Virus record (IMG/VR): IMGVR_UViG_3300042557_001137 | Location: 1 to 60,910 of that record | DNA from: a virus | Lineage: Duplodnaviria; Caudoviricetes | Reading direction: 5' to 3' (one strand) | DNA length: 60,910 bases | In this document: piece by piece, positions 1 through 60,910 of the stretch | Layout: each line of letters starts with the position of its first letter | Position numbering within the stretch: position 1 is the first letter of the stretch | Position numbers and translations under genes: made by a program | Notes under the pieces: generated by a model | The model's database searches: none | Seen by the model: the letters and a program-made list of their open reading frames with translations, nothing else | Told to the model about the DNA's origin: nothing

Positions 1-305
1 GTTATGCGCGTTATCGGTATGCGGAATATGTCGCAAAGGCCGCGCTTGCGGAGCCGGAGCACATCCACACCTGCGGCCCCGACTGCCAGAAGCCCCTGTG
101 CGTAAACAGGCGGCGCGAGATTGCGGAAGCGGTTGAGGCCGAGCGGGAGGCGTGTAAACAAATCGCAAAAGAGCAGGCCGCGCAGTACAAAGTGGGCGGC
201 GCATTGCAGATGGTGATGGAGAAGTATTCTGCTCAGGCTGCTGCGTCTGCTTGCGGGCACATCGCGCATCTTATTGAGCAGAGAGGGGGAGCAAATGACA
301 GATGA
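1..305 (+). CDS. 5'-truncated small phage protein (HIHTC..C..PLC and AEREAC motifs)
   Basis: Open frame from nt 3 to TGA 303-305, translated by hand (..EPEHIHTCGPDCQKPLCV..AVEAEREACKQIA..); not in the ORF track because the start lies outside the window. Confidence 0.65.
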   Translation, partial: YARYRYAEYVAKAALAEPEHIHTCGPDCQKPLCVNRRREIAEAVEAEREACKQIAKEQAAQYKVGGALQMVMEKYSAQAAASACGHIAHLIEQRGGANDR

Positions 306-537
306 GCTCAGCTACGGCGCCGTTCAAGATCGCCGTCATTTGTCGACGTTACGAGAAGCTGTAGAACGAGCAGACCTGCTAGCTGATAACCAAGCTAGGT
401 TGATCGATATGCAATCTAAGCACATTGAACTTCAAAGCCAAGTTATAACCGACCTACAATTTCGTATCCAAAAAGCAACAAGCGAAATCGAAGAACTAAA
501 AGCCGCCCTTAATGTTCCTTGGCAAGTAGAGTTCTGA
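295..537 (+). CDS. hypothetical coiled-coil protein
   Basis: ORF 274..537; ATG at 295 preceded by GGGGAG; heptad-rich sequence. Confidence 0.65.
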   Translation: MTDELSYGAVQDRRHLSTLREAVERADLLADNQARLIDMQSKHIELQSQVITDLQFRIQKATSEIEELKAALNVPWQVEF

Positions 538-539
538 TC

Positions 540-1049
540 ATGACTATTGAACTGGATCCCTGGGACAAAGACTTTTTGTCTCGTTCCCACAGCAACGAAG
601 AGTATCAACGCGAAATCAAGTCTTTGCTTGAGCGCGCGGCAGAGTACTGCAGCCGCATTCAACAGTTAGAATCCCAAGTCAAAACGGAGGCTGTAGTGCC
701 AGTTGGAGACGTAAACAGCGATTCAAAAGGAAGCGGCGCCCGTTTCAACGACGGGAAAGCGTCATTTGAGCTGATCCCGCTGTGCACCTTGGAAGACGAA
801 GCTCGGGTATGGGCCCACGGTCAACGTAAGTATGCTTCTTGGAATTGGGCAAAGGGCATGGCATGGTCAGTGCCCTTTGCTTGCGCAATGCGGCACCTGG
901 CTGCCTGGCAACGCGGCGAAGAGCTCGACCCCGAGTCCGGGCTGCCGCACCTGGCCCACGCAATGTGCAACCTCCGGATGCTGACACTGTACTCAAAAAC
1001 GTTTCCGGAAGGCGACGATCGTCCTACTAAATGGATGCCAAAACCCTAA
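540..1049 (+). CDS. dATP/dGTP diphosphohydrolase domain protein (DUF5664-like)
   Basis: Motifs GARFNDGK..ELIP, KYASWNW, AMRHLAAWQRGEELDPESGLPHLAHAMCN typical of this family; likely start ATG 540. Confidence 0.85.
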   Translation: MTIELDPWDKDFLSRSHSNEEYQREIKSLLERAAEYCSRIQQLESQVKTEAVVPVGDVNSDSKGSGARFNDGKASFELIPLCTLEDEARVWAHGQRKYASWNWAKGMAWSVPFACAMRHLAAWQRGEELDPESGLPHLAHAMCNLRMLTLYSKTFPEGDDRPTKWMPKP

Positions 1050-1052
1050 CCC

Positions 1053-1250
1053 ATGCCTGAATACTACGCTGTTTACAGTCTTGTTCAACTGATTTCCCAA
1101 TTATTAGTAGTAGTCTTTTTGACTGCCATCATCTATAGTCTTCTTTCATTAGCGTTCAAGTGCTACATGGATTGGAAGCACCCGCCACCTATCCCTCCAC
1201 GAAAACGCAAACGTAGATTTTCCGACCCTATACAGGACGAACACCAATGA
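1053..1250 (+). CDS. small membrane protein
   Basis: Hydrophobic N-terminal segment followed by a basic tail; packed in operon. Confidence 0.55.
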   Translation: MPEYYAVYSLVQLISQLLVVVFLTAIIYSLLSLAFKCYMDWKHPPPIPPRKRKRRFSDPIQDEHQ

Positions 1251-1582
1251 AGATCTTTATGGCGTTGCTGATCAGTTTGCTGCCCGTTGCGGCATCAACC
1301 CAACAACTGCCTACTACCATCGGAACCATTCCAGCTAAGCTCGATGCTACGTTGGTGTTCACAAGCCTTCAATCCGAAACTTGCCAGCTAGGTGAATTCC
1401 TCATGTACATCCTGGAAAGCACAGGACAAGTACGCATTTGGGGGTGTTACGTTCTAGACGGAAACCAGCTTTTGGTCCGCTACAACGACGGAGATTTTTA
1501 CATCTATCCTTTGGCGGCGCTGCAGCCTGGCGTTGAATGGCAACGGTATGCACAGGAACCAAACAGTGCACCGAAGCAGTGA
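1247..1582 (+). CDS. putative secreted/periplasmic protein
   Basis: N-terminal signal-peptide-like MKIFMALLISLLPVAAS; ATGA overlap with the upstream gene. Confidence 0.6.
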   Translation: MKIFMALLISLLPVAASTQQLPTTIGTIPAKLDATLVFTSLQSETCQLGEFLMYILESTGQVRIWGCYVLDGNQLLVRYNDGDFYIYPLAALQPGVEWQRYAQEPNSAPKQ

Positions 1583-1642
1583 ATACTTGATCAACTACGT
1601 TTCGAGTCACCGTCGGTTCAGTTTTTTCTAACAGGAGCGTTT

Positions 1643-1897
1643 ATGTCATCTCTGACTTTTGTCGAGCAGATCAACCGCGATCGTACCACTGTCAACCTGC
1701 TTGATATGGTGATCTCTGCAATCGAGCGCGGGGCTTTGAATTCCGAAGACCCTAAGCCTTTCTTTTACGAGTATGAGGAGAAAGACTTTGAAATCTTCAT
1801 GGACGGTCTTTCGGTCAAGGCCCGGCAACAGGCCACCGAAGAAGTCCGTCAAATCCTGGCGCTGATGGAGCGCCTCAACAAGCGCCGTACTAACTGA
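1643..1897 (+). CDS. hypothetical protein
   Basis: AGGAG RBS upstream; last gene before the convergent hairpin. Confidence 0.7.
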   Translation: MSSLTFVEQINRDRTTVNLLDMVISAIERGALNSEDPKPFFYEYEEKDFEIFMDGLSVKARQQATEEVRQILALMERLNKRRTN

Positions 1898-1899
1898 CC

Positions 1900-1934
1900 A
1901 AAAGGGGTGGAGGACTTCACAGTCCTTCACCCCC
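1900..1934 (-). terminator. intrinsic terminator between convergent transcription units
   Basis: Stem GGGGTGGAGGACT/AGTCCTTCACCCC with 4-nt loop and an adjacent A-run; located where plus and minus operons meet. Confidence 0.7.
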
Positions 1935-2493
1935 ATTGTTCCGCCATCGCGTCGGCGATCCCCAAAAAAGTCTTGTTACGCCGCCGTTTGCTGTTGCTGT
2001 ACCACTTGGGCAAGCGCTTGCCGCTGGGCGAAACGTAAAAATCTCCTTTGCTCACAATGCTTGTGGGTTTCAACAAAGGCAGACCTTTAAGCCACAAGCA
2101 CGTAGATTTTTGGTACGGATCGCCAAACTGCCAAGGTTGAATGATCTGGTCTGGCTTGCGCCATTCGGTCGACATGACCCCAATAGGGTTTTCAATCGCT
2201 ACCTTTGGCGCCGCTGCAGTTGCAAACAGCATGAAAAAATCGATGGCGGCTTGTTGCCGACCATCACTACGTTTGGCTTTGAAATGCTTTGCGCCGCTTG
2301 AAGCAAGGTGAGTGCAGGGCGGAAAAGCTATGATCAGATCCCAAGCCTGATCGATCAACGGCCGCACATCTCCTTCATGGTGCGGTCCAGGCTTTTCACT
2401 AGGTAATATGTCGCAAGACACTGCCTGATGCCCACGTTCAATGAACGCGTCACGCACTCGTCCTGAATACTCACACGCCACCAGTACTTTCAT
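1927..2493 (-). CDS. short phage-type C5 cytosine DNA methyltransferase
   Basis: MKVLVACEYSG motif I-like start, AFPPCTHL catalytic PC motif, IENP motif. Confidence 0.8.
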   Translation of the reverse strand: MKVLVACEYSGRVRDAFIERGHQAVSCDILPSEKPGPHHEGDVRPLIDQAWDLIIAFPPCTHLASSGAKHFKAKRSDGRQQAAIDFFMLFATAAAPKVAIENPIGVMSTEWRKPDQIIQPWQFGDPYQKSTCLWLKGLPLLKPTSIVSKGDFYVSPSGKRLPKWYSNSKRRRNKTFLGIADAMAEQWG

Positions 2494-2845
2494 CAGAGTC
2501 CTTCTTTGGTTTTGGAAACTTTGCTTTTACAGCAAGGATCTCTTTGCGCATCTCTTCTTGAAACGCGCCGCCTTTCCACAAAGCATCAAGCTGATCTTCG
2601 ATCGGCGGATAATGCTGTTTACGGAGATCAGCGTACGTGTCCGCTGCGTCGCCGTCAATCACTTGATGGACTATGCCGTTTTTCAGTTCATAACGGACCG
2701 ATTGCTTAGACGGGTTGTACTTGGCTATAGCTTCGTTATCTGCCAACTTGCAAGGCAACCACGAGCTGCTGGTGTCTCCTGGCTCAGACTGCGGTGAAGA
2801 CTCAGCGCCAAGTTCCCCCCACTTAATGTACATAAAAGGCTTCAT
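2471..2845 (-). CDS. tail fibre assembly-like protein
   Basis: C-terminal R..YPPIEDQLDALW..I.AVKAKFPKP motif common downstream of phage tail fibres. Confidence 0.6.
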   Translation of the reverse strand: MKPFMYIKWGELGAESSPQSEPGDTSSSWLPCKLADNEAIAKYNPSKQSVRYELKNGIVHQVIDGDAADTYADLRKQHYPPIEDQLDALWKGGAFQEEMRKEILAVKAKFPKPKKDSDESTGGV

Positions 2846-5157
2846 CGGATCCCCATAGCCAACAAGTCTACTCGTTTGATGGACACGCGGTTTGCGATCT
2901 GTGCTTTAAGTCTTACTTGATAAGAGCGGCCAAGCGTTGTCTGGCTTTCAGGCGCAAACAACGACACTCCTATCATGTCGTTTGCGTCGTAAAACGTGCT
3001 CGCCAGCAACGTGTAGTTTCCAACTACGCCATTGCCAAGCGTTGCACGCGTACGAGTGTATGTCGAACCGAGTGGGTCGCTTCCGTTTTCTACAAAAATG
3101 TGCGTTTGAAATCCATTGTAATAGACAGATGCGACAGGTCCTGAAGTTGACGTGTCAGCAGTAATAGTATCGCCTACTTGAACGTCTCCAGGAGCGCCAT
3201 CGTAAATTAGCCGCCAACCTATCTGATATTGCGTTCCCGTTAGCCAGTCGTATTCGTACCAATAAAGCTGATGAGTTGGTGCTCCTAAAGACAACGGCGG
3301 CACAGACTGACCAGTGCCAACTGGCGCCGACCAAAGCTCGACGTACACAAGAGTGACCCCGTACGCCTGATCCTGGACATTGATCTGCACGTAAGGCTTG
3401 TGGCCTTCGGGGTGGGTCGAAGCGGGCAACTGCGTCGTCAAAATTGTCGTAGAAGAAGTCGGCAAAGTCCCAGACCCAACTGCAAATCCAGTCATAAACC
3501 TAGTGATGTCGCCGGTCAGCTTGTTGACCGAAAGCGAATTGATTTTGGCGCCATCAATCGCGGCATTTGCAGCAATCAAGTTGTTACTAATAGACAGATC
3601 CTTGATACGCAACACGTTGCGCCCAAGTGCCGGGTTCCATACCGTGTCTAAAGTAACGCCATCAATTGACACCCGGGCTGCATCGAGCGAACCCGCATTG
3701 ATCTTGTCAGCGCTTAGATTGGCTATCTTAGCGTCATCTATCGCTGCATTGCCAATCTTTACATTGGTGATCGAACCATTTTGGATAAAAGCGTCTTTTA
3801 TATAAACGCCGACCGGAACCAATACGCCGTTGATAGTCTGCGGAGTAGTTATAACAATGAACGGAATGACATCAGCAGAGGGCGTATTCGTCAAGTTGTT
3901 TGCAGTAGACACTGGGTCTACGATCGCAAACTTGTCAGCACGAATGATAAACGCCGAAGTCGTAGCGCCGTTGTTTGTTTCAGACGCAAGACCAAACCCG
4001 GATACGTGCCCGTTGTTATCGATCTTTACGGTGTACTTAACCTGCAGCCCGTTGATGCTTGACGTGTTTGTTTGAATCGACGCAGTGTTGTTATCTACCG
4101 AAGTAGACAACGTATCTATCCTGCTGGCTGAAGCTGTTCCGTTCGGAAACACTTCCGTGTTCAGTACTGTCAACGCACTGGCGCTAGCAGCAACGCCAGT
4201 AGTAGGATTGTTGACCGTACTTTCTAGCGCAACAATAGCTTGAGCTGCTGCAGAACTACTGCTGGCACTTATCGTATTGATCTCTGTAATCTTAGACCCG
4301 TTTTTGTTTACGATGTCTCCGAGATTTGTAAACGTACCAAGAAGCAGCCAAAACGTGGTATTGGTCGGCAAGTTACCAGTAGTAGTCGACTTGGCTTCGT
4401 ACATCGATCCGTTGTACGTGACAAGATCGCCTTTCTTGTAAGTAGTCGCAGCGTTATATGCGATAGCATTCGTAAGAGCATTGATGCGCCAAGCGACAGA
4501 GTTCGTAACAGACGCACTGGCATCAATCAGATTGATACGCGCTCCTAAATCCTGGTACAGCTGCGACTCAGTTATTGAGTTCGTCAGTACGGTCAATAGC
4601 GTTTGTACGTCAGACGCTGTCGTCGCCAAAGTACCGTTAGCCGAGTTGAACGGCCCTTGCACTGCATCTAGGTTTACGTGCCTGGCCCAGTAGTAGTAGC
4701 TTTTGCTCTGCCCGACAGGGTCCACAAACGAGATGCCAGAGCTGACTCCCACCAACTGGGCGTCACCAATCACGTTAGTAGTACCGCGCCAGATCTCAGT
4801 CAACGCATGGCCTGCGTAGTTGGGGTAGTCCCAAAACAACGAGATCAGCGAATACCCGCCGGTCGCAGTAAAACTCGTAGGAGCTGTAGGAGTAGGTCCA
4901 ACTGGATCAGGATCAGACGGAGACGACGTAGGCGGTCCGATGACGTACGGGTTGCCCCTAAGTTCTTCAGCAAGACCCGAGTCAAGCAACTCGCGCACCG
5001 TGATCGCGCGGTCGCGCGCGTCCCCGCGTCTTCCAAGACGAATCTCGACCGCTTCAGCAAGGCTTTCAAGATAACGCCGCATCGCCGGCGTAGCTTCAGC
5101 CGGCGGTTTAGGTATTCCTGGAACCTCAGTTGGCGTATTGGTGCGAGCTTTGGTCAC
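2842..5157 (-). CDS. tail fibre/tail tip protein (Fn3-like, CBM5/12-like and DUF1983-like segments)
   Basis: PTAPTSFTATGG..LFWD Fn3-like segment; YNAATTYKKGDLVTYNG CBM-like segment; YTVKIDNNGHVSGFGL..FIIRADKFAIV..VYIKDAFIQNGSITNVKIG DUF1983-like segment. Confidence 0.8.
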   Translation of the reverse strand: MTKARTNTPTEVPGIPKPPAEATPAMRRYLESLAEAVEIRLGRRGDARDRAITVRELLDSGLAEELRGNPYVIGPPTSSPSDPDPVGPTPTAPTSFTATGGYSLISLFWDYPNYAGHALTEIWRGTTNVIGDAQLVGVSSGISFVDPVGQSKSYYYWARHVNLDAVQGPFNSANGTLATTASDVQTLLTVLTNSITESQLYQDLGARINLIDASASVTNSVAWRINALTNAIAYNAATTYKKGDLVTYNGSMYEAKSTTTGNLPTNTTFWLLLGTFTNLGDIVNKNGSKITEINTISASSSSAAAQAIVALESTVNNPTTGVAASASALTVLNTEVFPNGTASASRIDTLSTSVDNNTASIQTNTSSINGLQVKYTVKIDNNGHVSGFGLASETNNGATTSAFIIRADKFAIVDPVSTANNLTNTPSADVIPFIVITTPQTINGVLVPVGVYIKDAFIQNGSITNVKIGNAAIDDAKIANLSADKINAGSLDAARVSIDGVTLDTVWNPALGRNVLRIKDLSISNNLIAANAAIDGAKINSLSVNKLTGDITRFMTGFAVGSGTLPTSSTTILTTQLPASTHPEGHKPYVQINVQDQAYGVTLVYVELWSAPVGTGQSVPPLSLGAPTHQLYWYEYDWLTGTQYQIGWRLIYDGAPGDVQVGDTITADTSTSGPVASVYYNGFQTHIFVENGSDPLGSTYTRTRATLGNGVVGNYTLLASTFYDANDMIGVSLFAPESQTTLGRSYQVRLKAQIANRVSIKRVDLLAMGIR

Positions 5158-6872
5158 GCCTGCATCACCTCATCCATGCTTTGGGCAAGACAAACTTCAT
5201 CGATATCAACTGCTCCAGCCACTTCAACCTCCCACACTGTAGCCAGTCGAGCAGGCAGCCGCATGATAGGTTCGCGCAACGTTCCAGTTGTCGCTCCAGC
5301 TGGCGCCGTCACCGTTTGAGTAAAAGTGTTGCCAGAAAACGACAAGTTGTAGTGAGAAAGCAACACCCCGTCTGCCCAGACTTTGACCTCAATCGGGTAT
5401 GCCTGAGCTTTGACACAGACCCAGCTCATGCTGAGCGGCCTGGGCATAACCAGCTGCTTTGACTTCCACGTCAAAGTCCGTTTGCTGGTACCGCCGCGAT
5501 ACCGACGGATCTTGTTGCCGACCACCAAGTACAGCTCCCCGTCTTTCGGGTTCATGTACCCGCCACGCACTTCGCCGCTGTTGGTCAAGGTCGAAATAGC
5601 GGCTTCTTGGGCCCTGGGATCGAACACAAACCCCTTGTGCACGACCCCTTCGCTCCAGAAAGCCACATAGGTGTTTTCATGGCGGAACGCTCTATAGGAT
5701 CCCGGAGAGAAGTTCTGAGACCACTGCTGGGCCGAAATCAGCCCTTCGGTGACAACGCGCCCTTCGCCACCGGTAACCGCGCAGAGCCCATCAGGGCCGG
5801 CGTACAGGAGGTACGACCCCATGTCCACGACGCTGTTGGCGTTGACACAGGCCTGAGCCAGGTCAACGCGGATAGCGGTCATGGCGCTGGGGTCGGTGCC
5901 GGTCACAAAGTACGGGGTGCCTGCGGTCAGTGCAATGATGCCGTTGCCCACCGCCCCGATCGCCACGATCTCCTCTTCAAGCGTAATCCGGTAATCGACC
6001 GGCCAGGCATGGGGGAGGAACGGTTCGCTCAAGCAGAGCCGCTTGCCGGTGAACCCGGCAAACACCCCGTTAGCCACGGCGATCAGCCCGCGTAGCGGCC
6101 CGTCCGGGTACAGGGTCGTGTTGTCGTCTGGGGGGCCTATCCAGCCTTCGGACGGCAGGATTTCGCCTAGGCCGTCCGACGGCGTAGTGTCAGCGTACGA
6201 ACCAGTAGCGATCGGTACCTGGGCCAAGAACTGGAACGCGCTGCTGTTTGAGCCGGTGTTCGAGCGGTAGATCCGCTTCACAGCCCCGGTGCCAAAGTTG
6301 TAGTTGCCGCTCGGGATGTCCCCCGCCGGCAAGGTAATGGTCACCGTTTCGGTGTCAGTCCGCTCGATGGCGGCGGTTGCCGGGCTCGGGGGGCCTTCTT
6401 CCCCGAAAGCTGTGACGAACGTGTAGACGTACGACACATCGTCCGGCGTCTGGTTTGGATTGGCCGTGCCAGACTTGGACACGCCTGGGGCGTTAGCAGG
6501 CGCCGGTACGCCTAGCCGGTAGCTGTTGGCCGGATACCCCGCTGCACCAGCTACGATCGTGCTGACCGTACCCATGCGGGGGTAGTTCTGACCGGTCCAA
6601 TAGAGCCGCGCCAACGTGTCACCGGGGATCGGGCCCGGGACAGCGCGCACGCCATCCTGGTCCCATTCCAGCCAGTTGGTATCACGGTAGAAGTAAATCG
6701 AGCGACGAAGCCCGTTCTGCAGTGTAAACGCGTCTACGTCGTTGGAAATCGGAGTCAATCGACCAGATTCAAAGTCGATGTTTTCGGCGACCTGTGCAAA
6801 CTGGTCACCAAGAAGACGCGGAGAGATACCTGGCGCTATACCGCTAAAACGCTCCAGCTTGAAATAAGACAC
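5154..6872 (-). CDS. tail nozzle/stabilisation protein
   Basis: FSGIAPGISPRLL start, YVYTFVTAFGEEGPPSP, SEPFLPHAWP motifs seen in podovirus tail proteins. Confidence 0.7.
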   Translation of the reverse strand: MSYFKLERFSGIAPGISPRLLGDQFAQVAENIDFESGRLTPISNDVDAFTLQNGLRRSIYFYRDTNWLEWDQDGVRAVPGPIPGDTLARLYWTGQNYPRMGTVSTIVAGAAGYPANSYRLGVPAPANAPGVSKSGTANPNQTPDDVSYVYTFVTAFGEEGPPSPATAAIERTDTETVTITLPAGDIPSGNYNFGTGAVKRIYRSNTGSNSSAFQFLAQVPIATGSYADTTPSDGLGEILPSEGWIGPPDDNTTLYPDGPLRGLIAVANGVFAGFTGKRLCLSEPFLPHAWPVDYRITLEEEIVAIGAVGNGIIALTAGTPYFVTGTDPSAMTAIRVDLAQACVNANSVVDMGSYLLYAGPDGLCAVTGGEGRVVTEGLISAQQWSQNFSPGSYRAFRHENTYVAFWSEGVVHKGFVFDPRAQEAAISTLTNSGEVRGGYMNPKDGELYLVVGNKIRRYRGGTSKRTLTWKSKQLVMPRPLSMSWVCVKAQAYPIEVKVWADGVLLSHYNLSFSGNTFTQTVTAPAGATTGTLREPIMRLPARLATVWEVEVAGAVDIDEVCLAQSMDEVMQA

Positions 6873-6879
6873 CGGTACC

Positions 6880-7149
6880 TCACTTGAGTTTGAAGATCAG
6901 AGTAGCAAGCAAACCTGCCATGCCGCATACCAGCGTAAACCCGATCAAAAGACCCCAATGGTTGATCTTTTCGATGCCTTTTTCGATGACCGATAGCCGT
7001 GCATCGATGTTCTTGGCTCGTTCCTCGCACACCGCTTCGTGGGTAGTCACCCGTGTGTTGGTGTCGGCGATCCTGCTTGAAAGCTCCCAGTACCGGCTTT
7101 CGGGTTGGCTGTTAGACGGCATGATGCTCGGCAGTTCAGTGGCGGCCAT
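6880..7149 (-). CDS. XhlA-like/holin-like small membrane protein
   Basis: HEAVCEER coiled coil plus a C-terminal transmembrane helix. Confidence 0.55.
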   Translation of the reverse strand: MAATELPSIMPSNSQPESRYWELSSRIADTNTRVTTHEAVCEERAKNIDARLSVIEKGIEKINHWGLLIGFTLVCGMAGLLATLIFKLK

Positions 7150-7162
7150 GTGTCGATCTCGG

Positions 7163-7456
7163 TCAAGGAGTAAACGGGAAAGTCGTACGCAACGGATCGC
7201 TAGTAGAACGAGTCACTCGCGGCGTAGGTATTCCGTATACCGCCATATCGCCAATGTCTAACAAAATCCCTCTGTCATTGGCATGATCATGCCCTATAGC
7301 GGTTGCAGCAGATACAAACGGGGCGTTTAGTTGCTCAGTACCCGGTCTAAAATAATTTGATGGATACGTTCCCGACAAAAAATTAAAGCCAAAGAAATCG
7401 ATTTCCGTCGCGTCGTCGCTGTACCTGGAAAACCTATCGACAGTGTAAGTAGGCAT
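7163..7456 (-). CDS. hypothetical virion-associated protein
   Basis: ORF in the tail cluster, co-oriented. Confidence 0.55.
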   Translation of the reverse strand: MPTYTVDRFSRYSDDATEIDFFGFNFLSGTYPSNYFRPGTEQLNAPFVSAATAIGHDHANDRGILLDIGDMAVYGIPTPRVTRSTSDPLRTTFPFTP

Positions 7457-7465
7457 GACGCTATA

Positions 7466-8434
7466 TCACACGCGAAGCAAAATGGGCTTTTGATCAGCAG
7501 AAGTTGCGCCTGAATGCGGCAAAACAACCGCACTATAAGTCACGCCACCCCAAACCCATTCAACGATGTCTCCAGTCAAAAAAGTTCCGCCAGAAATATT
7601 GTATAGGTCTTTCAAAAGCCCACGCATCCAATCAAAACGATTGTTGCTAGCACTACTTCTACCAGACACAACCGTGCGGTTCACAAACCGTTGGTTGGTG
7701 TACAAATTTAAACTACCGGTTTGAAAATTAGCAAAAGAAGGAATTGTAAAAGCGGAGTTATGCGAAGACGTACCAAGATATACTGCGCCAGTAGCAAAAT
7801 TGTGCGTGTTACCTGCTGTTTGCCCAGGTTCAGTCAACGCAAAACCTTGGACGTTATTATCAGCAACTGACTGATTAGGATTTCCTGCAAAACTGCCGGT
7901 AAACACAAACGGCAACGGGTCCAATGACAACGGCAAAATGCTGTCGAACAGGCCCATGTACCAAAGAAATTTAATGGTAGTATTGCCAACACTGTTAGCA
8001 GATGCGATGATCCGGTCATTGGTAACTGAGTAATAGTACGAGTCGCCAGTCGCCAATGTGATTGTACGGAATGCAATCTGCGTGCCGGTCGACGGCAGGG
8101 CTACAGCTCCTTGCGGGTTGTAACCAAGAGCGTCAGGGACAAGGATTGCGGTGTTTGGCAAGAATCTGGTAGCGCGCTTAGTAGTGGTGTTCCACTCTTT
8201 CATCGCGGTCCACGCCATCGTGGTCTGACCAGTGGTCAAATATCCGATGGCGATAAAGAACTCGTTGCCAGCGCTGTTATTAGCTGCCGGACTTCGAAGC
8301 ACATCCCAAGTATAGGTGCCTTCAACGTAGTCGTTTTCGACTACTACCCAACCGTTGAGCACTAGATCAGCCGACAAACGATCGACCAGATCTTTAGCTG
8401 GAGTGGAGTTCAGTGATCCTACTCGATAAGTCAT
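7466..8434 (-). CDS. putative tail/virion structural protein
   Basis: 322-aa beta-rich G/T/N-rich ORF in the tail cluster; visibly lower GC than flanks. Confidence 0.6.
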   Translation of the reverse strand: MTYRVGSLNSTPAKDLVDRLSADLVLNGWVVVENDYVEGTYTWDVLRSPAANNSAGNEFFIAIGYLTTGQTTMAWTAMKEWNTTTKRATRFLPNTAILVPDALGYNPQGAVALPSTGTQIAFRTITLATGDSYYYSVTNDRIIASANSVGNTTIKFLWYMGLFDSILPLSLDPLPFVFTGSFAGNPNQSVADNNVQGFALTEPGQTAGNTHNFATGAVYLGTSSHNSAFTIPSFANFQTGSLNLYTNQRFVNRTVVSGRSSASNNRFDWMRGLLKDLYNISGGTFLTGDIVEWVWGGVTYSAVVLPHSGATSADQKPILLRV

Positions 8435-9051
8435 GCAAATGCCTCCAGACGGAGAGAACTTAACGTAAACGTCCGCGCACTAGGGCTGCGGTTCCTGATC
8501 CCGATAAACATGCTAGGCGCCCCGGCCGATGACTCATAATACCACGGCGCGCTCATCAAATAAGCATTGGACATGATGTCCCCTGCCGCCAGCATGAGCT
8601 CGCCGCTGGAATTACCAAGACCCCGCACCTCAAGGTCAAAGTTACCAGCAGCGTCAACGGAAACGTTGAACAGCGAAACCAAACCACGAGTGCAGGTATT
8701 GGGCACCGTATAGTAGGTAAAAGCTGTCTGATTACCAGCAAGCGTTCCTAGGGCGATATTGCTGCGGGTGACTTTGCTTGTGCCGCCGCCACCACCCCCA
8801 ATAATGGGGATGTTGCCGCTGCCAAGCAGGCTTTCGCCGTTGATCGTTTTGATGCTGGCGCCGGAGACCAGTTTTGCCTGGTACAGATCTGGTGACAGCG
8901 CGTAAGGCAACGCGCTCCAAGCGGCTGCCCCGTTGCCAATCTTGAAGTACCTGGTATCTGTCTCGATACCGATCTCTCGCTCCGCGAGCACCGGATTGAC
9001 TGCAGCCCACGCCGCAGCCAGATCGCCACGGATCTGTATACGGACGCTCAT
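8431..9051 (-). CDS. tail fibre protein with major-tropism-determinant N-terminal-like domain
   Basis: IQIRGD.AAAWAAVNPVLAEREIGIETDT..FKIGNG..AW..LPY and IKTINGESLLGSGNI motifs. Confidence 0.8.
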   Translation of the reverse strand: MSVRIQIRGDLAAAWAAVNPVLAEREIGIETDTRYFKIGNGAAAWSALPYALSPDLYQAKLVSGASIKTINGESLLGSGNIPIIGGGGGGTSKVTRSNIALGTLAGNQTAFTYYTVPNTCTRGLVSLFNVSVDAAGNFDLEVRGLGNSSGELMLAAGDIMSNAYLMSAPWYYESSAGAPSMFIGIRNRSPSARTFTLSSLRLEAFA

Positions 9052-9323
9052 GCGTTACCCCCATCAATTGTAGTCAGCGATCCGTAGCCGGTATCGGCGT
9101 CTCCGCCGTCAAGGTTGCCGATCGCCCCTCCGCCGATTCCATCAGGGATTTGCAGCAGCGGGACCTTGCCACCGCCATCCAAGGACGCATATCCGTTGGC
9201 AACGCCTTTGTTCGCCGACGACTCTTTGGCAGCCAAGCCGTTGCTTAAGGCCTGGAAGTTATCGTCAACCTCGTCGTTGGTCAGCGGCGAGTTTTTTACC
9301 CGCCTCAGAGTCAACGTCGTCAC
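9048..9323 (-). CDS. small tail fibre-associated protein
   Basis: R..KNSPLTNDEVDDNF, KGVANGYASLDGGGKVP and terminal IDGGNA motifs. Confidence 0.7.
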   Translation of the reverse strand: MTTLTLRRVKNSPLTNDEVDDNFQALSNGLAAKESSANKGVANGYASLDGGGKVPLLQIPDGIGGGAIGNLDGGDADTGYGSLTTIDGGNA

Positions 9324-9811
9324 GGCGCGCCTCCAGGTGTGTCACCCTGAAGGGTGACGGTCCAAGCAATGCTGATCGAGTCGCTTGCCAGTTTGTTGAT
9401 AGGATCAAACACGGTCCGGCAAAGCATGTCGCCCCCTGTGGAAGCGTTGAAGACCCCGGCTTCTGCCAAAAGCCCGGTCGCGTCCCCGGCTTCAAAGGTG
9501 CAAGTGTACACGACTTTTTCACCGTTTGACCCGGCAATCACAGCCGAATCAATCGCCTCCCGGCTTCCAAGCTGCTGCATCAAAGAAGTGTCAGAAGCCG
9601 CTGGGGCTTGATTACTAGCCCCTAGGGCCATGAACCCCATCACGGGTTTAGCAACCCCCACCATACGGCTTATGACGAACGCGACCCCGGCGTTGACCAC
9701 CAGATTGCGTACGACTCGTGAGGCTTTGACCTGGCCGTCTTCGCTCCGCAACACAACCTCTAGGTCGCCTTTCAGCTTCAAACTGTCATGAATAGGCATG
9801 GCGTACCTCAA
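9320..9811 (-). CDS. tail/baseplate-type structural protein
   Basis: NLVVNAG, MALG, EAGVFNASTGGDMLCRTVF..INK..D.ISIAWTVT motifs. Confidence 0.7.
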   Translation of the reverse strand: MRYAMPIHDSLKLKGDLEVVLRSEDGQVKASRVVRNLVVNAGVAFVISRMVGVAKPVMGFMALGASNQAPAASDTSLMQQLGSREAIDSAVIAGSNGEKVVYTCTFEAGDATGLLAEAGVFNASTGGDMLCRTVFDPINKLASDSISIAWTVTLQGDTPGGAP

Positions 9812-10506
9812 GTAAAGGCGCGGACGCTGCCGACGTAGTCGTCTTGGAAATAGGTCGGCGACGTGTAGTTTTGGATCAACATACGGCCGCTGGTCGTCAA
9901 TCGCATACCGTCCGATTTTTCGTTTGGCAGAGTGACGATCGCAAGCTCATCGGTTGCGTACAACAGGTCAGTCAAGTTGATCGGAGGAAGCGTTCGACCA
10001 AAATCAAAAGCTATCGACGCCTGACGGTACGTAAAGCTTACCGCCGTACCGCCGCTAGCTTCTGGTTTTGCTACAACCGTCGTAACTGTAGCTTCGATCG
10101 CTGTGATAGAAGAAGCAACATCCGGTTGAGTGACGTCAGACGTTACAGCTGTACCGCCACTGGCGGTAGCTTGTGGCTCGACGACCGCAGTTGAAGCAAC
10201 TGCATCGATAACGGCAACAGCAGCGGCAGGCTGGCTTGACCAGTCAGTCAGACCAATAGCGTCAGTTGAAATCTCTATTTCAATGGCTGTTGAAGACGCG
10301 CTAACAGCTATTTCTGTGCTTGGTAGAGGAAGAAGTTGAACAGCCGCAATCAAATGCGCAGCCGCTGTTCCAACAGCAATCCCAGAAATAGCTACCAGCC
10401 TCTGTCCAGCGTTTCCGGGAGACAAGGCGCGAGCCATCAGATGTGCGGCGGCGGTGCCTGAAGGAAGCTTAGACAACGCTATAAGACGCTGTGCAGCGGT
10501 CGTCAC
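9808..10506 (-). CDS. Ala/Thr-rich virion protein with short internal repeats
   Basis: Repeat QRL.A.S....GTAAAHL twice, ASGGTAV twice; C-terminal YFQDDYVG. Confidence 0.6.
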   Translation of the reverse strand: MTTAAQRLIALSKLPSGTAAAHLMARALSPGNAGQRLVAISGIAVGTAAAHLIAAVQLLPLPSTEIAVSASSTAIEIEISTDAIGLTDWSSQPAAAVAVIDAVASTAVVEPQATASGGTAVTSDVTQPDVASSITAIEATVTTVVAKPEASGGTAVSFTYRQASIAFDFGRTLPPINLTDLLYATDELAIVTLPNEKSDGMRLTTSGRMLIQNYTSPTYFQDDYVGSVRAFT

Positions 10507-10934
10507 GGCAGCACCTTGTTCCAGACTGCATCAGCGACCTGCGCGGGCGTCGGGATGGCGCCGCCGGTGTTCACCACCGTCGAGGCCGCCGACTGGATCA
10601 GGAGGGTCTGGACTCCGGCGGAGTAGGCGATGGGGTCTCCTGCGGGTCCTCCGATGAGGTTTCCGCCGGCGACTCGGGCGACGTAATTGCCGGTTGCGAA
10701 CCGAAGCTGCCACGCCCCCAGTAATTCGACGGTGAGGCCGACCTGCACGCCTGGGCCGAGGAGGTTAAGTCCTGATCCGGTTCCGACGCGGGCATAGATG
10801 ATCCCCTCTTCGCTCGCCTGGGCCGCTTTGATGGCGTCATACAGCTGATCGCAATCCACGTCCGTCGTGCCGGCGTCGACGTCGATGACCGACGTCTCGA
10901 ACCGGAACGTGAACGGGGCCGTGTAGTAGGCCAT
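10503..10934 (-). CDS. hypothetical virion appendage protein
   Basis: 143-aa ORF with strong GC3 bias, ends PTPAQVADAVW. Confidence 0.65.
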   Translation of the reverse strand: MAYYTAPFTFRFETSVIDVDAGTTDVDCDQLYDAIKAAQASEEGIIYARVGTGSGLNLLGPGVQVGLTVELLGAWQLRFATGNYVARVAGGNLIGGPAGDPIAYSAGVQTLLIQSAASTVVNTGGAIPTPAQVADAVWNKVLP

Positions 10935-10937
10935 CCG

Positions 10938-12374
10938 TCACACGTCGCTGTTGCGGCTGGCGTTGACCGAGCCACCAGCGGAGGTGACGCTCAAGAGCGT
11001 GTTGAACGGGATGATCGGCGAGCCGCCCGAGCCGTTGCGTACGTCCACGCGCGCGGTAAAGTTGGACGCAAAGATGAACGTCACAGACTCGGAAGCCGAG
11101 GCGGCGACCTTGTCGACGTAGGGCACGAACACCTCGTCGGCCGCCACGATGTTCGAAGCCAGCGCCGGGGACAGGCCCGAGAAGGTCTTGGTGCCGGCGT
11201 TGAACGACGAGTAGGTGTGCCGCAGCCCCTTGATCCGGATGACGCCCGAGCTCGGGGTGTCGGTCTTGATGGACTCGACCACCGTGAGCGCGGTCGCGCC
11301 GGAGCTCGCGGCGACCGGCGTGTACTCGTCCCGAAGGATGCCGCCGGAGCCGTTCTCGCGCGCGACGAGCACCCGATCGCCTGCGACCAGGTTGCCGACC
11401 GCGATGCCGATGAGAGTCGGCGGCACCTGGGTGGTGCCGTCGTGCGCGATGAGCTGGTAGCGGGTCGCCTCAGCGGGCAGCACTCCGGTCAGCGCCCAGC
11501 CCTGGGCGACGAAGAACGTGCCACCGGCGAAGGTGCCGAACGGGGCGGACGGGATCTCGGTGTAGGCGGCGTTGAGCACCCGGTAGCGCCAGCCCGGCGC
11601 GCCGTTGAGCGTCGCGGTGCTGGTCTCGCGCGCGAGGTACTGCAGATACTGGTACGCCTCCTGCAGCGTGCAGCCGCCAGTGAGGGCGATGGTGCCCTTG
11701 TACGCCTTCGAGCCGTTGCCGTTGTTGAGGTCGAGGGTGGTGTCGCCGAACGTGACAGTGACCTTCGAGGACAGGAGCGCGGCGTTGGCCTCAGACAGCA
11801 CGATATTCGAGTCGAGGGCGGTCGAGAGCGCCGCGTTCGACTCGCCACCGGCCGCGAGGTTGACGTCGAAGTGGGAGTAGGTCTGGCCCCACTTGCGCGA
11901 GAAGGCGGTCACGTTGCCCGAGTCGATGAAGGCGCCGCCAGTGCGCACCTTGACGAGAATCTGGACGTGGCCGTCCGACCAGAACTTCGTCAGCTTGTTG
12001 CCGTTCTGCACGACGTAGATCGGGCTGGCTGCGACGATGCCGCCGATGGTCTTGAGGCCCGAGTACTGGACGGCGGCGGCGGCCTGCTTGACCGAGCCGA
12101 AGTTGATGAACTGCGCGGCCGTGTCATCGAGGTTGAACGACACCGAGCCGTCGGTCAGCAGGTTGAGTCGGGACGCGACCGCCACGTCACGCGGGCCGTC
12201 GAGCTTCGACGGGTTCGGGGCGAGGATGGCGAGCAGGTCGTTGCCGGCTGCGGATTCGTCGTCGGCGAGATCCTGCAGCCAGGCATGAAGCTCGAGCACC
12301 GAATAGACGTCGGTTCCCGAGACGTGCCGGATGTCGCCGTTGGTTGCGACCGAAAAGTCTGTTGCGATGGGCAT
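10938..12374 (-). CDS. putative virion appendage protein
   Basis: 478-aa ORF with strong GC3 bias; C-terminal domain resembles that of 12378..15608. Confidence 0.7.
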   Translation of the reverse strand: MPIATDFSVATNGDIRHVSGTDVYSVLELHAWLQDLADDESAAGNDLLAILAPNPSKLDGPRDVAVASRLNLLTDGSVSFNLDDTAAQFINFGSVKQAAAAVQYSGLKTIGGIVAASPIYVVQNGNKLTKFWSDGHVQILVKVRTGGAFIDSGNVTAFSRKWGQTYSHFDVNLAAGGESNAALSTALDSNIVLSEANAALLSSKVTVTFGDTTLDLNNGNGSKAYKGTIALTGGCTLQEAYQYLQYLARETSTATLNGAPGWRYRVLNAAYTEIPSAPFGTFAGGTFFVAQGWALTGVLPAEATRYQLIAHDGTTQVPPTLIGIAVGNLVAGDRVLVARENGSGGILRDEYTPVAASSGATALTVVESIKTDTPSSGVIRIKGLRHTYSSFNAGTKTFSGLSPALASNIVAADEVFVPYVDKVAASASESVTFIFASNFTARVDVRNGSGGSPIIPFNTLLSVTSAGGSVNASRNSDV

Positions 12375-12377
12375 GGC

Positions 12378-15300
12378 TTACTCGTCCAGTTGTTGGTTGG
12401 CGGTTTGGCTGTTGTTCGACGCTGCGAGCGTGGTCGTCGTGCGCCACTCTTGGTAGAACGGGGAAGAGGTCGCCTTTCGGACGATGATCTCCACCGGGAT
12501 GTCCGACGTGTGCGTGTAGCTGTACGCGAAGCTCGACCCGCTGACGGTCTGGTTGGCGATGACCGCCGACGTGTCCGTCCGCCGGATCAGGATGCGCGAC
12601 CCGCTGACGATGTTGTTGACCGTCAGCGTGTAGCTGGCTGCTGGCGAGTAGTAGGTGCCATCATCGGCTTGCATACGAGCGAAGCCCGGAACCTCGTTGT
12701 CGCTGGCATCAACCACGCGCACACCCTTGAGCGCCGCGCCGGTCGATCCGAACAGCGTTCCGCGCTGCGTCTCGAGGGCCGTGCCGACCGCAACCACCAT
12801 GACGGGCCACGCCATGTTGTGGAAGCCGCCGCCGAGCGTGAAGGCGTCCTGCGCGGTCTGCCACGACAGCCACTGCGCGACCTGCGGGGCCGAGACACCG
12901 GCAGGTACGGTGACAGTGACCGACCACTGCTTGCCGTTCCACGTCACGGGCGAAGCGCCGTGGTTCGTGACCGTGATGCCCAGTGCGCCGGGGTCGGTGT
13001 CCGCAATCGCCGTGTCGGCCTGGTTGAGCGGAAACGCGGCGCCGTCTTCGGTGAGCGTGAACGGCGTCTGGACCTCTGCCCAGCCGGGGCGGCGGACGCG
13101 GAGCGTTACGTTCGCGTCGGCGAACCACGCGGGATACAGGCGCGACTGAGTCGACGGCCGCACGTCTAGCAGGCGCCCGTCGCTGTTGCGGAAGATTGCG
13201 GACAGCGAACCGGACTGAACGCCCGACAAAGCAACGGTCGGCTCGTTGTACGGGTAGGGGTTCGCGACGATGTCGGCCGCGCTGGTCGCGCCGAACCAAG
13301 ACACCGTGCGCAGCACGTTGCCCGTGTTCGCGACCACGCATCGGGCACGCAGGCGGATCTTGACGCCCGACGGGCTGATGCCCGTCTCGGCCGACAGGTT
13401 CGCGGTGTTGAGGGTCTTGAACGTGCCCGAGAAGCCCGTTCCTTTGTCGAGGTCGTAGGTGAGCGCGATGTTCGCGGTGTTCGTGCCGGAAACGACAGGC
13501 GCGGTGTTCGAGAACCCGGTCAGCCCCCGAATCCAGTACGGCCACGTCCACGTCACCTGATCGTCGAGCGCGCGCAGGAGCAGACCGTTGGTGCCGTCGC
13601 GCCGGATGGTGCCGACGTCATCGACGTATGCCGACTGACTGAACGGAGACGGGCTTTTATCGATGCCTGTGAACACAGAAAGCATCGCTTCAGTTGCCGA
13701 CACTTCCTGCTCGGCAAAGTGCAAGCCGATGGTCGAGAACGTCGTCGGGGTGGTGCCGTTAGCCAGAGCTGCCGCATGAGTGCGGTTTCCGCCCGAAGCC
13801 GTGCGTTGTATAAACGCGGTTTGAGGGAATGTCGCAAGCACGCTGCTTGCCGCGAAAGCTGTCGGATCGCCGCAATCGGAGATCCACACCTCATCGCAGT
13901 TTTGCGTCAGGACTGTCGAGTCAGCCGCCTGCGAACCTCCGCTAAAGTAAACCCGCGAGACACGCGCGGTCTTGACGTTGACAAGCTGCGCGACATACCG
14001 ACCGTCGGCGCCCAGCACCATCGGCGCGGCGCGTGTGCCGATGTTCCGAATGCGAATGTTGGTCGTCTGATCCTGCGCGAGCACTGCGGTAAACACGAAC
14101 GCGAGCGTCCCAGGAAAGAGCGCCAATCCGTCGACCGCTACGTCGGCGCAGTTGATGAACTGGATGGCGTAGTTGGCGCGCGTCCCAGTGGCAGCGTGCA
14201 GAGATGCAACGACGATGTTGGTGATTTCCACCGCCGCGCAGCCAACGAGCGCCATCGCGACGTTGGCCGCCCCCGAGACGTGGACGCAGTTGCGCAGCAC
14301 AATCTCGCTGGAGTACGAAACCGTCCACGATGTAACCGACTTGTTGTTGAACGCCTCGCACGAGTCGAAGACGACCCCGACGCAGTTGGCGACGTTGAAC
14401 GCGCCCGTGGCGGTTCCGGACCCCGCCGCCTGAAAGCTCTCGCAGCCCTTGAACTCAACATCTGTCGAGTAGCCGACCGCGAAGCTTTGATGATTGATAG
14501 CGCCGACGCGCGACGCTGCCACATTCTCAAAGCGAACTTGCGACAGGGCGGTTGCGTTGCTTGTGGCGTTCGATTGCCCCCCGGCCCAGCATGAATCAGC
14601 ACCGCAAGAGTCCTTGACGCGGTAAAGAGAGGCGTTTCTTGCTCCGAACAACGTGTTCGCGCAAGCAAACTCGACGTCTACCACGCCGCCCGTCGACAAG
14701 AATTCGTAGCGGTTCAGGACGTTTACCGTGTTGAAGGTGTTTGCCGACCAGTTCGCTGAAGTCGAGCTTGAGAAATGCACGTTCGGAACGCGGATACGCG
14801 CGCCGCTCGGCGGCAACCGCCCGAAGGTCGCGCCGCCGAACGTGATGACCCCAGCCGCCGAGCAGGTGAAGTACCGACCCCTGCCATCGGTGGCGATGTT
14901 GGTCGCGTTGAACTCGGCAGACGGAGCGCAGCCCCACCATTCGTACACCCCTGAGCCTGCCGCCGTCTCGATCTGCACGGCTGAGACAAAGTCAGCGACG
15001 TAGTGCTGGACTGTCTGACCGGAGACACCGCTTGCCGTGCCGAGGTCGAACCAGTCGCCGCGCACGGTAAGCGCGCCTAGGCGCGGAATGTTCACAATGC
15101 CCGTGGTCCCGCCTGTGCCCTCAACGCCGACGACGTGTATCCAGCCGCGCTGCCCCGCGCTCGAAAGCGTGGCGGTCGCGCCGCCGGCGAAGGTCAGCAC
15201 GTCGTTTGCGGCGAGGGTGGCGCTGCGACGGCGCAGTTTGATCCAGCCAGTCGCCGGCATCGCGCCGCCGGGGGCGCTTGGTGCGGCGCCGAGCGCCGTC

Positions 15301-15608
15301 CAGATGCCGAGGTACTCGCCGACGTTCGAGCCGCCGCGCGTCACGTCGGGGGTGCCTTGGACGCCTAGCGCCGGGACGTTGCCCGTCGCCGCGCTGAACG
15401 GAACCCACCAGACGTCACGCCCGTCTATCCGCAGCTCGCCATCGTTGACATCCATCACTCCAAGAACGGCGGCGTTTTGACCCCAGCGGACGTCGGAGTT
15501 GATGGTGACGGAACCACCCGAATTGATGGTGATGGTTTCGCCGTTCAGGAGCCCCGAAACCGAGGCGTCGTCGTAGTTGACGGCGGTGGTGACGGTTTGG
15601 TTGGCCAT
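12378..15608 (-). CDS. large tail spike/fibre with probable parallel beta-helix
   Basis: 1076 aa; central repeats such as V.F..C (DVEFKGC, GVVFDSC, EIVLRNC) typical of right-handed beta-helices. Confidence 0.7.
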   Translation of the reverse strand: MANQTVTTAVNYDDASVSGLLNGETITINSGGSVTINSDVRWGQNAAVLGVMDVNDGELRIDGRDVWWVPFSAATGNVPALGVQGTPDVTRGGSNVGEYLGIWTALGAAPSAPGGAMPATGWIKLRRRSATLAANDVLTFAGGATATLSSAGQRGWIHVVGVEGTGGTTGIVNIPRLGALTVRGDWFDLGTASGVSGQTVQHYVADFVSAVQIETAAGSGVYEWWGCAPSAEFNATNIATDGRGRYFTCSAAGVITFGGATFGRLPPSGARIRVPNVHFSSSTSANWSANTFNTVNVLNRYEFLSTGGVVDVEFACANTLFGARNASLYRVKDSCGADSCWAGGQSNATSNATALSQVRFENVAASRVGAINHQSFAVGYSTDVEFKGCESFQAAGSGTATGAFNVANCVGVVFDSCEAFNNKSVTSWTVSYSSEIVLRNCVHVSGAANVAMALVGCAAVEITNIVVASLHAATGTRANYAIQFINCADVAVDGLALFPGTLAFVFTAVLAQDQTTNIRIRNIGTRAAPMVLGADGRYVAQLVNVKTARVSRVYFSGGSQAADSTVLTQNCDEVWISDCGDPTAFAASSVLATFPQTAFIQRTASGGNRTHAAALANGTTPTTFSTIGLHFAEQEVSATEAMLSVFTGIDKSPSPFSQSAYVDDVGTIRRDGTNGLLLRALDDQVTWTWPYWIRGLTGFSNTAPVVSGTNTANIALTYDLDKGTGFSGTFKTLNTANLSAETGISPSGVKIRLRARCVVANTGNVLRTVSWFGATSAADIVANPYPYNEPTVALSGVQSGSLSAIFRNSDGRLLDVRPSTQSRLYPAWFADANVTLRVRRPGWAEVQTPFTLTEDGAAFPLNQADTAIADTDPGALGITVTNHGASPVTWNGKQWSVTVTVPAGVSAPQVAQWLSWQTAQDAFTLGGGFHNMAWPVMVVAVGTALETQRGTLFGSTGAALKGVRVVDASDNEVPGFARMQADDGTYYSPAASYTLTVNNIVSGSRILIRRTDTSAVIANQTVSGSSFAYSYTHTSDIPVEIIVRKATSSPFYQEWRTTTTLAASNNSQTANQQLDE

Positions 15609-15946
15609 TAAGCAAAATCTTCGCGCAGTTTGAATTTCAACAGATCGTACACAGTCTGACGTGCGCCGGCTGCCGCCCAGACAATTTCGACTTCGCCTTC
15701 GTACTCGCCGGCGGGACGATCAAGGTCACCTATTTGCCACGTAAACACGGCTTTGCCGTCGGTAGCCGCGCCAGGACTGACCACTCCTTCACGAGAAAAA
15801 AGCACGGTTGTGCTTCCGACTTCCCGGAAATGCAGTGTCACCGTAGCACCGGTCAAATCGATCGGCAGCTTTGTGTTTGGATCGGTAAGAGTGACTCTGA
15901 CCTGCGGGTAAGTGTCACCTTGAACGAGCTTTATCTTGGTAGCCAT
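15608..15946 (-). CDS. BppU/DUF2479-like baseplate upper domain protein
   Basis: IKLVQGDT.P..PIDLTGATV..G.YEGEVEI..QTVYD..KF..REDF. Confidence 0.7.
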   Translation of the reverse strand: MATKIKLVQGDTYPQVRVTLTDPNTKLPIDLTGATVTLHFREVGSTTVLFSREGVVSPGAATDGKAVFTWQIGDLDRPAGEYEGEVEIVWAAAGARQTVYDLLKFKLREDFA

Positions 15947-16011
15947 TCTAGACCTTTACGAGGCGGCGCCTCTTCGAATGGTAGCAAATTGGGGGGTCAT
16001 GTGCATCAACA

Positions 16012-16455
16012 TCAAAGAAGCCGGCTTTCAGCCTGGCGCCGGCGAACAAGCCCCGGTAGCACACGCCCCCCGCCCCTAGTCCAACGCATCAACTGCTCTT
16101 TGGCGCCTTCCCAGTCCTCCATGTTGAGCTTCCGGCGCAAAGTGCTTGTCTGAAGTCGACCAACGCCTAGATTATAGGCAAAGTCAACAATCGCGTTAAG
16201 CCTAGCTGGATGGGCTACAAGCCCTGGGCACGCCCGTAGTACGCCGGGCAGATAGTCGTTGCGCAGCTGGTCCAGCAGCAGCGCTTCTGCTTGCTGTCTA
16301 GTGACGGGCGGGTCATCAAGGCTCACCGCTCGGCCAGTTGAGTACCTTGTAGTCCCGTAACCGATAGTAGCCACGCTAGCCGGGCACAAGTATGGCTTGG
16401 CCCGAAACCCCTCAAACTCCTTGCAAAGGGCGATGGCGATCGACAAATCCATCAA
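16012..16455 (-). CDS. endolysin, GH24 lysozyme
   Basis: FEGFRAKPYLCPA.V.TIGYG, DFAYNLG, GLVRRRQAE motifs. Confidence 0.92.
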   Translation of the reverse strand: MMDLSIAIALCKEFEGFRAKPYLCPASVATIGYGTTRYSTGRAVSLDDPPVTRQQAEALLLDQLRNDYLPGVLRACPGLVAHPARLNAIVDFAYNLGVGRLQTSTLRRKLNMEDWEGAKEQLMRWTRGGGRVLPGLVRRRQAESRLL

Positions 16456-16946
16456 AGCCCCCGCTGCTTGAGCGTACGGTCAAGGAACCAGTAGTTCAAC
16501 GTACCCGCAACCAAAGCGGAAAAATCCGGGGTAAGCATGGCCTTGAACGCGGCGGTCGGATCTAGCCCTGCGCTGATAGCCTGGGCGCAATACCACAGGT
16601 GGACCAACGACCAGAGCAGCAACACCCAGTACGTGATCACTGGACGGACGCTGGACGCTAAAGCCGCTACCCACCCGGACGTGGCTTTGGTCATCTCTGT
16701 CTGCTGTTCGATCGCGGCCTTGAACGCGTCGATGACTCCGCTGTCCACGGCCAAATCCCGCTGCGCTCCGATCTCGGCCATCTTCTGGGCCCCGCGCTGC
16801 TCTTCCAGCTTGCACTGCCGGTCAAACATGGCCAGTTCGTGACCGCGTTCGCTTTTGCGATCGAACGCTTTGATGAACTCGGGCACAAGACGGAACACAC
16901 CACCGATAACGCTACCCAAAACGCCACCACCAAGAGCTTCCAACAT
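16452..16946 (-). CDS. putative holin (3TM holin-like)
   Basis: SVRPVITY motif, transmembrane segments, YWFLDR near the C-terminus; directly upstream of the lysozyme. Confidence 0.65.
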   Translation of the reverse strand: MLEALGGGVLGSVIGGVFRLVPEFIKAFDRKSERGHELAMFDRQCKLEEQRGAQKMAEIGAQRDLAVDSGVIDAFKAAIEQQTEMTKATSGWVAALASSVRPVITYWVLLLWSLVHLWYCAQAISAGLDPTAAFKAMLTPDFSALVAGTLNYWFLDRTLKQRGL

Positions 16947-16961
16947 ACAAGTTTCTCCTGA

Positions 16962-19900
16962 TCAAAGAAGAGTGTAGAGAGGCAACAGCCGGTCGCCGAC
17001 CGTTTTGTCAACGCGCCAGCCGTTAGTCATAGCCACATCAAGGGTTTCAGCCGTAGGCCCAAGCAACGAGAACAGCGGACTTTGCCCCCATTCGCCGCTC
17101 TGGTTGGCACTGGTTATGATCGCCATAGCTCCGTGCAACCCGGTGCGGTTGAACGTTTCGCCAAGATACTCCGGCCAATCCATACGGTCGGTTTTGAAGA
17201 ACCGTTGGTCAGCTTCCACGCCAGGCAGAAGGGCGGCAAGACCATACTTGGCGTACTCACGAAGCTCCAACCCGAGCATGGCCAACGGCATCAAAGCGAC
17301 GATCGGCAGCGCAATGCTATAAGCCGCAGCGGTCATCATGGCTTTGTTGTTTGCTGCCGCTCCGGTCTGCAGCTTGCTTATAAGCTCGCGCTTTACGCCG
17401 CCAACGATCACTTTGCCCATAGAGTAGAAATACCCCTTGAGCTGCCACACCAGCGCCCAATGCGGATCCGAAGCCCACGTCGGGCGCTCAGCAGCATTCG
17501 GGCTAAGGACCGACGACTGAACAAACCGTCGCACGGCGTTGGACATTTTCTGCCCTGCCGGGGAAGTCATGTCTCGACCGCCGTTGACCCAGTTCTGAAC
17601 GTCAGCTTGAGTAAGCCCAAGCTCGGCAAGATAGCGGTCAGAGTTCGGATTGCCCGTCTGGTTATCGGCGTGTTTCATGATGAACCGCACCGCCATACCA
17701 GCCGAAAATTCCCGTGTGAACCGCGTGAACCAGTTAAGGCCGATATAGGTGAAGAACTTGTCGGTAAGGTCCCTAGCTTTAGGGTCCATGTATTCAGCTT
17801 CCGCGTCGGAAACCCATACGTTGGCCATACTAGCCGAGGTGGTAAGACCGATATCACGGGCAAACCGAGCGGCTTCGTCGCGGTTTTTGATCTGGCTAGC
17901 GATCTCTTTGAACGCTTCGGTTATTGACGAAAACTCTTTAGAAGCAATGACCGGACCAGCCAGATCAGTAAGCGACGACAAAGTAGCAAAAGGCAGTAGC
18001 AGGATGAACTGCAAGAACTGCCCCCAGCTGTTCAGCTTTTTCCAGAACGGGCTCAACGGCTCCGACTGACGACCAAGGTAGATGTTGAGGATGTTCTCAA
18101 CCTCGGCCCGGTCGCGCGGTGACAACTTCTGCAGCTCGGTAAGCAACCTGCTGGATCTTTTACCATTGCTGTCTACGCCCTGAGTGTGTCGATTCCACTC
18201 TACTCGACGGGTTACATGGCTGACGTACTTCAGCATAGACAGCTCTGGATCAAGCAAAAACTGACCGAGCTTATTCTTGTCGAGGATGTTCTTGGTCAAA
18301 AGCAGGGCTTTTTCGACCTGCCCAGACGGATCAGTCGGAGAAACAGCAGGCTGCACATCGTCGTCGATCGCTTCTTGGATGTTCTTCATAGCTTTGATAG
18401 CCGCGTCGACCGCAGCCGGGTCAAGGCTCGGGTCAGCCTGCAACAGCACTGTGCGGAAGCCGTCAGGATCATTGGCAATCGCTTCCAGATCGAACACCGT
18501 AGGGAAGTAGTTAGGCAGCCGCCTGATGTTGGTGTTTGACGGAGCTATGTACTCGCTGTGTATACGCTCAAGGTACTGGCGTATTTCAAGCGCCTTTCCT
18601 TGCAGCTGAGCCGTAGGAATGCTCGTGTTCCGCGCTTCCAAAAGCGCTTGCTCGCGTGTGGCTTGGTCAAGCGTAGGGGGCATTATCTTGCCCCACTCTT
18701 CTTTCCACTTACGGAACGCGTCTGCACGAGCGCCAAGAAAACCCTGTCTACCGCCGCCGTCTGGGTCCTGGGACTGTACGTACATCATGTCGGCGATCGC
18801 CGGCGAGAACATGCGCAGTACACCGTCAGCCGTGCGCCAGACTTTAGTGAAGTCCAGCATGTTCGGGCTCTTAAGGAACGCGTTTAGTTTGCCGGCCATC
18901 ACCGCTGCGCGTTGCGCAGAACCAGCGCTGACAGACATCTCGTCGAACTTGTACACCATGCTCTTTTCCATGTACGACAGCCCGTTGTTCTCGGCCTGTT
19001 CGCGACGGCTCTTGAGCACGTCCGTCATGTACGTAGAAAAGTCGCCGCTGACTTTTTGCTTAAACCGCTTCTGGAACGAACGGCTAAGCGCGTCATACAG
19101 CCCACGAAGTCTGGCGACAAAGTCCTTGAAGAACTTTTCGGTCATGGACTTTGACTGTCGAGTTCGGTAGCGCTTGCTAGCCCACAGTGCTACCTGGTCC
19201 GAGAACCACTCCTCAAAACCGCCTTCCACGCCGTACTTCCGGCTCAAAGAAGCAAAGGTGCTGGACTTCCGATACGCCTTCATCAACCGGTCGCGGAGCT
19301 CTTTGTTGGCAAGAGACCTGTCGCGTTCTTCCTTGTAAAGGCTGTGCCCAAGTTCGTGCGCGAGCACCAAAGTGTCGCGCAAAGGGTTGTTTGACGGCTT
19401 GTAGATGATGACTTTTCCAAACTCGCCCGAAATGTGCTGCCCAAGCAGCGACCGGCTTTCGGCGAGCCGCTTCATGGAAAGCCGCACAGCGGCCAAGCCT
19501 TTTGGGAACGCGGCCTCAAGCTCCGCCCGGCTCATAGCCTGCAGCTCTGTCAAGGTGTAGATCTTCGGCGGATCCTTGAACTTGAGGATGGTAAGCAGGT
19601 CTTGCAAAACCGCGCGCACCATCGGCACAACGCTTTCGCTCATGCCCGCCACCCCGGCCGGCTCAACCGCCGGACGTGCTTGCGGAGATAGGGCAATACC
19701 GACCGGATCGACCGGCGCCGGAAGATCTCTTGCTCTCGGCGTTACACCAGAGACAGTAGATCGATCCATAGTGTTTTCAGACGAGAGCGGGTTCTGGTTG
19801 CCCATCTGCTCAACCAGGGTGTCGCCGGGGACCGGAGGAACGCCGCTGTATTCCGGTTCGCTGTCAACCGTGTCAGGAAGCTTTTCGTACGCCGTAACGT

Positions 19901-22900
19901 ACCCTCGCGCTTCATAGTCTTTTCTGCGGGCTTCAAGCAAGGCCGGCGTGCCACGGAATTCAAAAAGAGGCTTGTTGCCAAAGTATTCTTGCTCAGCCGC
20001 AGAAATCGATTCAGGACTGGTGTTAGACGCAGAGACCGTGCGCTTTATGCGGCGCACGGGCAGTTCTGTAACTTTTACTCGGCTTCCTTCTGTAGCCTCA
20101 AAAAGCTTTCCGGCCTTTGCTTGAGCTTGGTTAAGCGCCGTCGGATCGTCGACGGTTACATCCATCAAAGGATCGCCGTTGCTGTCCAAAATGGGTCTGC
20201 CGTCTTTACCAAGCAGTTGGACCCTGTGCATGGTCATTTCTTCGGTAAAGGCTTCGATTCCCTCGTCGCTTTGGAAGACCTGCGCGGAATAAACGTTGAG
20301 CTTGTATTCAGACTCAATCGTCTCTTCCGTCTGAAGAAGCTGACGAAGCGTGAACTTGGCGCCGCCGTTCTGCCACGCCTCGATCGTATCAAGCGCCCAG
20401 TCCGGCAACACTTGACCAAACATAGAATTAGTATTCGACGTCTGCATAAACTGCTTGGTCGGAATACGGGTGATCTCAAGACGCAGGTTTTTATCAGACG
20501 CCTTTATGAGGCGCTTTGCCTCGACCTCTGCTCTATCCAAAGCCTCCTGGTCATTGACCGTTACATCGTAAACAGACCCAAACGGGTCTTTGTCATTCTG
20601 GTCAATAACCCGCACGCGATACGGCGTGTTCCGCTTACCGTTGTTGAGCGTAGGACCGCGCTGCCCAGTAAGCATATGAACCTGCTTCCCGTCGCGGCTA
20701 CGGAGTTCTACTTGATACCCCTCAAGCATCAAATCGCCAATGATCTCCTGCAGCGCGTTCTTTGCTGCACCGCGCGGGTTGGTTACAAGCTCCCGCTTAC
20801 CGTTGACCGCCATTTCAGTCTTGGTAAGCGTCTTACCGCGCGCTTTCAACAAACCGCGACCGGAGTTGATCAGATCCCACAGCGCAATAGGAATGCGCTG
20901 GTTATCCGGAGTGACAACAAAAACCCTACGCAACGAAGCGTCCACTGCCGACTTACTTGGATTTCCGAGGACCCTATTGGCGCGAGCAATCGACCGAGCC
21001 AAGAACTCCCCCAAGCCGAGAAGAACAGATTCGCGCTGCTTGACCCCGTTGACAGTCCGTTCCAACTGGAACGGGATAAGCTCCGTGTCAGGAGACTCGT
21101 CCCGCACGATCTTGAACCCGTTGTCAGTATTCTCGATGCTTACAACAGAGTTAGGATTGGCCAGCTGCTCTTCAGCAGCAGTCTTAAGCAAGGCCTCGCT
21201 CATGCGGTTGAGCCGCCCGTCGCGCCAGTTCTGCGGCCCGAAAGCGCGCTCATAAAGCTCACGAACAGAGAACGTGTTCGGGTATACAGCTGTCGGATCC
21301 GCTTTTCTGCCTGTCCCGTTAAAACGTACGTCGACCCGCTGGCCTTCCCGCTCGGTAATCGACTCAACAAAAGCGTCAAGAGGGTCGCGGTTAGCGTTGT
21401 CGACGTTTAAATCATCAGCCTCTAGATTTGTGTCTAGATCTTCATTACTTTTCCGGTTTGCCGGGTCGAGCTCGTCAACGTTCGTTTCAACAATGTCGCC
21501 GTCTGTATTAACAAGGTGATGGGGCCAGTTTGCCGGGTTTAGGCTCTCGTCGTACGCTTCAGCGGCTCTAACATAAGCGTCCTCCTCGTCCGCGTCCATG
21601 TCACGCACTTCGAGCCGCTGGTCCTGTTGCACCCGGCGTCTGCGATCTTCAAGCGCTTTTTCGACCGTGGTCTGTCGAACGCTGCCGTTTTCCGGCATCA
21701 GCTTACGCGCGGCTTCAAACGCGGCGCTGACCCCGGCGTCGGTAGTGGCTTCTTCGGAGACGATGTTGCCAGCGGCGTCCAGCGCCTGCACAACGATATC
21801 CCCGGGCTCACTGGCTTGTTTGACCGCGCTGTAACCAAGCGCAATCTGCAAAGCCTGATCCGAAGCGCCGGCGGCGATCACTTCTCTTACAAGCTCTTTG
21901 TCGTCCGAGATGATCGTGCCACGACCTGGAACAAACGCAGCGTAAGAGATCTTGTCGGAGTCCGCAAAACGGATGTACTTGATCTCGTTCGGGCCGGCGT
22001 TATAGCGCGGCTCATTACCAGCGACCCAAACAGCTCGTTTGCTGCTGGTAGTGTCCTTCATGGCCCGGATCTGCGCCTCTATGTCGCGTTCGGATTCAGG
22101 CGAAGTCACGCCAGACAACAAGTCTCCAAACTGCTCGTTGTTGACCTGTTGATTTACTCTCTGCTCACGAGCCGCGCTGAGCATGGACTTGGCCTTGTCC
22201 ATTGCCCCGCGAGCGGCGTCAGGCACACGCACGGCGGCATCAAGCGTACTGCCAAACGCGCCGCCTGCAGCGCCAGGAGCTGCACCGCCAAAAAAACCTA
22301 GGAAAGCCGATTCCGCGAGCCGCATCTGGGCTTCTTCGGCGGTAAAAAGCGGGTCGAGATCAGCGCGATTGGCTACAGCGATGCTTTCTTGGGCAAGCTC
22401 AGTAGACCCTTCAATTGCTCCGCCGCGCAACCCGCCGCTGCCAACGCGCTTGGCGAAGTTGGCGAACAAGCTTCCTTCTTTAGCCGCGCGCACCGATGCC
22501 TGTTTGCCGATCAGCTTAAGCAACGCATATTCGCTGCCGGCGCCAATAGCCGCCTGCGGAACTCCGACCAGAGCAGCTCGGGTGGCCGACTCAGGGTCAA
22601 GGAGATAGCCGGAGTCCAAAGCTTCTGACAGATTGCTGCCAGACAGCGGAACGTACTCGGCGCCAAACGCGCCGGTCAATCCACCCACTTTGGCTGCTCG
22701 GCGCAGCGAGGCATACGCTTGCTCAGCAATCTCTTTCTCTACGTCGCTGGCTGTACCGCGCGCGGTGCGAGTGACAGAATCGCGGATGATCCGCTTGGCC
22801 ACTTCCCGATTGACCGAGTTAAGAACGCCTTGGCCTGCGACCGCCACAAGAGAGCCAGTACCGGCGCTAGCTATCGACAGCGCAGCAGACGGCAAGATCT

Positions 22901-23342
22901 GGCCGGTGCCGCGCGTCACTTGACTTATGAAGCCACTGAACGTCGGTTCGTCCAGGAACTCGCCGAAAGACTGCATGTTCTCCAAAGGCGCGGCAGCCGA
23001 TTCTTCGGCAAGTCGCGCATTTTTGATGTCAGCAGCAGCCTGTCCTTCGTTGCCTACAAGGGTGTTAAGCAGTCCCTTGAAATACAGCGCGTCGGCCCGT
23101 AGCCCTTCTATGCCAGACTGCACGCCGGCCTGGAACTCTTCGGCAAGCGTGCCAGGAACCGGCAGCGGCGCCCACGACTGGTCAGGGCTGTTCAGCAAAG
23201 CAGTCTGCGCCTCAAGGGCGCGGTTGCTCCTAGCAGTATTGCGGGCTACAACTTCAGCCTGCGCCTCCATAGGGCCGGGCTGCGGCGGCTCGCTATTGGC
23301 GGCAAAAAACCGCTGCATCAGATCATCGATTTGCGGATCCAT
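16962..23342 (-). CDS. very large internal virion (ejection) protein with zincin HExxH motif
   Basis: 2126 aa; G/A-rich N-terminal segment, LAHELGH..FEEWFSD zincin-like motif, hydrophobic C-terminus; position among ejection genes. Confidence 0.75.
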   Translation of the reverse strand: MDPQIDDLMQRFFAANSEPPQPGPMEAQAEVVARNTARSNRALEAQTALLNSPDQSWAPLPVPGTLAEEFQAGVQSGIEGLRADALYFKGLLNTLVGNEGQAAADIKNARLAEESAAAPLENMQSFGEFLDEPTFSGFISQVTRGTGQILPSAALSIASAGTGSLVAVAGQGVLNSVNREVAKRIIRDSVTRTARGTASDVEKEIAEQAYASLRRAAKVGGLTGAFGAEYVPLSGSNLSEALDSGYLLDPESATRAALVGVPQAAIGAGSEYALLKLIGKQASVRAAKEGSLFANFAKRVGSGGLRGGAIEGSTELAQESIAVANRADLDPLFTAEEAQMRLAESAFLGFFGGAAPGAAGGAFGSTLDAAVRVPDAARGAMDKAKSMLSAAREQRVNQQVNNEQFGDLLSGVTSPESERDIEAQIRAMKDTTSSKRAVWVAGNEPRYNAGPNEIKYIRFADSDKISYAAFVPGRGTIISDDKELVREVIAAGASDQALQIALGYSAVKQASEPGDIVVQALDAAGNIVSEEATTDAGVSAAFEAARKLMPENGSVRQTTVEKALEDRRRRVQQDQRLEVRDMDADEEDAYVRAAEAYDESLNPANWPHHLVNTDGDIVETNVDELDPANRKSNEDLDTNLEADDLNVDNANRDPLDAFVESITEREGQRVDVRFNGTGRKADPTAVYPNTFSVRELYERAFGPQNWRDGRLNRMSEALLKTAAEEQLANPNSVVSIENTDNGFKIVRDESPDTELIPFQLERTVNGVKQRESVLLGLGEFLARSIARANRVLGNPSKSAVDASLRRVFVVTPDNQRIPIALWDLINSGRGLLKARGKTLTKTEMAVNGKRELVTNPRGAAKNALQEIIGDLMLEGYQVELRSRDGKQVHMLTGQRGPTLNNGKRNTPYRVRVIDQNDKDPFGSVYDVTVNDQEALDRAEVEAKRLIKASDKNLRLEITRIPTKQFMQTSNTNSMFGQVLPDWALDTIEAWQNGGAKFTLRQLLQTEETIESEYKLNVYSAQVFQSDEGIEAFTEEMTMHRVQLLGKDGRPILDSNGDPLMDVTVDDPTALNQAQAKAGKLFEATEGSRVKVTELPVRRIKRTVSASNTSPESISAAEQEYFGNKPLFEFRGTPALLEARRKDYEARGYVTAYEKLPDTVDSEPEYSGVPPVPGDTLVEQMGNQNPLSSENTMDRSTVSGVTPRARDLPAPVDPVGIALSPQARPAVEPAGVAGMSESVVPMVRAVLQDLLTILKFKDPPKIYTLTELQAMSRAELEAAFPKGLAAVRLSMKRLAESRSLLGQHISGEFGKVIIYKPSNNPLRDTLVLAHELGHSLYKEERDRSLANKELRDRLMKAYRKSSTFASLSRKYGVEGGFEEWFSDQVALWASKRYRTRQSKSMTEKFFKDFVARLRGLYDALSRSFQKRFKQKVSGDFSTYMTDVLKSRREQAENNGLSYMEKSMVYKFDEMSVSAGSAQRAAVMAGKLNAFLKSPNMLDFTKVWRTADGVLRMFSPAIADMMYVQSQDPDGGGRQGFLGARADAFRKWKEEWGKIMPPTLDQATREQALLEARNTSIPTAQLQGKALEIRQYLERIHSEYIAPSNTNIRRLPNYFPTVFDLEAIANDPDGFRTVLLQADPSLDPAAVDAAIKAMKNIQEAIDDDVQPAVSPTDPSGQVEKALLLTKNILDKNKLGQFLLDPELSMLKYVSHVTRRVEWNRHTQGVDSNGKRSSRLLTELQKLSPRDRAEVENILNIYLGRQSEPLSPFWKKLNSWGQFLQFILLLPFATLSSLTDLAGPVIASKEFSSITEAFKEIASQIKNRDEAARFARDIGLTTSASMANVWVSDAEAEYMDPKARDLTDKFFTYIGLNWFTRFTREFSAGMAVRFIMKHADNQTGNPNSDRYLAELGLTQADVQNWVNGGRDMTSPAGQKMSNAVRRFVQSSVLSPNAAERPTWASDPHWALVWQLKGYFYSMGKVIVGGVKRELISKLQTGAAANNKAMMTAAAYSIALPIVALMPLAMLGLELREYAKYGLAALLPGVEADQRFFKTDRMDWPEYLGETFNRTGLHGAMAIITSANQSGEWGQSPLFSLLGPTAETLDVAMTNGWRVDKTVGDRLLPLYTLL

Positions 23343-25693
23343 TACTGCCCGGCTTCCAGTGCCTGATTAGCCATAACCGCCGCCTGCACAACTTCAAAAA
23401 GCGCTGGGTCAGCGTTACGGATCTGGGACGACGACACGAAACCCCCGGTTTTTGAACCGCTAGGCGAAAGGTAGTTGAACCCTTTAATGGTCTGTTGCCC
23501 GTTCCGCCCCGTTCCATAAACCGGCTGCAGCCGTGACAACACGTCGTCACCGATCGCAATTGAAGAATTGTCCTGAAAAATCCATTTATTTTCGTTGGAC
23601 ATAACTCCGATGACCGCGCCCACTTGCGAGTTGATTTCGGCAAGCATCGGCTGCAACTGGGCGGCCGGAATAGTGCCCTGCAGCGCCTTATAGGTCTGAA
23701 GCAACGGCACAGTATGAAACTGCAAAGCTGCAAGCGCGCGTTGACCAGTTGAGTTCGCAGTGTACCCAGTATCTTCTTCGTTTTTACCCATAGGCTTGCC
23801 TCCGACAAGTCCAAGCCTAAAGGTCTGATTAAAGTCACTGTTTACCTTGCGTATATGCCCACCAACGTTTTCGCCGCTCTCAATTCGACGCGCAAGCTCT
23901 CTCTGACGCGCTTCGCCTCTCTGCAATTCAAGAGTTGCTCGCTCCACGTCCAGCTTGCCCGCCGCAATATTGGTTCTTATCTGCTCTAGCTTGTATTTTG
24001 CAAGATCTTGGGAGCTCCAAGAAAGAGACCCGGTCTCGCCAACGTTAGCCATATACGCAAGGAGTGTTTGACGTTCCTGGGGATTGTCTGTCCAACTAGC
24101 CATGACTCCAAGAAGCGCGATCTGCTCGGCCTTACTCGGCAACTTGCTGATGTCAGCTGCCGTTCTCACTCCGGCTTCTTCTGCTCGACGCCGGACAACG
24201 CCCGCCTGCTGCGGGGTAAAAGTGATCTGCTGATTGCGGACCAGCTCTGCAGCCTGCGCCCCTGTCAGCGTGTCAAGCCTTGCCAAAACAGAGTCTTTGA
24301 ACTCCTTGAACGCTTGCGTTTGCATCTGGGGCGTGGCGAACCCGGCGCGCACATAGGCATCCCGGCGCGCATTAAGCGTCTGGATCTTAGCGTCAAACGT
24401 ACCTCGCCGTTCGTTAGGCGTACGCTCGCGCTCTCTCTGCAAAGCGTCAAGCTCTGAAGTGATCTTGTTGAACGCTCCAGAATTGATGTCACCGACCAGC
24501 TTTTGCCGGCTTTCGCGCAACTGATTCAGCTCTGTTTCAGCGGAAACTCGAGCATCTCCCGAAAGCTTATCTGCTTTTTTCTCGAGCTTAGAAATCTTCT
24601 CGTCTATGGCGGCTATAGGGTTGCTTGCAGCAAGCGATGGATCGCCCTTCTGCATTGGGTTTACATACCTACGGCTAGCAGCAACTTCCTTACTAACCAG
24701 CTCAGGCTCGATCAAATCGCTGGCGTTTCCGCGCCTAGAGCCGCTAAACAGCGCTCGCGGAATTTGAATCTTGGCGCCGCTTTTGTTCAGGGTTTCAGCA
24801 ATGCCGGTAAGCCGCTTGATGATTTCTTGAGGGTTATCCCCGGCTTCGGCTATTGCCGCCCGAGCGAGACGGGCGCCTTCCGGCCCGCTGATTTCCCTTG
24901 CCGCGCTGACGACGGTTCGCGTCAGCCTGTCGGTTTCGACACTGGTTGGACTAGCGGGCTGTCCACTAGACCGCTGATTGACACTGCCCGGAGCCATAGC
25001 ATCCGAAAAAACTTGGGCGCGAAACCATTGACTATCCGCGCCCAAGTTTGAGCCGGTAGGCAAAAGATCGGTCTTGGCATAAAGCTCCATATGCCGCGCG
25101 GCGTCGTCAAAAGAAAGCGCAAGCACGGGCGAGTTAGGATCGCTAGACCCATCGACGGTCGCAACTCCGGGGCGCCCGTCCTTATATTCGCCGCGAACAA
25201 CAATCTGTCCTTTAGCAAGCGCTTCGGGATCCAGCGTGGTAAACCGGAAGTCGTCCGATTCATACCGACCACTACTAATAGCACGTGTGTCGCGTTCGTG
25301 GTTGTAAAAGTCCACGAGGACACGTTCTGCGGCCCCGCGTTTGACAGGATCCGGATCTTTCAGCGCTGCAACAATGGCTTGGCCGCTGATCGGCCTGTCG
25401 CGGTTTTCAAAAGACACCGCGCCTAGCGACTTCATCATGCTCAGCATATTGTCGCCAGAACGCTTTTGGTCCGCAATTCTGCCGGTCTTTATAGCTTCGT
25501 CGCGCACTCGGATCGTTTCCGACCGCGCTAGTTCTAGGTTCTGCAGCTGTGACTTGTCCACCGCCAACGCGCTTTCGGTACGCTGGCGGTCAAGCTCCAT
25601 GCGGTCACGATCAAGGCGCATCTGCTGACGGCGTGCTGCACCATCCTGCACCGACTGAATGCCTTGGAGGATAGCGCTACCGAGGTCTGCCAT
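23342..25693 (-). CDS. internal virion (ejection) protein
   Basis: 783 aa, helical/coiled-coil, MADLGSAILQG start; gene order typical of podovirus core proteins. Confidence 0.65.
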   Translation of the reverse strand: MADLGSAILQGIQSVQDGAARRQQMRLDRDRMELDRQRTESALAVDKSQLQNLELARSETIRVRDEAIKTGRIADQKRSGDNMLSMMKSLGAVSFENRDRPISGQAIVAALKDPDPVKRGAAERVLVDFYNHERDTRAISSGRYESDDFRFTTLDPEALAKGQIVVRGEYKDGRPGVATVDGSSDPNSPVLALSFDDAARHMELYAKTDLLPTGSNLGADSQWFRAQVFSDAMAPGSVNQRSSGQPASPTSVETDRLTRTVVSAAREISGPEGARLARAAIAEAGDNPQEIIKRLTGIAETLNKSGAKIQIPRALFSGSRRGNASDLIEPELVSKEVAASRRYVNPMQKGDPSLAASNPIAAIDEKISKLEKKADKLSGDARVSAETELNQLRESRQKLVGDINSGAFNKITSELDALQRERERTPNERRGTFDAKIQTLNARRDAYVRAGFATPQMQTQAFKEFKDSVLARLDTLTGAQAAELVRNQQITFTPQQAGVVRRRAEEAGVRTAADISKLPSKAEQIALLGVMASWTDNPQERQTLLAYMANVGETGSLSWSSQDLAKYKLEQIRTNIAAGKLDVERATLELQRGEARQRELARRIESGENVGGHIRKVNSDFNQTFRLGLVGGKPMGKNEEDTGYTANSTGQRALAALQFHTVPLLQTYKALQGTIPAAQLQPMLAEINSQVGAVIGVMSNENKWIFQDNSSIAIGDDVLSRLQPVYGTGRNGQQTIKGFNYLSPSGSKTGGFVSSSQIRNADPALFEVVQAAVMANQALEAGQ

Positions 25694-25702
25694 GTTTGCC
25701 TC

Positions 25703-26305
25703 TTAGATGGTGAAAGCAAGGATCGCCGCCGAAGCGAGCGAGCCGATCGTGGAGTACGTATTAGCCTTGGACTGAGCGCGGGCCTGCGTGTACGCGTTGC
25801 GGCGAGCGGTAGCATCCGCAGCAGCAGAACCAAGCTGGCTCTGCGCTGCTCGGTTGACGCCCTGACCAACGTCGATCAAACCAGCAAGCAACGCGTTGTT
25901 GGAGTCGCGCTGAGCGATCTTTGCGTCGTTGACCGCCTGCACCCCGCCAAGAACATTGGCGCGCTGCAAACGAAGAGTCCGCTGCTGCAGCTGATCCGGG
26001 GTAAGGTTGACCCCGTACCGCTGCGCGTTGCGTTCTGCGATGCCCTGCGTAAGCGCCGACGCCACACCGACATCCTGACGGGCCTGATCGATCAGGGTTC
26101 TGTCTGTCCGAGCTCTTTGTATCAGCTGCTCCTCAAACCCGCGATAGTTCTGGACATAGTCCAGATACTCACGGCGGGTCAAATCGGCAAACGCTTTCTC
26201 GGGGTCGGCTACGGTTGGGATGGACGCAGAATACCCCGAAGGCACAGCCCCCGTTCTGCTGATGTATTCCCGATCGGGCGGAAGGCCCATGTACATATCA
26301 GGCAT
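25703..26305 (-). CDS. internal virion protein
   Basis: Q/A-rich with hydrophobic C-terminus. Confidence 0.65.
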   Translation of the reverse strand: MPDMYMGLPPDREYISRTGAVPSGYSASIPTVADPEKAFADLTRREYLDYVQNYRGFEEQLIQRARTDRTLIDQARQDVGVASALTQGIAERNAQRYGVNLTPDQLQQRTLRLQRANVLGGVQAVNDAKIAQRDSNNALLAGLIDVGQGVNRAAQSQLGSAAADATARRNAYTQARAQSKANTYSTIGSLASAAILAFTI

Positions 26306-26329
26306 AGCGTGTCCTCAACCGTATCTAAA

Positions 26330-27037
26330 TTAGCGCGGTCCTTTGACCTTTGGGTCGACAGCATTTGGGTCCATAAGCGGATTCGGCCGGGCCGCAAACG
26401 GCCGCGACATGTCGCCAAAAGTCGAATATGACAGACGACCACCAAACCCAGAAACCTTAGAGCCGTCGGCTCGGACCGGCGAAAAGAACGTACCTTTGAC
26501 TTCCTGCCCGTCAGGCCCAATGCCACGAGTAGCTTTGTTCTCCAGCCCCTGGAACGCAAACGTGGACGCGACCTGTACTGCTGCGGCCTGTTTGGCCTCC
26601 GCAACCTGCTGATTGGCGCGTGCACGCTCAAGGGCCGAGGACGTAGCGAGACGGCTAGCCGTCGCCATTCCATCCTGAGCAGTAGCCATTTGGCCGCGCG
26701 CGGCGCCCAACACACCCAGCCGCTGCTCGTTGCTGGCTTTGTTCGCGACCATATTGGCTTCGTTCATCTGCCCACCGAGAGCAGCCGCCGTGTCTCCAGC
26801 GACCGTAGCACTGGTCGCGCGCTCGTAGCTAGGAGCCGACAGCTGCTGCATGGTGTCAGCGTTCGCGCGACCACGCAGCGTCGAACGAATGTCTTCGTTC
26901 ATCGACTTGTCGCGCATTTCCTGCAGCAAAGGGTCGTACTTCTGCTTGAAGTACTCATACTCTGCAGTAGCGACGCCAGCAGAAGCCTTTTCCGCTTCGC
27001 TTGCCTGATAGTCCTGCTTTTTAGGTTTGCTGCTCAT
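26330..27037 (-). CDS. internal virion protein
   Basis: A/Q-rich, MSSKPKK start. Confidence 0.65.
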   Translation of the reverse strand: MSSKPKKQDYQASEAEKASAGVATAEYEYFKQKYDPLLQEMRDKSMNEDIRSTLRGRANADTMQQLSAPSYERATSATVAGDTAAALGGQMNEANMVANKASNEQRLGVLGAARGQMATAQDGMATASRLATSSALERARANQQVAEAKQAAAVQVASTFAFQGLENKATRGIGPDGQEVKGTFFSPVRADGSKVSGFGGRLSYSTFGDMSRPFAARPNPLMDPNAVDPKVKGPR

Positions 27038-27486
27038 AGGCGTTTTGTGTACACCACTGTATCAACGGTCCACCCGTGGGCTTCCATGTGGCTCATCAGC
27101 CCCAGGAAAGGCGATCTGGTTTCGAGCGTACTATAACCTGCTTCGCGGGCCACTTGCTCGAAAAATGCCTGATACTTTGACACCAAACTGGTGCCTCGGA
27201 CCTTGGCCCAAGCCAGCCAAAGAAACATGGTTTTTTCGCCGGTGAATTGGTCAATCTCGGTCGAAGAGATGACAAACCCCTCGCTAGTCGTCCACAACAC
27301 GGCTTGTTTGTTCACGCAGGCCGCGTAAACGTCTTCAGCACGATAAGTCAGCGAACGGGAAGCAGCGCAGATCTCGTCGATGCCCGGGCGGACCCAGTCC
27401 CACTCACGACGGATATCAGAGACAACCGGCTGCTCAGCTGCCGTAGCGGTTGCGCCGCTTGGAGAACGAAGTGTGGATACCACCAT
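27034..27486 (-). CDS. hypothetical protein, possible GNAT-like fold
   Basis: Lies between adaptor and ejection genes, a position where podoviruses often carry a GNAT-like gene; MFLWLAW..FEQVAREAG pattern. Confidence 0.55.
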   Translation of the reverse strand: MVVSTLRSPSGATATAAEQPVVSDIRREWDWVRPGIDEICAASRSLTYRAEDVYAACVNKQAVLWTTSEGFVISSTEIDQFTGEKTMFLWLAWAKVRGTSLVSKYQAFFEQVAREAGYSTLETRSPFLGLMSHMEAHGWTVDTVVYTKRL

Positions 27487-28114
27487 AAGCGACCTTCCTC
27501 ACGATCCGGGTATCGGCATGGCGAGACTTCAGGTCGGCGGCTGCCACGCCTTCGCCATACATAGTGCCGTAAACGCGGGCCGCGTTCATGTCGGTCCAGG
27601 GCTTGCTCGGCAACCGAAGCAGCCGGAACAAGGCCCCGTTGACGATGGTGTCGCGATAGTCCGACATCAGCTCGTCGTCCGCTGAATCCGACGTGTGGGT
27701 CGGCTTAAGCTGCGCACGGACGATAGTGCTGGACGCCTGTGTGACAAACGGAACGGGCACCAGCCACATCAACGACTGGCTGACTTTCACGAAATACTCT
27801 GGCGTTCCACGCTCGGACTTGTCGCGCCAGCCGGGCTTTCGCTGCTCCAGAAGGTCGGTGCTGATAGGGTCAAGCGTGCTGCCGTTGTGCACAGCCCAAA
27901 GAAGCTTGTGCACCACCGTGTCGGTAGGCGGCTCTAGGTCGTATTCAAACGTGCCGGCAATCGTAGTGATCGGGTCGAGCTCGACCTGCAGCACCGGGGC
28001 CCGTTCACAGAGGTCGATGACCGCTGAGCGGATGTGGTTTTCGATCATCGTGTCCGGGCAACCCGGAACCATCGGGATGATCTCAGGGAGCAGCGACTCA
28101 TAGAGAGTAGCCAT
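27434..28114 (-). CDS. head-tail adaptor/connector protein
   Basis: VPGCPD..IR.A.IDLCER, IVNGAL.RL..LP.KPW motifs. Confidence 0.7.
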   Translation of the reverse strand: MATLYESLLPEIIPMVPGCPDTMIENHIRSAVIDLCERAPVLQVELDPITTIAGTFEYDLEPPTDTVVHKLLWAVHNGSTLDPISTDLLEQRKPGWRDKSERGTPEYFVKVSQSLMWLVPVPFVTQASSTIVRAQLKPTHTSDSADDELMSDYRDTIVNGALFRLLRLPSKPWTDMNAARVYGTMYGEGVAAADLKSRHADTRIVRKVAYGGIHTSFSKRRNRYGS

Positions 28115-28120
28115 CTCCGT

Positions 28121-28828
28121 TTACCCGATCGGAGCGACGGGCGGAGGACGGCGCGGGCTGTCGTTGTTCGGCGAAGTAAACGCGTCGACCGCGCCCTTGC
28201 CGGTCACCGACGCCACGAACAGCTGATAGTGCGACGAAGCCCGCTGGCTGTTGCCCGCGTACTCGGCGTCCTTCATATACGCCATGTACAGGACGTAGTT
28301 CATCACGGCGTTGGCGTAGATGTCGGGGATATCAAGGTTACCGTTCTGCGCCACAGTCGCAGGGTTGGCCGAGTAGATGATCTCGGCAAACGCGGCGTTG
28401 GAGGTCGACACGCCAGGGTAGACGTAGAAGTTACGCGGGTTCTGCTCGTCGTAAATGTAGTGCTTTACGATCGTCGTGTGCGCGGCGTCACCGGTGATCG
28501 ACGGGTTGTGCCATTCCGGGGTCTGCGCGTCGAGAACCTCGCGCTGCACGATACGAATGGCTCGGCGGCCAGTACCGCCAGAAGCGGCCGACATGTTGCG
28601 GACAACGCGCAGCAGCGCATTGCCGTCGCTGGGGATTTCCTGTTTGGTGCCTACAGACAGCGTGATCGTGGTGTTCTTGGCCGACGCGTCCGGTTTGAGC
28701 AGCGCAATCTCACGCTGAGCGTCGTTGACCCACAGCACCAGCTCGTCGACTACGGGCCAGCGAACGCCGGTAGTGTCTTGCAGGGTCTTTTGGACGCGGT
28801 CGATAACACTCTGGACAGAGACGGTCAT
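28121..28828 (-). CDS. head-tail adaptor protein (DUF6682-like)
   Basis: LQD..VRW...EL..W.NDAQREI...KPDA; FYVYP; YMAYMKDAE motifs. Confidence 0.75.
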   Translation of the reverse strand: MTVSVQSVIDRVQKTLQDTTGVRWPVVDELVLWVNDAQREIALLKPDASAKNTTITLSVGTKQEIPSDGNALLRVVRNMSAASGGTGRRAIRIVQREVLDAQTPEWHNPSITGDAAHTTIVKHYIYDEQNPRNFYVYPGVSTSNAAFAEIIYSANPATVAQNGNLDIPDIYANAVMNYVLYMAYMKDAEYAGNSQRASSHYQLFVASVTGKGAVDAFTSPNNDSPRRPPPVAPIG

Positions 28829-28836
28829 ACCTTACC

Positions 28837-29220
28837 TCACGAATTGATGAACGCCGTCCAAGCTGCCTCACGAGCCTCGGGGCTTACGTTGTGCCCGACC
28901 TCGCGGTTTACGGCCGAGGCTTTGGGAGTGCCGTCGGCTTTGAAGTCTTCGGGGTTGCCCTCAGCGACGATCCTCTCGATCGCCGAAAGGATCACAGAAT
29001 CGGGGGTCGGCTGCTCGATGTAAGCCGTTCCGTCAAAAGCGTCGGTAGGAGACGCGGACGGAACTGCGGGCGGGCTCGCGCTCATGACTTGTTTGGCGCC
29101 AAGCTGCAGGGCAAGCACACCGATTTCGTCGGACACTTCCTGTTCCGCGTTCGGCTCAAACACGATGACGGCGCCCCACAGCGTTGCCACACGGATTTCG
29201 CGATCTGCAATGACCTTCAT
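28837..29220 (-). CDS. conserved phage head-associated protein
   Basis: AAGGAG RBS; DFKADGTPK motif; follows the capsid gene. Confidence 0.7.
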   Translation of the reverse strand: MKVIADREIRVATLWGAVIVFEPNAEQEVSDEIGVLALQLGAKQVMSASPPAVPSASPTDAFDGTAYIEQPTPDSVILSAIERIVAEGNPEDFKADGTPKASAVNREVGHNVSPEAREAAWTAFINS

Positions 29221-29235
29221 GTCTTCTCCTTGGCC

Positions 29236-29272
29236 AAAGAAAAAGGGGCCCTCCCGGTTAGGGGAGGGCCCC
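29236..29272 (-). terminator. intrinsic terminator after major capsid gene
   Basis: 11-bp stem GGGGCCCTCCC/GGGAGGGCCCC followed by a T-run on the minus strand. Confidence 0.85.
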
Positions 29273-29278
29273 CACGGC

Positions 29279-30421
29279 TCAGAACGCCGTATCGAGGCAG
29301 ATCACGCCGAAGTCCTGCACATCACCGCTCACGTCGGTGTTGTAGCGGGGCTTGCGGAGGCCGAAGATCTTGCCGATCGAGATGCCAGCCTGGTTCTTGT
29401 AGTCGAAGGCGTCCTCGGTGATCTCCGGCAGACCGATGTCCGCCATCGCGAGGGCCTGCGCACCACAGAACAGGGCACGAGCACCGTTGACGTTAGCGGT
29501 CGCGCCCCACTTGTAGCCGGGGGCGCCCGCGTTGCCGACCGCGCCCGTGAGCGCGCCAGCCGTGTTGAAGACGTGACGGAACTCATGGACCATCACACCA
29601 TCAACCATCAGCGAGCTCGAACCCGAGAACAGCTGGTTATCCGGGCCTCGCACGCCAGCGTTACGAACGTTGGCAAGGAAGTCCGAATCCAGCTTAAGCG
29701 CGGCCATCTGCTGCGGGGTGACGAAGAGGTGATAGACCTCCTCATTACCGGCGCCACGCAGACCACGGATGTACTGGTCCTTAGCGTAGGCCTTAAGGTC
29801 GACGATGTGGCGGTACTTCAGCTTGTCGGTGGCAGTGATGGACGTCACGCTGCCAGCGGCCAAGTTGTCGCCCGACACACGACGATGCCGAAGAGCCGTC
29901 GGCGCAGTCACGTTCGAGGCGAACTCGAGGTTCGACAGGTTCTGGCCAGCAGGCAGGACCGTGCGAAGCGCGCCGTTCGTCTTGAGCGTGTAGGCCACAC
30001 CCGAAAGCGTAAGGAACCCGAGCTGATCGATACGATCCGCCATCGCGTAAGCGAGGGCGTCGCGCGAGGTCTCGCGGAAGTTCACCACCGACTTCTGATC
30101 AGCGAGACGGCCCGCGATACGGTTCGCGAAACGCAGCTGGTCGAGGTTGATGTTGATATCGTAGGCGCGGAGCGCCTCTTCGTTGCCTTCGAGCGTGTTG
30201 TCACCGGTCACGCCGTCGCCGGTCATGTCCGCGAGCAGGGTGATGACGGCCTTCGTGCCCTTGTCCGACTTGGTGAGCTCGGTGACACGCTGGATCATCG
30301 CATTGGAGCCAGAACCGACGAAGCGGTTCACAAACGACATATTGCGAGAGACGCGCCAGAAATCACGGCTCCACGCCGTGAGCTGTTCACTGGTCAGCGC
30401 CGCAAAGTTAGTAAGAGCCAT
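29279..30421 (-). CDS. major capsid protein (N4-gp56/DUF4043-like)
   Basis: MALTNF start after AAGGAG; ELTKS.KG..A.ITL, GD.TLEGNEEAL, DYKNQ.GIS.GKIFGL.K, DFGVI motifs; strong codon bias. Confidence 0.9.
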   Translation of the reverse strand: MALTNFAALTSEQLTAWSRDFWRVSRNMSFVNRFVGSGSNAMIQRVTELTKSDKGTKAVITLLADMTGDGVTGDNTLEGNEEALRAYDININLDQLRFANRIAGRLADQKSVVNFRETSRDALAYAMADRIDQLGFLTLSGVAYTLKTNGALRTVLPAGQNLSNLEFASNVTAPTALRHRRVSGDNLAAGSVTSITATDKLKYRHIVDLKAYAKDQYIRGLRGAGNEEVYHLFVTPQQMAALKLDSDFLANVRNAGVRGPDNQLFSGSSSLMVDGVMVHEFRHVFNTAGALTGAVGNAGAPGYKWGATANVNGARALFCGAQALAMADIGLPEITEDAFDYKNQAGISIGKIFGLRKPRYNTDVSGDVQDFGVICLDTAF

Positions 30422-30440
30422 GTTGGCATCTCCTTGAATT

Positions 30441-30639
30441 GCGTTATCAAACCCGATACGCACCCGCGTACCAGGAGCTGCAGCCGACTTGTGGAGCGGC
30501 TAACCCGTTTCCCCGTATCGTGGGGTCACGACTTAGCGCGTGTTCACGAGACGCGACCTCGGCAGGTTTACGCCGCTGCGGGCGAGGGTTCACCGTTTTT
30601 AACGTGTGCGACACGGCCGGAAACGTTCCGGCAAACGAA
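30441..30639 (-). ncRNA. structured 5' leader of the capsid mRNA (tandem small pseudoknots plus hairpins)
   Basis: Four H-type pseudoknot pairings, one related hairpin, an enclosing AACCC/GGGTT helix and two further hairpins, all read from sequence. Confidence 0.6.
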
Positions 30640-30647
30640 TACGTTGT

Positions 30648-30676
30648 AGATTAACAACAGTGATGCAAGTTCGCAA
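30648..30676 (-). promoter_or_regulatory. putative sigma70 promoter for the capsid gene
   Basis: TTGCGA-17 nt-TAATCT on the minus strand, just upstream of the structured leader. Confidence 0.5.
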
Positions 30677-30711
30677 CTGCTGAAGAAAAATTTGTCTTCA
30701 CGGTAAAATTT

Positions 30712-30751
30712 GTCCTTGCCGCCAAATTTTTCCAAAACTGGCGGCAAGGAC
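30712..30751. terminator. strong hairpin, probable terminator
   Basis: 13-bp perfect stem GTCCTTGCCGCCA/TGGCGGCAAGGAC with T-rich flanks. Confidence 0.6.
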
Positions 30752-30756
30752 GTTTT

Positions 30757-30867
30757 TTATACCCCTAGGTACTTCTTGGCCGGGGCGCTCTTGGCGCTAG
30801 CTTTCTTCATGCACTTACCCGCCTTCACACAGCGGCCAGGGGTCGGACAACCAGGACAAGGCTTCAT
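30757..30867 (-). CDS. small Cys/Lys-rich peptide (36 aa)
   Basis: AAGGAG RBS; MKPCPGCPTPGRCVKAGKCMKKASAKSAPAKKYLGV; below the ORF-track cutoff. Confidence 0.65.
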   Translation of the reverse strand: MKPCPGCPTPGRCVKAGKCMKKASAKSAPAKKYLGV

Positions 30868-30877
30868 ACAATTCTCC

Positions 30878-31162
30878 TTACCACTTCACTTTGTTGGCCC
30901 AGTAAGCAGCGGACATCTTGCCTTTGGCAATGTTGTCCGCGTGACGAGCTTTGAAGCTTTCGCGCCGGTTGCGATAAGCCTCAGACTCCCCCGTCTTTTT
31001 CGGGGATCCGCTGACGCCCTGCTGCCCGAAGCGGATAGTCTTCACCTGATCGCCGGTCTTAGCCACGACAACGTGGCTTTTGGTCGGATGACTAGGCGTA
31101 CGCTTCGGCTGGTTGTACCCGGAAACACCGACCCGGGCCAAACGCGGGTCTTTGCCAGCCAT
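30878..31162 (-). CDS. conserved basic phage protein
   Basis: YNQPKRTPSHPTKSHVVVAK..IRFGQQG..SFKARH..SAAYWANKVKW, a widespread phage family. Confidence 0.8.
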   Translation of the reverse strand: MAGKDPRLARVGVSGYNQPKRTPSHPTKSHVVVAKTGDQVKTIRFGQQGVSGSPKKTGESEAYRNRRESFKARHADNIAKGKMSAAYWANKVKW

Positions 31163-32184
31163 TAGATCAAGTCTCCACGCAGGCGCTTCAACGTTGCGGG
31201 CGGAAGAGCGTTGAACTCCTCTTCGGTGAGCGACATGAGGTCGAAAGTCTTCTCGCCCCGCGCTGCCGAGCTCTCCCCGGCCATGTCGGGAGGCTGCGAT
31301 GCTGCGGCCTTCAGTTTGTTAGCGACCTCGGCGCGCTTCTTCGCCACTTCATCGACAGCAGCCGTCTTGTCCCCCGTAGTCGGGGTGGTAACGGGCGTCG
31401 TAGCAGCCGCAGCGGCCGTTTCTCCCGCCAGGCCGTACTCGCTGATGACGAATTTGGCCGCTTTCGACAAGGCCGCAACCGCGTTTTCGCCCTTCACGAT
31501 GAAGGCATCACGCAAATCGATGACCTCCTGCGTGTACTTTTCGTTGAAATCGGGGCTCGCCCGGTCGAAAACCGGGAAGTTCGTTTCCAACGCTGCGGCA
31601 GCCTGCTGCAGAGCGCTGATCTGGTAGCTCTGCGCCACCTTCTGCTCCATCTTCTGGCCCATTTCGAACTCGATCTGGGCCCGTTCGGCCTTGCGGATGT
31701 CCGCTCGGAGCGCCGCCGCCTTCTCGTGCTGCCCATCGAGCACCAAGTTCTGGTACTCGACCTCCTTCGAGGCGAAATCGTAGGCATCTGGAGCGGTTTC
31801 CGCCGCCTGCCGGGTCGCCATCAGGTCGTCGAGCTGCTTCTGGAGGGCCTTCTGCTTGGCCAGCACCTCGTCAAGACGGGCTTTCGGCACCATCGGGCGA
31901 CGCTGCTCCGGCTCTTTGGCCGCTTTCGGCGGCTCGGGAGTGGGCTCCGGGGGCGTTTCCGGCTTTGCGGCCTCAGAAACCGGCTCGGGAGTCGGTTCGG
32001 CGGCGGGCTTTTCGGGTTCCGGGGTCGGCTCGGGGGTCGGATCCGGGGCCGAAGCCTCGGCAGCAGGGGGCGCTGGCTCGTCGCCGAGGCCAAAGTTGAA
32101 GTCGAACGGCTGCTCCGGAGCCGCCTCGGCCGGATCGGCGCCAGGCATCTGCTCCATAACCACTTCCTTCTTGCTGTCAGACAT
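31162..32184 (-). CDS. capsid scaffolding protein
   Basis: P/E-rich N-terminus, VPKARLDEV, coiled coils, ends EEEFNALP..LKRLRGD; lies between portal and capsid genes. Confidence 0.75.
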   Translation of the reverse strand: MSDSKKEVVMEQMPGADPAEAAPEQPFDFNFGLGDEPAPPAAEASAPDPTPEPTPEPEKPAAEPTPEPVSEAAKPETPPEPTPEPPKAAKEPEQRRPMVPKARLDEVLAKQKALQKQLDDLMATRQAAETAPDAYDFASKEVEYQNLVLDGQHEKAAALRADIRKAERAQIEFEMGQKMEQKVAQSYQISALQQAAAALETNFPVFDRASPDFNEKYTQEVIDLRDAFIVKGENAVAALSKAAKFVISEYGLAGETAAAAATTPVTTPTTGDKTAAVDEVAKKRAEVANKLKAAASQPPDMAGESSAARGEKTFDLMSLTEEEFNALPPATLKRLRGDLI

Positions 32185-32194
32185 AGGTACTCCT

Positions 32195-34339
32195 TCAGTT
32201 TGTCATGGGCCGCGAAGGGGACGGGCGCGGCTGGCCCTGGGACTGCGCTTTTGCAGAGGTCTGCATAACGGTGGCGGCAATGCGAGTAGCCGCCGCCGTC
32301 TCCTGCTGCTGCTGTCGCGACTGGTTGGAGAGCGCGGCAAGCTCGCGGCGCAGCTCCAGTTCGCGGGTCTTGGTGTCGACCTTGCTCTGCAGCTCCGCCA
32401 TGCGCAACTGCGGGTCGACTTCGGCAACGGTCTGCGCCTTGGCCATGTTGACCGCAGTCTCCGACTGGAGCTTTTCGATCTCGGCCTGTGCACGCTGCAG
32501 CTCCAGCTGGATCTGCTGCATCGCCAGTTCGTTCTGCATGGCGGCGGCCTCCTGCTGCTCCGGGGTCTGCTCGACGCCTGTAGCCATACGGATACGCTTG
32601 GCGAGTTCGCCCTTACGAGCGAGGTGGCTGTACTCGATGATCGCGTCGTCCGGGATCATGATGCCGACCTGCCGCAGGCTAAGCGCCTCGGCAAACTGCA
32701 TCTCATCGAACGAGTCGCGGGCCGGCGCGGTGCCGATCACCACGTCATACTCGCCGAGCGTAAGGTCGTTGATGACGCGGCCTTCCGGAGTCATGGCGTT
32801 GATCACCATCGGCTCTCGCGGCTTGAGCGGATCGTCTTCGTTGGTGATCTGGATGACACGCTGCTCAGTGTAAAACCGCTGCACAATATTGAGGATCTTC
32901 TCAGCCAGATAATGCCGCGTCTTTCGCAGGTTGTCGAGCGGCACCTGGATCATGATCACGCCGCGATTCTGCTTGGCCTGGATAGCGATCCCCGAGACCT
33001 CAGCTCCGTCCGACCCGAGCATCGAGTCGTTCACGCCGCTGATGGTCTTGATGTTGAGCGCCGCTTTCTGGCTGATGCGATCCAGCCCGGTGGGGATCTG
33101 GTTCGGAGTGATCTTTGTCGGCGGCTGTGAGCCACGGTTGTACTCGACCACCAAGCCGGTTTCCGCGCCCTTCTCCTCAAGATCATCGACCGTCATGCTG
33201 GTCAAAGAGCCGCTCTCGACCATCCACCCGCTGTTGGCGGTGGTGTTGACGATGTGCAGCTCTTGGCTGGCGATCTTGTTCAGCTGCTCCTGCGGAGACA
33301 GCAGATTGCGGACCATGCCAAACGGCCGGCCGCGACGGAAGTACGCGAAATACGGCACCAACGTGAAGTCTTCATAAGGCGACCAGTCATCGTGCAGCAC
33401 GACCCGATCGCAAGTCACGGTCCACCGCACTTTGCGCTGCATCTTGCTGATGATACCGAGTCCGTACTGCTTGGCGAACTTCTTGGTCCGCTGCTCGGAC
33501 CAGCTGTCGGGGACAATGCGCTGGTCGCCCGTGTTCGGGTCGACAAAGAACTCCGCGCGCGACATCTTGCGGTACTGACGTTCGATCACACGCAGCGCCT
33601 TGACGTTGCGATAGCTTTCGCCGTCGGGGATCGCCGCGCCAAGGAACGCCTGCGAATTCTCGGTCTCGCCGAAACGCGTCTCTTCGTACTCGATAGAGTC
33701 GCGGCTGTAACCGGTGCCGTTCTCGGCGACATACCGCAGGGCCTCGGCCTTGTCTTTACCGTACAGCTCTTCGATCTCGTCCAAGGTCATCCAGCGACTT
33801 TCGAACACTTCGTTCCAGGTCTTCGGATCGTATTCTTTGGCGTCCGGATCGAGCAGGATGTCCAGCGGGTCTTTGGCCGTGATACGGACTTCGCCCTCGA
33901 CGTGGTCGCTGAAGTCCATGCGGACGTCAAAGTAACCACGTCCGTCCAAGATCAGCCCGTCGCTGAACACCTGCTGCTCGACCCAGTCGAGCTTGTTGTT
34001 GTCGCCGATCTGCATGTAGAGCTTGGTCAGCACAGAGGCGACGTCCTGATCACCGCCGCGACGCGGCTTGAACTGCACGTCGGCCCGGCGCGTGGACTGT
34101 TCGCCAAGGACCGTGTTCACGGTCGGAAGCACGGTGTTGATGGTCAGTGACGGGCGTCCCTCGGCTTCCAGCTTCGCGATATCAGCCTTGTCCCACTGGT
34201 CGCCACGGTAGAAGGCATCGCACTTCTTGGCCATCTCGACATACTTGAGATGCCCGTTGTCCCGCGCGCGTACGTAGCGGTTCCACTGCGTGCGAGCCAG
34301 CTGCTGCTCTTCGATGGACTGCGACTTGATCTTGGCCAT
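32195..34339 (-). CDS. portal protein (P22-like)
   Basis: FYRGDQW..L...GRP.LTIN, R.L..PQ..LNK, SGIAI..KQ, G.YDVV motifs; Q-rich barrel C-terminus. Confidence 0.9.
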   Translation of the reverse strand: MAKIKSQSIEEQQLARTQWNRYVRARDNGHLKYVEMAKKCDAFYRGDQWDKADIAKLEAEGRPSLTINTVLPTVNTVLGEQSTRRADVQFKPRRGGDQDVASVLTKLYMQIGDNNKLDWVEQQVFSDGLILDGRGYFDVRMDFSDHVEGEVRITAKDPLDILLDPDAKEYDPKTWNEVFESRWMTLDEIEELYGKDKAEALRYVAENGTGYSRDSIEYEETRFGETENSQAFLGAAIPDGESYRNVKALRVIERQYRKMSRAEFFVDPNTGDQRIVPDSWSEQRTKKFAKQYGLGIISKMQRKVRWTVTCDRVVLHDDWSPYEDFTLVPYFAYFRRGRPFGMVRNLLSPQEQLNKIASQELHIVNTTANSGWMVESGSLTSMTVDDLEEKGAETGLVVEYNRGSQPPTKITPNQIPTGLDRISQKAALNIKTISGVNDSMLGSDGAEVSGIAIQAKQNRGVIMIQVPLDNLRKTRHYLAEKILNIVQRFYTEQRVIQITNEDDPLKPREPMVINAMTPEGRVINDLTLGEYDVVIGTAPARDSFDEMQFAEALSLRQVGIMIPDDAIIEYSHLARKGELAKRIRMATGVEQTPEQQEAAAMQNELAMQQIQLELQRAQAEIEKLQSETAVNMAKAQTVAEVDPQLRMAELQSKVDTKTRELELRRELAALSNQSRQQQQETAAATRIAATVMQTSAKAQSQGQPRPSPSRPMTN

Positions 34340-34340
34340 G

Positions 34341-35990
34341 TTATGAACTCATCGCGGATTTTTGGCGGGGTCCGCGAGCGATGGAGAGAAGTTTGTCCCG
34401 CCAGGACGGTACGTGGACGACAGGAGGCTGGAACGTAGAAAACTCGGCCATCATCAAGCCGATCCACGAGATCGCGTCTACTTGGTCGTCGTGCATACCG
34501 TTAGGAAACCGCAGCAGCTCCGCGATCATAGGGCCGGTGAATGAGGCATCGCGCGGGAAGTATACCTTACCCTGCTGCATTCGGCCTTGGATTGCACGCG
34601 CCCGGGCTTCTTTGTCCCGGCGACCGGTTTTGAGGTCTTTGAAGTACGCCTCGTACAATCCGCGTTCCCGGACCCGTTTCTCCAGAAAGGGGCCAAGCGC
34701 CATTTCGATGTGGCTCTTCTCGATGCCGACGATCGACGGCTTCCATTGGACGTACAGGTCAAGGATGCGCTCGACCAGCTCGAAGCCGTCGAACCGCCCC
34801 CGCACCACGTCCATGACGTACATGTCGTCCTGCTGGTTGATCCCGACCACCACCCCTACGCTGTAGTCGTTGCGGTCGTTCTTGCCGATCGCCAAGTCCC
34901 ACGCACAGTAGTAGCGCATCTGCTTCTGGTCGACGTCGTCCGGGCCGTAGTACTTGACCATGCTGCGGGTGAAGTACTGGCCGTCGTCAGCTACCGGGTT
35001 CTGTTGGTAGAGGGCCGACCAGTCCCGGGGGCCGACCGCCTTTTCGATCCGGCGCAACGCCTCGACGTTGTACCGCTCCGGGTGCAGGGCGTCGCCCGAC
35101 TTGCGGAACTCCTCGTCCTCCTCGGCGATCGCCGGGTACCGCACCACCTCCCACTCATCACCCCCCTGCGAAGCCGCCTTCAGCAGCCGGCCGGCTAGGT
35201 CGTCGTCATGCCAGCGGGTGAGGATGACCAGCACCCCGCCGCCCGGCGCCAAGCGGGTGTACGCGGTCGAGGTGTACCAGTCCCAGGTCGCGTCCCGGTT
35301 GTTCTGGCTCTCGGCGTCTTCGCGGTTCTTGATGGGGTCGTCGATCACGAGGACGTGGGCGCCTTTGCCGGTGATACCACCGCCCACACCCGCCGCCACG
35401 AACCCACCCCCGGCCGTGGTCAGCCACGCCTCAGCGCTTTGGCTGTCCGGATCCAGACGCGTCTTGAATATCGTCTTATAGGAAGGCTCACGTAGTACCT
35501 GACGCACCTTACGGCTAAAACCCATCGCCAGAGAACCCGAGTACGAACAGCTGATGAACTCGTGCTCAGGGTTGCCGCCCAAGTGCCAAGCCGGGAACGC
35601 GACCGACGCCAAGGTCGACTTTCCGTGGCGCGGCGGTAGAAAGAGCATAAGCCGTGGCGACTTTTGGTCCACCACGTCGCGAGAAAACTGCTCAAGCCGT
35701 TTGCAGACATCTTTGTGCACCCACCCTGCGTTGTAGTCCGGGTTGAACTTCTCGACGAACGGCAACAGCCGCTTACGCGACAGGATACGCTCGGCGAGCT
35801 CCTTTTGAGCGCGCTCTTTGATGGATAGTTCCGGGGCTTCGGCCGGGGCCTGACCAGCGGCCTCCGGTAACCGCTCGGCGTCGTCGGCTTTGCAGTAGAC
35901 GCACAGGCCGTCCACTTCGGAGGAGTACAAGGTCGCCGGATGGCTGTTCTTGCACCGCTTGCACCGGCGCGTCGGCACGGCCTCGGTCAT
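34341..35990 (-). CDS. terL: terminase large subunit
   Basis: PPRHGKS Walker A, ITGKGA..LVIDDPIK Walker B, TRWHDDDL, WDLA and HDDQVDA nuclease motifs. Confidence 0.95.
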   Translation of the reverse strand: MTEAVPTRRCKRCKNSHPATLYSSEVDGLCVYCKADDAERLPEAAGQAPAEAPELSIKERAQKELAERILSRKRLLPFVEKFNPDYNAGWVHKDVCKRLEQFSRDVVDQKSPRLMLFLPPRHGKSTLASVAFPAWHLGGNPEHEFISCSYSGSLAMGFSRKVRQVLREPSYKTIFKTRLDPDSQSAEAWLTTAGGGFVAAGVGGGITGKGAHVLVIDDPIKNREDAESQNNRDATWDWYTSTAYTRLAPGGGVLVILTRWHDDDLAGRLLKAASQGGDEWEVVRYPAIAEEDEEFRKSGDALHPERYNVEALRRIEKAVGPRDWSALYQQNPVADDGQYFTRSMVKYYGPDDVDQKQMRYYCAWDLAIGKNDRNDYSVGVVVGINQQDDMYVMDVVRGRFDGFELVERILDLYVQWKPSIVGIEKSHIEMALGPFLEKRVRERGLYEAYFKDLKTGRRDKEARARAIQGRMQQGKVYFPRDASFTGPMIAELLRFPNGMHDDQVDAISWIGLMMAEFSTFQPPVVHVPSWRDKLLSIARGPRQKSAMSS

Positions 35991-36502
35991 GAGGGTTCCG
36001 GCTCCAGGTACGCCGGATCGCGGCCGGAGAGCTTGAGGAGATCGGCGTCGGACATCCGCTCCAGCTGAGCGGTGTTGACGTTGATGTTGATCTGGGTGGC
36101 GTTGTCTGGCGCCGCTAGGCCGTGCAGCTTGACCAACGAGTCGGTGGCGTTCTTCATCTCGGTCGAGGTCGCCGCAGCGTTGTACGCTTCTAGGTACATC
36201 TGATGGGCCTGGACCCGGGTGAACCGCACCTCTTCGCGCATCTGCTCGCGGAAGTATTCGATCGCCTTCAGCACGGCTGGCCGCTTGGAAGCAGCAAGCG
36301 CGGTCTCGGCGCTGGCGTACCCGGCGGCTCGGCCAGCGGCCGCTACTGACATTCCACGGACGATGTACAGCACCAGCCGTTCCTGCTGGATGGTCAAGTC
36401 CCCGAGAGTAAGCCCCATGTAGGGCATGAGGGACTGGAACTCGACTTGAGCGAGCTCGTCGTCAGTGGACCGAGGTTCCTGGTCCGGCAAGGATTTCGTC
36501 AT
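35987..36502 (-). CDS. terS: terminase small subunit
   Basis: LTIQQERLV..AAGRAAGY HTH-like segment, KLHGL, overlaps the terL start; likely start ATG 36502. Confidence 0.75.
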   Translation of the reverse strand: MTKSLPDQEPRSTDDELAQVEFQSLMPYMGLTLGDLTIQQERLVLYIVRGMSVAAAGRAAGYASAETALAASKRPAVLKAIEYFREQMREEVRFTRVQAHQMYLEAYNAAATSTEMKNATDSLVKLHGLAAPDNATQININVNTAQLERMSDADLLKLSGRDPAYLEPEPS

Positions 36503-36740
36503 CGTCTCCAAAGAGGTCCTCGTCAAGATAGACAAACACCGGCGCTCGATCGCCAAGCTTGCTGAGGGAGATCTTGGTCAAAAAGTCTTCAAGCGTCGCG
36601 GCTTCGCCTTCAAGTGAGCGGACGATCGCTTCGGCAAGGTGGCCGTCGTAGACCAGTACCTCATTGCCGCCGCGATACGCGGTGCCGATGACGGCCTGGT
36701 CGAAACCCTCCAACGCAATGACCTGGAATACCTGTGACAT
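36462..36740 (-). CDS. conserved phage hypothetical protein
   Basis: LEGFDQAVIG..VLVYD..G...PVFV pattern. Confidence 0.6.
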   Translation of the reverse strand: MSQVFQVIALEGFDQAVIGTAYRGGNEVLVYDGHLAEAIVRSLEGEAATLEDFLTKISLSKLGDRAPVFVYLDEDLFGDDDEILAGPGTSVH

Positions 36741-36742
36741 GG

Positions 36743-36771
36743 ATATTAGTCCGTATATGGATCAATCACAA
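36743..36771 (-). promoter_or_regulatory. possible sigma70 promoter upstream of the packaging genes
   Basis: TTGTGA-17 nt-TAATAT on the minus strand. Confidence 0.35.
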
Positions 36772-37331
36772 GAGTGGGCGTGGATGGTCTTCACCCACCA
36801 GTAGAGCATATCAGTGCTTAGGGTCTGCTTCAGTATATTGACGCGAAGCGCGACCAATTGGATGTTTCCGGGGACGTAGCCTAATTGGCTGTCGATCCGG
36901 TCGATGCTGGCATTGAAGTCTTTATGCCCGGATCCGTCGACGTGGTGGGTGAGCACGACCCCTGACACAGCGCATCGCCCGTTCTGCGCTTCCCACAGTT
37001 CTATCAGCTGTTCCAGCGTCACTTCGTAATCGCCGAGATCACGTCGTTTGCTGTTGTCGCGGCTTTTTGAAAGAAGGTTGGAGAGATAGGTTTCGTAGCT
37101 TGAAGATGCTGTTTTTCTTGTGGCGGCGGACCTGCACGGGTTACACGTCTGCCGGTAGTTACCCGATTTGAACCTGTCGAATGTACCTACTGGCAGGGCC
37201 TGCTGACAGCGAGCACAGGTGCGTTGTTCAGTCACGTGGTTCGTGGTCCGAGGGCCGTGGACTGGGCGGGAGTATAGCGAAAATTTTTTGCAAAAAAAGT
37301 TTTGGGTTTCACTTCTACTTCGCTCACTCAT
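36762..37331 (-). CDS. HNH/endonuclease VII-like nuclease with Zn-finger N-terminus
   Basis: CARC..CNPC, QNGRCAVSG, SIDRIDS..GY..GNIQLV..VN..K motifs; start uncertain. Confidence 0.8.
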   Translation of the reverse strand: MSERSRSETQNFFCKKFSLYSRPVHGPRTTNHVTEQRTCARCQQALPVGTFDRFKSGNYRQTCNPCRSAATRKTASSSYETYLSNLLSKSRDNSKRRDLGDYEVTLEQLIELWEAQNGRCAVSGVVLTHHVDGSGHKDFNASIDRIDSQLGYVPGNIQLVALRVNILKQTLSTDMLYWWVKTIHAHSCD

Positions 37332-37486
37332 GGTCTCCCGGCCGCCTCCACGATGACCCCCTTCCCGGAACCCACCGCCCCCTAACGAAGATTAGCCATT
37401 TCAGCATTTGGAACCTTGTCTGGCAGTAACCCTCTTCGCACGAAGAACTCAAGCTCACACGGGGTCAGCTATCGGACAGCTCGCTC

Positions 37487-37507
37487 GCGCTTCGCGCTCG
37501 CGGTCAG
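37487..37507 (+). promoter_or_regulatory. hairpin-CGGTCAG element 1 (putative early promoter)
   Basis: GCGC-TTC-GCGC, then TCG, then CGGTCAG. Confidence 0.55.
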
Positions 37508-37547
37508 CGTCAGTTGTGTATTCCGTCCACCACTCAAGGAGTTAGTC

Positions 37548-37637
37548 ATGGACCGTCGCGATATCCCTGTTGTCATCGCTGCTGGCGCGTTTGTCGTCAG
37601 CCTCTTGTGGGCCACTTACTACCTGTGGCTCGTTTGA
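37548..37637 (+). CDS. small membrane peptide (29 aa)
   Basis: AAGGAG RBS; MDRRDIPVVIAAGAFVVSLLWATYYLWLV. Confidence 0.65.
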   Translation: MDRRDIPVVIAAGAFVVSLLWATYYLWLV

Positions 37638-37652
37638 TAGCTCGCTGCGCTC

Positions 37653-37675
37653 CGCGCTTCGCGCGTCGCGGTCAG
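37653..37675 (+). promoter_or_regulatory. hairpin-CGGTCAG element 2
   Basis: CGCGC-TTC-GCGCG, then TCG, then CGGTCAG. Confidence 0.55.
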
Positions 37676-37720
37676 TAGTGTTTGTGTAGTTTGTGCAACC
37701 AGTCCTAGGAGGACACTTCG

Positions 37721-37888
37721 ATGCAGATCAACGATACCACTGAGTCCACTGTCGCCACCAAGACGGAGGAACTCAAGGCTCAGGCCAAGGAAGTTGGGGC
37801 CGACCTCATGCAGGCCGCCAAGCGTGAGGCCCAAGAGCGCCCGCTGTCGACCGCGCTGCTCGCGATCTTGCTGCTCACGAGCACCTGA
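37721..37888 (+). CDS. small tail-anchored membrane protein (55 aa)
   Basis: AGGAGG RBS; MQINDTTES..AQERPLSTALLAILLLTST; not in the ORF track. Confidence 0.7.
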   Translation: MQINDTTESTVATKTEELKAQAKEVGADLMQAAKREAQERPLSTALLAILLLTST

Positions 37889-37893
37889 CCCCC

Positions 37894-37920
37894 AGCCCTG
37901 AGCATGGCTCAAAACTGCTC
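37894..37920 (+). repeat. intergenic pseudoknot repeat copy 1
   Basis: AGCCCTGAGCATGGCTCAAAACTGCTC, 26/27 identical to 38272-38298. Confidence 0.8.
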
Positions 37921-37955
37921 ATCTCTTCTACAACCAGCCCCAGGAGGGCACTTCG

Positions 37956-38264
37956 ATGAACAAAATCTACCAGCCGATCACCGTCGCCCCCGGCCGCCTC
38001 GTGGCCTTCGTCAAGGCCCGCCGCGACCCCAAGGAGTTCAGAGACCCCCACTACCAGGGTGTGATGGCGCTGCCCGATGGCACGCGTTTGCAGGTCTCGA
38101 TATGGATCGACACCACGCGCGCCGGCAAGCCCATCATCAACGGCTCTGTCCGCCCTGAGCCCGTCCGCACGGCGCATCACCTCGACTCGGCCGAACTCGC
38201 CAAGTCCGAGGACATCCCGCAGCACCCGGGCGCCAAGGTCGACCCCAACTTCGACCTGTTCTGA
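37956..38264 (+). CDS. small OB-fold ssDNA-binding-like protein (DUF736-like)
   Basis: P.YQG..DG...QVSIW....AGK..INGSV pattern with acidic/aromatic C-terminus (DPNFDLF). Confidence 0.6.
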   Translation: MNKIYQPITVAPGRLVAFVKARRDPKEFRDPHYQGVMALPDGTRLQVSIWIDTTRAGKPIINGSVRPEPVRTAHHLDSAELAKSEDIPQHPGAKVDPNFDLF

Positions 38265-38271
38265 TCCTCCT

Positions 38272-38298
38272 AGCCCTGAGCACGGCTCAAAACTGCTC
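38272..38298 (+). repeat. intergenic pseudoknot repeat copy 2
   Basis: AGCCCTGAGCACGGCTCAAAACTGCTC. Confidence 0.8.
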
Positions 38299-38329
38299 CC
38301 TTCTCTCAACCAGTCCAGGAGAACTGACC

Positions 38330-38485
38330 ATGTCCAGCAAGATCCGCACCTCGACCATCTTCGCGATGGCCGCCAACATGACCTTCATCGCTTCGTTCTT
38401 CGCCGGCGAGATGGCGCTGCCGATGCTCTTCATCACCGCCTACGCCGGTCTGGCCGGGCTCACCTTCGCCACCCTCGGCGACTGA
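38330..38485 (+). CDS. small two-TM membrane protein (51 aa)
   Basis: AGGAG RBS; hydrophobic; not in the ORF track. Confidence 0.65.
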   Translation: MSSKIRTSTIFAMAANMTFIASFFAGEMALPMLFITAYAGLAGLTFATLGD

Positions 38486-38495
38486 GGTACGCACC

Positions 38496-38837
38496 GTGAT
38501 CTACCAACCTGCTCCGCCGAACTTCCTCGAAGAAGCACGCGCGCTGATCGAGGCCCACAACATCAACAACGCCTACGAGTTCATCGAATACGCGATGAAC
38601 GACCGTCTCCACGGAGACGAGTACTTCGCCGCTGTCGCCGGCTTGGTGACCTGCGAAATCACCCCATTCTGTGTCCGCGTCGGTGACTCCCTCATGGACC
38701 AGGACGAATGGCTGGAGGGCGCCCTCAGCGGCATCAAGGGCGATGACCTCACCGTGTGGGTGGCCAAGTTCCTCGACCGCCATCACGAGTTCCTCGTCGA
38801 TGAGCTCGGCGACGACATTGACGTCGTCCCGGTCTGA
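38496..38837 (+). CDS. acidic hypothetical protein
   Basis: GAGG RBS, GTG start, coding-like codon bias. Confidence 0.7.
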   Translation: MIYQPAPPNFLEEARALIEAHNINNAYEFIEYAMNDRLHGDEYFAAVAGLVTCEITPFCVRVGDSLMDQDEWLEGALSGIKGDDLTVWVAKFLDRHHEFLVDELGDDIDVVPV

Positions 38838-38845
38838 TCCCTCAG

Positions 38846-38888
38846 CTGCAGGGTCAAGGCCCCCAAGCCTTGGCCCTGCAGTTCTTTT
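38846..38888 (+). terminator. intrinsic terminator
   Basis: 15-bp stem CTGCAGGGTCAAGGC/GCCTTGGCCCTGCAG followed by TTCTTTT. Confidence 0.75.
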
Positions 38889-38988
38889 CAGCGTAAGAGG
38901 GGGACCACGTGCCGGGGGGAACGAGCAACGTGCCCCGAGCCCCCATCCACGATCGGTGTGCCGTGCTCATCGGCCCACGCCCCTTGGA

Positions 38989-39050
38989 CCGTGGCCACCG
39001 GTGCTTGCGCCGTGGTCCGTGGCCACCGGTGCTTGCGCCGTGGTCCGTGG
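38989..39050. repeat. 28-bp tandem repeat built from heptamers
   Basis: CCGTGGCCACCGGTGCTTGCGCCGTGGT twice, plus CCGTGG. Confidence 0.9.
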
Positions 39051-39067
39051 ACATCGGCCGACGTGGA

Positions 39068-39352
39068 TGTGTACCGGCTGTGTACCGCCGGTACCAGTTC
39101 GTGGTACACAGAAGTGGTACACATTAACCCCTTGCCACGTAAGGGTTTTTCAGCACTTTCACAAAGTGTGTACCGCGAAAGGGGGGGGTCTCAAACATGA
39201 CGAAATACCCTATATGTGTTTTCTAACACATAGTCGTTTTTCAATTTACCCCCTAAAATGGTGGTACACATGGTACCAAATTGATTCTTAAGGAAAAATG
39301 GTGGTACACAAGGTGGTACACAAGCCACTGTTCCTGGTACACATGGTACACA
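39068..39352. repeat. iteron-like cluster, candidate replication origin
   Basis: Seven direct TGGTACACA and three inverted TGTGTACC copies around an AT-rich tract in a non-coding gap. Confidence 0.65.
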
Positions 39353-39424
39353 CCACTGTATTTCCATACAGACATTTGTATTTTCGCAACAGATTCTGTT
39401 GCTTTAATACAACAAAGGCGTGTC

Positions 39425-39446
39425 CCCCTTCGGGGTCCACGGTCAG
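39425..39446 (+). promoter_or_regulatory. hairpin-CGGTCAG element 3
   Basis: CCCC-TTC-GGGG, then TCCA, then CGGTCAG, about 40 nt before gene 39488. Confidence 0.55.
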
Positions 39447-39487
39447 AGGGTTATTTTGTCGTTTATCCCTCATAGGAGTGTGAATCG

Positions 39488-39730
39488 ATGTATCAGACCT
39501 ATGACGAGTTCTTCCGGCAAGTCGAACAACGGATCCTGGCCACGAACCCCGTGGCTATGGACGAGCCCGCTGTACTCAACCGCATGCTGGAGATCCTCTA
39601 CCCGCCCAATTCCTACCACCACTTCATGCTGCACGGCGCCGAGTTCGACGACGTGGTCGAGGCTGCAGTCAACGACTGCACCGCAAACCTCTCCGTCAAC
39701 ACCATCGCCGGCCTGCTCAGGAGCCACTGA
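39488..39730 (+). CDS. hypothetical early protein
   Basis: AGGAG RBS. Confidence 0.7.
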   Translation: MYQTYDEFFRQVEQRILATNPVAMDEPAVLNRMLEILYPPNSYHHFMLHGAEFDDVVEAAVNDCTANLSVNTIAGLLRSH

Positions 39731-39732
39731 CC

Positions 39733-39981
39733 ATGAGCCACGGACACCCGGCCGAGGTTCGTCGGATCTTCTACGTCCTTGGACCTTTCGGCTACCGGCG
39801 CGCGTTCCGCTCCATCCGCAAAGCCCTCAAGTGCGGCGAGTCGACCGTCTCCATCTCCCAGAAGCTCAGACGCAACCCGTTCGAAATCAACCTGCAGAAC
39901 CGAGACCTTGTCGCATTCGTCCGCCACGTGGCCACCCGCCACTACCGGGCTGAACTCCGTCGCTACCACTCATACCGTTGA
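39733..39981 (+). CDS. basic hypothetical protein
   Basis: AGGAG RBS; packed in operon. Confidence 0.6.
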   Translation: MSHGHPAEVRRIFYVLGPFGYRRAFRSIRKALKCGESTVSISQKLRRNPFEINLQNRDLVAFVRHVATRHYRAELRRYHSYR

Positions 39982-40008
39982 CCTTCACCTAGCAAAGGAC
40001 AAACCACC

Positions 40009-40242
40009 ATGAACCAGAACTTACTGACCATTGCCCGCATCGCTTTCGCCGACGCCCAGATCGAGTGGGCCAAGGCCCTCAAGAGCTTCGACTACGACGC
40101 CATGTACGCCGCCGCTTGCGCGGTCTGCATCGCCGAGCGCGATGTTTGCCGCCTCCAGTTGGAGGAGGACTTCTTCCTCGCGACCCGGCCGTGGCCTTCT
40201 TCCACTCAGGCCGTCGCCTGGCAACCCGCTCAGGTGTCGTGA
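40009..40242 (+). CDS. hypothetical protein
   Basis: AAGGA RBS. Confidence 0.65.
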   Translation: MNQNLLTIARIAFADAQIEWAKALKSFDYDAMYAAACAVCIAERDVCRLQLEEDFFLATRPWPSSTQAVAWQPAQVS

Positions 40243-40442
40243 TGAGAGCGCTCCACATCGCCGAGTGGCGCGAGTACTCGCAAGAGTGCGCGCACCAAGC
40301 CCGCGAGGCCCGTTACGCAGCCGAGAACGTCTGCCCCAGTTGCGGGGGCACAGGCGATCACGGCGTAGAACCTGACACCGGTTGCCTGTTCGTCTGCTAC
40401 AGCTGCGCCGGCACCGGCAAGTACTTTTTCTCTCTCACCTGA
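40242..40442 (+). CDS. DnaJ-type zinc-finger small protein
   Basis: CPSCGGTG and CYSCAGTG motifs; TGATG coupling to the upstream gene. Confidence 0.7.
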   Translation: MRALHIAEWREYSQECAHQAREARYAAENVCPSCGGTGDHGVEPDTGCLFVCYSCAGTGKYFFSLT

Positions 40443-40464
40443 CCATAGCCAAGGAGAACCATCC

Positions 40465-40707
40465 ATGTCTGAAATCAACAAGTCCAAGAAGCGTCAGTCG
40501 ACCGTCAACGGTCCGTATTACTCGGCCCAGTTCGGCAACACCTTCAACAACAAGGTGCGCGCTCTGGCCAAGAAGCTCGCTGAGCTGACCGCCGCTTTCA
40601 AGCGCGCGATGGAGAAGGGCCAGTCCAAGAAGGCCGACAACATCCAGGAGCAGATCAAGCTCGTGGAGGCCGCCCGCAAGTCCATCCCCCTCAAGCGGGG
40701 TGGCTGA
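40465..40707 (+). CDS. basic coiled-coil protein
   Basis: AAGGAG RBS; strong codon bias. Confidence 0.75.
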   Translation: MSEINKSKKRQSTVNGPYYSAQFGNTFNNKVRALAKKLAELTAAFKRAMEKGQSKKADNIQEQIKLVEAARKSIPLKRGG

Positions 40708-40898
40708 TGAAGATCACCATCCGCGATCTGTCGGGCGACACGCCGACCGAGACCTGCGAGTTGCCGGACAACTTCGAGCAGGTGCTGATGACCCTCCTTC
40801 GCGGGGCCCACTCTGTGGGCTTCCGTCGAGGGGTGGTCGTCGGCGCCGTCTCGACCTTGATCGGTGCGGTCGCGTTCTACATGTTCTCGGGAGCCTGA
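40707..40898 (+). CDS. small membrane-anchored protein
   Basis: TGATG coupling; C-terminal TM segment. Confidence 0.65.
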   Translation: MKITIRDLSGDTPTETCELPDNFEQVLMTLLRGAHSVGFRRGVVVGAVSTLIGAVAFYMFSGA

Positions 40899-40899
40899 C

Positions 40900-41094
40900 A
40901 TGACCAAGAAATGGGTGCCAGAAGCAGCTGTTGCTCACCGTGAGTCTCTCATGATTCTGGTCAGAGTAAATGAAGCTATCCATCACTATGGCCTGGAAGG
41001 ACGCGCTTACGAGTACGACATGAAAAACGATTGCGTCGTGGTTTGGGCCACAGACACAATCACTCCTTACGTCTACGTCCGGATCTACCCCTGA
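40900..41094 (+). CDS. hypothetical protein
   Basis: GGGAG RBS before ATG 40900. Confidence 0.6.
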   Translation: MTKKWVPEAAVAHRESLMILVRVNEAIHHYGLEGRAYEYDMKNDCVVVWATDTITPYVYVRIYP

Positions 41095-41105
41095 CCACTT
41101 CTATG

Positions 41106-41138
41106 CCCCCATTGAGAGTTACTCAATGGGGGTTTTTT
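41106..41138 (+). terminator. intrinsic terminator
   Basis: CCCCCATTGAG/CTCAATGGGGG stem followed by T6. Confidence 0.85.
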
Positions 41139-41152
41139 CTTGCGAGGTCACA

Positions 41153-41350
41153 ATGAACGAGCGTTCCGACATCTCGACCGAAACCCTTATCGACAGACTT
41201 GGCCACGCTGCCTGGCACTACGCAGAGATGCGTGCTGAGCAAGCGCGTGCCAACTTGGTTGCGAAGCAGGCTGAACAGAAGTACATCGACGCGTACAACA
41301 CAGTCTTGTCTCGCATCCAGAACCTCGAAGAGTACGTGAAGAACACATGA
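41153..41350 (+). CDS. coiled-coil hypothetical protein (similar to 42235..42447)
   Basis: GAGG RBS; ATG 41153. Confidence 0.65.
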   Translation: MNERSDISTETLIDRLGHAAWHYAEMRAEQARANLVAKQAEQKYIDAYNTVLSRIQNLEEYVKNT

Positions 41351-41547
41351 CCACGAACCACGAATACCACATCACGCTCAAGTGGTACGTCGAAGACGTC
41401 CACAGGGTGCGCCCAGATCTCGATGATCGGCAAGCACGAGAAGTGCTCAGGTACATCCGCGACAACCACAGCGCAGATGTGGGTGTGAATTGGTACGTGA
41501 TCGAATGTGCAGCTAGTGATTTGTTTCCAACAAAGGACGACGAATAA
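41347..41547 (+). CDS. conserved phage hypothetical protein
   Basis: W.VEDV..RPDL.D.QAREVL..H.A..GVNW..IE motif. Confidence 0.75.
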   Translation: MTTNHEYHITLKWYVEDVHRVRPDLDDRQAREVLRYIRDNHSADVGVNWYVIECAASDLFPTKDDE

Positions 41548-41726
41548 TGGCCATTGAACCCCGGATCATCCACATAGACTTAGACATCACCACTATCGAC
41601 GAAGATACTTACGACACCGTGCTTCGAGAATTCATGCTCGTCATCGACCGTATGGGGCTTGATGGCGACAAGTTCTCATACGATAAATGGCGGATCACTT
41701 GCGTAGCAGAGGAAAGCACTCCATGA
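41547..41726 (+). CDS. acidic hypothetical protein (59 aa)
   Basis: TAATG coupling; MAIEPRIIHIDLD..; not in the ORF track. Confidence 0.6.
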   Translation: MAIEPRIIHIDLDITTIDEDTYDTVLREFMLVIDRMGLDGDKFSYDKWRITCVAEESTP

Positions 41727-41986
41727 CTGTCTCCGTCACATCATCCATCTGGGTAGTGAAAGCTACGGAACAAGTTTCAGGCGACTACGACGTCGTGTTC
41801 CTCATGTCTTTCAATACCCGCAACGGTGCAAAAGCCGTGTACGACTACGGCAGGCGCAAAGTACCCAAACTGTATTGGCAGTACGACGCTATGCCTTTTC
41901 TCGACAACAACGACTACGACTACGCCATATACAACATCGACGAATTGAGCGAAGGGTTCTACAACGACAAGATCGAACCCGTATGA
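41723..41986 (+). CDS. hypothetical protein
   Basis: ATGA overlap; GAGGA RBS. Confidence 0.6.
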   Translation: MTVSVTSSIWVVKATEQVSGDYDVVFLMSFNTRNGAKAVYDYGRRKVPKLYWQYDAMPFLDNNDYDYAIYNIDELSEGFYNDKIEPV

Positions 41987-42011
41987 ATCAGAACTCACAG
42001 ACACAAAAGCC

Positions 42012-42221
42012 ATGAACAGACATACTGAGATCAAGCCTGGAGCATATCGCGCCCTGTTCCTTGACGCACTTGCCAAGTATCGCGAAACAGCAGACCCTGC
42101 TGAGATCCCTGTCATCGATCATTACGTACGAACGCTTCAAAACCCCGACTACAAATTCGGAAAGATGACATACCACGGCCAAAAGATTTATGGCCCTGGC
42201 GAATTGTTCTTTCGTTCTTAA
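42012..42221 (+). CDS. hypothetical protein
   Basis: Co-oriented ORF in operon. Confidence 0.55.
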   Translation: MNRHTEIKPGAYRALFLDALAKYRETADPAEIPVIDHYVRTLQNPDYKFGKMTYHGQKIYGPGELFFRS

Positions 42222-42234
42222 AGGAGAACTGACC

Positions 42235-42447
42235 ATGCCCCCCGATTTCTCGAAACTGACCACTACCGAACTGATGGACAAGCTGATCAACCAGGCTTAC
42301 GCAGTCGGCCGACTCAAAGCCGAAGCTGCTCACGCCAGGACTATGGCAGACCGGGCTCTATCTGAGTACGAAACGCTCCACACTGAAGCCCAGACTCGTC
42401 TGCACAACATGGCGGAGACGTTGGCCATCACATCGGGTAAACCCTGA
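42235..42447 (+). CDS. coiled-coil hypothetical protein
   Basis: AAGGAG RBS; ATG 42235. Confidence 0.7.
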   Translation: MPPDFSKLTTTELMDKLINQAYAVGRLKAEAAHARTMADRALSEYETLHTEAQTRLHNMAETLAITSGKP

Positions 42448-42650
42448 TGGCCACTCGACAGTACATGGAGCGTTACATCGTCAGGTCCTACACCGAAGAA
42501 CTCATGAAGAGCAAAGCTGCACTGAAGTATTTCATTTACGAAGTGCTTCATTACGGGTACAGCGCTTCTCTTCCTACCAACGGTCCTTTGGACGCAATGG
42601 ACGATTACGAAGTGAAACAAGTCTATGACGATTACAGGGGAAGCAAATGA
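42447..42650 (+). CDS. hypothetical protein
   Basis: TGATG coupling. Confidence 0.6.
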   Translation: MATRQYMERYIVRSYTEELMKSKAALKYFIYEVLHYGYSASLPTNGPLDAMDDYEVKQVYDDYRGSK

Positions 42651-42856
42651 ACAAAGACAAGCTTGAAAAAGTTGATTCTATGTTTTCCATATTTGCATCG
42701 ATCGTGATCATCGGAGCTGTTGTACTGGCGTTCAGCGCCAGCTACCGTGAGTCATTGCGCGCTAAAGGCGAAGCCAAGTTCTGCAATGAGCGCAATGGAG
42801 TGTTGTTGCGTAGCCACGAGGGCACCGTATGCGCCAAGCTGGAGATCGTCGACTGA
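42647..42856 (+). CDS. small membrane protein
   Basis: One TM segment then a C..RNG....C motif. Confidence 0.6.
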   Translation: MNKDKLEKVDSMFSIFASIVIIGAVVLAFSASYRESLRAKGEAKFCNERNGVLLRSHEGTVCAKLEIVD

Positions 42857-43056
42857 CGACTTTTGTCGATCAAACCCTTGAACACTTGTACGAACAGTTA
42901 GCCGAGTCCCATCAGATATGGGAACAAGCCAACGAACAACTGAACTACGACGGGTCCATACCATTTGTCCAAGCAGAGAAGAAAGCCTGGTCCCGTGTAG
43001 TCAGGATTCAACGGTCTATCCTTCGTTTTGAACAAGCCACAAAGGACAACAAATGA
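42829..43056 (+). CDS. hypothetical protein (start uncertain)
   Basis: Fills an operon gap; ATGA overlap with the next gene. Confidence 0.45.
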   Translation: MRQAGDRRLTTFVDQTLEHLYEQLAESHQIWEQANEQLNYDGSIPFVQAEKKAWSRVVRIQRSILRFEQATKDNK

Positions 43057-43241
43057 AGCCCAACAGCTACAAAGTCTTGCTCCATGCTGTCGAGATCGGT
43101 GTTGCTCTTGGCGTAAGCCGAGCTTTCAAACACGACAAAAACCCGTCTTTTGACCAGCTTACTGAGACCGTTGAACAAGCGATTGTCGACCAGATCTGCG
43201 AATGGTTCGAATTCGAACCGGATTTCAATTCACACAACTGA
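43053..43241 (+). CDS. conserved phage hypothetical protein
   Basis: MKP..Y..L..AVE.GV..G..RA.KH...P..ICEWFEF. Confidence 0.7.
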   Translation: MKPNSYKVLLHAVEIGVALGVSRAFKHDKNPSFDQLTETVEQAIVDQICEWFEFEPDFNSHN

Positions 43242-43257
43242 TCAGGAACCACTCATC

Positions 43258-43533
43258 ATGTCCACCCTCAACACTCCTATTTCCCTTTCTGATTACGACA
43301 CCCGTCTCCGATCGCACGACTGGTACTACCAGTATTCCGACAACCACGGCGTGTGGCGCCGGGGCGACGGCGAACGAACTGCTCTGGTCAACCGCAGCAA
43401 GGAATCTCCGGAGCACAAAGAGCTGTACGACGCCTGGGTCACGTACTTCTTTTCGGGCGACAATTTCGACAGCCCCAAGTTCACCCAAGAAGAGCGTGAC
43501 GCTGTGCGTCGTCGCTTGGGTGTCATCGAGTAA
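43258..43533 (+). CDS. HDWYY-motif phage protein
   Basis: L..HDWYYQYSD...WRRG motif; AGGA RBS. Confidence 0.75.
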   Translation: MSTLNTPISLSDYDTRLRSHDWYYQYSDNHGVWRRGDGERTALVNRSKESPEHKELYDAWVTYFFSGDNFDSPKFTQEERDAVRRRLGVIE

Positions 43534-43544
43534 GGCCGTGTTTT

Positions 43545-43859
43545 ATGGCTACTGATCCCGTTCCTATATCCATCTCTGACTACAACACCGCTTTGGAAAA
43601 CTTCGATTGGTACTACGACTTTTCAGAAAACCCTGATGAGCGCGACCAAAGCCGCCAACGCGCGGACGAGCTTTTTCGGATACGTGATCAAAGCGGTTTG
43701 CACCATTATCTTTACGGAATTTGGGCCATGTTCATGGCACACCATCTTTGTGAAGAAGACCTTCAAGAAGAGATCACTTGGGTGATGTCTGTTAGTCCTA
43801 GTACTTCACAGTTTGATATACATGAAGCTAAACAGATGCTGGAGGGCCTCTCAGAATGA
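43545..43859 (+). CDS. paralogue of 43258..43533
   Basis: PISISDY..L..FDWYYDFS aligns with the preceding gene. Confidence 0.7.
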   Translation: MATDPVPISISDYNTALENFDWYYDFSENPDERDQSRQRADELFRIRDQSGLHHYLYGIWAMFMAHHLCEEDLQEEITWVMSVSPSTSQFDIHEAKQMLEGLSE

Positions 43860-44125
43860 ACACCGCCAAACTCGAAGCAGCTACAAGCAACAGCGTCGCT
43901 AACGCACGTTTGCTGCTTCGCTCTATCCAAAACCAAGTTGATTCTGACTGTTACATCGGTTCCGGTCCGCTTTCTTCCGCACAGCTTTTCAACGCTGCAG
44001 CCGACGCACACGAGCTTTTCTCTTTGTTGCTCCACGCAGCCAGTGGACGCGCTGTGCTAGAACAACGCGCATCCTTTCAGGATGCGCGGTCAGAAAATGT
44101 TGGTGAAGTCGGTAGCAAGGAGTGA
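43856..44125 (+). CDS. hypothetical protein
   Basis: GGAGG RBS, ATGA overlap. Confidence 0.55.
   Translation: MNTAKLEAATSNSVANARLLLRSIQNQVDSDCYIGSGPLSSAQLFNAAADAHELFSLLLHAASGRAVLEQRASFQDARSENVGEVGSKE
44066..44093 (+). promoter_or_regulatory. hairpin-CGGTCAG element 4
   Basis: CGCGCATCCT-TTC-AGGATGCGCG, overlapping CGGTCAG at 44087-44093. Confidence 0.55.
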
Positions 44126-44129
44126 TTGT

Positions 44130-44297
44130 ATGCAACAGTTACGTCTTCCGTTCAAAACAGACATGATCCAGAGCATTGTTTACAAAGCCAAGGACGCTCT
44201 TGCGTACGTGGCCAAGCATCCTGGTGATCTGATCCTGGCTGTAATGCTCGTCATGCTGATCGACATCGAAGACGATCTTGAAAACCTCAACCAGTAA
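44130..44297 (+). CDS. small protein with hydrophobic segment
   Basis: AAGGAG RBS; ATG 44130. Confidence 0.65.
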   Translation: MQQLRLPFKTDMIQSIVYKAKDALAYVAKHPGDLILAVMLVMLIDIEDDLENLNQ

Positions 44298-44308
44298 GGA
44301 TATCCACT

Positions 44309-44464
44309 ATGCTTGAACTTGATCTCAACACCGCTCACTGGGACTTTCTCATCGCTTACGAATCAGAGCTCCCAGATAATGAGCCCGTAGGGTTCAACAT
44401 CGACACCGCGTTCGCCGCTGCTGAACGCAACGTTTCTGACATCGAATTCACCGTGTTCATCTGA
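44309..44464 (+). CDS. small acidic protein (51 aa)
   Basis: TAAGGA RBS; MLELDLNTAHWDF..; not in the ORF track. Confidence 0.55.
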   Translation: MLELDLNTAHWDFLIAYESELPDNEPVGFNIDTAFAAAERNVSDIEFTVFI

Positions 44465-44494
44465 CCATCAATCCAATCTCAAAAGGTACATACC

Positions 44495-45148
44495 ATGACC
44501 ATCAAAGACCAGTCTTTCATCCCCAACGTCCTCGGTTACACCGCCGAGAAAAACTCCACGCTCGGCCAGATCGCCCGTTTCGTCGAGACGCAGGCGGCTG
44601 ATTGCCCTCTCGAGCGCATTGCGTTGGCGTTCTTCTCGCTCCAGCGCGAACGCCAGAACGCCATCCGTTCCGAGATGGAGACCGGCGTCCCGGCTTCGGG
44701 CCCGCTGTTCAAGCCGGAGCGCTTGCTCAGCTTCGTCCAGAGCATGATGAACGGCGTCTGCTGGGCCGCGCGCCGTTTGTACGTCGCCAACGATCGGCAG
44801 GACGCCAACGACCTCGGTAACGGCATCGACTTCTCGGAGCAGGTCAGCGACTGGGTGGGCGTTCGCGCCAGCAACGACCACATCCCCGAGCTGGTCGACA
44901 GCGACTACTTGGCGCTCAACCGCCTGCACTCGCTGCTCGCGGTTAAGATGGGGTACCTGACCGACATCGCTCCGCTCTATCACTTCGAAGAGCGGGTTCG
45001 TGACGATCAGGGCAACTGGTACGTGGCCAAGACCTGCGGTTCGTTCGCCGAGGCGCTGCCGGTCATGGACGAGATCGTCGTCCGCCTGCAGCAGCAGTCC
45101 GAAGCCAGCGAAGTCGCCGACTTCATGAAGCAGCTCCGCGCCGCTTAA
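44495..45148 (+). CDS. hypothetical protein, probably highly expressed
   Basis: 217 aa, strong codon bias, followed by a terminator. Confidence 0.8.
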   Translation: MTIKDQSFIPNVLGYTAEKNSTLGQIARFVETQAADCPLERIALAFFSLQRERQNAIRSEMETGVPASGPLFKPERLLSFVQSMMNGVCWAARRLYVANDRQDANDLGNGIDFSEQVSDWVGVRASNDHIPELVDSDYLALNRLHSLLAVKMGYLTDIAPLYHFEERVRDDQGNWYVAKTCGSFAEALPVMDEIVVRLQQQSEASEVADFMKQLRAA

Positions 45149-45165
45149 TTTCAGCAACCACAACA

Positions 45166-45198
45166 GCCCGCTTGGTGTAACAGCCAAGCGGGTTTTTT
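45166..45198 (+). terminator. intrinsic terminator
   Basis: GCCCGCTTGG/CCAAGCGGGT stem followed by a T-run. Confidence 0.85.
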
Positions 45199-45219
45199 GC
45201 TTTTTCCCAGGCTGTTTCC

Positions 45220-45540
45220 ATGTACCAGGTTCATCCGGATTACGGGTTCGACAACGAACACCTTCTCAAGACTGATTCCAATTACCGCTCTCTTTGGGCA
45301 AGCGTCATCCTGCAAGCTATCCGAGACATAGATATCTGCGAAAACCCGGATCGCGACCTGGCATTGGATTACATCTTAGACGACCAAGAATACATCGGGT
45401 CGTTTACCTGGATATGCGACGTGCTAAATCTTGATAGCACCGCTATCCGCAAACGAGCGCTTACCCGCGAAGGTCGTACCATGTTGATCGGCCGTAATAA
45501 AGGAAACCGCAAACCACGGGCCCTGGATCATGGACCATGA
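45220..45540 (+). CDS. conserved phage hypothetical protein
   Basis: LWASVILQAIRD..SF.WICD.L.LD motif. Confidence 0.7.
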   Translation: MYQVHPDYGFDNEHLLKTDSNYRSLWASVILQAIRDIDICENPDRDLALDYILDDQEYIGSFTWICDVLNLDSTAIRKRALTREGRTMLIGRNKGNRKPRALDHGP

Positions 45541-45748
45541 AACACGACAGATTGCGTGCCGCGATTGCGACGCACCAGTGCCTGCAGCACGCTGGCAACT
45601 GGGCTATTTCACTTGCTTAATTTGTGGAGAAGCTGAAGCGCGTGCCGTAATACATACAGTACTCCCGTTGCATAAAAGCAACTACATGATGCCTGCTAAC
45701 CGTGAAGAGATCGTAGGCTTCAACAACAAAGGAGGACTGGTCCGTTGA
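45530..45748 (+). CDS. DksA/TraR-like C4 zinc-finger protein
   Basis: CRDC....P.AR..LGY..CLICGE; PLHKSNY. Confidence 0.65.
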   Translation: MDHETRQIACRDCDAPVPAARWQLGYFTCLICGEAEARAVIHTVLPLHKSNYMMPANREEIVGFNNKGGLVR

Positions 45749-45942
45749 AGATCGTTCTGCCTTCACGCAAGAAGCTTTACGGCTGGGACTATCGAAAGGA
45801 CAAACAACTTCACATGACCGGTAAGGAGTGGCACCAATATGCCGATCTTCAACAATTCAAGACCGAACGTGCAGCTGACTCCGCTTGGGGCAACAAATGC
45901 GAAGTATGGCTGGACGGCACTGACATTGCTGGCAAGAAATAA
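45745..45942 (+). CDS. hypothetical protein
   Basis: GGAGG RBS, TTG start overlapping the upstream stop. Confidence 0.55.
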   Translation: MKIVLPSRKKLYGWDYRKDKQLHMTGKEWHQYADLQQFKTERAADSAWGNKCEVWLDGTDIAGKK

Positions 45943-46023
45943 ATGGTCTTTACGACCTGCAATAAGGTCATGGTCAAGAGTTCCTTCGCCCAATTGGGCT
46001 TGTAAACGCAATGGTCAGGAGTA

Positions 46024-46401
46024 TTGGTAATGCGCCAAAACCCGTTTTTCGACACTACACCTTCTACTGTCCCTAAAAAGTTCCTGCCTACATACCGCAA
46101 ACTTATCCCTAAAAACGCAATCGTTGCCGACTTTTGCTGGATAAGCTCGGACATCTTGATAACCGAGTACGACGGACTTTCGTTCGTCAACCCTCGTATC
46201 ATCAAAGGCGATTGGTATCACGATCGCGAATTCATCAGCGAGAAAAACGCTATGCGACTTCATTCGCATCTTCGCATCATCGTAGCCAATTTTGTCCGGC
46301 ATCATTTCATAGACCTGGAATACCTTCACAAATTGCTTGATATCAAAACTGACGAGAATCACGCTTGGATCTACCACAACCACATCCGTCGTAACAACTA
46401 A
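46024..46401 (+). CDS. hypothetical protein (AT-rich)
   Basis: AGGAG RBS. Confidence 0.55.
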   Translation: MVMRQNPFFDTTPSTVPKKFLPTYRKLIPKNAIVADFCWISSDILITEYDGLSFVNPRIIKGDWYHDREFISEKNAMRLHSHLRIIVANFVRHHFIDLEYLHKLLDIKTDENHAWIYHNHIRRNN

Positions 46402-46444
46402 AAACAACGCCGACGCGCATCATTACAATCAAAGAGGTGAAGCC

Positions 46445-46657
46445 GTGAGCGAAGAATTGTTGAAAGCATTGGACGAAGCGGCATATCAGCTGTTCTCTGC
46501 ATACCGAATGCTCGATGCAATCTGCAAAAACGATGAGGCAGACCCGCTAGGCGTAAGTGCCGACCGCATCAAGGCACGGGATAACGCATGGGAAGCGTAC
46601 ATGGCAGCAACAAAAACAAGTCACGCGCATAGATGGGCGCGAGAGGTGAAGCCGTGA
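46445..46657 (+). CDS. cassette gene ending EVKP
   Basis: GTG start within GAGGTGAAGCCGTGA. Confidence 0.7.
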   Translation: MSEELLKALDEAAYQLFSAYRMLDAICKNDEADPLGVSADRIKARDNAWEAYMAATKTSHAHRWAREVKP

Positions 46658-46884
46658 GCACGCAGCCCGAAGCCCTGCGGTTGGCTGACATTATTGGCGG
46701 GGACTGCGCCGCCGAACTGCGCCGCCTGCATACGGCGAACTCAACGCTGTTGAGCGCCTTGCAAAACATCGCCCTCTACACCAGTCAGACGCATCCGGAC
46801 AAAGAAGTGATGGCGCAGGTGTTAGACGAAAATGCGCGAATCGCCCGCGCCGCCATAGCCAAAGCAGAAAAGGTAAAGCCGTGA
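46654..46884 (+). CDS. QPEAL/AAELRRL-family cassette gene
   Basis: GTGA overlap; shares blocks with 46881, 60161 and 60427. Confidence 0.7.
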   Translation: MSTQPEALRLADIIGGDCAAELRRLHTANSTLLSALQNIALYTSQTHPDKEVMAQVLDENARIARAAIAKAEKVKP

Positions 46885-47105
46885 ACAAACAACCTGAAGC
46901 CCTGTGGTTGGCTGATTGGCTTGATGCTGATGCTTGCGACCTGCAAACGCCACGACTTGCCGCCGCCGAACTGCGCCGTCTTTATTCCGTTAACGCGGAA
47001 CTGTTGGAGGCGTTGAAGTGGGCAATAGCCGCATCATACGACGGGCCGATGCCGGATTACGCACGGGACAAAGCCCGCGCTGCCATCAAGAAAGCATATG
47101 ACTAA
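46881..47105 (+). CDS. QPEAL/AAELRRL-family cassette gene
   Basis: GTGA overlap; shared blocks. Confidence 0.7.
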   Translation: MNKQPEALWLADWLDADACDLQTPRLAAAELRRLYSVNAELLEALKWAIAASYDGPMPDYARDKARAAIKKAYD

Positions 47106-47409
47106 GCTCAACACAACATCAGACGATCTGATCTTGATCTGCACCATCAGTATGGCGACTCGAACTGCTCCTATCTTGAAGCACGCGACCAAGTTTTACT
47201 GGAGCCTTTCGACGTTCCGAAACCCGCCAGAAATGGACATAGCCCTGGACACAGTTGCCCGGGAGATGATCATTTATGACGGTCCGGGTTCTTACCTTGC
47301 TGCGGCAAACTACAAAGTCAACGAGCTCATCGGCATAGCTGTGTTAGCGCAGTTCAAGATCACTCTTGTCAAAGAACAATCTGACATGTTCCCTTACCAA
47401 AAGGACTGA
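47098..47409 (+). CDS. hypothetical protein
   Basis: Co-oriented ORF. Confidence 0.55.
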   Translation: MTKLNTTSDDLILICTISMATRTAPILKHATKFYWSLSTFRNPPEMDIALDTVAREMIIYDGPGSYLAAANYKVNELIGIAVLAQFKITLVKEQSDMFPYQKD

Positions 47410-47413
47410 CATC

Positions 47414-47716
47414 ATGATGTTTTTCGCCGGACTCATCGCTGCACTTGGCATGATTTTTCTGCTTTTGAAATTCAATCTTAAACGCATCATCAAATACGAC
47501 ATCATCTTGGACATCGTACTTACGTTCTTTTTCATCTACGCTTTTGCTGGCACTTTCATGGGAATGATGGCTGGCCTTTGGGCTGGCTGCATCATTTCAG
47601 TTTTTCTCTGGGTAGTCAAAAAGTCCATCACTCAAGAAGAGCTTAGATGGATCAAGACACCCAAGTTCCCCTACCGCAAGCTTGCTTGGGTAGAAGTCAT
47701 CAACACCAAACGCTGA
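47414..47716 (+). CDS. three-TM membrane protein
   Basis: Hydrophobic segments; AAGGA RBS. Confidence 0.7.
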   Translation: MMFFAGLIAALGMIFLLLKFNLKRIIKYDIILDIVLTFFFIYAFAGTFMGMMAGLWAGCIISVFLWVVKKSITQEELRWIKTPKFPYRKLAWVEVINTKR

Positions 47717-47746
47717 TCAACTTTCATCTATATAGGAGAACATCCT

Positions 47747-48745
47747 TTGCGTACTATCCGTCCTAAGCAGCTCAAGTCCGAGTTGCGTAGCAATGCAATG
47801 GCAGGCGTTGCCAGCATGATCTGGGGCCCGCCGGGCATCGGCAAGTCCCAGATGGTCTATCAATTCGCTTCCGACCTCAACGCGAAAGTCTTCGAGCTGC
47901 GTGCAAACCTGTTCGATCCTGTCGACGTTCGTGGTGGTCTTAAGGTCGTCGAAACCGAGAACGGCACTTACCGGACCAAATATGGCGTGCCGGAAGATTA
48001 TCCGGACACCTCGTATACGGGCACCGTCGTGCTGTTCATCGACGAACTGCCGAATGCGCCCAAGGCTACGCAGAACGCGCTTCTGCAGCTCATCCTGGAC
48101 CGTCGCATCGGTACTTACGAATTGCCGCCCAACACGATCTTGATCGGCGGCGGCAACCGGGCTCAAGACCGGGCAGCAGTTCACGAAATGCCAAGCACGG
48201 TCAAGAACCGTTTCGCGCATTACACCGTCGAGCCCAACATCGATGACTGGGTCGCATGGGCGTTGCACAACAACATCGACACGAGCATCACGTCGTTCCT
48301 GCGTTACCGGCCGCAATTGCTTCACAGCATCGACCAGCATGACTACGCGTTTCCGTCTCCTCGTACTTGGGAGATGGTCAGCCGCAAGCTGCCGTTCATG
48401 GACGACATGTTCTATGGCGTTGCGTCGTTGGTTGGCGACGGCCCGGCAGGCGAGTATCTCGCGCATCGTGCCATCCACAGCGATCTGCCGGACCTGGATC
48501 AGCTTTTGCTGTCTCCGTCGAGCACGAAGGTGCCGACCGACCCGTCAGCTCTGTACGCTGTGGCGGCAGCATTGGCCCAGCGTGCCACGCCCGCGACTTT
48601 CAGTTCGATCATGCGGTATTGCCGTCGGCTGCCGCGTGAATTCCAGGTCGTCCTTGTCCGTGACTGCGTAGCCAAGGACCGTGCGCTGATCACTGACCAG
48701 GCTTATAAGGACTGGTCGGCGATCCATTCAGACGTTTCGATCTAA
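47747..48745 (+). CDS. MoxR-like AAA+ ATPase
   Basis: WGPPGIGKS Walker A, LFIDE Walker B, GGGNR, NRF, PSPRTWE. Confidence 0.9.
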   Translation: MRTIRPKQLKSELRSNAMAGVASMIWGPPGIGKSQMVYQFASDLNAKVFELRANLFDPVDVRGGLKVVETENGTYRTKYGVPEDYPDTSYTGTVVLFIDELPNAPKATQNALLQLILDRRIGTYELPPNTILIGGGNRAQDRAAVHEMPSTVKNRFAHYTVEPNIDDWVAWALHNNIDTSITSFLRYRPQLLHSIDQHDYAFPSPRTWEMVSRKLPFMDDMFYGVASLVGDGPAGEYLAHRAIHSDLPDLDQLLLSPSSTKVPTDPSALYAVAAALAQRATPATFSSIMRYCRRLPREFQVVLVRDCVAKDRALITDQAYKDWSAIHSDVSI

Positions 48746-48760
48746 CATCAGGAGAACTAC

Positions 48761-49456
48761 ATGGCTTCTGTCCGCATGACGAACGACTTGCGTCGTTCGA
48801 TCCATCAGAAAGCGCTGACGGCGTTTGACGTCGCGCGTCCTGAACCCACGCCAAACGCCTTGCTTACCGAGCAAGTTCGCGACGGCATTCTCAACAGCTT
48901 GGCCTACAAGGTCATGAAGGAGACTTACGCCAACCAGCGTCAGCATTCGTTCAAGAGCTTGGGTGGGTACAACACTTGGGTCCACAGCGAAAACGAGTCT
49001 AAGGTCATCCTTCACAGCGACAACTCTTTTAACCACAACAAGCCGGTTTATAACAACACCCGCATGAACCTTGTGTTCAATCTTGTGCCGAGCATTCCGA
49101 TCTATCGTAACCGTGGTTCCTACCACATCGATTTTTATCACGAAGAGCTCCCAGCTGAGTACCGAGACTTGACTGGTCCTGGCTGCGTTGCGCTTTGCAA
49201 CGAGATCAGGGAGTACAACAACGAGCGTCATCAGTATTCCAGGAAGATCGAGCTGCTTCTTGACCAGGTCACTTCGGTCAAGCAGTTGCTCGAAGCTTGG
49301 CCGGCGGCTGAGTCGTTCGTGCCGTCCGAGTCCATTCAGCGCATGTACGTCAAGGTGACCCGCGCTGAACGAGCCAAGCGAGCTAAGGAAGCCGTCCAGT
49401 TCGACGAACCGGCGGTCAACCAAGTTGTCTTAACCGCTAAGATCATCGGAGCTTAA
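48761..49456 (+). CDS. Nmad5-like (nucleotide modification associated domain 5) protein
   Basis: RMTNDLR..I start and TSVKQLLEAWP..FVP motif. Confidence 0.6.
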   Translation: MASVRMTNDLRRSIHQKALTAFDVARPEPTPNALLTEQVRDGILNSLAYKVMKETYANQRQHSFKSLGGYNTWVHSENESKVILHSDNSFNHNKPVYNNTRMNLVFNLVPSIPIYRNRGSYHIDFYHEELPAEYRDLTGPGCVALCNEIREYNNERHQYSRKIELLLDQVTSVKQLLEAWPAAESFVPSESIQRMYVKVTRAERAKRAKEAVQFDEPAVNQVVLTAKIIGA

Positions 49457-49457
49457 T

Positions 49458-50582
49458 ATGTCGGTCGAAAAGGCCATTGTCAAAGCACGTTCTCAACTTC
49501 TTCTAGACCAACCGTTCTTTGGCACTTTGGCCCTTCGACTTCGTGTCGTCCACGACGATACGGTCGAAACTGCTGCCACTGACGGAAAGCACTTCTATTA
49601 CAACGAGAAGTTCATTTCGAAACTGGACCCGTTCCAGTTGCGCGGACTGATCGCTCACGAAGTCATGCACTGTGTGTTCAACCACATGACGCGTCGCCAA
49701 CAGCGCGAGCAAGGCCGTTGGAACGCAGCTTGTGACTACGCCATAAACGGTTACTTGTTGCACAATGGGTTCATCTTGCCGAAAGGCGGCTTGCATGACC
49801 CGAAGTACAACGACATGACAGCCGAAGCGATCTACAATGTCCTGCCGGCATCCACTAAACCCTGCAAATGGGGCCTGGTACTGGATGCTGGATCTGGTTC
49901 TGGCGCCGACAACATTCAGTCTATTTCCCCGGCGCAGCTGGAAGCAGAGTGGCAAATTTCAATCGGGCAGGCGATTCAAACCGCCAAGTCCCGGGGCAAA
50001 CTGCCAGCCAATATGGAGCTGCTTGTCAGCGACATCTTGTCTCCGCGCATCGATTGGCGTACCGTCCTTTGGCCGTTCTTCACAGATCTCAGTCACGACA
50101 ACTACAATTGGCGTAAGCCTAACCGGGCTTACATCTCTGAAGACGAGTACTTGCCGTCTATGCTTGAAGAAGCATGCGGCAAGATTGCCGTGATCAACGA
50201 TTCAAGCGGTTCGATCAACGACTCGCAAGGCGCCCAGTTCATCTCTGAATTGGATGCCGTGTTGGAACAAGTACAGCCGTCTCAGATAGTTTACATCCAA
50301 GCCGATTGCGCGGTGCGCGATGTCAAGCTGTTTGAACGCGGCGATAGGATCAAGGATCAACAGCTTACGTTCAAGGGCCGTGGCGGCACGGCCTTCGCTC
50401 CTGCGTTCAAGTACCTCTTCGAAGAGCACCAGGATGTGCAAGCCGTCGTTTACTTGACGGATCTCGATTCTGGGGACTTTAACGAAGCCGAAAAGTACAC
50501 GACTTGTCCAGTGCTCTGGGTTTCGGTCGAACCCCGAGCCGTAGCCCCGTTCGGGACAACCGTGTACATGCCGCCAGTTTGA
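49458..50582 (+). CDS. HExxH metallopeptidase-vWA protein (DUF2201-like)
   Basis: PFFG, TAATDG, AHEVMH, WNAACDYAIN, DSSGS MIDAS, GRGGT.F.P.F, YLTD. Confidence 0.88.
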   Translation: MSVEKAIVKARSQLLLDQPFFGTLALRLRVVHDDTVETAATDGKHFYYNEKFISKLDPFQLRGLIAHEVMHCVFNHMTRRQQREQGRWNAACDYAINGYLLHNGFILPKGGLHDPKYNDMTAEAIYNVLPASTKPCKWGLVLDAGSGSGADNIQSISPAQLEAEWQISIGQAIQTAKSRGKLPANMELLVSDILSPRIDWRTVLWPFFTDLSHDNYNWRKPNRAYISEDEYLPSMLEEACGKIAVINDSSGSINDSQGAQFISELDAVLEQVQPSQIVYIQADCAVRDVKLFERGDRIKDQQLTFKGRGGTAFAPAFKYLFEEHQDVQAVVYLTDLDSGDFNEAEKYTTCPVLWVSVEPRAVAPFGTTVYMPPV

Positions 50583-50632
50583 TTCAGTGGCTGTCTTCAG
50601 CTACTCTCATGCAATACCAGGAAGGAGTCCAA

Positions 50633-50848
50633 ATGGCCAAGCGTGCCCCTGACGTTTTTCCGCGAACTGTCACTACCAGAAACAAAGTCAACATCGCTTC
50701 GCTTACGATCGTTCTTGCTGAATTAAGCAAAGACGACGAGCTGCGTGAGCAGGCAAACAAGATGCTTGACCGGTTGTACAGGAAGTCTCAACGACGCGCC
50801 GTAAGCCGCGCGCTTGCTGTAGCTCATGTTCTCGAGATCGATAACTGA
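50633..50848 (+). CDS. hypothetical protein
   Basis: AAGGAG RBS before ATG 50633. Confidence 0.7.
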   Translation: MAKRAPDVFPRTVTTRNKVNIASLTIVLAELSKDDELREQANKMLDRLYRKSQRRAVSRALAVAHVLEIDN

Positions 50849-50850
50849 TC

Positions 50851-52662
50851 ATGCTTGTCACCCTTGATTTCGAGACGTACTACGACACCAAGTGCAGTCT
50901 CACCAAAATGACCACGATGGAGTACGTCAAACACGAGTCTTTTCTCGTGTGGGGCGTTGGCGTCAAAGTCGATTCTGAGCCTGCTGAATGGTATGGCGCG
51001 GATGAAGTTGAAGACGCTTTGCGCGCTTTCAACTGGGACGACGTCGATCTTCTGTGCCACAACACGATGTTCGACGGATACATCCTTGCTAGGTTGTACA
51101 ACATCAAGCCTCGCAGCTATTTGGATACAGCCGCCATGTCCCGTGGCCGGTTTCCGACCCAGTCTGCTTCATTGAAAGACTTGGCTGTTCGGTTGTTTCC
51201 AAACGACACCACCAAGCGCAAAGGCGAAGACCTTGTAAAAGCCAAAGGATTGGTCACTCTGCCGCCAGACGTCGAAGAAGCCTTGGCAAGTTATTGCATC
51301 AAAGACGTCGAACTTACGTACGAATCGTACTTGGTATTGGCCAAAGACTATCCGCAAAGCGAACTTGAGCTGATCAGCTTGGTAACCGACATGTTCTGCA
51401 ACCCCGTGTTGCATGTTGACTTGCCGCGTTTGGCCAAGTACCACGACCAAGAAATCGCCCGCACCCTGCAATCAATCGCCAATTCCGGACTTACTCGAGA
51501 AGAACTTGCCGCCAATCTGAAGTTCAAAAAGCACTTGGAAAGTTTAGGCATCACTCCGCCTACCAAGAAAAGCCTGACCACAGGTCAAATGATCCCAGCT
51601 TTTGGCAAAAACGACGCCGGGTGGAAACAGCTTTGTGCCATGTATCCGCAGCATCAAGCGCTTTGGGACGCCCGCACAGCTGTGAAATCACGCATCGCCG
51701 AGACCCGGGCTAAGCGCTTCATCGACGTTGCGCATTCTGACGGCACCATTAGCGTACCTTTGCGATACTACGCTGCGCACACTGGCCGTTTCGGCGGCAC
51801 AGAAAAGATCAATCTCCAGAACTTGCCTCGCAGCAGCGAGCTTCGCAAGTGCTTGATCGCGCCGCCAGACCATTTGGTCTACGTCGCTGACTTGTCCAAC
51901 ATCGAAGCCCGCATGCTTGCCTGGCTTGCAGGGCAACATGACCTGCTTCAGCAGTTCGCAAGAGGTGAGGATATATACAGTAACTTCGCCTCCAAGATCT
52001 ACAACAGACCCATTAACAAGCAGCACAACCCGACAGAACGTTTTGTCGGCAAAACGGCCATTCTTGGCTTGGGCTATGGCATGGGTCACAACAAGTTCAA
52101 GGCTACTTTGGAGTCTGGGGCTGCTGGCCCAGCTATGCAGATCTCGGAAAACGAAGCTCTCAACGTAGTCCAGACTTACCGTAGCACGTACGACCAAATA
52201 CCCGTGCTATGGGCCCGTATGGAAAACCTTTTGAAATTGTCTCTCCACCGAGACAATTACGGCGTTCGTTACCGAGACGTCCTAGAAGTTCAGGAGCGAG
52301 CGTTGTTTATGCCCAACGGGATGGCCCTGCGGTATGACAACTTACAAATGTCGCCCCAGGGACTTACGTACAACGTTCGCGGCTATGTACAGGAAATGAC
52401 TTACGGCGGCCGGATCACCGAGAACGTCGTTCAAGCCCTGTCACGCATTGTTGTCACCGATTCGATGCTACGCCTTAACAAGAAGCTTGACAACGGTAAA
52501 GTGGCTTTAAGCGTCCACGACGAAATTGTTGTAGTTGCTTCGGATGAAGATCCAGATGCTACAATGCAGCTGATTCTTAACGATCTTTGCACGCCACCGA
52601 CATGGGCCCAGGATTTGCCGCTTTCGGCTGAAGGCGGATACGACAGGATGTATAGCAAGTAA
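50851..52662 (+). CDS. polA: family A DNA polymerase with 3'-5' exonuclease
   Basis: LDFET and HN..FD exonuclease motifs; HTGR, NLQNLP, DLSNIEAR (motif A), R..GK..ILGLGYG (motif B), VHDE (motif C). Confidence 0.93.
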   Translation: MLVTLDFETYYDTKCSLTKMTTMEYVKHESFLVWGVGVKVDSEPAEWYGADEVEDALRAFNWDDVDLLCHNTMFDGYILARLYNIKPRSYLDTAAMSRGRFPTQSASLKDLAVRLFPNDTTKRKGEDLVKAKGLVTLPPDVEEALASYCIKDVELTYESYLVLAKDYPQSELELISLVTDMFCNPVLHVDLPRLAKYHDQEIARTLQSIANSGLTREELAANLKFKKHLESLGITPPTKKSLTTGQMIPAFGKNDAGWKQLCAMYPQHQALWDARTAVKSRIAETRAKRFIDVAHSDGTISVPLRYYAAHTGRFGGTEKINLQNLPRSSELRKCLIAPPDHLVYVADLSNIEARMLAWLAGQHDLLQQFARGEDIYSNFASKIYNRPINKQHNPTERFVGKTAILGLGYGMGHNKFKATLESGAAGPAMQISENEALNVVQTYRSTYDQIPVLWARMENLLKLSLHRDNYGVRYRDVLEVQERALFMPNGMALRYDNLQMSPQGLTYNVRGYVQEMTYGGRITENVVQALSRIVVTDSMLRLNKKLDNGKVALSVHDEIVVVASDEDPDATMQLILNDLCTPPTWAQDLPLSAEGGYDRMYSK

Positions 52663-52892
52663 TGGCACGCCTTGTTCTAACTCGCCGACTCAACGAGTCT
52701 GTCATTGTTCACATTGACGGACAGGTTGTTGCCACCGTCAAGCTATCACGCCTTGACCACAACAGCGCTCGGCTTACTTTTGTAGCCGATCCTTCGGTCT
52801 CTATCGACCGAGAAGAGATCTACGAGCGCAACAAGTCCGCCATGAAACAGCAGCAAGAGGTCGAAGAAGCCTGGAACCAGGCCATCAAGTAA
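52662..52892 (+). CDS. csrA: CsrA/RsmA-like RNA-binding regulator
   Basis: LVLTRR..ESVI..RL...A...VSIDREEIYER aligns with the CsrA consensus. Confidence 0.8.
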   Translation: MARLVLTRRLNESVIVHIDGQVVATVKLSRLDHNSARLTFVADPSVSIDREEIYERNKSAMKQQQEVEEAWNQAIK

Positions 52893-52909
52893 CCGCTGCC
52901 GAGGGGTTC

Positions 52910-55453
52910 ATGAAAATCACGTTTTTGGAAGCTGCCAACGGAACGCCGTTGGGCAAGCACTATCCTGTCAAAGGAGATGTCACTCCTTATCCCCACGTCA
53001 AAGACGTCACTTCTCACGAGTACGACATCAAAGTCTCGCAAGCTGGCTTGCAAGACCTTGAAAACATGATCCGTCAGCATGCCGCTCTTGGGCATTGCAT
53101 GTTGAAAGGTCCATTGAAACGCCCGTTGGTAGCAGAAAGCCGCGCTCAAAAAAGCGATCGCTTGGCTCTTACGGGCTTGCTGGTGCTTGACTTTGACGCC
53201 ATCAGCATTCCTAGGCGCATCGTCCGTTCCAACAAGCTGACGGCCAACGACGTACAGCTTATAGCAGAACAGATCATCGCAGATCTGCCTAGCTCATTGC
53301 ATGACGTCAGCTACATTGCGCAGGCATCAGCCAGTTTTGGGCTAAAGGGCGACCGCATTTCGATGCACATTTTCATGTTGTTGACTGTTCCGATGCCACC
53401 TAAGTCAGTAAAGCTGTGGCTCCAGAACATCAACTACACTGTTCCTTTGTTCAAGGACCAAGTGTTGTTGAGCGTCAACGGACAGTCATTGAAACACCCG
53501 CTTGACACTTCTGTCGCGGACAACAGCAAGCTCATCTTCATTGCACCTCCGGTGTTTGAAGATCCTAGCAGCAACCCTTTTGTGACTGACACTGACCGTA
53601 TTGTACGAGTAGACAGAAGCCGTGCTTCGTTCGATCTTGCGGCGCTCATGAACGCCCTCAACCCGGAGTCTTGCTTTGCTCTTGGGCAGCAGATCAAAGA
53701 TGAGCTTCGGCAGAAAAGCGGTATCAAGAAAAAAACCGCTAGGCTGCAGACTCTGACGATCGACTATCAAGCCCAGGAAGTCTTGTTGAACCCCGACAAG
53801 ATGTCCATCAGCATCGTCGACAGCGGTAGCATCCCTTTTGTTCGTTGCAACATCAACGGCGGAGACAGCGGAGCTTACTATTTCAATATCGAGCGTCCGA
53901 AGTACATGTACAACTTCAAGGACGAACCGATTTTCGAGATCGAAAAAGCCGACCGCGAGTTCTACAAGAGCATCTTTGAGATATTCAAGACCCATCTGGA
54001 AAAAAGCGGCAAAGCCCAGTATCCGGTAGTCCTTCGTGATTACTACACAGACGTTTACTACAACGGCGTTTACGACCCTAATCTGAACCAATTCACCGAA
54101 GACTACCCGCTTGTTCCTACAAGCAAGAACAGCATAGCCAGTTTCATGATGAGCCACGGTTATCCTGAACCCGATTACGTACGCGACGCGCGCGTCGTGT
54201 TCGATCCGACCCTCAATAGTCCGTCAATCGACCTGGATAACGTCCCGTATTTCGTCAACATGTACCGCAAGACCAAGTACATGCTTGACCCGAAACTTCC
54301 GACCAAAGCCCTGGACTTTGGCCATGCAACACTGATCAAGCCGCACTGCCCTCGCATCTGCACTTTGCTGCATCATGTGCTGGGCAACGGCAATGAAGAG
54401 TTTGAGCGCTTCATCAATTGGCTTGCTTACATTTTCCAAACCCGGCAAAAAGCCAAGACTGCATGGGTGTTGGGAGGCGTTCCAGGAACAGGCAAAGGCC
54501 TGTTCTACAGCAAGGTGCTTCGGCCGTTGTTCGGCCCAGAGCACGTGCCTATGCGTTCGCTGCAGAATATCGAAGAGCATTTCAATCTCTACATGCGCAA
54601 CGCTTTGTTCTTGATTGTCGACGAGTTCCATATGGCGTCTTCGTCCATCGGCGCCATGAAGATCGCCGACAAGCTCAAGAACCAGATCACAGAAGACACG
54701 CTTACGATTCGCGCTATGCGCACCAACCAGATCGAAGTCCCGAATTACACCAGCTTCATCTTCCTTACCAACCGCAACGATGCGGTAAAGATCGAAGCAG
54801 GGGACCGGAGATACAATATCCCGCCGCGCCAAGAGCAGCGGCTTGAAGAAGCACATCCTCAGATCTTGAAAGAGTTGCCTCAGCTGGAAGCCGAGCTTGA
54901 TGCGTTTGCCGGATACCTTGCGACTTTCAAGGTCAACGAACGATTGGTGCACACTTGCATCGACAACACTTCGAAAGACCAGATGCGTCAAGTGTCTATG
55001 TCCGTCTTGGAAGAATTCAGTCAAGCGGTCAAGACAGGCGACCTCGGCTTTTTCAGCGACATCCTTGACATCAATACGGCCAATGCGTTCAACATGAACG
55101 AAGTGGCCACTGCGCAGCGCATTGTCAAAACCTGGATTGCCGGGGCAAAAGAGCCATTTTGCATGGTTCCTATGGAGCATCTTCGCACCGTGTTCCACGT
55201 CCAGACTGAGCAGAACCCCCGCTTGTCTCAGCGAGAGTTTCTTAAGCAAATGAGCCGTAACGGTATCGCCCTTGGGCGGCGGCGCAACCCTAATGCCAGC
55301 AGAGACTCTTCTCCTGTTCGGGGCGTCATGATCAACTGGCAAACCGATGAACTCGAAGTCCAACGGCTGATCAACCAGTATTTTGACGCTACCGACCAAC
55401 GACAGTTGTTGCGCGAACAAGACATTGGTTATACTGCGGAGGTCAACAACTGA
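52910..55453 (+). CDS. primase-helicase (SF3/DUF5906-like C-terminus)
   Basis: N-terminal VLDFD..H primase-like motifs; GVPGTGKG Walker A, LIVDE, FLTN..DRRY. Confidence 0.85.
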   Translation: MKITFLEAANGTPLGKHYPVKGDVTPYPHVKDVTSHEYDIKVSQAGLQDLENMIRQHAALGHCMLKGPLKRPLVAESRAQKSDRLALTGLLVLDFDAISIPRRIVRSNKLTANDVQLIAEQIIADLPSSLHDVSYIAQASASFGLKGDRISMHIFMLLTVPMPPKSVKLWLQNINYTVPLFKDQVLLSVNGQSLKHPLDTSVADNSKLIFIAPPVFEDPSSNPFVTDTDRIVRVDRSRASFDLAALMNALNPESCFALGQQIKDELRQKSGIKKKTARLQTLTIDYQAQEVLLNPDKMSISIVDSGSIPFVRCNINGGDSGAYYFNIERPKYMYNFKDEPIFEIEKADREFYKSIFEIFKTHLEKSGKAQYPVVLRDYYTDVYYNGVYDPNLNQFTEDYPLVPTSKNSIASFMMSHGYPEPDYVRDARVVFDPTLNSPSIDLDNVPYFVNMYRKTKYMLDPKLPTKALDFGHATLIKPHCPRICTLLHHVLGNGNEEFERFINWLAYIFQTRQKAKTAWVLGGVPGTGKGLFYSKVLRPLFGPEHVPMRSLQNIEEHFNLYMRNALFLIVDEFHMASSSIGAMKIADKLKNQITEDTLTIRAMRTNQIEVPNYTSFIFLTNRNDAVKIEAGDRRYNIPPRQEQRLEEAHPQILKELPQLEAELDAFAGYLATFKVNERLVHTCIDNTSKDQMRQVSMSVLEEFSQAVKTGDLGFFSDILDINTANAFNMNEVATAQRIVKTWIAGAKEPFCMVPMEHLRTVFHVQTEQNPRLSQREFLKQMSRNGIALGRRRNPNASRDSSPVRGVMINWQTDELEVQRLINQYFDATDQRQLLREQDIGYTAEVNN

Positions 55454-55468
55454 CCTTAGCAGGACGCC

Positions 55469-56224
55469 GTGGCACCACTAACGCAGACTACCAGGCCGGA
55501 TTCCGTCGACTTTTTGCAGGAAAAGCCTGTAAAACTAGGCCCGGTTCCGACCTGGTCTTACTCAGCGCTTAAGACTTTCGAAGAGTGTCCGTATCGGACA
55601 TACATTCAACGAGTCAAGAAGATCCCTGAGCCGCCTAGTCCAGCAGCTGATCGCGGCACAGCTATCCACAAGCTGGCCGAGCGGTACGTTAAAGGCGAAC
55701 TGGCTGAACTGCCTATAGAGCTAGCCAAGTTCAAGAACTCGTATCACGAGCTCAGGGCCTTGTACGTTGAAGCCAAGGTCGAAGTCGAAGGCGAATGGGG
55801 CTACACCATCGATTGGCAGCCTGCTCCGTGGATGGGCTCTCAGACTTGGGCCCGGATCAAGTTAGACGCGCTGGTGCACCAAGACGAGACAAGCGCCAGG
55901 GTCATTGACTACAAGACCGGCAAGAAATTCGGCAACGAAATCGGCCATGCCCAGCAGTGTCTGCTGTACGCTATCGGCACTTTCTTTCGTTACGAGCGCC
56001 TTCAGCTTGTCCAAACCGAGCTTTGGTATCTCGACAAAGGTGAAGACACTAAACGAGTTTTCACCCGCGAAGAAGCCATGCAATTCGCTCCTGGATTCCA
56101 TCGACGAGGCGTGTTGATGACGTCTTGTACTGATTTTGCACCAACTCCAAGCAAAGACTCTTGCCGTTGGTGTCCTTACGGCAAAGGCGAACACCCCGAG
56201 TGTACTTGGGGCGTCGCCCCCTGA
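55469..56224 (+). CDS. PD-(D/E)XK (RecB/Cas4-like) exonuclease
   Basis: WSYS.L..F..CP, RGTAIH, LD..IDYKTG, Q..LY, CRWC...C. Confidence 0.88.
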   Translation: MAPLTQTTRPDSVDFLQEKPVKLGPVPTWSYSALKTFEECPYRTYIQRVKKIPEPPSPAADRGTAIHKLAERYVKGELAELPIELAKFKNSYHELRALYVEAKVEVEGEWGYTIDWQPAPWMGSQTWARIKLDALVHQDETSARVIDYKTGKKFGNEIGHAQQCLLYAIGTFFRYERLQLVQTELWYLDKGEDTKRVFTREEAMQFAPGFHRRGVLMTSCTDFAPTPSKDSCRWCPYGKGEHPECTWGVAP

Positions 56225-56228
56225 TACT

Positions 56229-56256
56229 AAAACCCCGCTACTACGCGGGGTTTTTT
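56229..56256 (+). terminator. intrinsic terminator
   Basis: AAAACCCCGC/GCGGGGTTTT stem with T-run. Confidence 0.8.
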
Positions 56257-56366
56257 ATGGGCTATCAAAGCTCACGTAACAGGAGAGCCTATGAGCTGGT
56301 TCCTTCGGCTGTTTGCAGTCGTAGAAGTCATCCTATTTCTCAAACAGTTACGAGAACAAAACGAAA

Positions 56367-57026
56367 ATGACTCAACTGACGCGTACAAAATACCGGAAAA
56401 GCGTAGTCCTTCCAGCGCCAGATCGCCGGACTATACTGAAACCGGGGAGCAATAACGCTAAGCTGGGGGGCTCCGTCCGCAAAGGCATGTGGAAGGGGCT
56501 CCCCATTTTTTCTATCACGCTCGAAGAACGTCGTACTTGCCCTACTACCTGTCAGCAATGGGACAACTGCTACGGCAACAACATGCCGTTTGCTCATCGC
56601 TTTGACCATACATCTGCGGTATTTTTACCACAACTTCACTCTGAATTGGCCCGTGCGCTGGAGCGGCACCCACAAGGCATAGTAGTTCGGCTGCATGTTC
56701 TTGGCGATTTCTACAGCAAGACCTACCTGCAGTTCTGGGAAAACGCTTTGTATAAGCGCCCTGGCCTTCGAGTGTTTGGCTACACCCACCACCCGGCCAA
56801 CAGCCCGTTGGGCAAACGGATCGCCAAGCTAAATCGAGATTACCCTAAACGCTGGCGGGTACGCTTTTCAGACGACCCAAACACTGAGTTCCGAGCAGAA
56901 GTTGTTGCGTCTGCACAACAAGCACCGGGCGTAGTTTGCCCGGAACAACTAGGCAAGACCAAGTCTTGCGGCACTTGCGCATACTGCTGGCACAGCGAAA
57001 AGCCAGTGTACTTTCTTGAACACTGA
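56367..57026 (+). CDS. GP88-like Cys-rich protein
   Basis: NAKLG, TCP..C....CY, VRLHVLGDF, GYT, VCPEQ....C..C..CW. Confidence 0.75.
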   Translation: MTQLTRTKYRKSVVLPAPDRRTILKPGSNNAKLGGSVRKGMWKGLPIFSITLEERRTCPTTCQQWDNCYGNNMPFAHRFDHTSAVFLPQLHSELARALERHPQGIVVRLHVLGDFYSKTYLQFWENALYKRPGLRVFGYTHHPANSPLGKRIAKLNRDYPKRWRVRFSDDPNTEFRAEVVASAQQAPGVVCPEQLGKTKSCGTCAYCWHSEKPVYFLEH

Positions 57027-57067
57027 GCAAGCTTCGGTTAGTATCGCTCAACTACTGGAAATTTCTA

Positions 57068-58414
57068 ATGCTAAAACCTTTCGATCATCAGAAAGAAACG
57101 ACTGAGTTTCTCGTCAAAACGCCTAGAGCTCTGGTCACTTCTGACCCCGGCACAGGCAAAACACGCAGCGTCATCGACGCATACGCCAAGCGCAAAGAAG
57201 GCCGGATGCTGGTATTGGCGCCGCTGTCCATCTTGGACGCTTCTTGGGCTGACGACTTGAAGAAATTCCAGCCCAACCTCACATTTGTCGTTGCTTACGC
57301 ACGCAACCGTGAAGAAGCGTTCAACGCTGACGTCGACATCGTCATCGCTAACCACGACGCGGTGAAATGGATCGCCAAGCATATGTACCTGCTTGACGAT
57401 TTCACTACTCTTGTCATCGACGAGTTTACCGCGTTCAAGAACAAAGACAGCCAGCGCAGCAAAGCCCTGGCGCGTATTGCTGCCAAATTCAAGTACCGGA
57501 TCGGTATGTCCGGTACTCCTAACAGCAACAGCATCCTGGACCTTTGGCATCCGACTTTCATCGTTGATGACGGTGAACGGCTAGGTAAGCGTTTTTACGG
57601 TTTCCGTTCTGCAGTCTGCACTTCGAAGTTCAACGGCTTTGCCAACGAATGGGTGGATAAGCCAAACGCCCAAGAGATTGTTGCTGCTACGATCAAAGAC
57701 ATCAACATCCGCTTCCGTCTTGAAGACTGCATGGACATGCCTGAGCAGTCTGTACACACAATGTGTGTACAACTGACCCCTGCCATCATGCAGCAGTACA
57801 AGACCTTAGCTGAAGACTCGGTTCTTTATACCGGCCAAGCCACGATCAACGCTGTCCATGCGGGGTCCAGGGCAAAGAAGCTTTTGCAGCTTTGCACTGG
57901 CGCCGTGTACACCGAAGACGGTACGCCTACCGGAATACACGAAGAGCGCTATGAGCTGGTGATGCAGCTTGTCAGCGAACGAAAACATTCATTGGTGGCT
58001 TTTAATTGGCGGCACGAGCGTGAGCATCTCGTCAAACTTGCAGAAGAGATGAAGCTCGACTACGGCGTCATCGACGGCGATACGCCAGCAAACAAACGCA
58101 AAGACATCGTCGATCGTATGCAAGCCGGACAGCTGCAAGTAGTGTTCGCTCACCCTCAATCCGCAGGCCACGGCTTGACATTGACCAAAGCCACTACTGT
58201 GATTTGGGCTTCGCCGACATACAACGCTGAGCACTACCAGCAGTTCAACCGTCGTATCTATCGTGCAGGCCAAAAGCAAAAAACTGAGATCATCCAGATC
58301 GCTGCAAACGACACTTGGGAAACAGAGGTCTACAAAAAGCTTTCTACCAAGCTTGAGCGTATGGACGAGCTGCTTATGATCCTGCGTATTTTGTCACCGA
58401 TGAGGAAGATCTAA
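57068..58414 (+). CDS. SNF2-like SF2 helicase
   Basis: DPGTGKT, VIDE, SGTP, KLLQL, HPQSAGHGLTL, Q...RIYRAGQ. Confidence 0.92.
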   Translation: MLKPFDHQKETTEFLVKTPRALVTSDPGTGKTRSVIDAYAKRKEGRMLVLAPLSILDASWADDLKKFQPNLTFVVAYARNREEAFNADVDIVIANHDAVKWIAKHMYLLDDFTTLVIDEFTAFKNKDSQRSKALARIAAKFKYRIGMSGTPNSNSILDLWHPTFIVDDGERLGKRFYGFRSAVCTSKFNGFANEWVDKPNAQEIVAATIKDINIRFRLEDCMDMPEQSVHTMCVQLTPAIMQQYKTLAEDSVLYTGQATINAVHAGSRAKKLLQLCTGAVYTEDGTPTGIHEERYELVMQLVSERKHSLVAFNWRHEREHLVKLAEEMKLDYGVIDGDTPANKRKDIVDRMQAGQLQVVFAHPQSAGHGLTLTKATTVIWASPTYNAEHYQQFNRRIYRAGQKQKTEIIQIAANDTWETEVYKKLSTKLERMDELLMILRILSPMRKI

Positions 58415-58791
58415 TGTCTGAAGGAACTAACATCAATGAGCTTATTGAACGCCGCGCGTTCATCAAGCATCAAGTCGATGAGCTTAACGCTCGTCTTAAA
58501 GAACTGAAGGAGCAGCAAGATACTACTGATATCGAGCTCCTCAAGAAAATGGACGCCGAAGGCTTGTCGCGGACTGCCAACGCACAGTACTCGGTGTCCA
58601 TCAATGAAGACACGGTACCCGAAGTCGTGAACTGGGATTCAGTCTACGAACACGTCGTCGCTACCCGTGACTTCAGTTTGATCCAGCGGAGGATAAGCTC
58701 CACGGCTTACAAAGAGCTGTTGAAGCTCGGGGAAGGAGTCCCCGGACTGGAACCCAGGACCATCCGCAAGATCAATTTCCGTTCGCTTTAA
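58414..58791 (+). CDS. conserved replication-module protein
   Basis: Coiled coil plus V.NWD..Y..LIQRRIS..VPG motif. Confidence 0.75.
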   Translation: MSEGTNINELIERRAFIKHQVDELNARLKELKEQQDTTDIELLKKMDAEGLSRTANAQYSVSINEDTVPEVVNWDSVYEHVVATRDFSLIQRRISSTAYKELLKLGEGVPGLEPRTIRKINFRSL

Positions 58792-58817
58792 TCTACTCTG
58801 AAAGGAATCATCAAGCT

Positions 58818-59501
58818 ATGTCTAGCACTTCAATCGCTCTTGTTTCTTCTGCTGTTCCAGCACACGCGATGGAAGGCACCGGTCTCGGTAACGAGAACGT
58901 TGGCCAGCACGTCACGATCCCCCGGGTCAAACTGCTTCAGAAGATGTCTGACGAAGTGGACAAGTACAACTCGAAGTACATCGCTGGCGCTGAGCCAGGT
59001 CACTTTTTCAACTCGTTGACCGGCCAGAACTACGGCGAAGAGCTGTACGTCATCAACCTGCTGTTCCGGAACGAATACGTGGTATGGCGCAACCGCGAAG
59101 CGGGCGGCGGCATCCTCGGATCGTTCAGCTCCATGCAGGACGCTCAGGCGGCCATCAAGTCTCAGCAGAAGCCTGAAGACTACACCGTCACCGATACCCA
59201 CTCCCACGTTCTGCTGATCAAGAATCCGGCCACCGGTGAGCTCGACAAGACCCCGGTGATCATGGATTTCTCCAGTTCCAAGATGCGGATCTCCCGCAGC
59301 TGGAACTCGATGATCGGCATCAAGGGTGGTAACCGGTTTTCGGGTCTTTGGAAGCTGAAGTCTGTCTCAGTCCAGAACAAGACCGGAGCCCAGTATATGA
59401 ACCTGGAGTCCGAGTTTGTCGGTTGGGCCACTGACGAAGACTATCAGTACGCCAAGTCGGTTTATTCCCAGCACGCCAATCTCGGCAATCTGGCGGACTA
59501 A
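58818..59501 (+). CDS. putative single-stranded DNA-binding protein
   Basis: G.EN...IPRVKLLQ.MS.E..GA..G.F.N.LT motif typical of phage SSBs in this module. Confidence 0.7.
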   Translation: MSSTSIALVSSAVPAHAMEGTGLGNENVGQHVTIPRVKLLQKMSDEVDKYNSKYIAGAEPGHFFNSLTGQNYGEELYVINLLFRNEYVVWRNREAGGGILGSFSSMQDAQAAIKSQQKPEDYTVTDTHSHVLLIKNPATGELDKTPVIMDFSSSKMRISRSWNSMIGIKGGNRFSGLWKLKSVSVQNKTGAQYMNLESEFVGWATDEDYQYAKSVYSQHANLGNLAD

Positions 59502-59511
59502 CCGTTAACCG

Positions 59512-59952
59512 ATGACCGAGCACGGTTTTATACGAGCCGTGCACGCTCGTCTTTCGCCGAGTTTGTTTCGGTGGAAGATCTGCGACAAGTTTGCCGGCGG
59601 TGTCCCTGACGCTTTTTACGCAGGGCCCGCCGGCACGCTTTTTGTCGAATACAAGTATCTGAAAGCGTTGCCCAAACGGAACAACACAGCTGTAAACACT
59701 TGTCTTACGCCGCAACAAATCTTGTGGCTTAACACAATGCACAAGTTCAACCATCCAGTGGCTTTGGTCATTGGAGTAGCAGATCAAGCAGTGATTCTTA
59801 CTTGCGGCGCTTGGAATTCAGTCCTTTCAAAGCAGCAATTCCAGCAGCTTGCTATACCTAAAAACGACGTTGCAGTCTGGATAGAACAGGCCTGCTTAAA
59901 AAAAAAAACTTACGCTATGAACCTAAAAAACGACTTTGAGGTGAAGCCATGA
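59512..59952 (+). CDS. VRR-NUC/Holliday-junction resolvase-like nuclease
   Basis: GVPD..FVEYK..LTPQQ..W. Confidence 0.75.
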   Translation: MTEHGFIRAVHARLSPSLFRWKICDKFAGGVPDAFYAGPAGTLFVEYKYLKALPKRNNTAVNTCLTPQQILWLNTMHKFNHPVALVIGVADQAVILTCGAWNSVLSKQQFQQLAIPKNDVAVWIEQACLKKKTYAMNLKNDFEVKP

Positions 59953-60164
59953 GCACGATCAACGACGGCGGGCAGGCGTTTCCGGCAGGGAATCCGACGC
60001 ACGGCGGTCACGAAGGCATGACCCTGCGCGACTGGTTCGCGGGTCAGGCGTTGGCGGGGATGGGCGTCGAATGCACTAGCGACGAATTCTGCCATTCGTC
60101 CGTAGCGGAATGCGCCTACGCCTACGCCGACGCCATGCTTCGGGCGCGGGAGGTGAAGCCGTGA
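59949..60164 (+). CDS. GMTLRDWFA-family small phage protein, ends EVKP
   Basis: DGG.AFP..GMTLRDWFAGQAL..AYAYADAML.AR. Confidence 0.85.
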   Translation: MSTINDGGQAFPAGNPTHGGHEGMTLRDWFAGQALAGMGVECTSDEFCHSSVAECAYAYADAMLRAREVKP

Positions 60165-60430
60165 CCACGCAACCAAAAGCCTTGTGGCTGGCTTATTTGC
60201 TCGACGTCGACCCAAGAAGTAAGGCGCATCATGACGAAGCCGCCGCCGAACTGCGCCGCCAACACGCTGAGATCAAGCGGTTGCGGTATGAAAATGAAGC
60301 GTGGGAGACTGCCGTTCGTAATTGCTTGGCGATGAGCAACGGACAAGAAAGCGAATGGGGCCTCCGAGCGCAATCCGCTTTTACGATTTTGCATAACGCC
60401 ATCGCCCGCGCAGAGGAGGTGAAGCCGTGA
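60161..60430 (+). CDS. QPKAL/AAAELRR-family cassette gene
   Basis: GTG start within the junction motif. Confidence 0.7.
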   Translation: MTTQPKALWLAYLLDVDPRSKAHHDEAAAELRRQHAEIKRLRYENEAWETAVRNCLAMSNGQESEWGLRAQSAFTILHNAIARAEEVKP

Positions 60431-60744
60431 GCGCGCAGCCCGAAGCGAAACAGGTGCCGTTAATTGAGCGGCTTGAGTCTGTCCCCGTCGATGCGCGATT
60501 GGCTGTCGATGATGGCCCGTACAGCACCTCGTTTTACGCGGTCGGCGCAATGGCACACGAAGCCGCCGCCGAACTGCGCCGCCTTCATGCGGTCAACGCG
60601 GAACTGTTGGAGAGGTTGAAGGTGGTTGCTTGGACGCTAAACCTTGTGCATCCCTACGGCGTACCCGAGTTTCTGCATGATGGAAGCGCATTTAGGAAAA
60701 GCATCATCGCCGCCATCGCAAAGGCAGAGGAGGTGAAGCCGTGA
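60427..60744 (+). CDS. QPEA/AAAELRRL-family cassette gene
   Basis: GTG start within the junction motif. Confidence 0.75.
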   Translation: MSAQPEAKQVPLIERLESVPVDARLAVDDGPYSTSFYAVGAMAHEAAAELRRLHAVNAELLERLKVVAWTLNLVHPYGVPEFLHDGSAFRKSIIAAIAKAEEVKP

Positions 60745-60910
60745 GCACGAAACTGGACGAAATGTGGGCGGCGCTAGAGGCGCACAAGCCTGCGCCGGAA
60801 TATGCGGAAGCGTGGGCGACGATGCTCAAGGAGCGGATGGCTGATGCGGCGGCTGATGCGGGGCGAGCGGCAGAATCCGCAGGGTTTTTTTCGGCTATGT
60901 CTGCGGCGTA
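60741..60910 (+). CDS. 3'-truncated cassette gene
   Basis: GTG within the junction motif; frame open to the window end (STKLDEMWAALEAH..). Confidence 0.65.
   Translation, partial: MSTKLDEMWAALEAHKPAPEYAEAWATMLKERMADAAADAGRAAESAGFFSAMSAA

Follow-up and report, generated by a model that had tools for sequence, protein, structure and literature searches.

A conserved tandem array of miniature H-type pseudoknots in the predicted capsid mRNA leader of an uncultured phage and its relatives

The window analysed here, a stretch of 60,910 bases that constitutes one complete uncultured virus record, carries a compact structured RNA on its minus strand, directly ahead of the major capsid gene. Comparison of related leaders shows an RNA that is predicted to be built of six short hairpins ahead of a variable one, with five of the six forming small H-type pseudoknots. 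We consider it very probable that this element is a real family of pseudoknotted cis-acting RNA; the family is absent from Rfam, displays five or six tiny knots in a row and is present in one copy per contig. Consistent with the original prediction of a structured cis-acting capsid mRNA leader made of tandem miniature H-type pseudoknots, position, conservation and covariation all agree with such a leader, but the enclosing helix and the last hairpin that were part of that prediction do not withstand comparison with relatives. The best overall explanation, whose prospects of being right or wrong we regard as evenly balanced, would be that the knotted leader serves as a 5′ roadblock for a monocistronic capsid mRNA.

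The sequence is present in 20 runs, all of them lake-water or metagenome DNA contigs, and the features of the locus are collected in Table 1. The analysis shows the flagged stretch to be the putative 5′ leader of a separately promoted capsid transcript. Both boxes of the sigma-70-type promoter proposed earlier are confirmed in the letters and conserved among relatives: of 103 aligned leaders, 68 have TAATAT and 13 have TAATCT as their −10 box (81/103 together), and conservation of the relatives' sequence sets in at the −35 box. This promoter is absent from the output of a simple consensus promoter scan. Transcription is predicted to start at about 30640-30642; the −10 box ends 7–13 nt before the CGU of knot A in the aligned leaders, which should tie the very 5′ terminus of the transcript into the first knot. 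The upstream regions of the capsid relatives align from the promoter to the ribosome-binding site (RBS) and are better conserved than the preceding open reading frame (ORF). GGAG and ATGGC are kept in all relatives listed, and the Shine-Dalgarno sequence (SD) is unpaired in the centroid fold and not included in the conserved structure, its distance from the array being variable. The capsid protein itself matches Pfam PF13252 Phage_capsid_3 (E 5.5e-45) and the PHROG 334 major head protein (E 1.4e-81). A terminator comparable to that of the window lies at most 110 nt from the capsid stop in 60 of the 81 relatives with enough sequence. The capsid gene, flanked by leader structure on its 5′ side and a terminator hairpin on its 3′ side, thus has the appearance of a self-contained unit.

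Table 1. Positions in the window of the predicted leader RNA, its proposed pairings and the surrounding genes and signals
Feature	Position	Strand	Description
P22-like portal gene	32195-34339	minus	
Scaffold-like gene	31162-32184	minus	between portal and 94-aa genes
94-aa gene		minus	after scaffold-like gene, just upstream of 36-aa ORF
36-aa Cys/Lys-rich ORF		minus	just upstream of leader, after 94-aa gene
Long hairpin	30705-30757		between 36-aa ORF and flagged stretch
Sigma-70-type promoter	30648-30676	minus	−35 TTGCGA 30671-30676, 17-nt spacer, −10 TAATCT 30648-30653
Structured RNA	30482-30638	minus	~160 nt, within about 0–6 nt after promoter
Knot A	30616-30638	minus	hairpin GCCGG 30628-30632 / CCGGC 30616-30620; loop AACG (family ACGAUA) with 5′-terminal CGUU 30634-30637 (family register UCGU 30635-30638)
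Unit HP2	30593-30615	minus	hairpin CGUG 30612-30615 / CACG 30603-30606, then spacer UUAAAAACGG
Knot B	30562-30584	minus	hairpin CGCC 30581-30584 / GGCG 30571-30574; loop GCA(G) 30576-30579 with (C)UGC 30562-30565 past spacer UAAAC
Knot C	30537-30561	minus	hairpin CGAGG 30557-30561 / UCUCG 30547-30551; loop CGC 30553-30555 with GCG 30537-30539 past spacer UGAACA
Knot D	30510-30531	minus	hairpin CCCC 30522-30525 / GGGG 30511-30514; UCGU 30528-30531 with ACGA 30518-30521 in ACGAUAC loop
Knot E	30482-30506	minus	hairpin AGCCG 30497-30501 / CGGCU 30482-30486; GGG 30504-30506 with UCC 30493-30495 in hairpin loop
Variable hairpin HP7	30452-30475	minus	CCUGGUACGC / GCGUAUCGGG
Shine-Dalgarno sequence	30430-30435	minus	AAGGAG, from the letters
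Capsid start codon	30419-30421	minus	ATG, from the letters
Major capsid gene	29279-30421	minus	380 aa
Intrinsic terminator-like hairpin and T-run	29244-29273	minus	just past capsid stop; 12 pairs, 10 G-C

All four interleaved units of the original prediction were recovered by a blind scan of the minus strand between 30441 and 30640 for Watson-Crick H-type knots (S1 and S2 of at least 4, L1 of 1–3, L2 of 0–2 and L3 of 2–8). The scan returned exactly four non-overlapping units, at 30617-30637, 30562-30584, 30538-30561 and 30511-30531, while dinucleotide shuffles (n = 1000) gave a mean of 0.28 knots (s.d. 0.50) and reached four in none of the 1000. The nested-fold energy of the same region is ordinary (z = −1.36, with 17 of 200 shuffles folding as well), as it should be if knots account for much of the pairing.

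Relatives of the capsid gene were identified in viral contigs for 582 of 594 candidate stretches, and the best 80 of the 582 were used. A search blind to gene context, based on a DNA pattern from the hairpin at 30482-30501, retrieved at least 117 loci. Among the matches listed, 104 carry the motif and 13 are chance matches without it; of the former, 100 have the start of a capsid homologue 64–93 nt downstream and 4 end at a contig edge, so that the motif precedes a capsid gene in 100 of 100 assessable loci among the matches listed. The leader sequences retrieved comprise 100 distinct ones among 157. Run against 91 non-redundant sources with a total of 666 kb, a covariance model built from the nested hairpins only gives exactly one match per source, with E values of at most 3.5e-19. 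The same model gives no match in the nearest isolates, the Pseudomonas phages KPP25 and phiR18 (~65% nucleotide identity in the capsid gene), and 50,697 deposited phage genomes contain no blastn match to the leader or to those of two relatives. A scan of genome contigs led mostly to metagenome bins with conflicting labels and to one isolate, the cultured gammaproteobacterium Motiliproteus coralliicola, in which a distantly similar leader (model E = 0.036) is located in a prophage region. The conserved core does not code for protein, since reading frames remain open over it in only 3, 2 and 5 of 91 relatives and lengths differ by 1–2 nt. A 55-aa ORF at 30447-30614 was likewise rejected as coding.

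The element also appears new with respect to described RNA families: a strong Rfam match is absent. Rfam 15 places nothing at gathering score anywhere in the window, and its hits on 30000-31200 are limited to sub-threshold chance matches on the upstream hairpin and the opposite strand. On the leader's own strand nothing is found at E ≤ 10 (STAXI, preQ1 and GP20-a/b being among the families), and the leaders of 17 diverse relatives give nothing at E ≤ 1. Literature searches returned no description of the element and no paper tying the coremin motif, discussed below, to phages; the one paper that mentions both appears to deal with a plant virus.

Alignment of homologous leaders, which the original prediction had listed among its checks, reveals covariation in about 100 distinct relatives. 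The statistics that follow were calculated on a model-based alignment (A3) of 90 distinct rows; the knot pairs are not part of the model, and the alignment is therefore not fitted to them. The six nested helices have 96.9% of their cells paired and 21 of 28 pairs changed on both sides; 0 of 500 shuffles came as high on any of the measures. The five knot helices are paired in 92.3% of cells, compared with 18.4–45.3% when the partner strand is slid by 1–3 columns. They show 49 cells changed on both sides against 10.5 in shuffles (0/500 as high) and 20 pair types against 14.9 (2/500 as high); the excess of pairs changed on both sides is modest (8 versus 5.3 shuffled, 12/500). Mapped on the capsid tree, the changes in knot pairs are many and independent. 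G·U cells outnumber A·C cells by 110 to 25, which identifies the capsid-sense strand as the folding strand. Judged on the aligned letters, covariation appears good for knots A, B and E, is present to some extent in knot C and gives way mostly to conservation alone in knot D. In A, B and E, both stems of the H-type fold are kept by compensating changes.

The knots are of two types. In knots A, D and E, a strand upstream of the hairpin pairs into the hairpin loop (ACGAUA or YCC), and in knots B and C the partner of the loop lies downstream, past an A-rich UWAAAC spacer. The knot stems are only 3–4 bp long and some of their pairs are often unpaired across the 90 rows. There are almost no free letters between units: knot A abuts HP2, and the 3′ strand of stem 2 of knot B abuts the hairpin of knot C, an arrangement that may invite end-to-end stacking. 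A swapped pairing between the look-alike knots A and D was also considered and does no better than shuffled controls.

The hairpin of knot A is paired in 98.2% of cells, with five of five pairs changed on both sides. Three pairs of its knot stem are never unpaired (C-G in 90 of 90 rows; G-C in 86 and U-A in 4; U-A in 81, C-G in 5 and U-G in 4), and the outermost one is unpaired in 37 of 90. Knot A shows 6 state changes on the capsid tree. The original prediction had also drawn two simpler hairpins, CGTGT/ACACG within the unit at 30593-30616 and another at 30482-30501; both are real and conserved in relatives. The former belongs to HP2, whose hairpin is 100% paired, with two of four pairs changed on both sides. 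HP2 shares the layout of B and C, and its candidate knot, loop CG(Y) with (A)CG, shows two invariant pairs, a third formed in 50 of 90 rows and no covariation. The hairpin of knot B is equally paired in 100% of cells, contains two covarying pairs and is closed by C-G in 89 of 90 rows. Its GCA/UGC knot stem is paired in 90.6% of cells and all three pairs have changed on both sides. The first of them (G-C in 67 rows, A-U in 14, G-U in 9, none unpaired) has undergone at least 17 state changes on the capsid tree, with 84 of 84 rows paired; the middle pair is unpaired in 10 of 90 rows and the third, which has G-C, C-G and U-A variants, in 15 of 90.

The 5-bp hairpin of knot C is paired in 99.8% of cells, with three pairs changed on both sides. 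Its stem 2 had been drawn as CGCG/CGCG. Three of these pairs hold family-wide, but the fourth is unpaired in 59 of 91 rows, making this a stem of 3 bp across the family; two of the three are invariant, and the third is C-G in 76 rows, U-A in 3, A-U in 1, U-G in 1 and unpaired in 9. Knot D combines a hairpin in which five of five pairs have changed on both sides and a knot stem that is mostly invariant (U-A in 84 rows, U-G in 3, C-G in 1), with one compensating row and an outer pair unpaired in 22 of 90. Downstream of it lies a fifth knot, E, which was overlooked in the original prediction and in which GGR, 5′ of the 30482-30501 hairpin, pairs with YCC in the hairpin loop. Its hairpin is 99.3% paired with few variants. 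The knot pairs read G-C in 84 rows; G-C in 83 and G-U in 3; and A-U in 57, G-U in 15 and U-A in 8, with 8 unpaired. GGA/UCC, GGU/ACC and GGG/UCC are thus interchanged, with 12 state changes of the third pair on the capsid tree. An anti-SD role for the CUCC of the knot E loop was rejected, this motif changing to CACC in several clades (as judged by eye).

Two further elements of the original prediction fail in the same alignments. The AACCC/GGGTT helix thought to enclose three units is paired in 60.8% of cells against 61.3% in shuffled alignments, and 374 of 500 shuffles are as high. In the terminal hairpin proposed at 30441-30461 (GCGT/ACGC), the third pair is unpaired in 11 of 13 distinct close relatives, without covariation. 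The hairpin that does covary here is the variable HP7, which is paired in 99.2% of cells, with three pairs changed on both sides, among 13 distinct close relatives. Family-wide, most relatives have a hairpin of differing sequence at this position (median MFE z = −2.26 over 100 leaders).

Three of the units call to mind coremin (xrRNA-C), a protein-free Xrn1 stop that is described as consisting of a 3–4-bp hairpin whose loop reads YGAD or YGNNAD, followed by a conserved ~10-nt spacer and another hairpin (PMC6546385, PMC10520033). According to PMC6546385, the first hairpin has 3–5 bp and requires a pyrimidine-purine loop-closing pair, and the conserved spacers are needed for the protein-free fold. 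PMC10520033 gives the loop consensus as YGAD (4 nt) or YGNNAD (6 nt) and prints a 20-nt motif. The coremin spacer reads UUAAACUAC after the stem. Knot B resembles this plan in its 4-bp first hairpin (CGCC/GGCG in the window), which starts with CG and has a C-G closing pair, and in some relatives its stem is identical, CGUC/GACG. Like the second coremin hairpin, which has at least 4 bp and adjoins the spacer, the 5-bp hairpin of knot C begins at the base right after the B spacer (30561); this spacer opens with UUAAAC or UAAAAC, and HP2 and C repeat the plan of B. In the window the B spacer is one letter shorter (9 nt) than in relatives (10 nt), and its last four letters, CUGC or CUGU, are unlike those of coremin; G[GA]CGU[UA]AAAC is found in 69 of 90 leaders and the 10-mer common with coremin in 5 of 90. 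A Watson-Crick coremin variant, xrRNA-WCC, which is reported to stall Xrn1, has a 3-bp stem between loop letters 2–4 and the spacer (PMC10321173). Similarly, letters 2–4 of the B loop (GCA) form three antiparallel pairs with UGC of the spacer, but the 3′ strand comprises spacer letters 8–10 rather than 6–8, that is, 2 nt further along.

The loops set the two motifs apart. That of B has 5–7 nt (CGCAGC in the window; most commonly UGCACA, UGCACAA or UACAAA) and misses the coremin consensus, which is matched only by UGUAAA in 9 of 90 rows; these rows belong to the clade in which the middle Watson-Crick pair of B stem 2 is replaced by U·U. Coremin is furthermore found in the 3′ UTRs of beny-, cucumo- and other RNA viruses, whereas the present units lie in 5′ leaders of DNA phages, where they form arrays together with knots of a second type (A, D and E), for which no known counterpart was found. 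Because the loop consensus is missed though stem, first six spacer letters and second hairpin fit, HP2, B and C are, as far as their letters tell, coremin-like in build and not members of the coremin family. Elsewhere in the window, coremin-like units are limited to one weak chance match at 7693. A flaviviral xrRNA halts bacterial RNase J1 in vitro (PMC5760640), indicating that such folds can in principle act on bacterial enzymes.

Among the functions put forward in the original prediction, a nuclease block would fit best, given that the array lies at the predicted 5′ end, the RBS is free, a terminator closes the message and three units are coremin-like. In this mechanism the array would fold without protein into a stack of mechanically tough knots from the first transcribed nucleotides. 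The stack would act as a 5′ roadblock and hide the 5′ end from RppH and from 5′-end-dependent entry and scanning by RNase E, an enzyme that scans from the 5′ end; in hosts bearing RNase J, the array would halt that 5′–3′ exonuclease. Combined with the terminator hairpin that follows the stop codon, the roadblock would yield a long-lived monocistronic capsid mRNA whose RBS is left open, and a long-lived message suits the most abundantly needed virion protein. That stabilisation by such a roadblock would be the main job of the leader has, in our estimate, a little less than an even chance. The M. coralliicola genome encodes RNase E and RNase G, both above curated cut-offs, and no RNase J, which favours RNase E and RppH, rather than an exonuclease, as the opponent in at least this species; there, a literal exonuclease block cannot be the whole story. 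A bolder version is doubtful: bacterial phages might carry true coremin-type RNAs resistant to exoribonucleases or scanning, in arrays of five or six that stand in for a 5′ cap. The knot CGNC-loop-GNCG-UUAAAC-loop complement-hairpin would then be a block common to DNA phages and eukaryotic RNA viruses, and the first natural xrRNA directed against bacterial RNase J or RNase E scanning.

Repeated protein-binding sites would be equally compatible with the near-invariant unpaired letters (ACGAUA twice, UWAAAC three times). In such an operator, the repeated units would bind a phage protein (capsid, scaffold or one of the small basic proteins of the neighbouring genes) or a host protein and tune capsid translation or decay, a role we consider unlikely. 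Motif counts are consistent with it, ACGAUA occurring in 82 of 90 leaders with 1.6 copies and CGU[UA]AAA in 90 of 90 with 1.9 copies, unpaired and near-invariant in both cases, as is the location of the 36-aa Cys/Lys-rich and 94-aa ORFs just upstream; T4 gene 32 and the P22 scaffold are precedents for autogenous control. However, the conserved array includes neither the SD nor the start codon, and their distance from it varies, so that simple occlusion is unlikely. No candidate partner emerged, and the conserved spacers are also needed by the coremin fold, which forms without protein (PMC6546385). Protein-binding autoregulation and a packaging role, both named in the original prediction, have no support of their own. 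Alternatively, the knot stack could act as a standby or recruitment platform for the 30S subunit, for instance via protein S1, and raise initiation at the open SD. This enhancer would accord with a free SD and with an array placed 64–93 nt ahead of the ATG for the late protein in highest demand, and protein S1 favours pseudoknot ligands; the leader, however, shows no complementarity to 16S rRNA, and we judge the enhancer quite improbable.

Action at the level of transcription, through put-like processive antitermination or an HP7 attenuator that sets read-through into the late genes, appears very improbable. The structural-gene arm does have this RNA immediately after its promoter, the capsid gene is followed by a terminator, and in 23 of 100 leaders HP7 precedes at least five T in 9 nt; yet this T-rich tail is missing in the other 77, a terminator scan finds none in the leader and the array has no covarying alternative pairings. 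The size, knots and conserved unpaired letters of the leader also fall within the range of riboswitch aptamers, but a ligand- or temperature-sensing riboswitch would call for an expression platform, of which there is none: no conserved helix ever occludes the SD. Release of a trans-acting or packaging RNA from the leader is likewise hard to reconcile with an element that, besides having no Rfam match, is found in a single copy per genome and invariably as part of the capsid message. Riboswitch and released RNA together seem to us barely plausible.

Should the array indeed block nucleases or their scanning, programmed RNase resistance would reach beyond eukaryotic RNA viruses to include bacteriophages, and the leader would illustrate how phages preserve the late message they need most while offering a compact, protein-free and modular mRNA stabiliser for bacterial expression. 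Whatever its function, the element constitutes a large and well-covarying multi-pseudoknot family that is abundant in lake and marine viromes and a good target for structure determination. Its two knot types and the U·U clade with a coremin-fitting loop may help to explain the still unsolved coremin fold.

Several known systems share individual traits with this leader. A 2023 structured-RNA screen of IMG/VR, the same contig collection, reported 8495 candidates, some of them upstream of capsid genes (PMC10690425). The portion of its text drawn on here names five candidates upstream of PHA00201-type capsids, unlike the PF13252 capsid of the window, and describes no pseudoknot array; an unnamed candidate among its 8495 may overlap with the present family. 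In the T4 gene 32 operator, mentioned in the same paper, a phage mRNA leader likewise begins with an H-type pseudoknot, but that operator consists of a single knot and an unstructured tract that binds the gene's own ssDNA-binding product, whereas here five or six knots precede a capsid gene and not, as in an autogenous operator of that type, the gene of an RNA- or ssDNA-binding protein. STAXI is an Rfam family with a tandemly repeated pseudoknot unit, a trait common to both elements; the leader differs in its context and in having no Rfam match, which bears on STAXI if that family is in release 15. The upstream pseudoknot domain of the TMV 3′ UTR consists of abutting small H-type knots and has been connected with the stability and translation of the message. 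It belongs to the 3′ end of the genome of a eukaryotic RNA virus, has other partners and shares no sequence likeness with the phage leader, but in both RNAs H-type knots abut one another and probably stack into one stalk.

More structural genes lie on the same strand beyond the terminator that follows the capsid gene (see table), and a terminator between the capsid stop and further structural genes is also present in 60 of 81 relatives. Because it directly follows the capsid stop with structural genes still to come, its placement implies that the capsid would be over-expressed through partial termination. Upstream, the hairpin ahead of the capsid promoter could be the terminator of the 36-aa ORF, whose product may be a small nucleic-acid-binding protein of the zinc-ribbon type; a Lys-rich tail also ends the upstream ORF in relatives. 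Conservation of the 3' part of the 94-aa ORF is unusually wide at the DNA level, with 67-79% nucleotide identity to Roseobacter phage SIO1, CRP, Celeribacter and Lentibacter phages and cyanophages.

Features flanking the capsid gene and its promoter
Feature	Position	Strand	Remarks
Strong intrinsic terminator	29244-29273	-	Immediately 3' of capsid stop
Long perfect hairpin	30705-30757	-	Directly after 36-aa ORF, ahead of capsid promoter
36-aa ORF, Cys- and Lys-rich	30757-30867	-	CxxC...C...C, then basic tail
94-aa ORF	30878-31162	-	PHROG 7595 (unknown function)

The word ACGCA (30441-30446, minus strand), located 5-25 nt 5' of the Shine-Dalgarno, also recurs in relatives, where it is retained by many clades that differ elsewhere; no conserved partner with which it could pair was found.

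Contigs carrying the capsid and leader of this phage (L292-L297) have been binned in metagenome-assembled genomes, under the labels Poseidoniales archaeon, Dehalococcoidales, Verrucomicrobiales and Gammaproteobacteria. They are probably mis-binned viral contigs, and the labels are therefore uninformative on host. A prophage-like capsid (57% identity) occurs on a scaffold of the cultured gammaproteobacterium Motiliproteus coralliicola, preceded (L299, 480-640) by TTGCGC-N17-TATAAT and then roughly three units built as TCGT-NN-stem-ACGACAC-stem. These units are of the A/D knot type, in which a 5' strand pairs into a hairpin loop; the coremin-like units are absent there. The Motiliproteus coralliicola genome encodes RNase E and RNase G; RNase J was not found in it. 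This prophage region offers a possible laboratory handle on the leader family.

Among the coremin-like units, the middle pair of the second stem of knot B (columns 70/88 of A3, the model-based leader alignment) is U.U in 10 rows, such as L239, L188 and L186, where GUA faces UUC, both sides being altered together. Rows of this clade have the loop UGUAAA, which fits YGNNAD, the published coremin hexaloop consensus (PMC10520033).

What the first reader, a model, noticed from the sequence alone, without database searches (positions are those of the whole stretch)
37487..44093. Four covarying hairpin-CGGTCAG elements: N4-like hairpin promoters in a phage with no recognisable RNA polymerase
Seen: four plus-oriented elements, each about 35-45 nt before an early gene start: GCGC-TTC-GCGC (37487), CGCGC-TTC-GCGCG (37653), CCCC-TTC-GGGG (39425) and CGCGCATCCT-TTC-AGGATGCGCG (44066). 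Three different stem sequences all keep pairing, the loop is always TTC (GAA on the template strand), and an invariant CGGTCAG follows with its first G 10, 11, 11 and 11 nt from the loop centre. A T/G-rich stretch (TTG in three of four) starts about 6 nt further on. Known: coliphage N4 virion RNAP recognises template-strand hairpins with a 3-nt GNA-type loop centred about 11-12 nt before a G start, and d(GCGAAGC) is an exceptionally stable DNA mini-hairpin. Inference: a structure-based early promoter system read by an unrecognised injected polymerase or activator, in a genome with an N4-type capsid but neither N4 polymerase. This is my best candidate for an undescribed system.
Basis: partly seen in the sequence, partly recalled or inferred. 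Interest (0 to 1): 0.88.

Follow-up and report, generated by a model that had tools for sequence, protein, structure and literature searches.

The report
Hairpin early promoters without a polymerase
Four small DNA hairpins, each followed by the same short sequence, sit in front of this uncultured phage's first genes and look like the hairpin promoters of coliphage N4, yet the phage encodes no recognisable RNA polymerase to read them.

Summary
The window is a complete 60.9-kb uncultured podovirus. It has four plus-strand elements at 37482-37507, 37648-37675, 39419-39446 and 44066-44093. Each is an interrupted hairpin with a TTC loop, followed directly by GTCAG, 36-45 nt before an early ATG. The composite occurs 4 times against 0.028 expected.

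Relatives keep it: 98.8% of cells pair, six of eight pairs covary, and there is no G-U pair. An unbiased pattern scan gave 27 of 27 family copies fully paired.

On the template strand the loop is GAA and the conserved TC/TC internal loop becomes a tandem G.A pair. N4 promoter P1 has the same 5-bp stem, the same TTC loop and a G 11 nt from the loop centre. No sigma-70-like site lies at any of the four elements.

I found no RNA polymerase. The 2126-aa protein is a T7 gp16-like ejection protein with a zincin domain. The 783-aa protein is an all-helical rod.

Best reading, at confidence 0.5: these are N4-type structure-dependent early promoters whose reader is unknown. An RNA-level role is the main rival. 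Notes from this scan, which I did not check, report similar hairpins in crAss-like phages.

The parts
37482..37507 (+). Element 1: outer stem CGC/GCG, TC/TC internal loop, inner stem GCGC/GCGC, loop TTC (37491-37493), then GTCAG (37503-37507)
   Evidence: (45.8 bits)
37648..37675 (+). Element 2: CGC-TC-CGCGC-TTC-GCGCG-TC-GCG-GTCAG. This is the family consensus architecture.
   Evidence: (53.3 bits)
39419..39446 (+). Element 3: outer stem CGTG/CACG, inner stem CCCC/GGGG, loop (C)TTC, then GTCAG
   Evidence: (36.9 bits)
44066..44093 (+). Element 4: continuous 10-bp stem CGCGCATCCT/AGGATGCGCG, loop TTC, then GTCAG
   Evidence: 45.5 bits; z -7.2
37514..37521 (+). Downstream box TTGTGTAT of element 1. 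The family consensus is TATTGTGTAT, with TG nearly invariant. Equivalent boxes lie at 37682-37689, 39451-39460 and 44098-44106.
37548..37637 (+). First early ORF (29 aa, hydrophobic), served by element 1
37721..37888 (+). Early ORF (55 aa), served by element 2. Orthologous to the gene after the first element of relatives.
39488..39730 (+). Early ORF (80 aa), served by element 3
44130..44297 (+). Early ORF (55 aa, starts MQQL), served by element 4. Orthologous to the gene after the last element of relatives.
39129..39145 (+). Intrinsic-terminator-like hairpin with a T run that closes the unit started by elements 1 and 2. Similar sites at 41105-41133 and 45165-45194 close the units of elements 3 and 4.
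39068..39352 (.). Iteron-rich gap (TGGTACACA / TGTGTACC repeats) just upstream of element 3. The repeat resembles the downstream box of the elements.
   Evidence: scan note e1-6270350
16962..23342 (-). 2126-aa virion protein. It is an ejection/core protein with an HExxH zincin motif (residues 1329-1333) and a gp16-like helical C-terminal domain. It is not a polymerase by any test run here.
23342..25693 (-). 783-aa virion protein, almost all alpha-helical and elongated. It sits in the gp15/gp51 position. No polymerase fold.

Best explanation
The four elements are structure-dependent early promoters of the N4 kind.

Proposed steps (all inferred):
- After the DNA enters and is negatively supercoiled, each inverted repeat extrudes.
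- The hairpin on the template (minus) strand is the stable one. It has a GAA triloop, usually closed by C:G, and a tandem G.A pair in place of the internal loop.
- An RNA-synthesising enzyme binds this hairpin plus the fixed sequence at its foot.
- It starts at the GG of CGGTCAG, 10-12 nt from the loop centre. This gives a 5' leader of about 45 nt that runs into the ribosome-binding site.
- Each unit ends at an intrinsic terminator.
- The conserved box about 10 nt further on (TATTGTGTAT) is either part of the initiation region or an operator for shut-off.

What is shown: the anatomy, the covariation, the copy number, the orientation, the position before early genes, and the likeness to N4 P1.

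What is inferred: the extrusion, the start site and the strand that matters.

The phage encodes no recognisable RNA polymerase.
For: Chance and copy number:
- The composite occurs 4 times against 0.028 expected.
- A covariance model finds only these four in 60.9 kb, all on the plus strand, all within 37.4-44.1 kb.

Covariation:
- In 32 distinct copies from the window and relatives, 98.8% of 256 cells pair.
- Six of eight pairs change on both sides, and none changes on one side only. Slid controls pair 26-50%.
- At least 12 different inner stems occur. The outer stem covaries too (CGC/GCG to CGT/ACG and to CGTG/CACG).

Unbiased test (pattern with free N5/N5):
- Viral contigs: 27 of 35 unique matches are fully complementary. 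All 27 have family flanks; the 8 others lie in unrelated contexts.
- Metagenome contigs: 16 of 108 unique matches are fully paired, all 16 with family flanks. The rest follow a chance-like spread.

Relatives:
- Five relatives carry 2-4 copies each, on one strand, with the 2-3 strong ones clustered within about 3 kb.

Strand:
- The template strand carries GAA. It is closed by C:G in 22 of 32 copies.
- TC/TC becomes GA/GA, with a purine at column 12 in 29 of 32 copies.
- Hairpins in a distant clade have TAC loops, which read GTA on the template strand and are also GNA.

N4 comparison:
- N4 P1 in NC_008720 is a 5-bp stem with a TTC loop. P2 is a 7-bp stem with a TCC loop. Both have a G 11 nt from the loop centre.
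- The review PMC4496689 (passages read) gives a 5-7 bp stem, a 3-nt loop centred at -11 and a sheared G:A.
- LUZ7 early promoters have a stem of 4 bp or more, a 3-nt loop and a G start (PMC9163698, passages).

No other promoter:
- None of the 4 sigma-70-like sites found in 36.5-48 kb lies at an element. Shuffles gave 5.9.
- Nothing upstream of the hairpin is shared by first, second and third elements.
Against: - No RNA polymerase was found. There is no T7-like motif B outside the DNA polymerase and no conserved DxDxD.
- PF00940, PF00623, PF00562 and the N4 mini-vRNAP find nothing in six frames.
- Every known hairpin-promoter system has its own phage polymerase.
- The large virion proteins fold as helical ejection proteins.
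- No 5'-end data exist.
- In N4 the stretch between hairpin and start is unpaired. Here the putative start lies at the foot of an outer stem that covaries, so that stem would have to melt.
- One weak copy in two relatives has a G.T pair in the outer stem. That is A.C on the template strand.
- In the distant cultured relative KPP25 the early hairpins carry GGA on the sense strand in two cases and TCC in one. The template-strand rule is therefore not general.
- About 250 nt of non-coding DNA lies upstream of the first element in relatives. It could hold a conventional promoter.
Confidence: 0.5

Rival explanations
1. The hairpin works in RNA. Transcription starts upstream at a promoter not yet recognised. 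The sense-strand stem-loop plus GGUCAG in the 5' leader is then a protein-binding or stabilising signal, such as an antitermination site of the nut/put kind, a translational operator, or a shield against 5'-end-dependent decay.
For: - The phage has no RNA polymerase, so host polymerase must transcribe it.
- The element lies in the leader at a fixed 36-52 nt from the ATG.
- About 250 nt of non-coding DNA upstream of the first element in relatives could hold a promoter.
- KPP25 has sense-strand GGA-loop hairpins in the same position.
- One early protein has a weak zinc-ribbon match to a Q-like antiterminator family (phrog_6060, E 0.0039).
- A follow-up note of this scan read clade-specific early hairpins in another phage as RNA signals (e1-3418399, not checked by me).
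Against: - There is no G-U pair in 256 cells and no one-sided change.
- The sense strand carries the weak version: a UUC triloop and U.C/U.C mismatches. The opposite strand carries GAA and tandem G.A.
- No motif upstream of the hairpin is shared among the elements.
- No sigma-70-like site lies upstream of any of the four.
- Rfam has no match.
- The loop is not of the GNRA-like boxB type.
Confidence: 0.2
2. It is a DNA hairpin with a job other than mRNA initiation. Candidates are a priming or origin signal read by a primase (the template strand carries CTG next to the hairpin), or a cruciform bound by a regulator or nuclease.
For: - The template strand reads CTGAC at the foot of the hairpin in 32 of 32 copies.
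- CTG is the recalled recognition triplet of E. coli DnaG. Hairpin-dependent priming is known at the phage G4 origin (recalled, not checked).
- Element 3 adjoins an iteron-rich gap, and the downstream box resembles the iteron.
- The phage encodes an 847-aa primase-helicase with an origin-binding-like part.
Against: - All copies sit 36-52 nt before a ribosome-binding site and ATG, on the coding strand. They are found only at the heads of early units. A priming or nicking signal need not be placed so.
- As I recall the G4 origin, the primer is laid into the hairpin. Here synthesis from CTG would run away from the hairpin.
- None of the library scans (Pfam, PHROGs) turned up an HUH nuclease or relaxase.
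Confidence: 0.12
3. It is a conventional host-sigma promoter. The downstream box (TAtTGT in relatives) is the -10 element. The hairpin is an add-on, for example an insulator against read-through or a supercoil sensor.
For: - In relatives, alignment columns 39-44 read T(22) A(19) T(21) T(25) G(17) T(31) of 32, which is TAnnnT-like.
- Host polymerase is needed anyway.
Against: - The window's own four boxes lack the A at position 2 or the T at position 1.
- A -35 element would fall in the variable stem.
- The invariant GGTCAG would lie in the spacer, where sigma-70 reads no sequence.
- The consensus scan finds nothing at the elements.
- The model does not explain the covariation.
Confidence: 0.08

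Closest known systems
Early promoters P1-P3 of coliphage N4, read by the injected virion RNA polymerase gp50
   Same: - A short inverted repeat with a 3-nt loop.
- P1 has the same 5-bp stem length, the same TTC sense-strand loop (GAA on the template) and a C:G closing pair.
- A G lies 11 nt from the loop centre.
- There are several copies in one orientation at the head of the early genes, with conserved sequence around a stem of free sequence.
   Different: - No gp50-like or any T7-like polymerase is present.
- The hairpin is extended by a covarying outer stem across a conserved internal loop.
- The foot sequence GTCAG and the TATTGTGTAT box have no N4 counterpart.
- The phage is not a schitovirus. 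Its capsid protein is not BLAST-similar to that of N4, and its nearest named relatives are KPP25-like phages and Aeromonas phage phiA008.
Early and middle hairpin promoters of Pseudomonas phage LUZ7, mapped by ONT-cappable-seq
   Same: A stem of 4 bp or more, a 3-nt loop and a G start downstream of the hairpin centre (PMC9163698, passages read).
   Different: The LUZ7 start is 13-14 nt from the centre. LUZ7 carries both a virion RNAP and RNAPII.
d(GCGAAGC)-type GNA triloop mini-hairpins and tandem sheared G.A pairs in Y-GA-R context (DNA structural chemistry, recalled)
   Same: The template strand reads C-GAA-G in 22 of 32 copies. It has GA/GA flanked by a pyrimidine 5' and a purine 3'.
   Different: This is a property of the DNA, not a biological system. 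Its formation here was not tested.
Lambda-type nut sites (boxA plus the boxB RNA hairpin)
   Same: A short hairpin with a 5-bp stem next to a fixed sequence (CGCTC recalls boxA). There are a few copies, in the leaders of early units.
   Different: The loop is a 3-nt UUC, not a GNRA-like pentaloop. No promoter is seen upstream, no N-like protein was identified, and there are no G-U pairs.
T7 internal core / ejectosome proteins gp15 and gp16 (for the 783-aa and 2126-aa proteins)
   Same: - The gene order matches, and the proteins are large and helical.
- The C-terminal block of the 2126-aa protein matches gp16-type chains best: 8vb2_A Z 8.7, 9jyy_I Z 8.2, 9vvp_O Z 7.2, with the next row at 4.4.
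- Two of 66 homologues carry a transglycosylase domain.
   Different: - It has an extra zincin HExxH domain and a long conserved N-terminal block.
- Z under 13 for helical proteins may mean only a common arrangement.
- N4 gp50 also has an HExxH part and a large helical C-terminal domain (PMC13434306, passages), but there is no sequence similarity.

Membership tests
N4-type virion-RNAP hairpin promoter | Inverted repeat giving a stem of 5-7 bp with a 3-nt loop | tested here: met
   The inner stem is 4-5 bp (10 bp continuous in element 4). The loop is TTC in 31 of 32 aligned copies; the one exception is a register shift of element 1.
N4-type virion-RNAP hairpin promoter | Purine-rich GNA-type loop on the template strand, able to form a sheared G:A | tested here: met
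   The template-strand loop is GAA, and N4 P1 has the same. This is shown by sequence only. Formation of the structure was not testable.
N4-type virion-RNAP hairpin promoter | Loop centre about 11 nt before a purine (G) start | tested here: inconclusive
   A G lies 10-11 nt from the loop centre in 4 of 4 elements. The real start site is unknown because no RNA run was listed.
N4-type virion-RNAP hairpin promoter | Stem bases free as long as pairing is kept, with flanking bases fixed | tested here: met
   98.8% of cells are paired, and 6 of 8 pairs covary. GGTCAG is invariant in 32 of 32 copies.
N4-type virion-RNAP hairpin promoter | Several copies, in one orientation, before early genes | tested here: met
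   There are 4 in the window and 2-4 in each of five relatives, all on the early strand.
N4-type virion-RNAP hairpin promoter | A cognate T7-like virion RNA polymerase encoded by the phage | tested here: not met
   - There is no motif B outside the DNA polymerase.
- PF00940 and the N4 mini-vRNAP find nothing.
- The same PF00940 search finds N4 gp16, and finds gp50 only weakly.
- The family profile of the 2126-aa protein hits no polymerase in the PDB.
N4-type virion-RNAP hairpin promoter | Dependence on gyrase supercoiling and host SSB | not testable with these tools
   Needs experiments.
Two-barrel (crAss-like gp66 type) virion RNA polymerase, for the 2126-aa protein | A conserved DxDxD catalytic motif in a double-psi beta-barrel | tested here: not met
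   - DMDAD lies in a linker and is not kept in the 45 homologues.
- There is no DxDxD among the invariant columns.
- The C-terminal 887 residues are almost all helical.
- PF00623 and PF00562 find nothing, while the controls ring in 14 of 14 genomes.
- The N-terminal block was not folded.
Sigma-70 promoter | -35 and -10 hexamers 16-18 bp apart | tested here: not met
   No site lies at any element. The region 36.5-48 kb has 4 sites against 5.9 expected.
Intrinsic terminator | A GC-rich hairpin followed by a T run | tested here: not met
   On the plus strand GTCAG, not a T run, follows the hairpin in 4 of 4 elements. Real terminator-like sites lie elsewhere.
Lambda nut (boxA/boxB) | An RNA hairpin with a GNRA-like pentaloop, downstream of a promoter, plus an N-type protein | tested here: not met
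   The loop is 3 nt (UUC) and no upstream promoter is seen. The search for an N-like protein was limited to Pfam and PHROGs scans of early ORFs.

The most novel reading that the evidence does not exclude
A whole family of uncultured aquatic podoviruses uses template-strand DNA-hairpin promoters for its first genes without any T7-like or two-barrel virion polymerase. The hairpins would then be read either by a host enzyme recruited to extruded DNA hairpins, perhaps with the help of an injected ejection protein, or by a polymerase of a kind not yet recognised. Either way, hairpin-promoter recognition would be shown to be independent of the N4 enzyme.
Probability: 0.25. Interest if true: 0.9.

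Novelty: new variant of a known kind. Interest (0 to 1): 0.7.

Why it matters
In the papers I could search, hairpin promoters appear only in N4-like phages, where a dedicated injected polymerase reads them (searches listed nothing else). Here the same DNA design heads the early genes of an unrelated, polymerase-less phage family that is common in lake and other metagenomes. The design comprises a GAA triloop on the template strand, a short free-sequence stem, and a G eleven bases on.

If these are start sites, then some other enzyme can use extruded DNA hairpins as promoters. That would change how early phage promoters are sought in metagenomes. It would also give a compact, structure-gated promoter for study.

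If they act in RNA instead, they are a new conserved leader signal. Either outcome can be tested with short synthetic constructs. The cultured distant relatives (KPP25-like phages) have hairpins in the same position and could also be used.

Tried and rejected
RNA evidence
- The look-up of sequencing runs on 37300-40300 listed no RNA holder. This says nothing about expression.

Polymerase hunt
- The single-sequence hit of the 2126-aa protein to human RPC1 (E 0.0045) lies outside the catalytic motifs. It vanished with the family profile, so I rejected it as spurious.
- hhalign of the family profile against N4 gp50 gave probability 0.2.
- hhalign of the 783-aa family against N4 gp51 gave 0.15.
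- The idea that the 2126-aa protein is 'gp50 minus its polymerase domain' rests only on a like order of parts. It is not claimed.
- Foldseek gave no hit at E 0.001 or better for either model.
- The ESM Atlas gave only unnamed viral clusters and LPD22 at a 29% share.
- The 1076-, 478-, 340- and 322-aa virion proteins had no family hits. I judged them by eye from their translations as spike-like, tail-like, scaffold-like and fibre-like. That is inference only.

Other readings tried
- ECF-sigma, sigma-54 and extended -10 readings of the flanks were tried by eye and did not fit in spacing.
- Rfam gave nothing at the elements.
- The model R1 found one weak hit (15.4 bits) in 25 more distant loci plus phiA008. 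The CGGTCAG type is therefore confined to the clade with TerL identity of 85% or more.
- phiA008 has one unrelated hairpin before its first gene.
- One of the 33 elements found (L034:1310-1366, in a coding context on the other strand) was dropped before alignment A2.
- Supplements of papers were not opened.

Full report
WHAT THE WINDOW IS

The window is one whole IMG/VR virus record of 60,910 bases, rated 100% complete.
- Structural genes run on the minus strand from about 37.3 kb down to 1.9 kb. They include the large terminase (34341-35990), the portal (32195-34339), the capsid protein (29279-30463), a 783-aa protein, a 2126-aa protein, and tail spike and fibre genes.
- Small early genes, then replication genes, run on the plus strand from 37.5 kb. 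They include a family A DNA polymerase, an 847-aa primase-helicase, an exonuclease and a helicase.
- The nearest named phages are distant. They are Aeromonas phage phiA008 (TerL 49%) and the KPP25 group of Pseudomonas phages (TerL 42%, primase 30%).

THE OBSERVATION

- The heptamer alone is not remarkable: 17 copies against 10.8 expected.
- TTC-loop hairpins alone are not remarkable either: 13 in the window.
- The combination occurs four times. In 500 dinucleotide-preserving shuffles the mean was 0.028 and the maximum was 1.
- A covariance model run without filters finds these four and nothing else above 9.3 bits. The four were part of its training set.

ANATOMY

Relatives sharpen the picture. 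I aligned 32 distinct copies from the window and from uncultured relatives whose terminase is 85-87% identical. One of the 33 copies found was dropped as a coding-region chance match.

The consensus has these parts in order:
- an outer stem CGC;
- an internal loop TC;
- a 5-bp inner stem of free sequence;
- the loop TTC;
- the inner stem complement;
- TC, then GCG, then an invariant GTCAG;
- about 10 nt further on, a box TATTGTGTAT with a nearly invariant TG.

Element 4 of the window replaces the internal loop with pairs, giving a continuous 10-bp stem. Element 3 has an outer stem CGTG/CACG. The ATG follows 39-52 nt after the start of the heptamer in the window and its relatives.

IS THE STRUCTURE SELECTED?

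Yes. The evidence is as follows.
- On the alignment, 98.8% of 256 cells pair, against 26-50% when the partner is slid.
- Six of eight pairs change on both sides. No pair changes on one side only, so there is not one G-U pair.
- A pattern that fixes only the flanks and loop and leaves both N5 arms free makes a test that does not presuppose pairing.
  - In viral contigs, 27 of 35 unique matches are perfectly complementary. All 27 have the family's flanks. The other 8 sit in unrelated contexts.
  - In metagenome contigs the scan was cut at 120 stretches. 16 of 108 unique matches are fully paired, all 16 with family flanks. The remainder are spread as chance would give: 12, 38, 22, 14 and 6 matches with 0 to 4 pairs.
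- Orthologous first elements with almost identical flanks carry quite different stems (ATCGC, GACAC, GACGC). Pairing, not sequence, is what is kept.
- Five longer relatives hold 2-4 copies each, on one strand. The 2-3 strong copies sit within about 3 kb; the one outlier is a weak, hairpin-less hit.

WHICH STRAND, AND DNA OR RNA?

The sense strand would form the poorer structure: a TTC or UUC triloop and two T.C mismatches.

The template strand reads CTGAC-CGC-GA-stem-GAA-stem-GA-GCG.
- Its loop is a GNA triloop, closed by C:G in 22 of 32 copies.
- Its internal loop is a tandem G.A pair, flanked by a pyrimidine 5' and a purine 3' on both sides. This accounts for the purine at column 12 in 29 of 32 copies.
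- That such motifs are unusually stable in DNA I recall from the literature on d(GCGAAGC) and sheared G.A pairs. I did not check it here.

Other points bearing on the strand:
- The complete lack of wobble pairs fits DNA better than RNA.
- Hairpins in the same position in a more distant clade have TAC loops, which read GTA on the template and are again GNA.

Points against:
- One weak copy shared by two relatives has a T.C mismatch (G.A on the template). It also has a G.T pair in the outer stem, which is A.C on the template.
- KPP25 has GGA on the sense strand in two early hairpins and TCC in a third.

COMPARISON WITH N4

From passages of the review PMC4496689:
- N4 early promoters are conserved from -17 to +1.
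- They have a 5-7 bp stem and a 3-nt loop centred at -11, with a sheared G:A pair.
- Stem bases are free if pairing is kept.
- They need gyrase and host SSB, and the template-strand hairpin is the active form.

In the N4 genome itself I found two promoters:
- P1 is GTTGC-TTC-GCAAC, before gp1.
- P2 is a 7-bp stem with a TCC loop.
- Both have a G 11 nt from the loop centre.

The elements here share P1's stem length, loop, closing pair and spacing. LUZ7 early promoters are similar, with a G start 13-14 nt from the centre (PMC9163698, passages).

WHAT ELSE COULD PROMOTE EARLY TRANSCRIPTION?
- A consensus scan of 36.5-48 kb gives 4 sigma-70-like sites against 5.9 expected. None is at an element.
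- The same scan shows strong terminator-like hairpins with T runs at 39129-39145, 41105-41133 and 45165-45194. The elements thus head units that end at terminators.
- Nothing upstream of the hairpin is common to first, second and third elements.
- The first element of relatives is preceded by about 250 nt of non-coding DNA. This stretch has two TGGAACCTTGT repeats and an A/T palindrome. A promoter there cannot be excluded.

THE MISSING POLYMERASE

Searches of the whole genome:
- No ORF of 150 aa or more has a T7-like motif B, except the DNA polymerase.
- PF00940, the N4 polymerase domain, PF00623 and PF00562 find nothing in six frames. The last two ring in 14 of 14 control genomes.
- PF00940 finds N4 gp16, but finds gp50 only weakly (E 0.007). 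A gp50-like enzyme could therefore escape that one test.

The 2126-aa protein:
- It has two conserved blocks (residues 60-890 and 1200-2126) around a variable middle.
- It has an invariant HExxH motif.
- Its 66 homologues are 1330-2315 aa long. None carries a polymerase domain, and two carry a transglycosylase domain.
- Its family profile hits only metalloproteases weakly in the PDB.
- Its DMDAD string is not conserved.
- Its C-terminal 887 residues fold (pLDDT 72.5) as a zincin-like part plus an all-helical domain.
- The best matches of that fold are T7-type gp16 core or ejectosome chains (Z 8.7, 8.2 and 7.2, with the next row at 4.4).

The 783-aa protein folds (pLDDT 75) as an almost wholly helical rod, with no match at E 0.001 or better.

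The remaining virion proteins of unknown family look like spike, tail, scaffold and fibre proteins (by eye). Early proteins have no informative family hits.

I therefore agree that no RNA polymerase is recognisable. I do not support the suggestion that the two large proteins hide one. The untested remainder is the N-terminal block of the 2126-aa protein. It has no pair of invariant acidic residues outside its hydrophobic first 350 residues.

VERDICT

The elements are real, selected for structure, and most like N4-type hairpin promoters on the template strand. I give this reading 0.5. That they start transcription is inferred from position and likeness, not shown, and what reads them is unknown.

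The rivals are:
- an RNA leader signal (0.2);
- a DNA hairpin used for priming or regulation (0.12);
- a conventional promoter with an add-on hairpin (0.08).

In the literature I could search, hairpin promoters appear only with N4-like phages. Notes of this scan report GNA-triloop hairpins before early genes of several crAss-like phages that do carry an injected polymerase (not checked by me). What sets this case apart is the absence of any such enzyme.

Noticed in passing
window 39068-39352: This is an iteron-rich, partly AT-rich gap between the terminator-like hairpin at 39129-39145 and element 3. It holds many TGGTACACA / TGTGTACC repeats, whose core resembles the TTGTGTAT box downstream of the elements. 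The 847-aa primase-helicase has an origin-binding-like part, so one protein might bind both.
   Followed up: partly
L003-L124 first elements (alignment); window 37410-37420: Relatives have about 250 nt of non-coding DNA upstream of the first element. It holds two direct TGGAACCTTGT repeats about 25 nt apart, an A/T-rich palindrome, and G-run and C-run blocks. The window keeps one GGAACCTTGT. It could be a regulator site, a genome end, or a packaging or origin region.
   Followed up: no
L144, L210, L142 and others: Orthologous first elements with near-identical flanks carry different inner stems (ATCGC, GACAC, GACGC). Both arms have turned over together much faster than the flanks. Template-switch repair within a DNA hairpin, or exchange between copies, would do this.
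   Followed up: partly
L132 (NC_024123, KPP25) about 4022, 4323 and 6846: KPP25 has 9-bp hairpins with GGA loops on the sense strand, 40-47 nt before its first two early ATGs. It also has a 5-bp hairpin with a TCC loop after an iteron-rich gap. The layout matches this window, but the loop orientation is not uniform.
   Followed up: partly
L039:586-641 (-), L068 about 6907 (-), L069 about 641 (-): More distant clades (TerL 71-73%) have early-strand hairpins with TAC loops and different stems. They are followed by CGGTTG- or TGTCA-like sequence and a TTATGTAT / GTGTGTAT box, 55-65 nt before an ATG.
   Followed up: partly
window 16962-23342 (-), protein residues about 900-1200: The variable middle of the 2126-aa protein holds two similar segments of about 45 residues (an internal duplication). 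This middle is absent from nearly all homologues (2-4 of 66 cover it).
   Followed up: no
window 40065-40442 (+): An early 125-aa ORF has a weak zinc-ribbon match to a Q-like antiterminator PHROG (phrog_6060, E 0.0039) and to zinc-ribbon Pfam families below their cut-offs.
   Followed up: no
window 10000-16000: The tail spike and neighbouring genes have 62-65% G+C, against about 55% for the genome. This suggests a swapped-in receptor-binding module.
   Followed up: no
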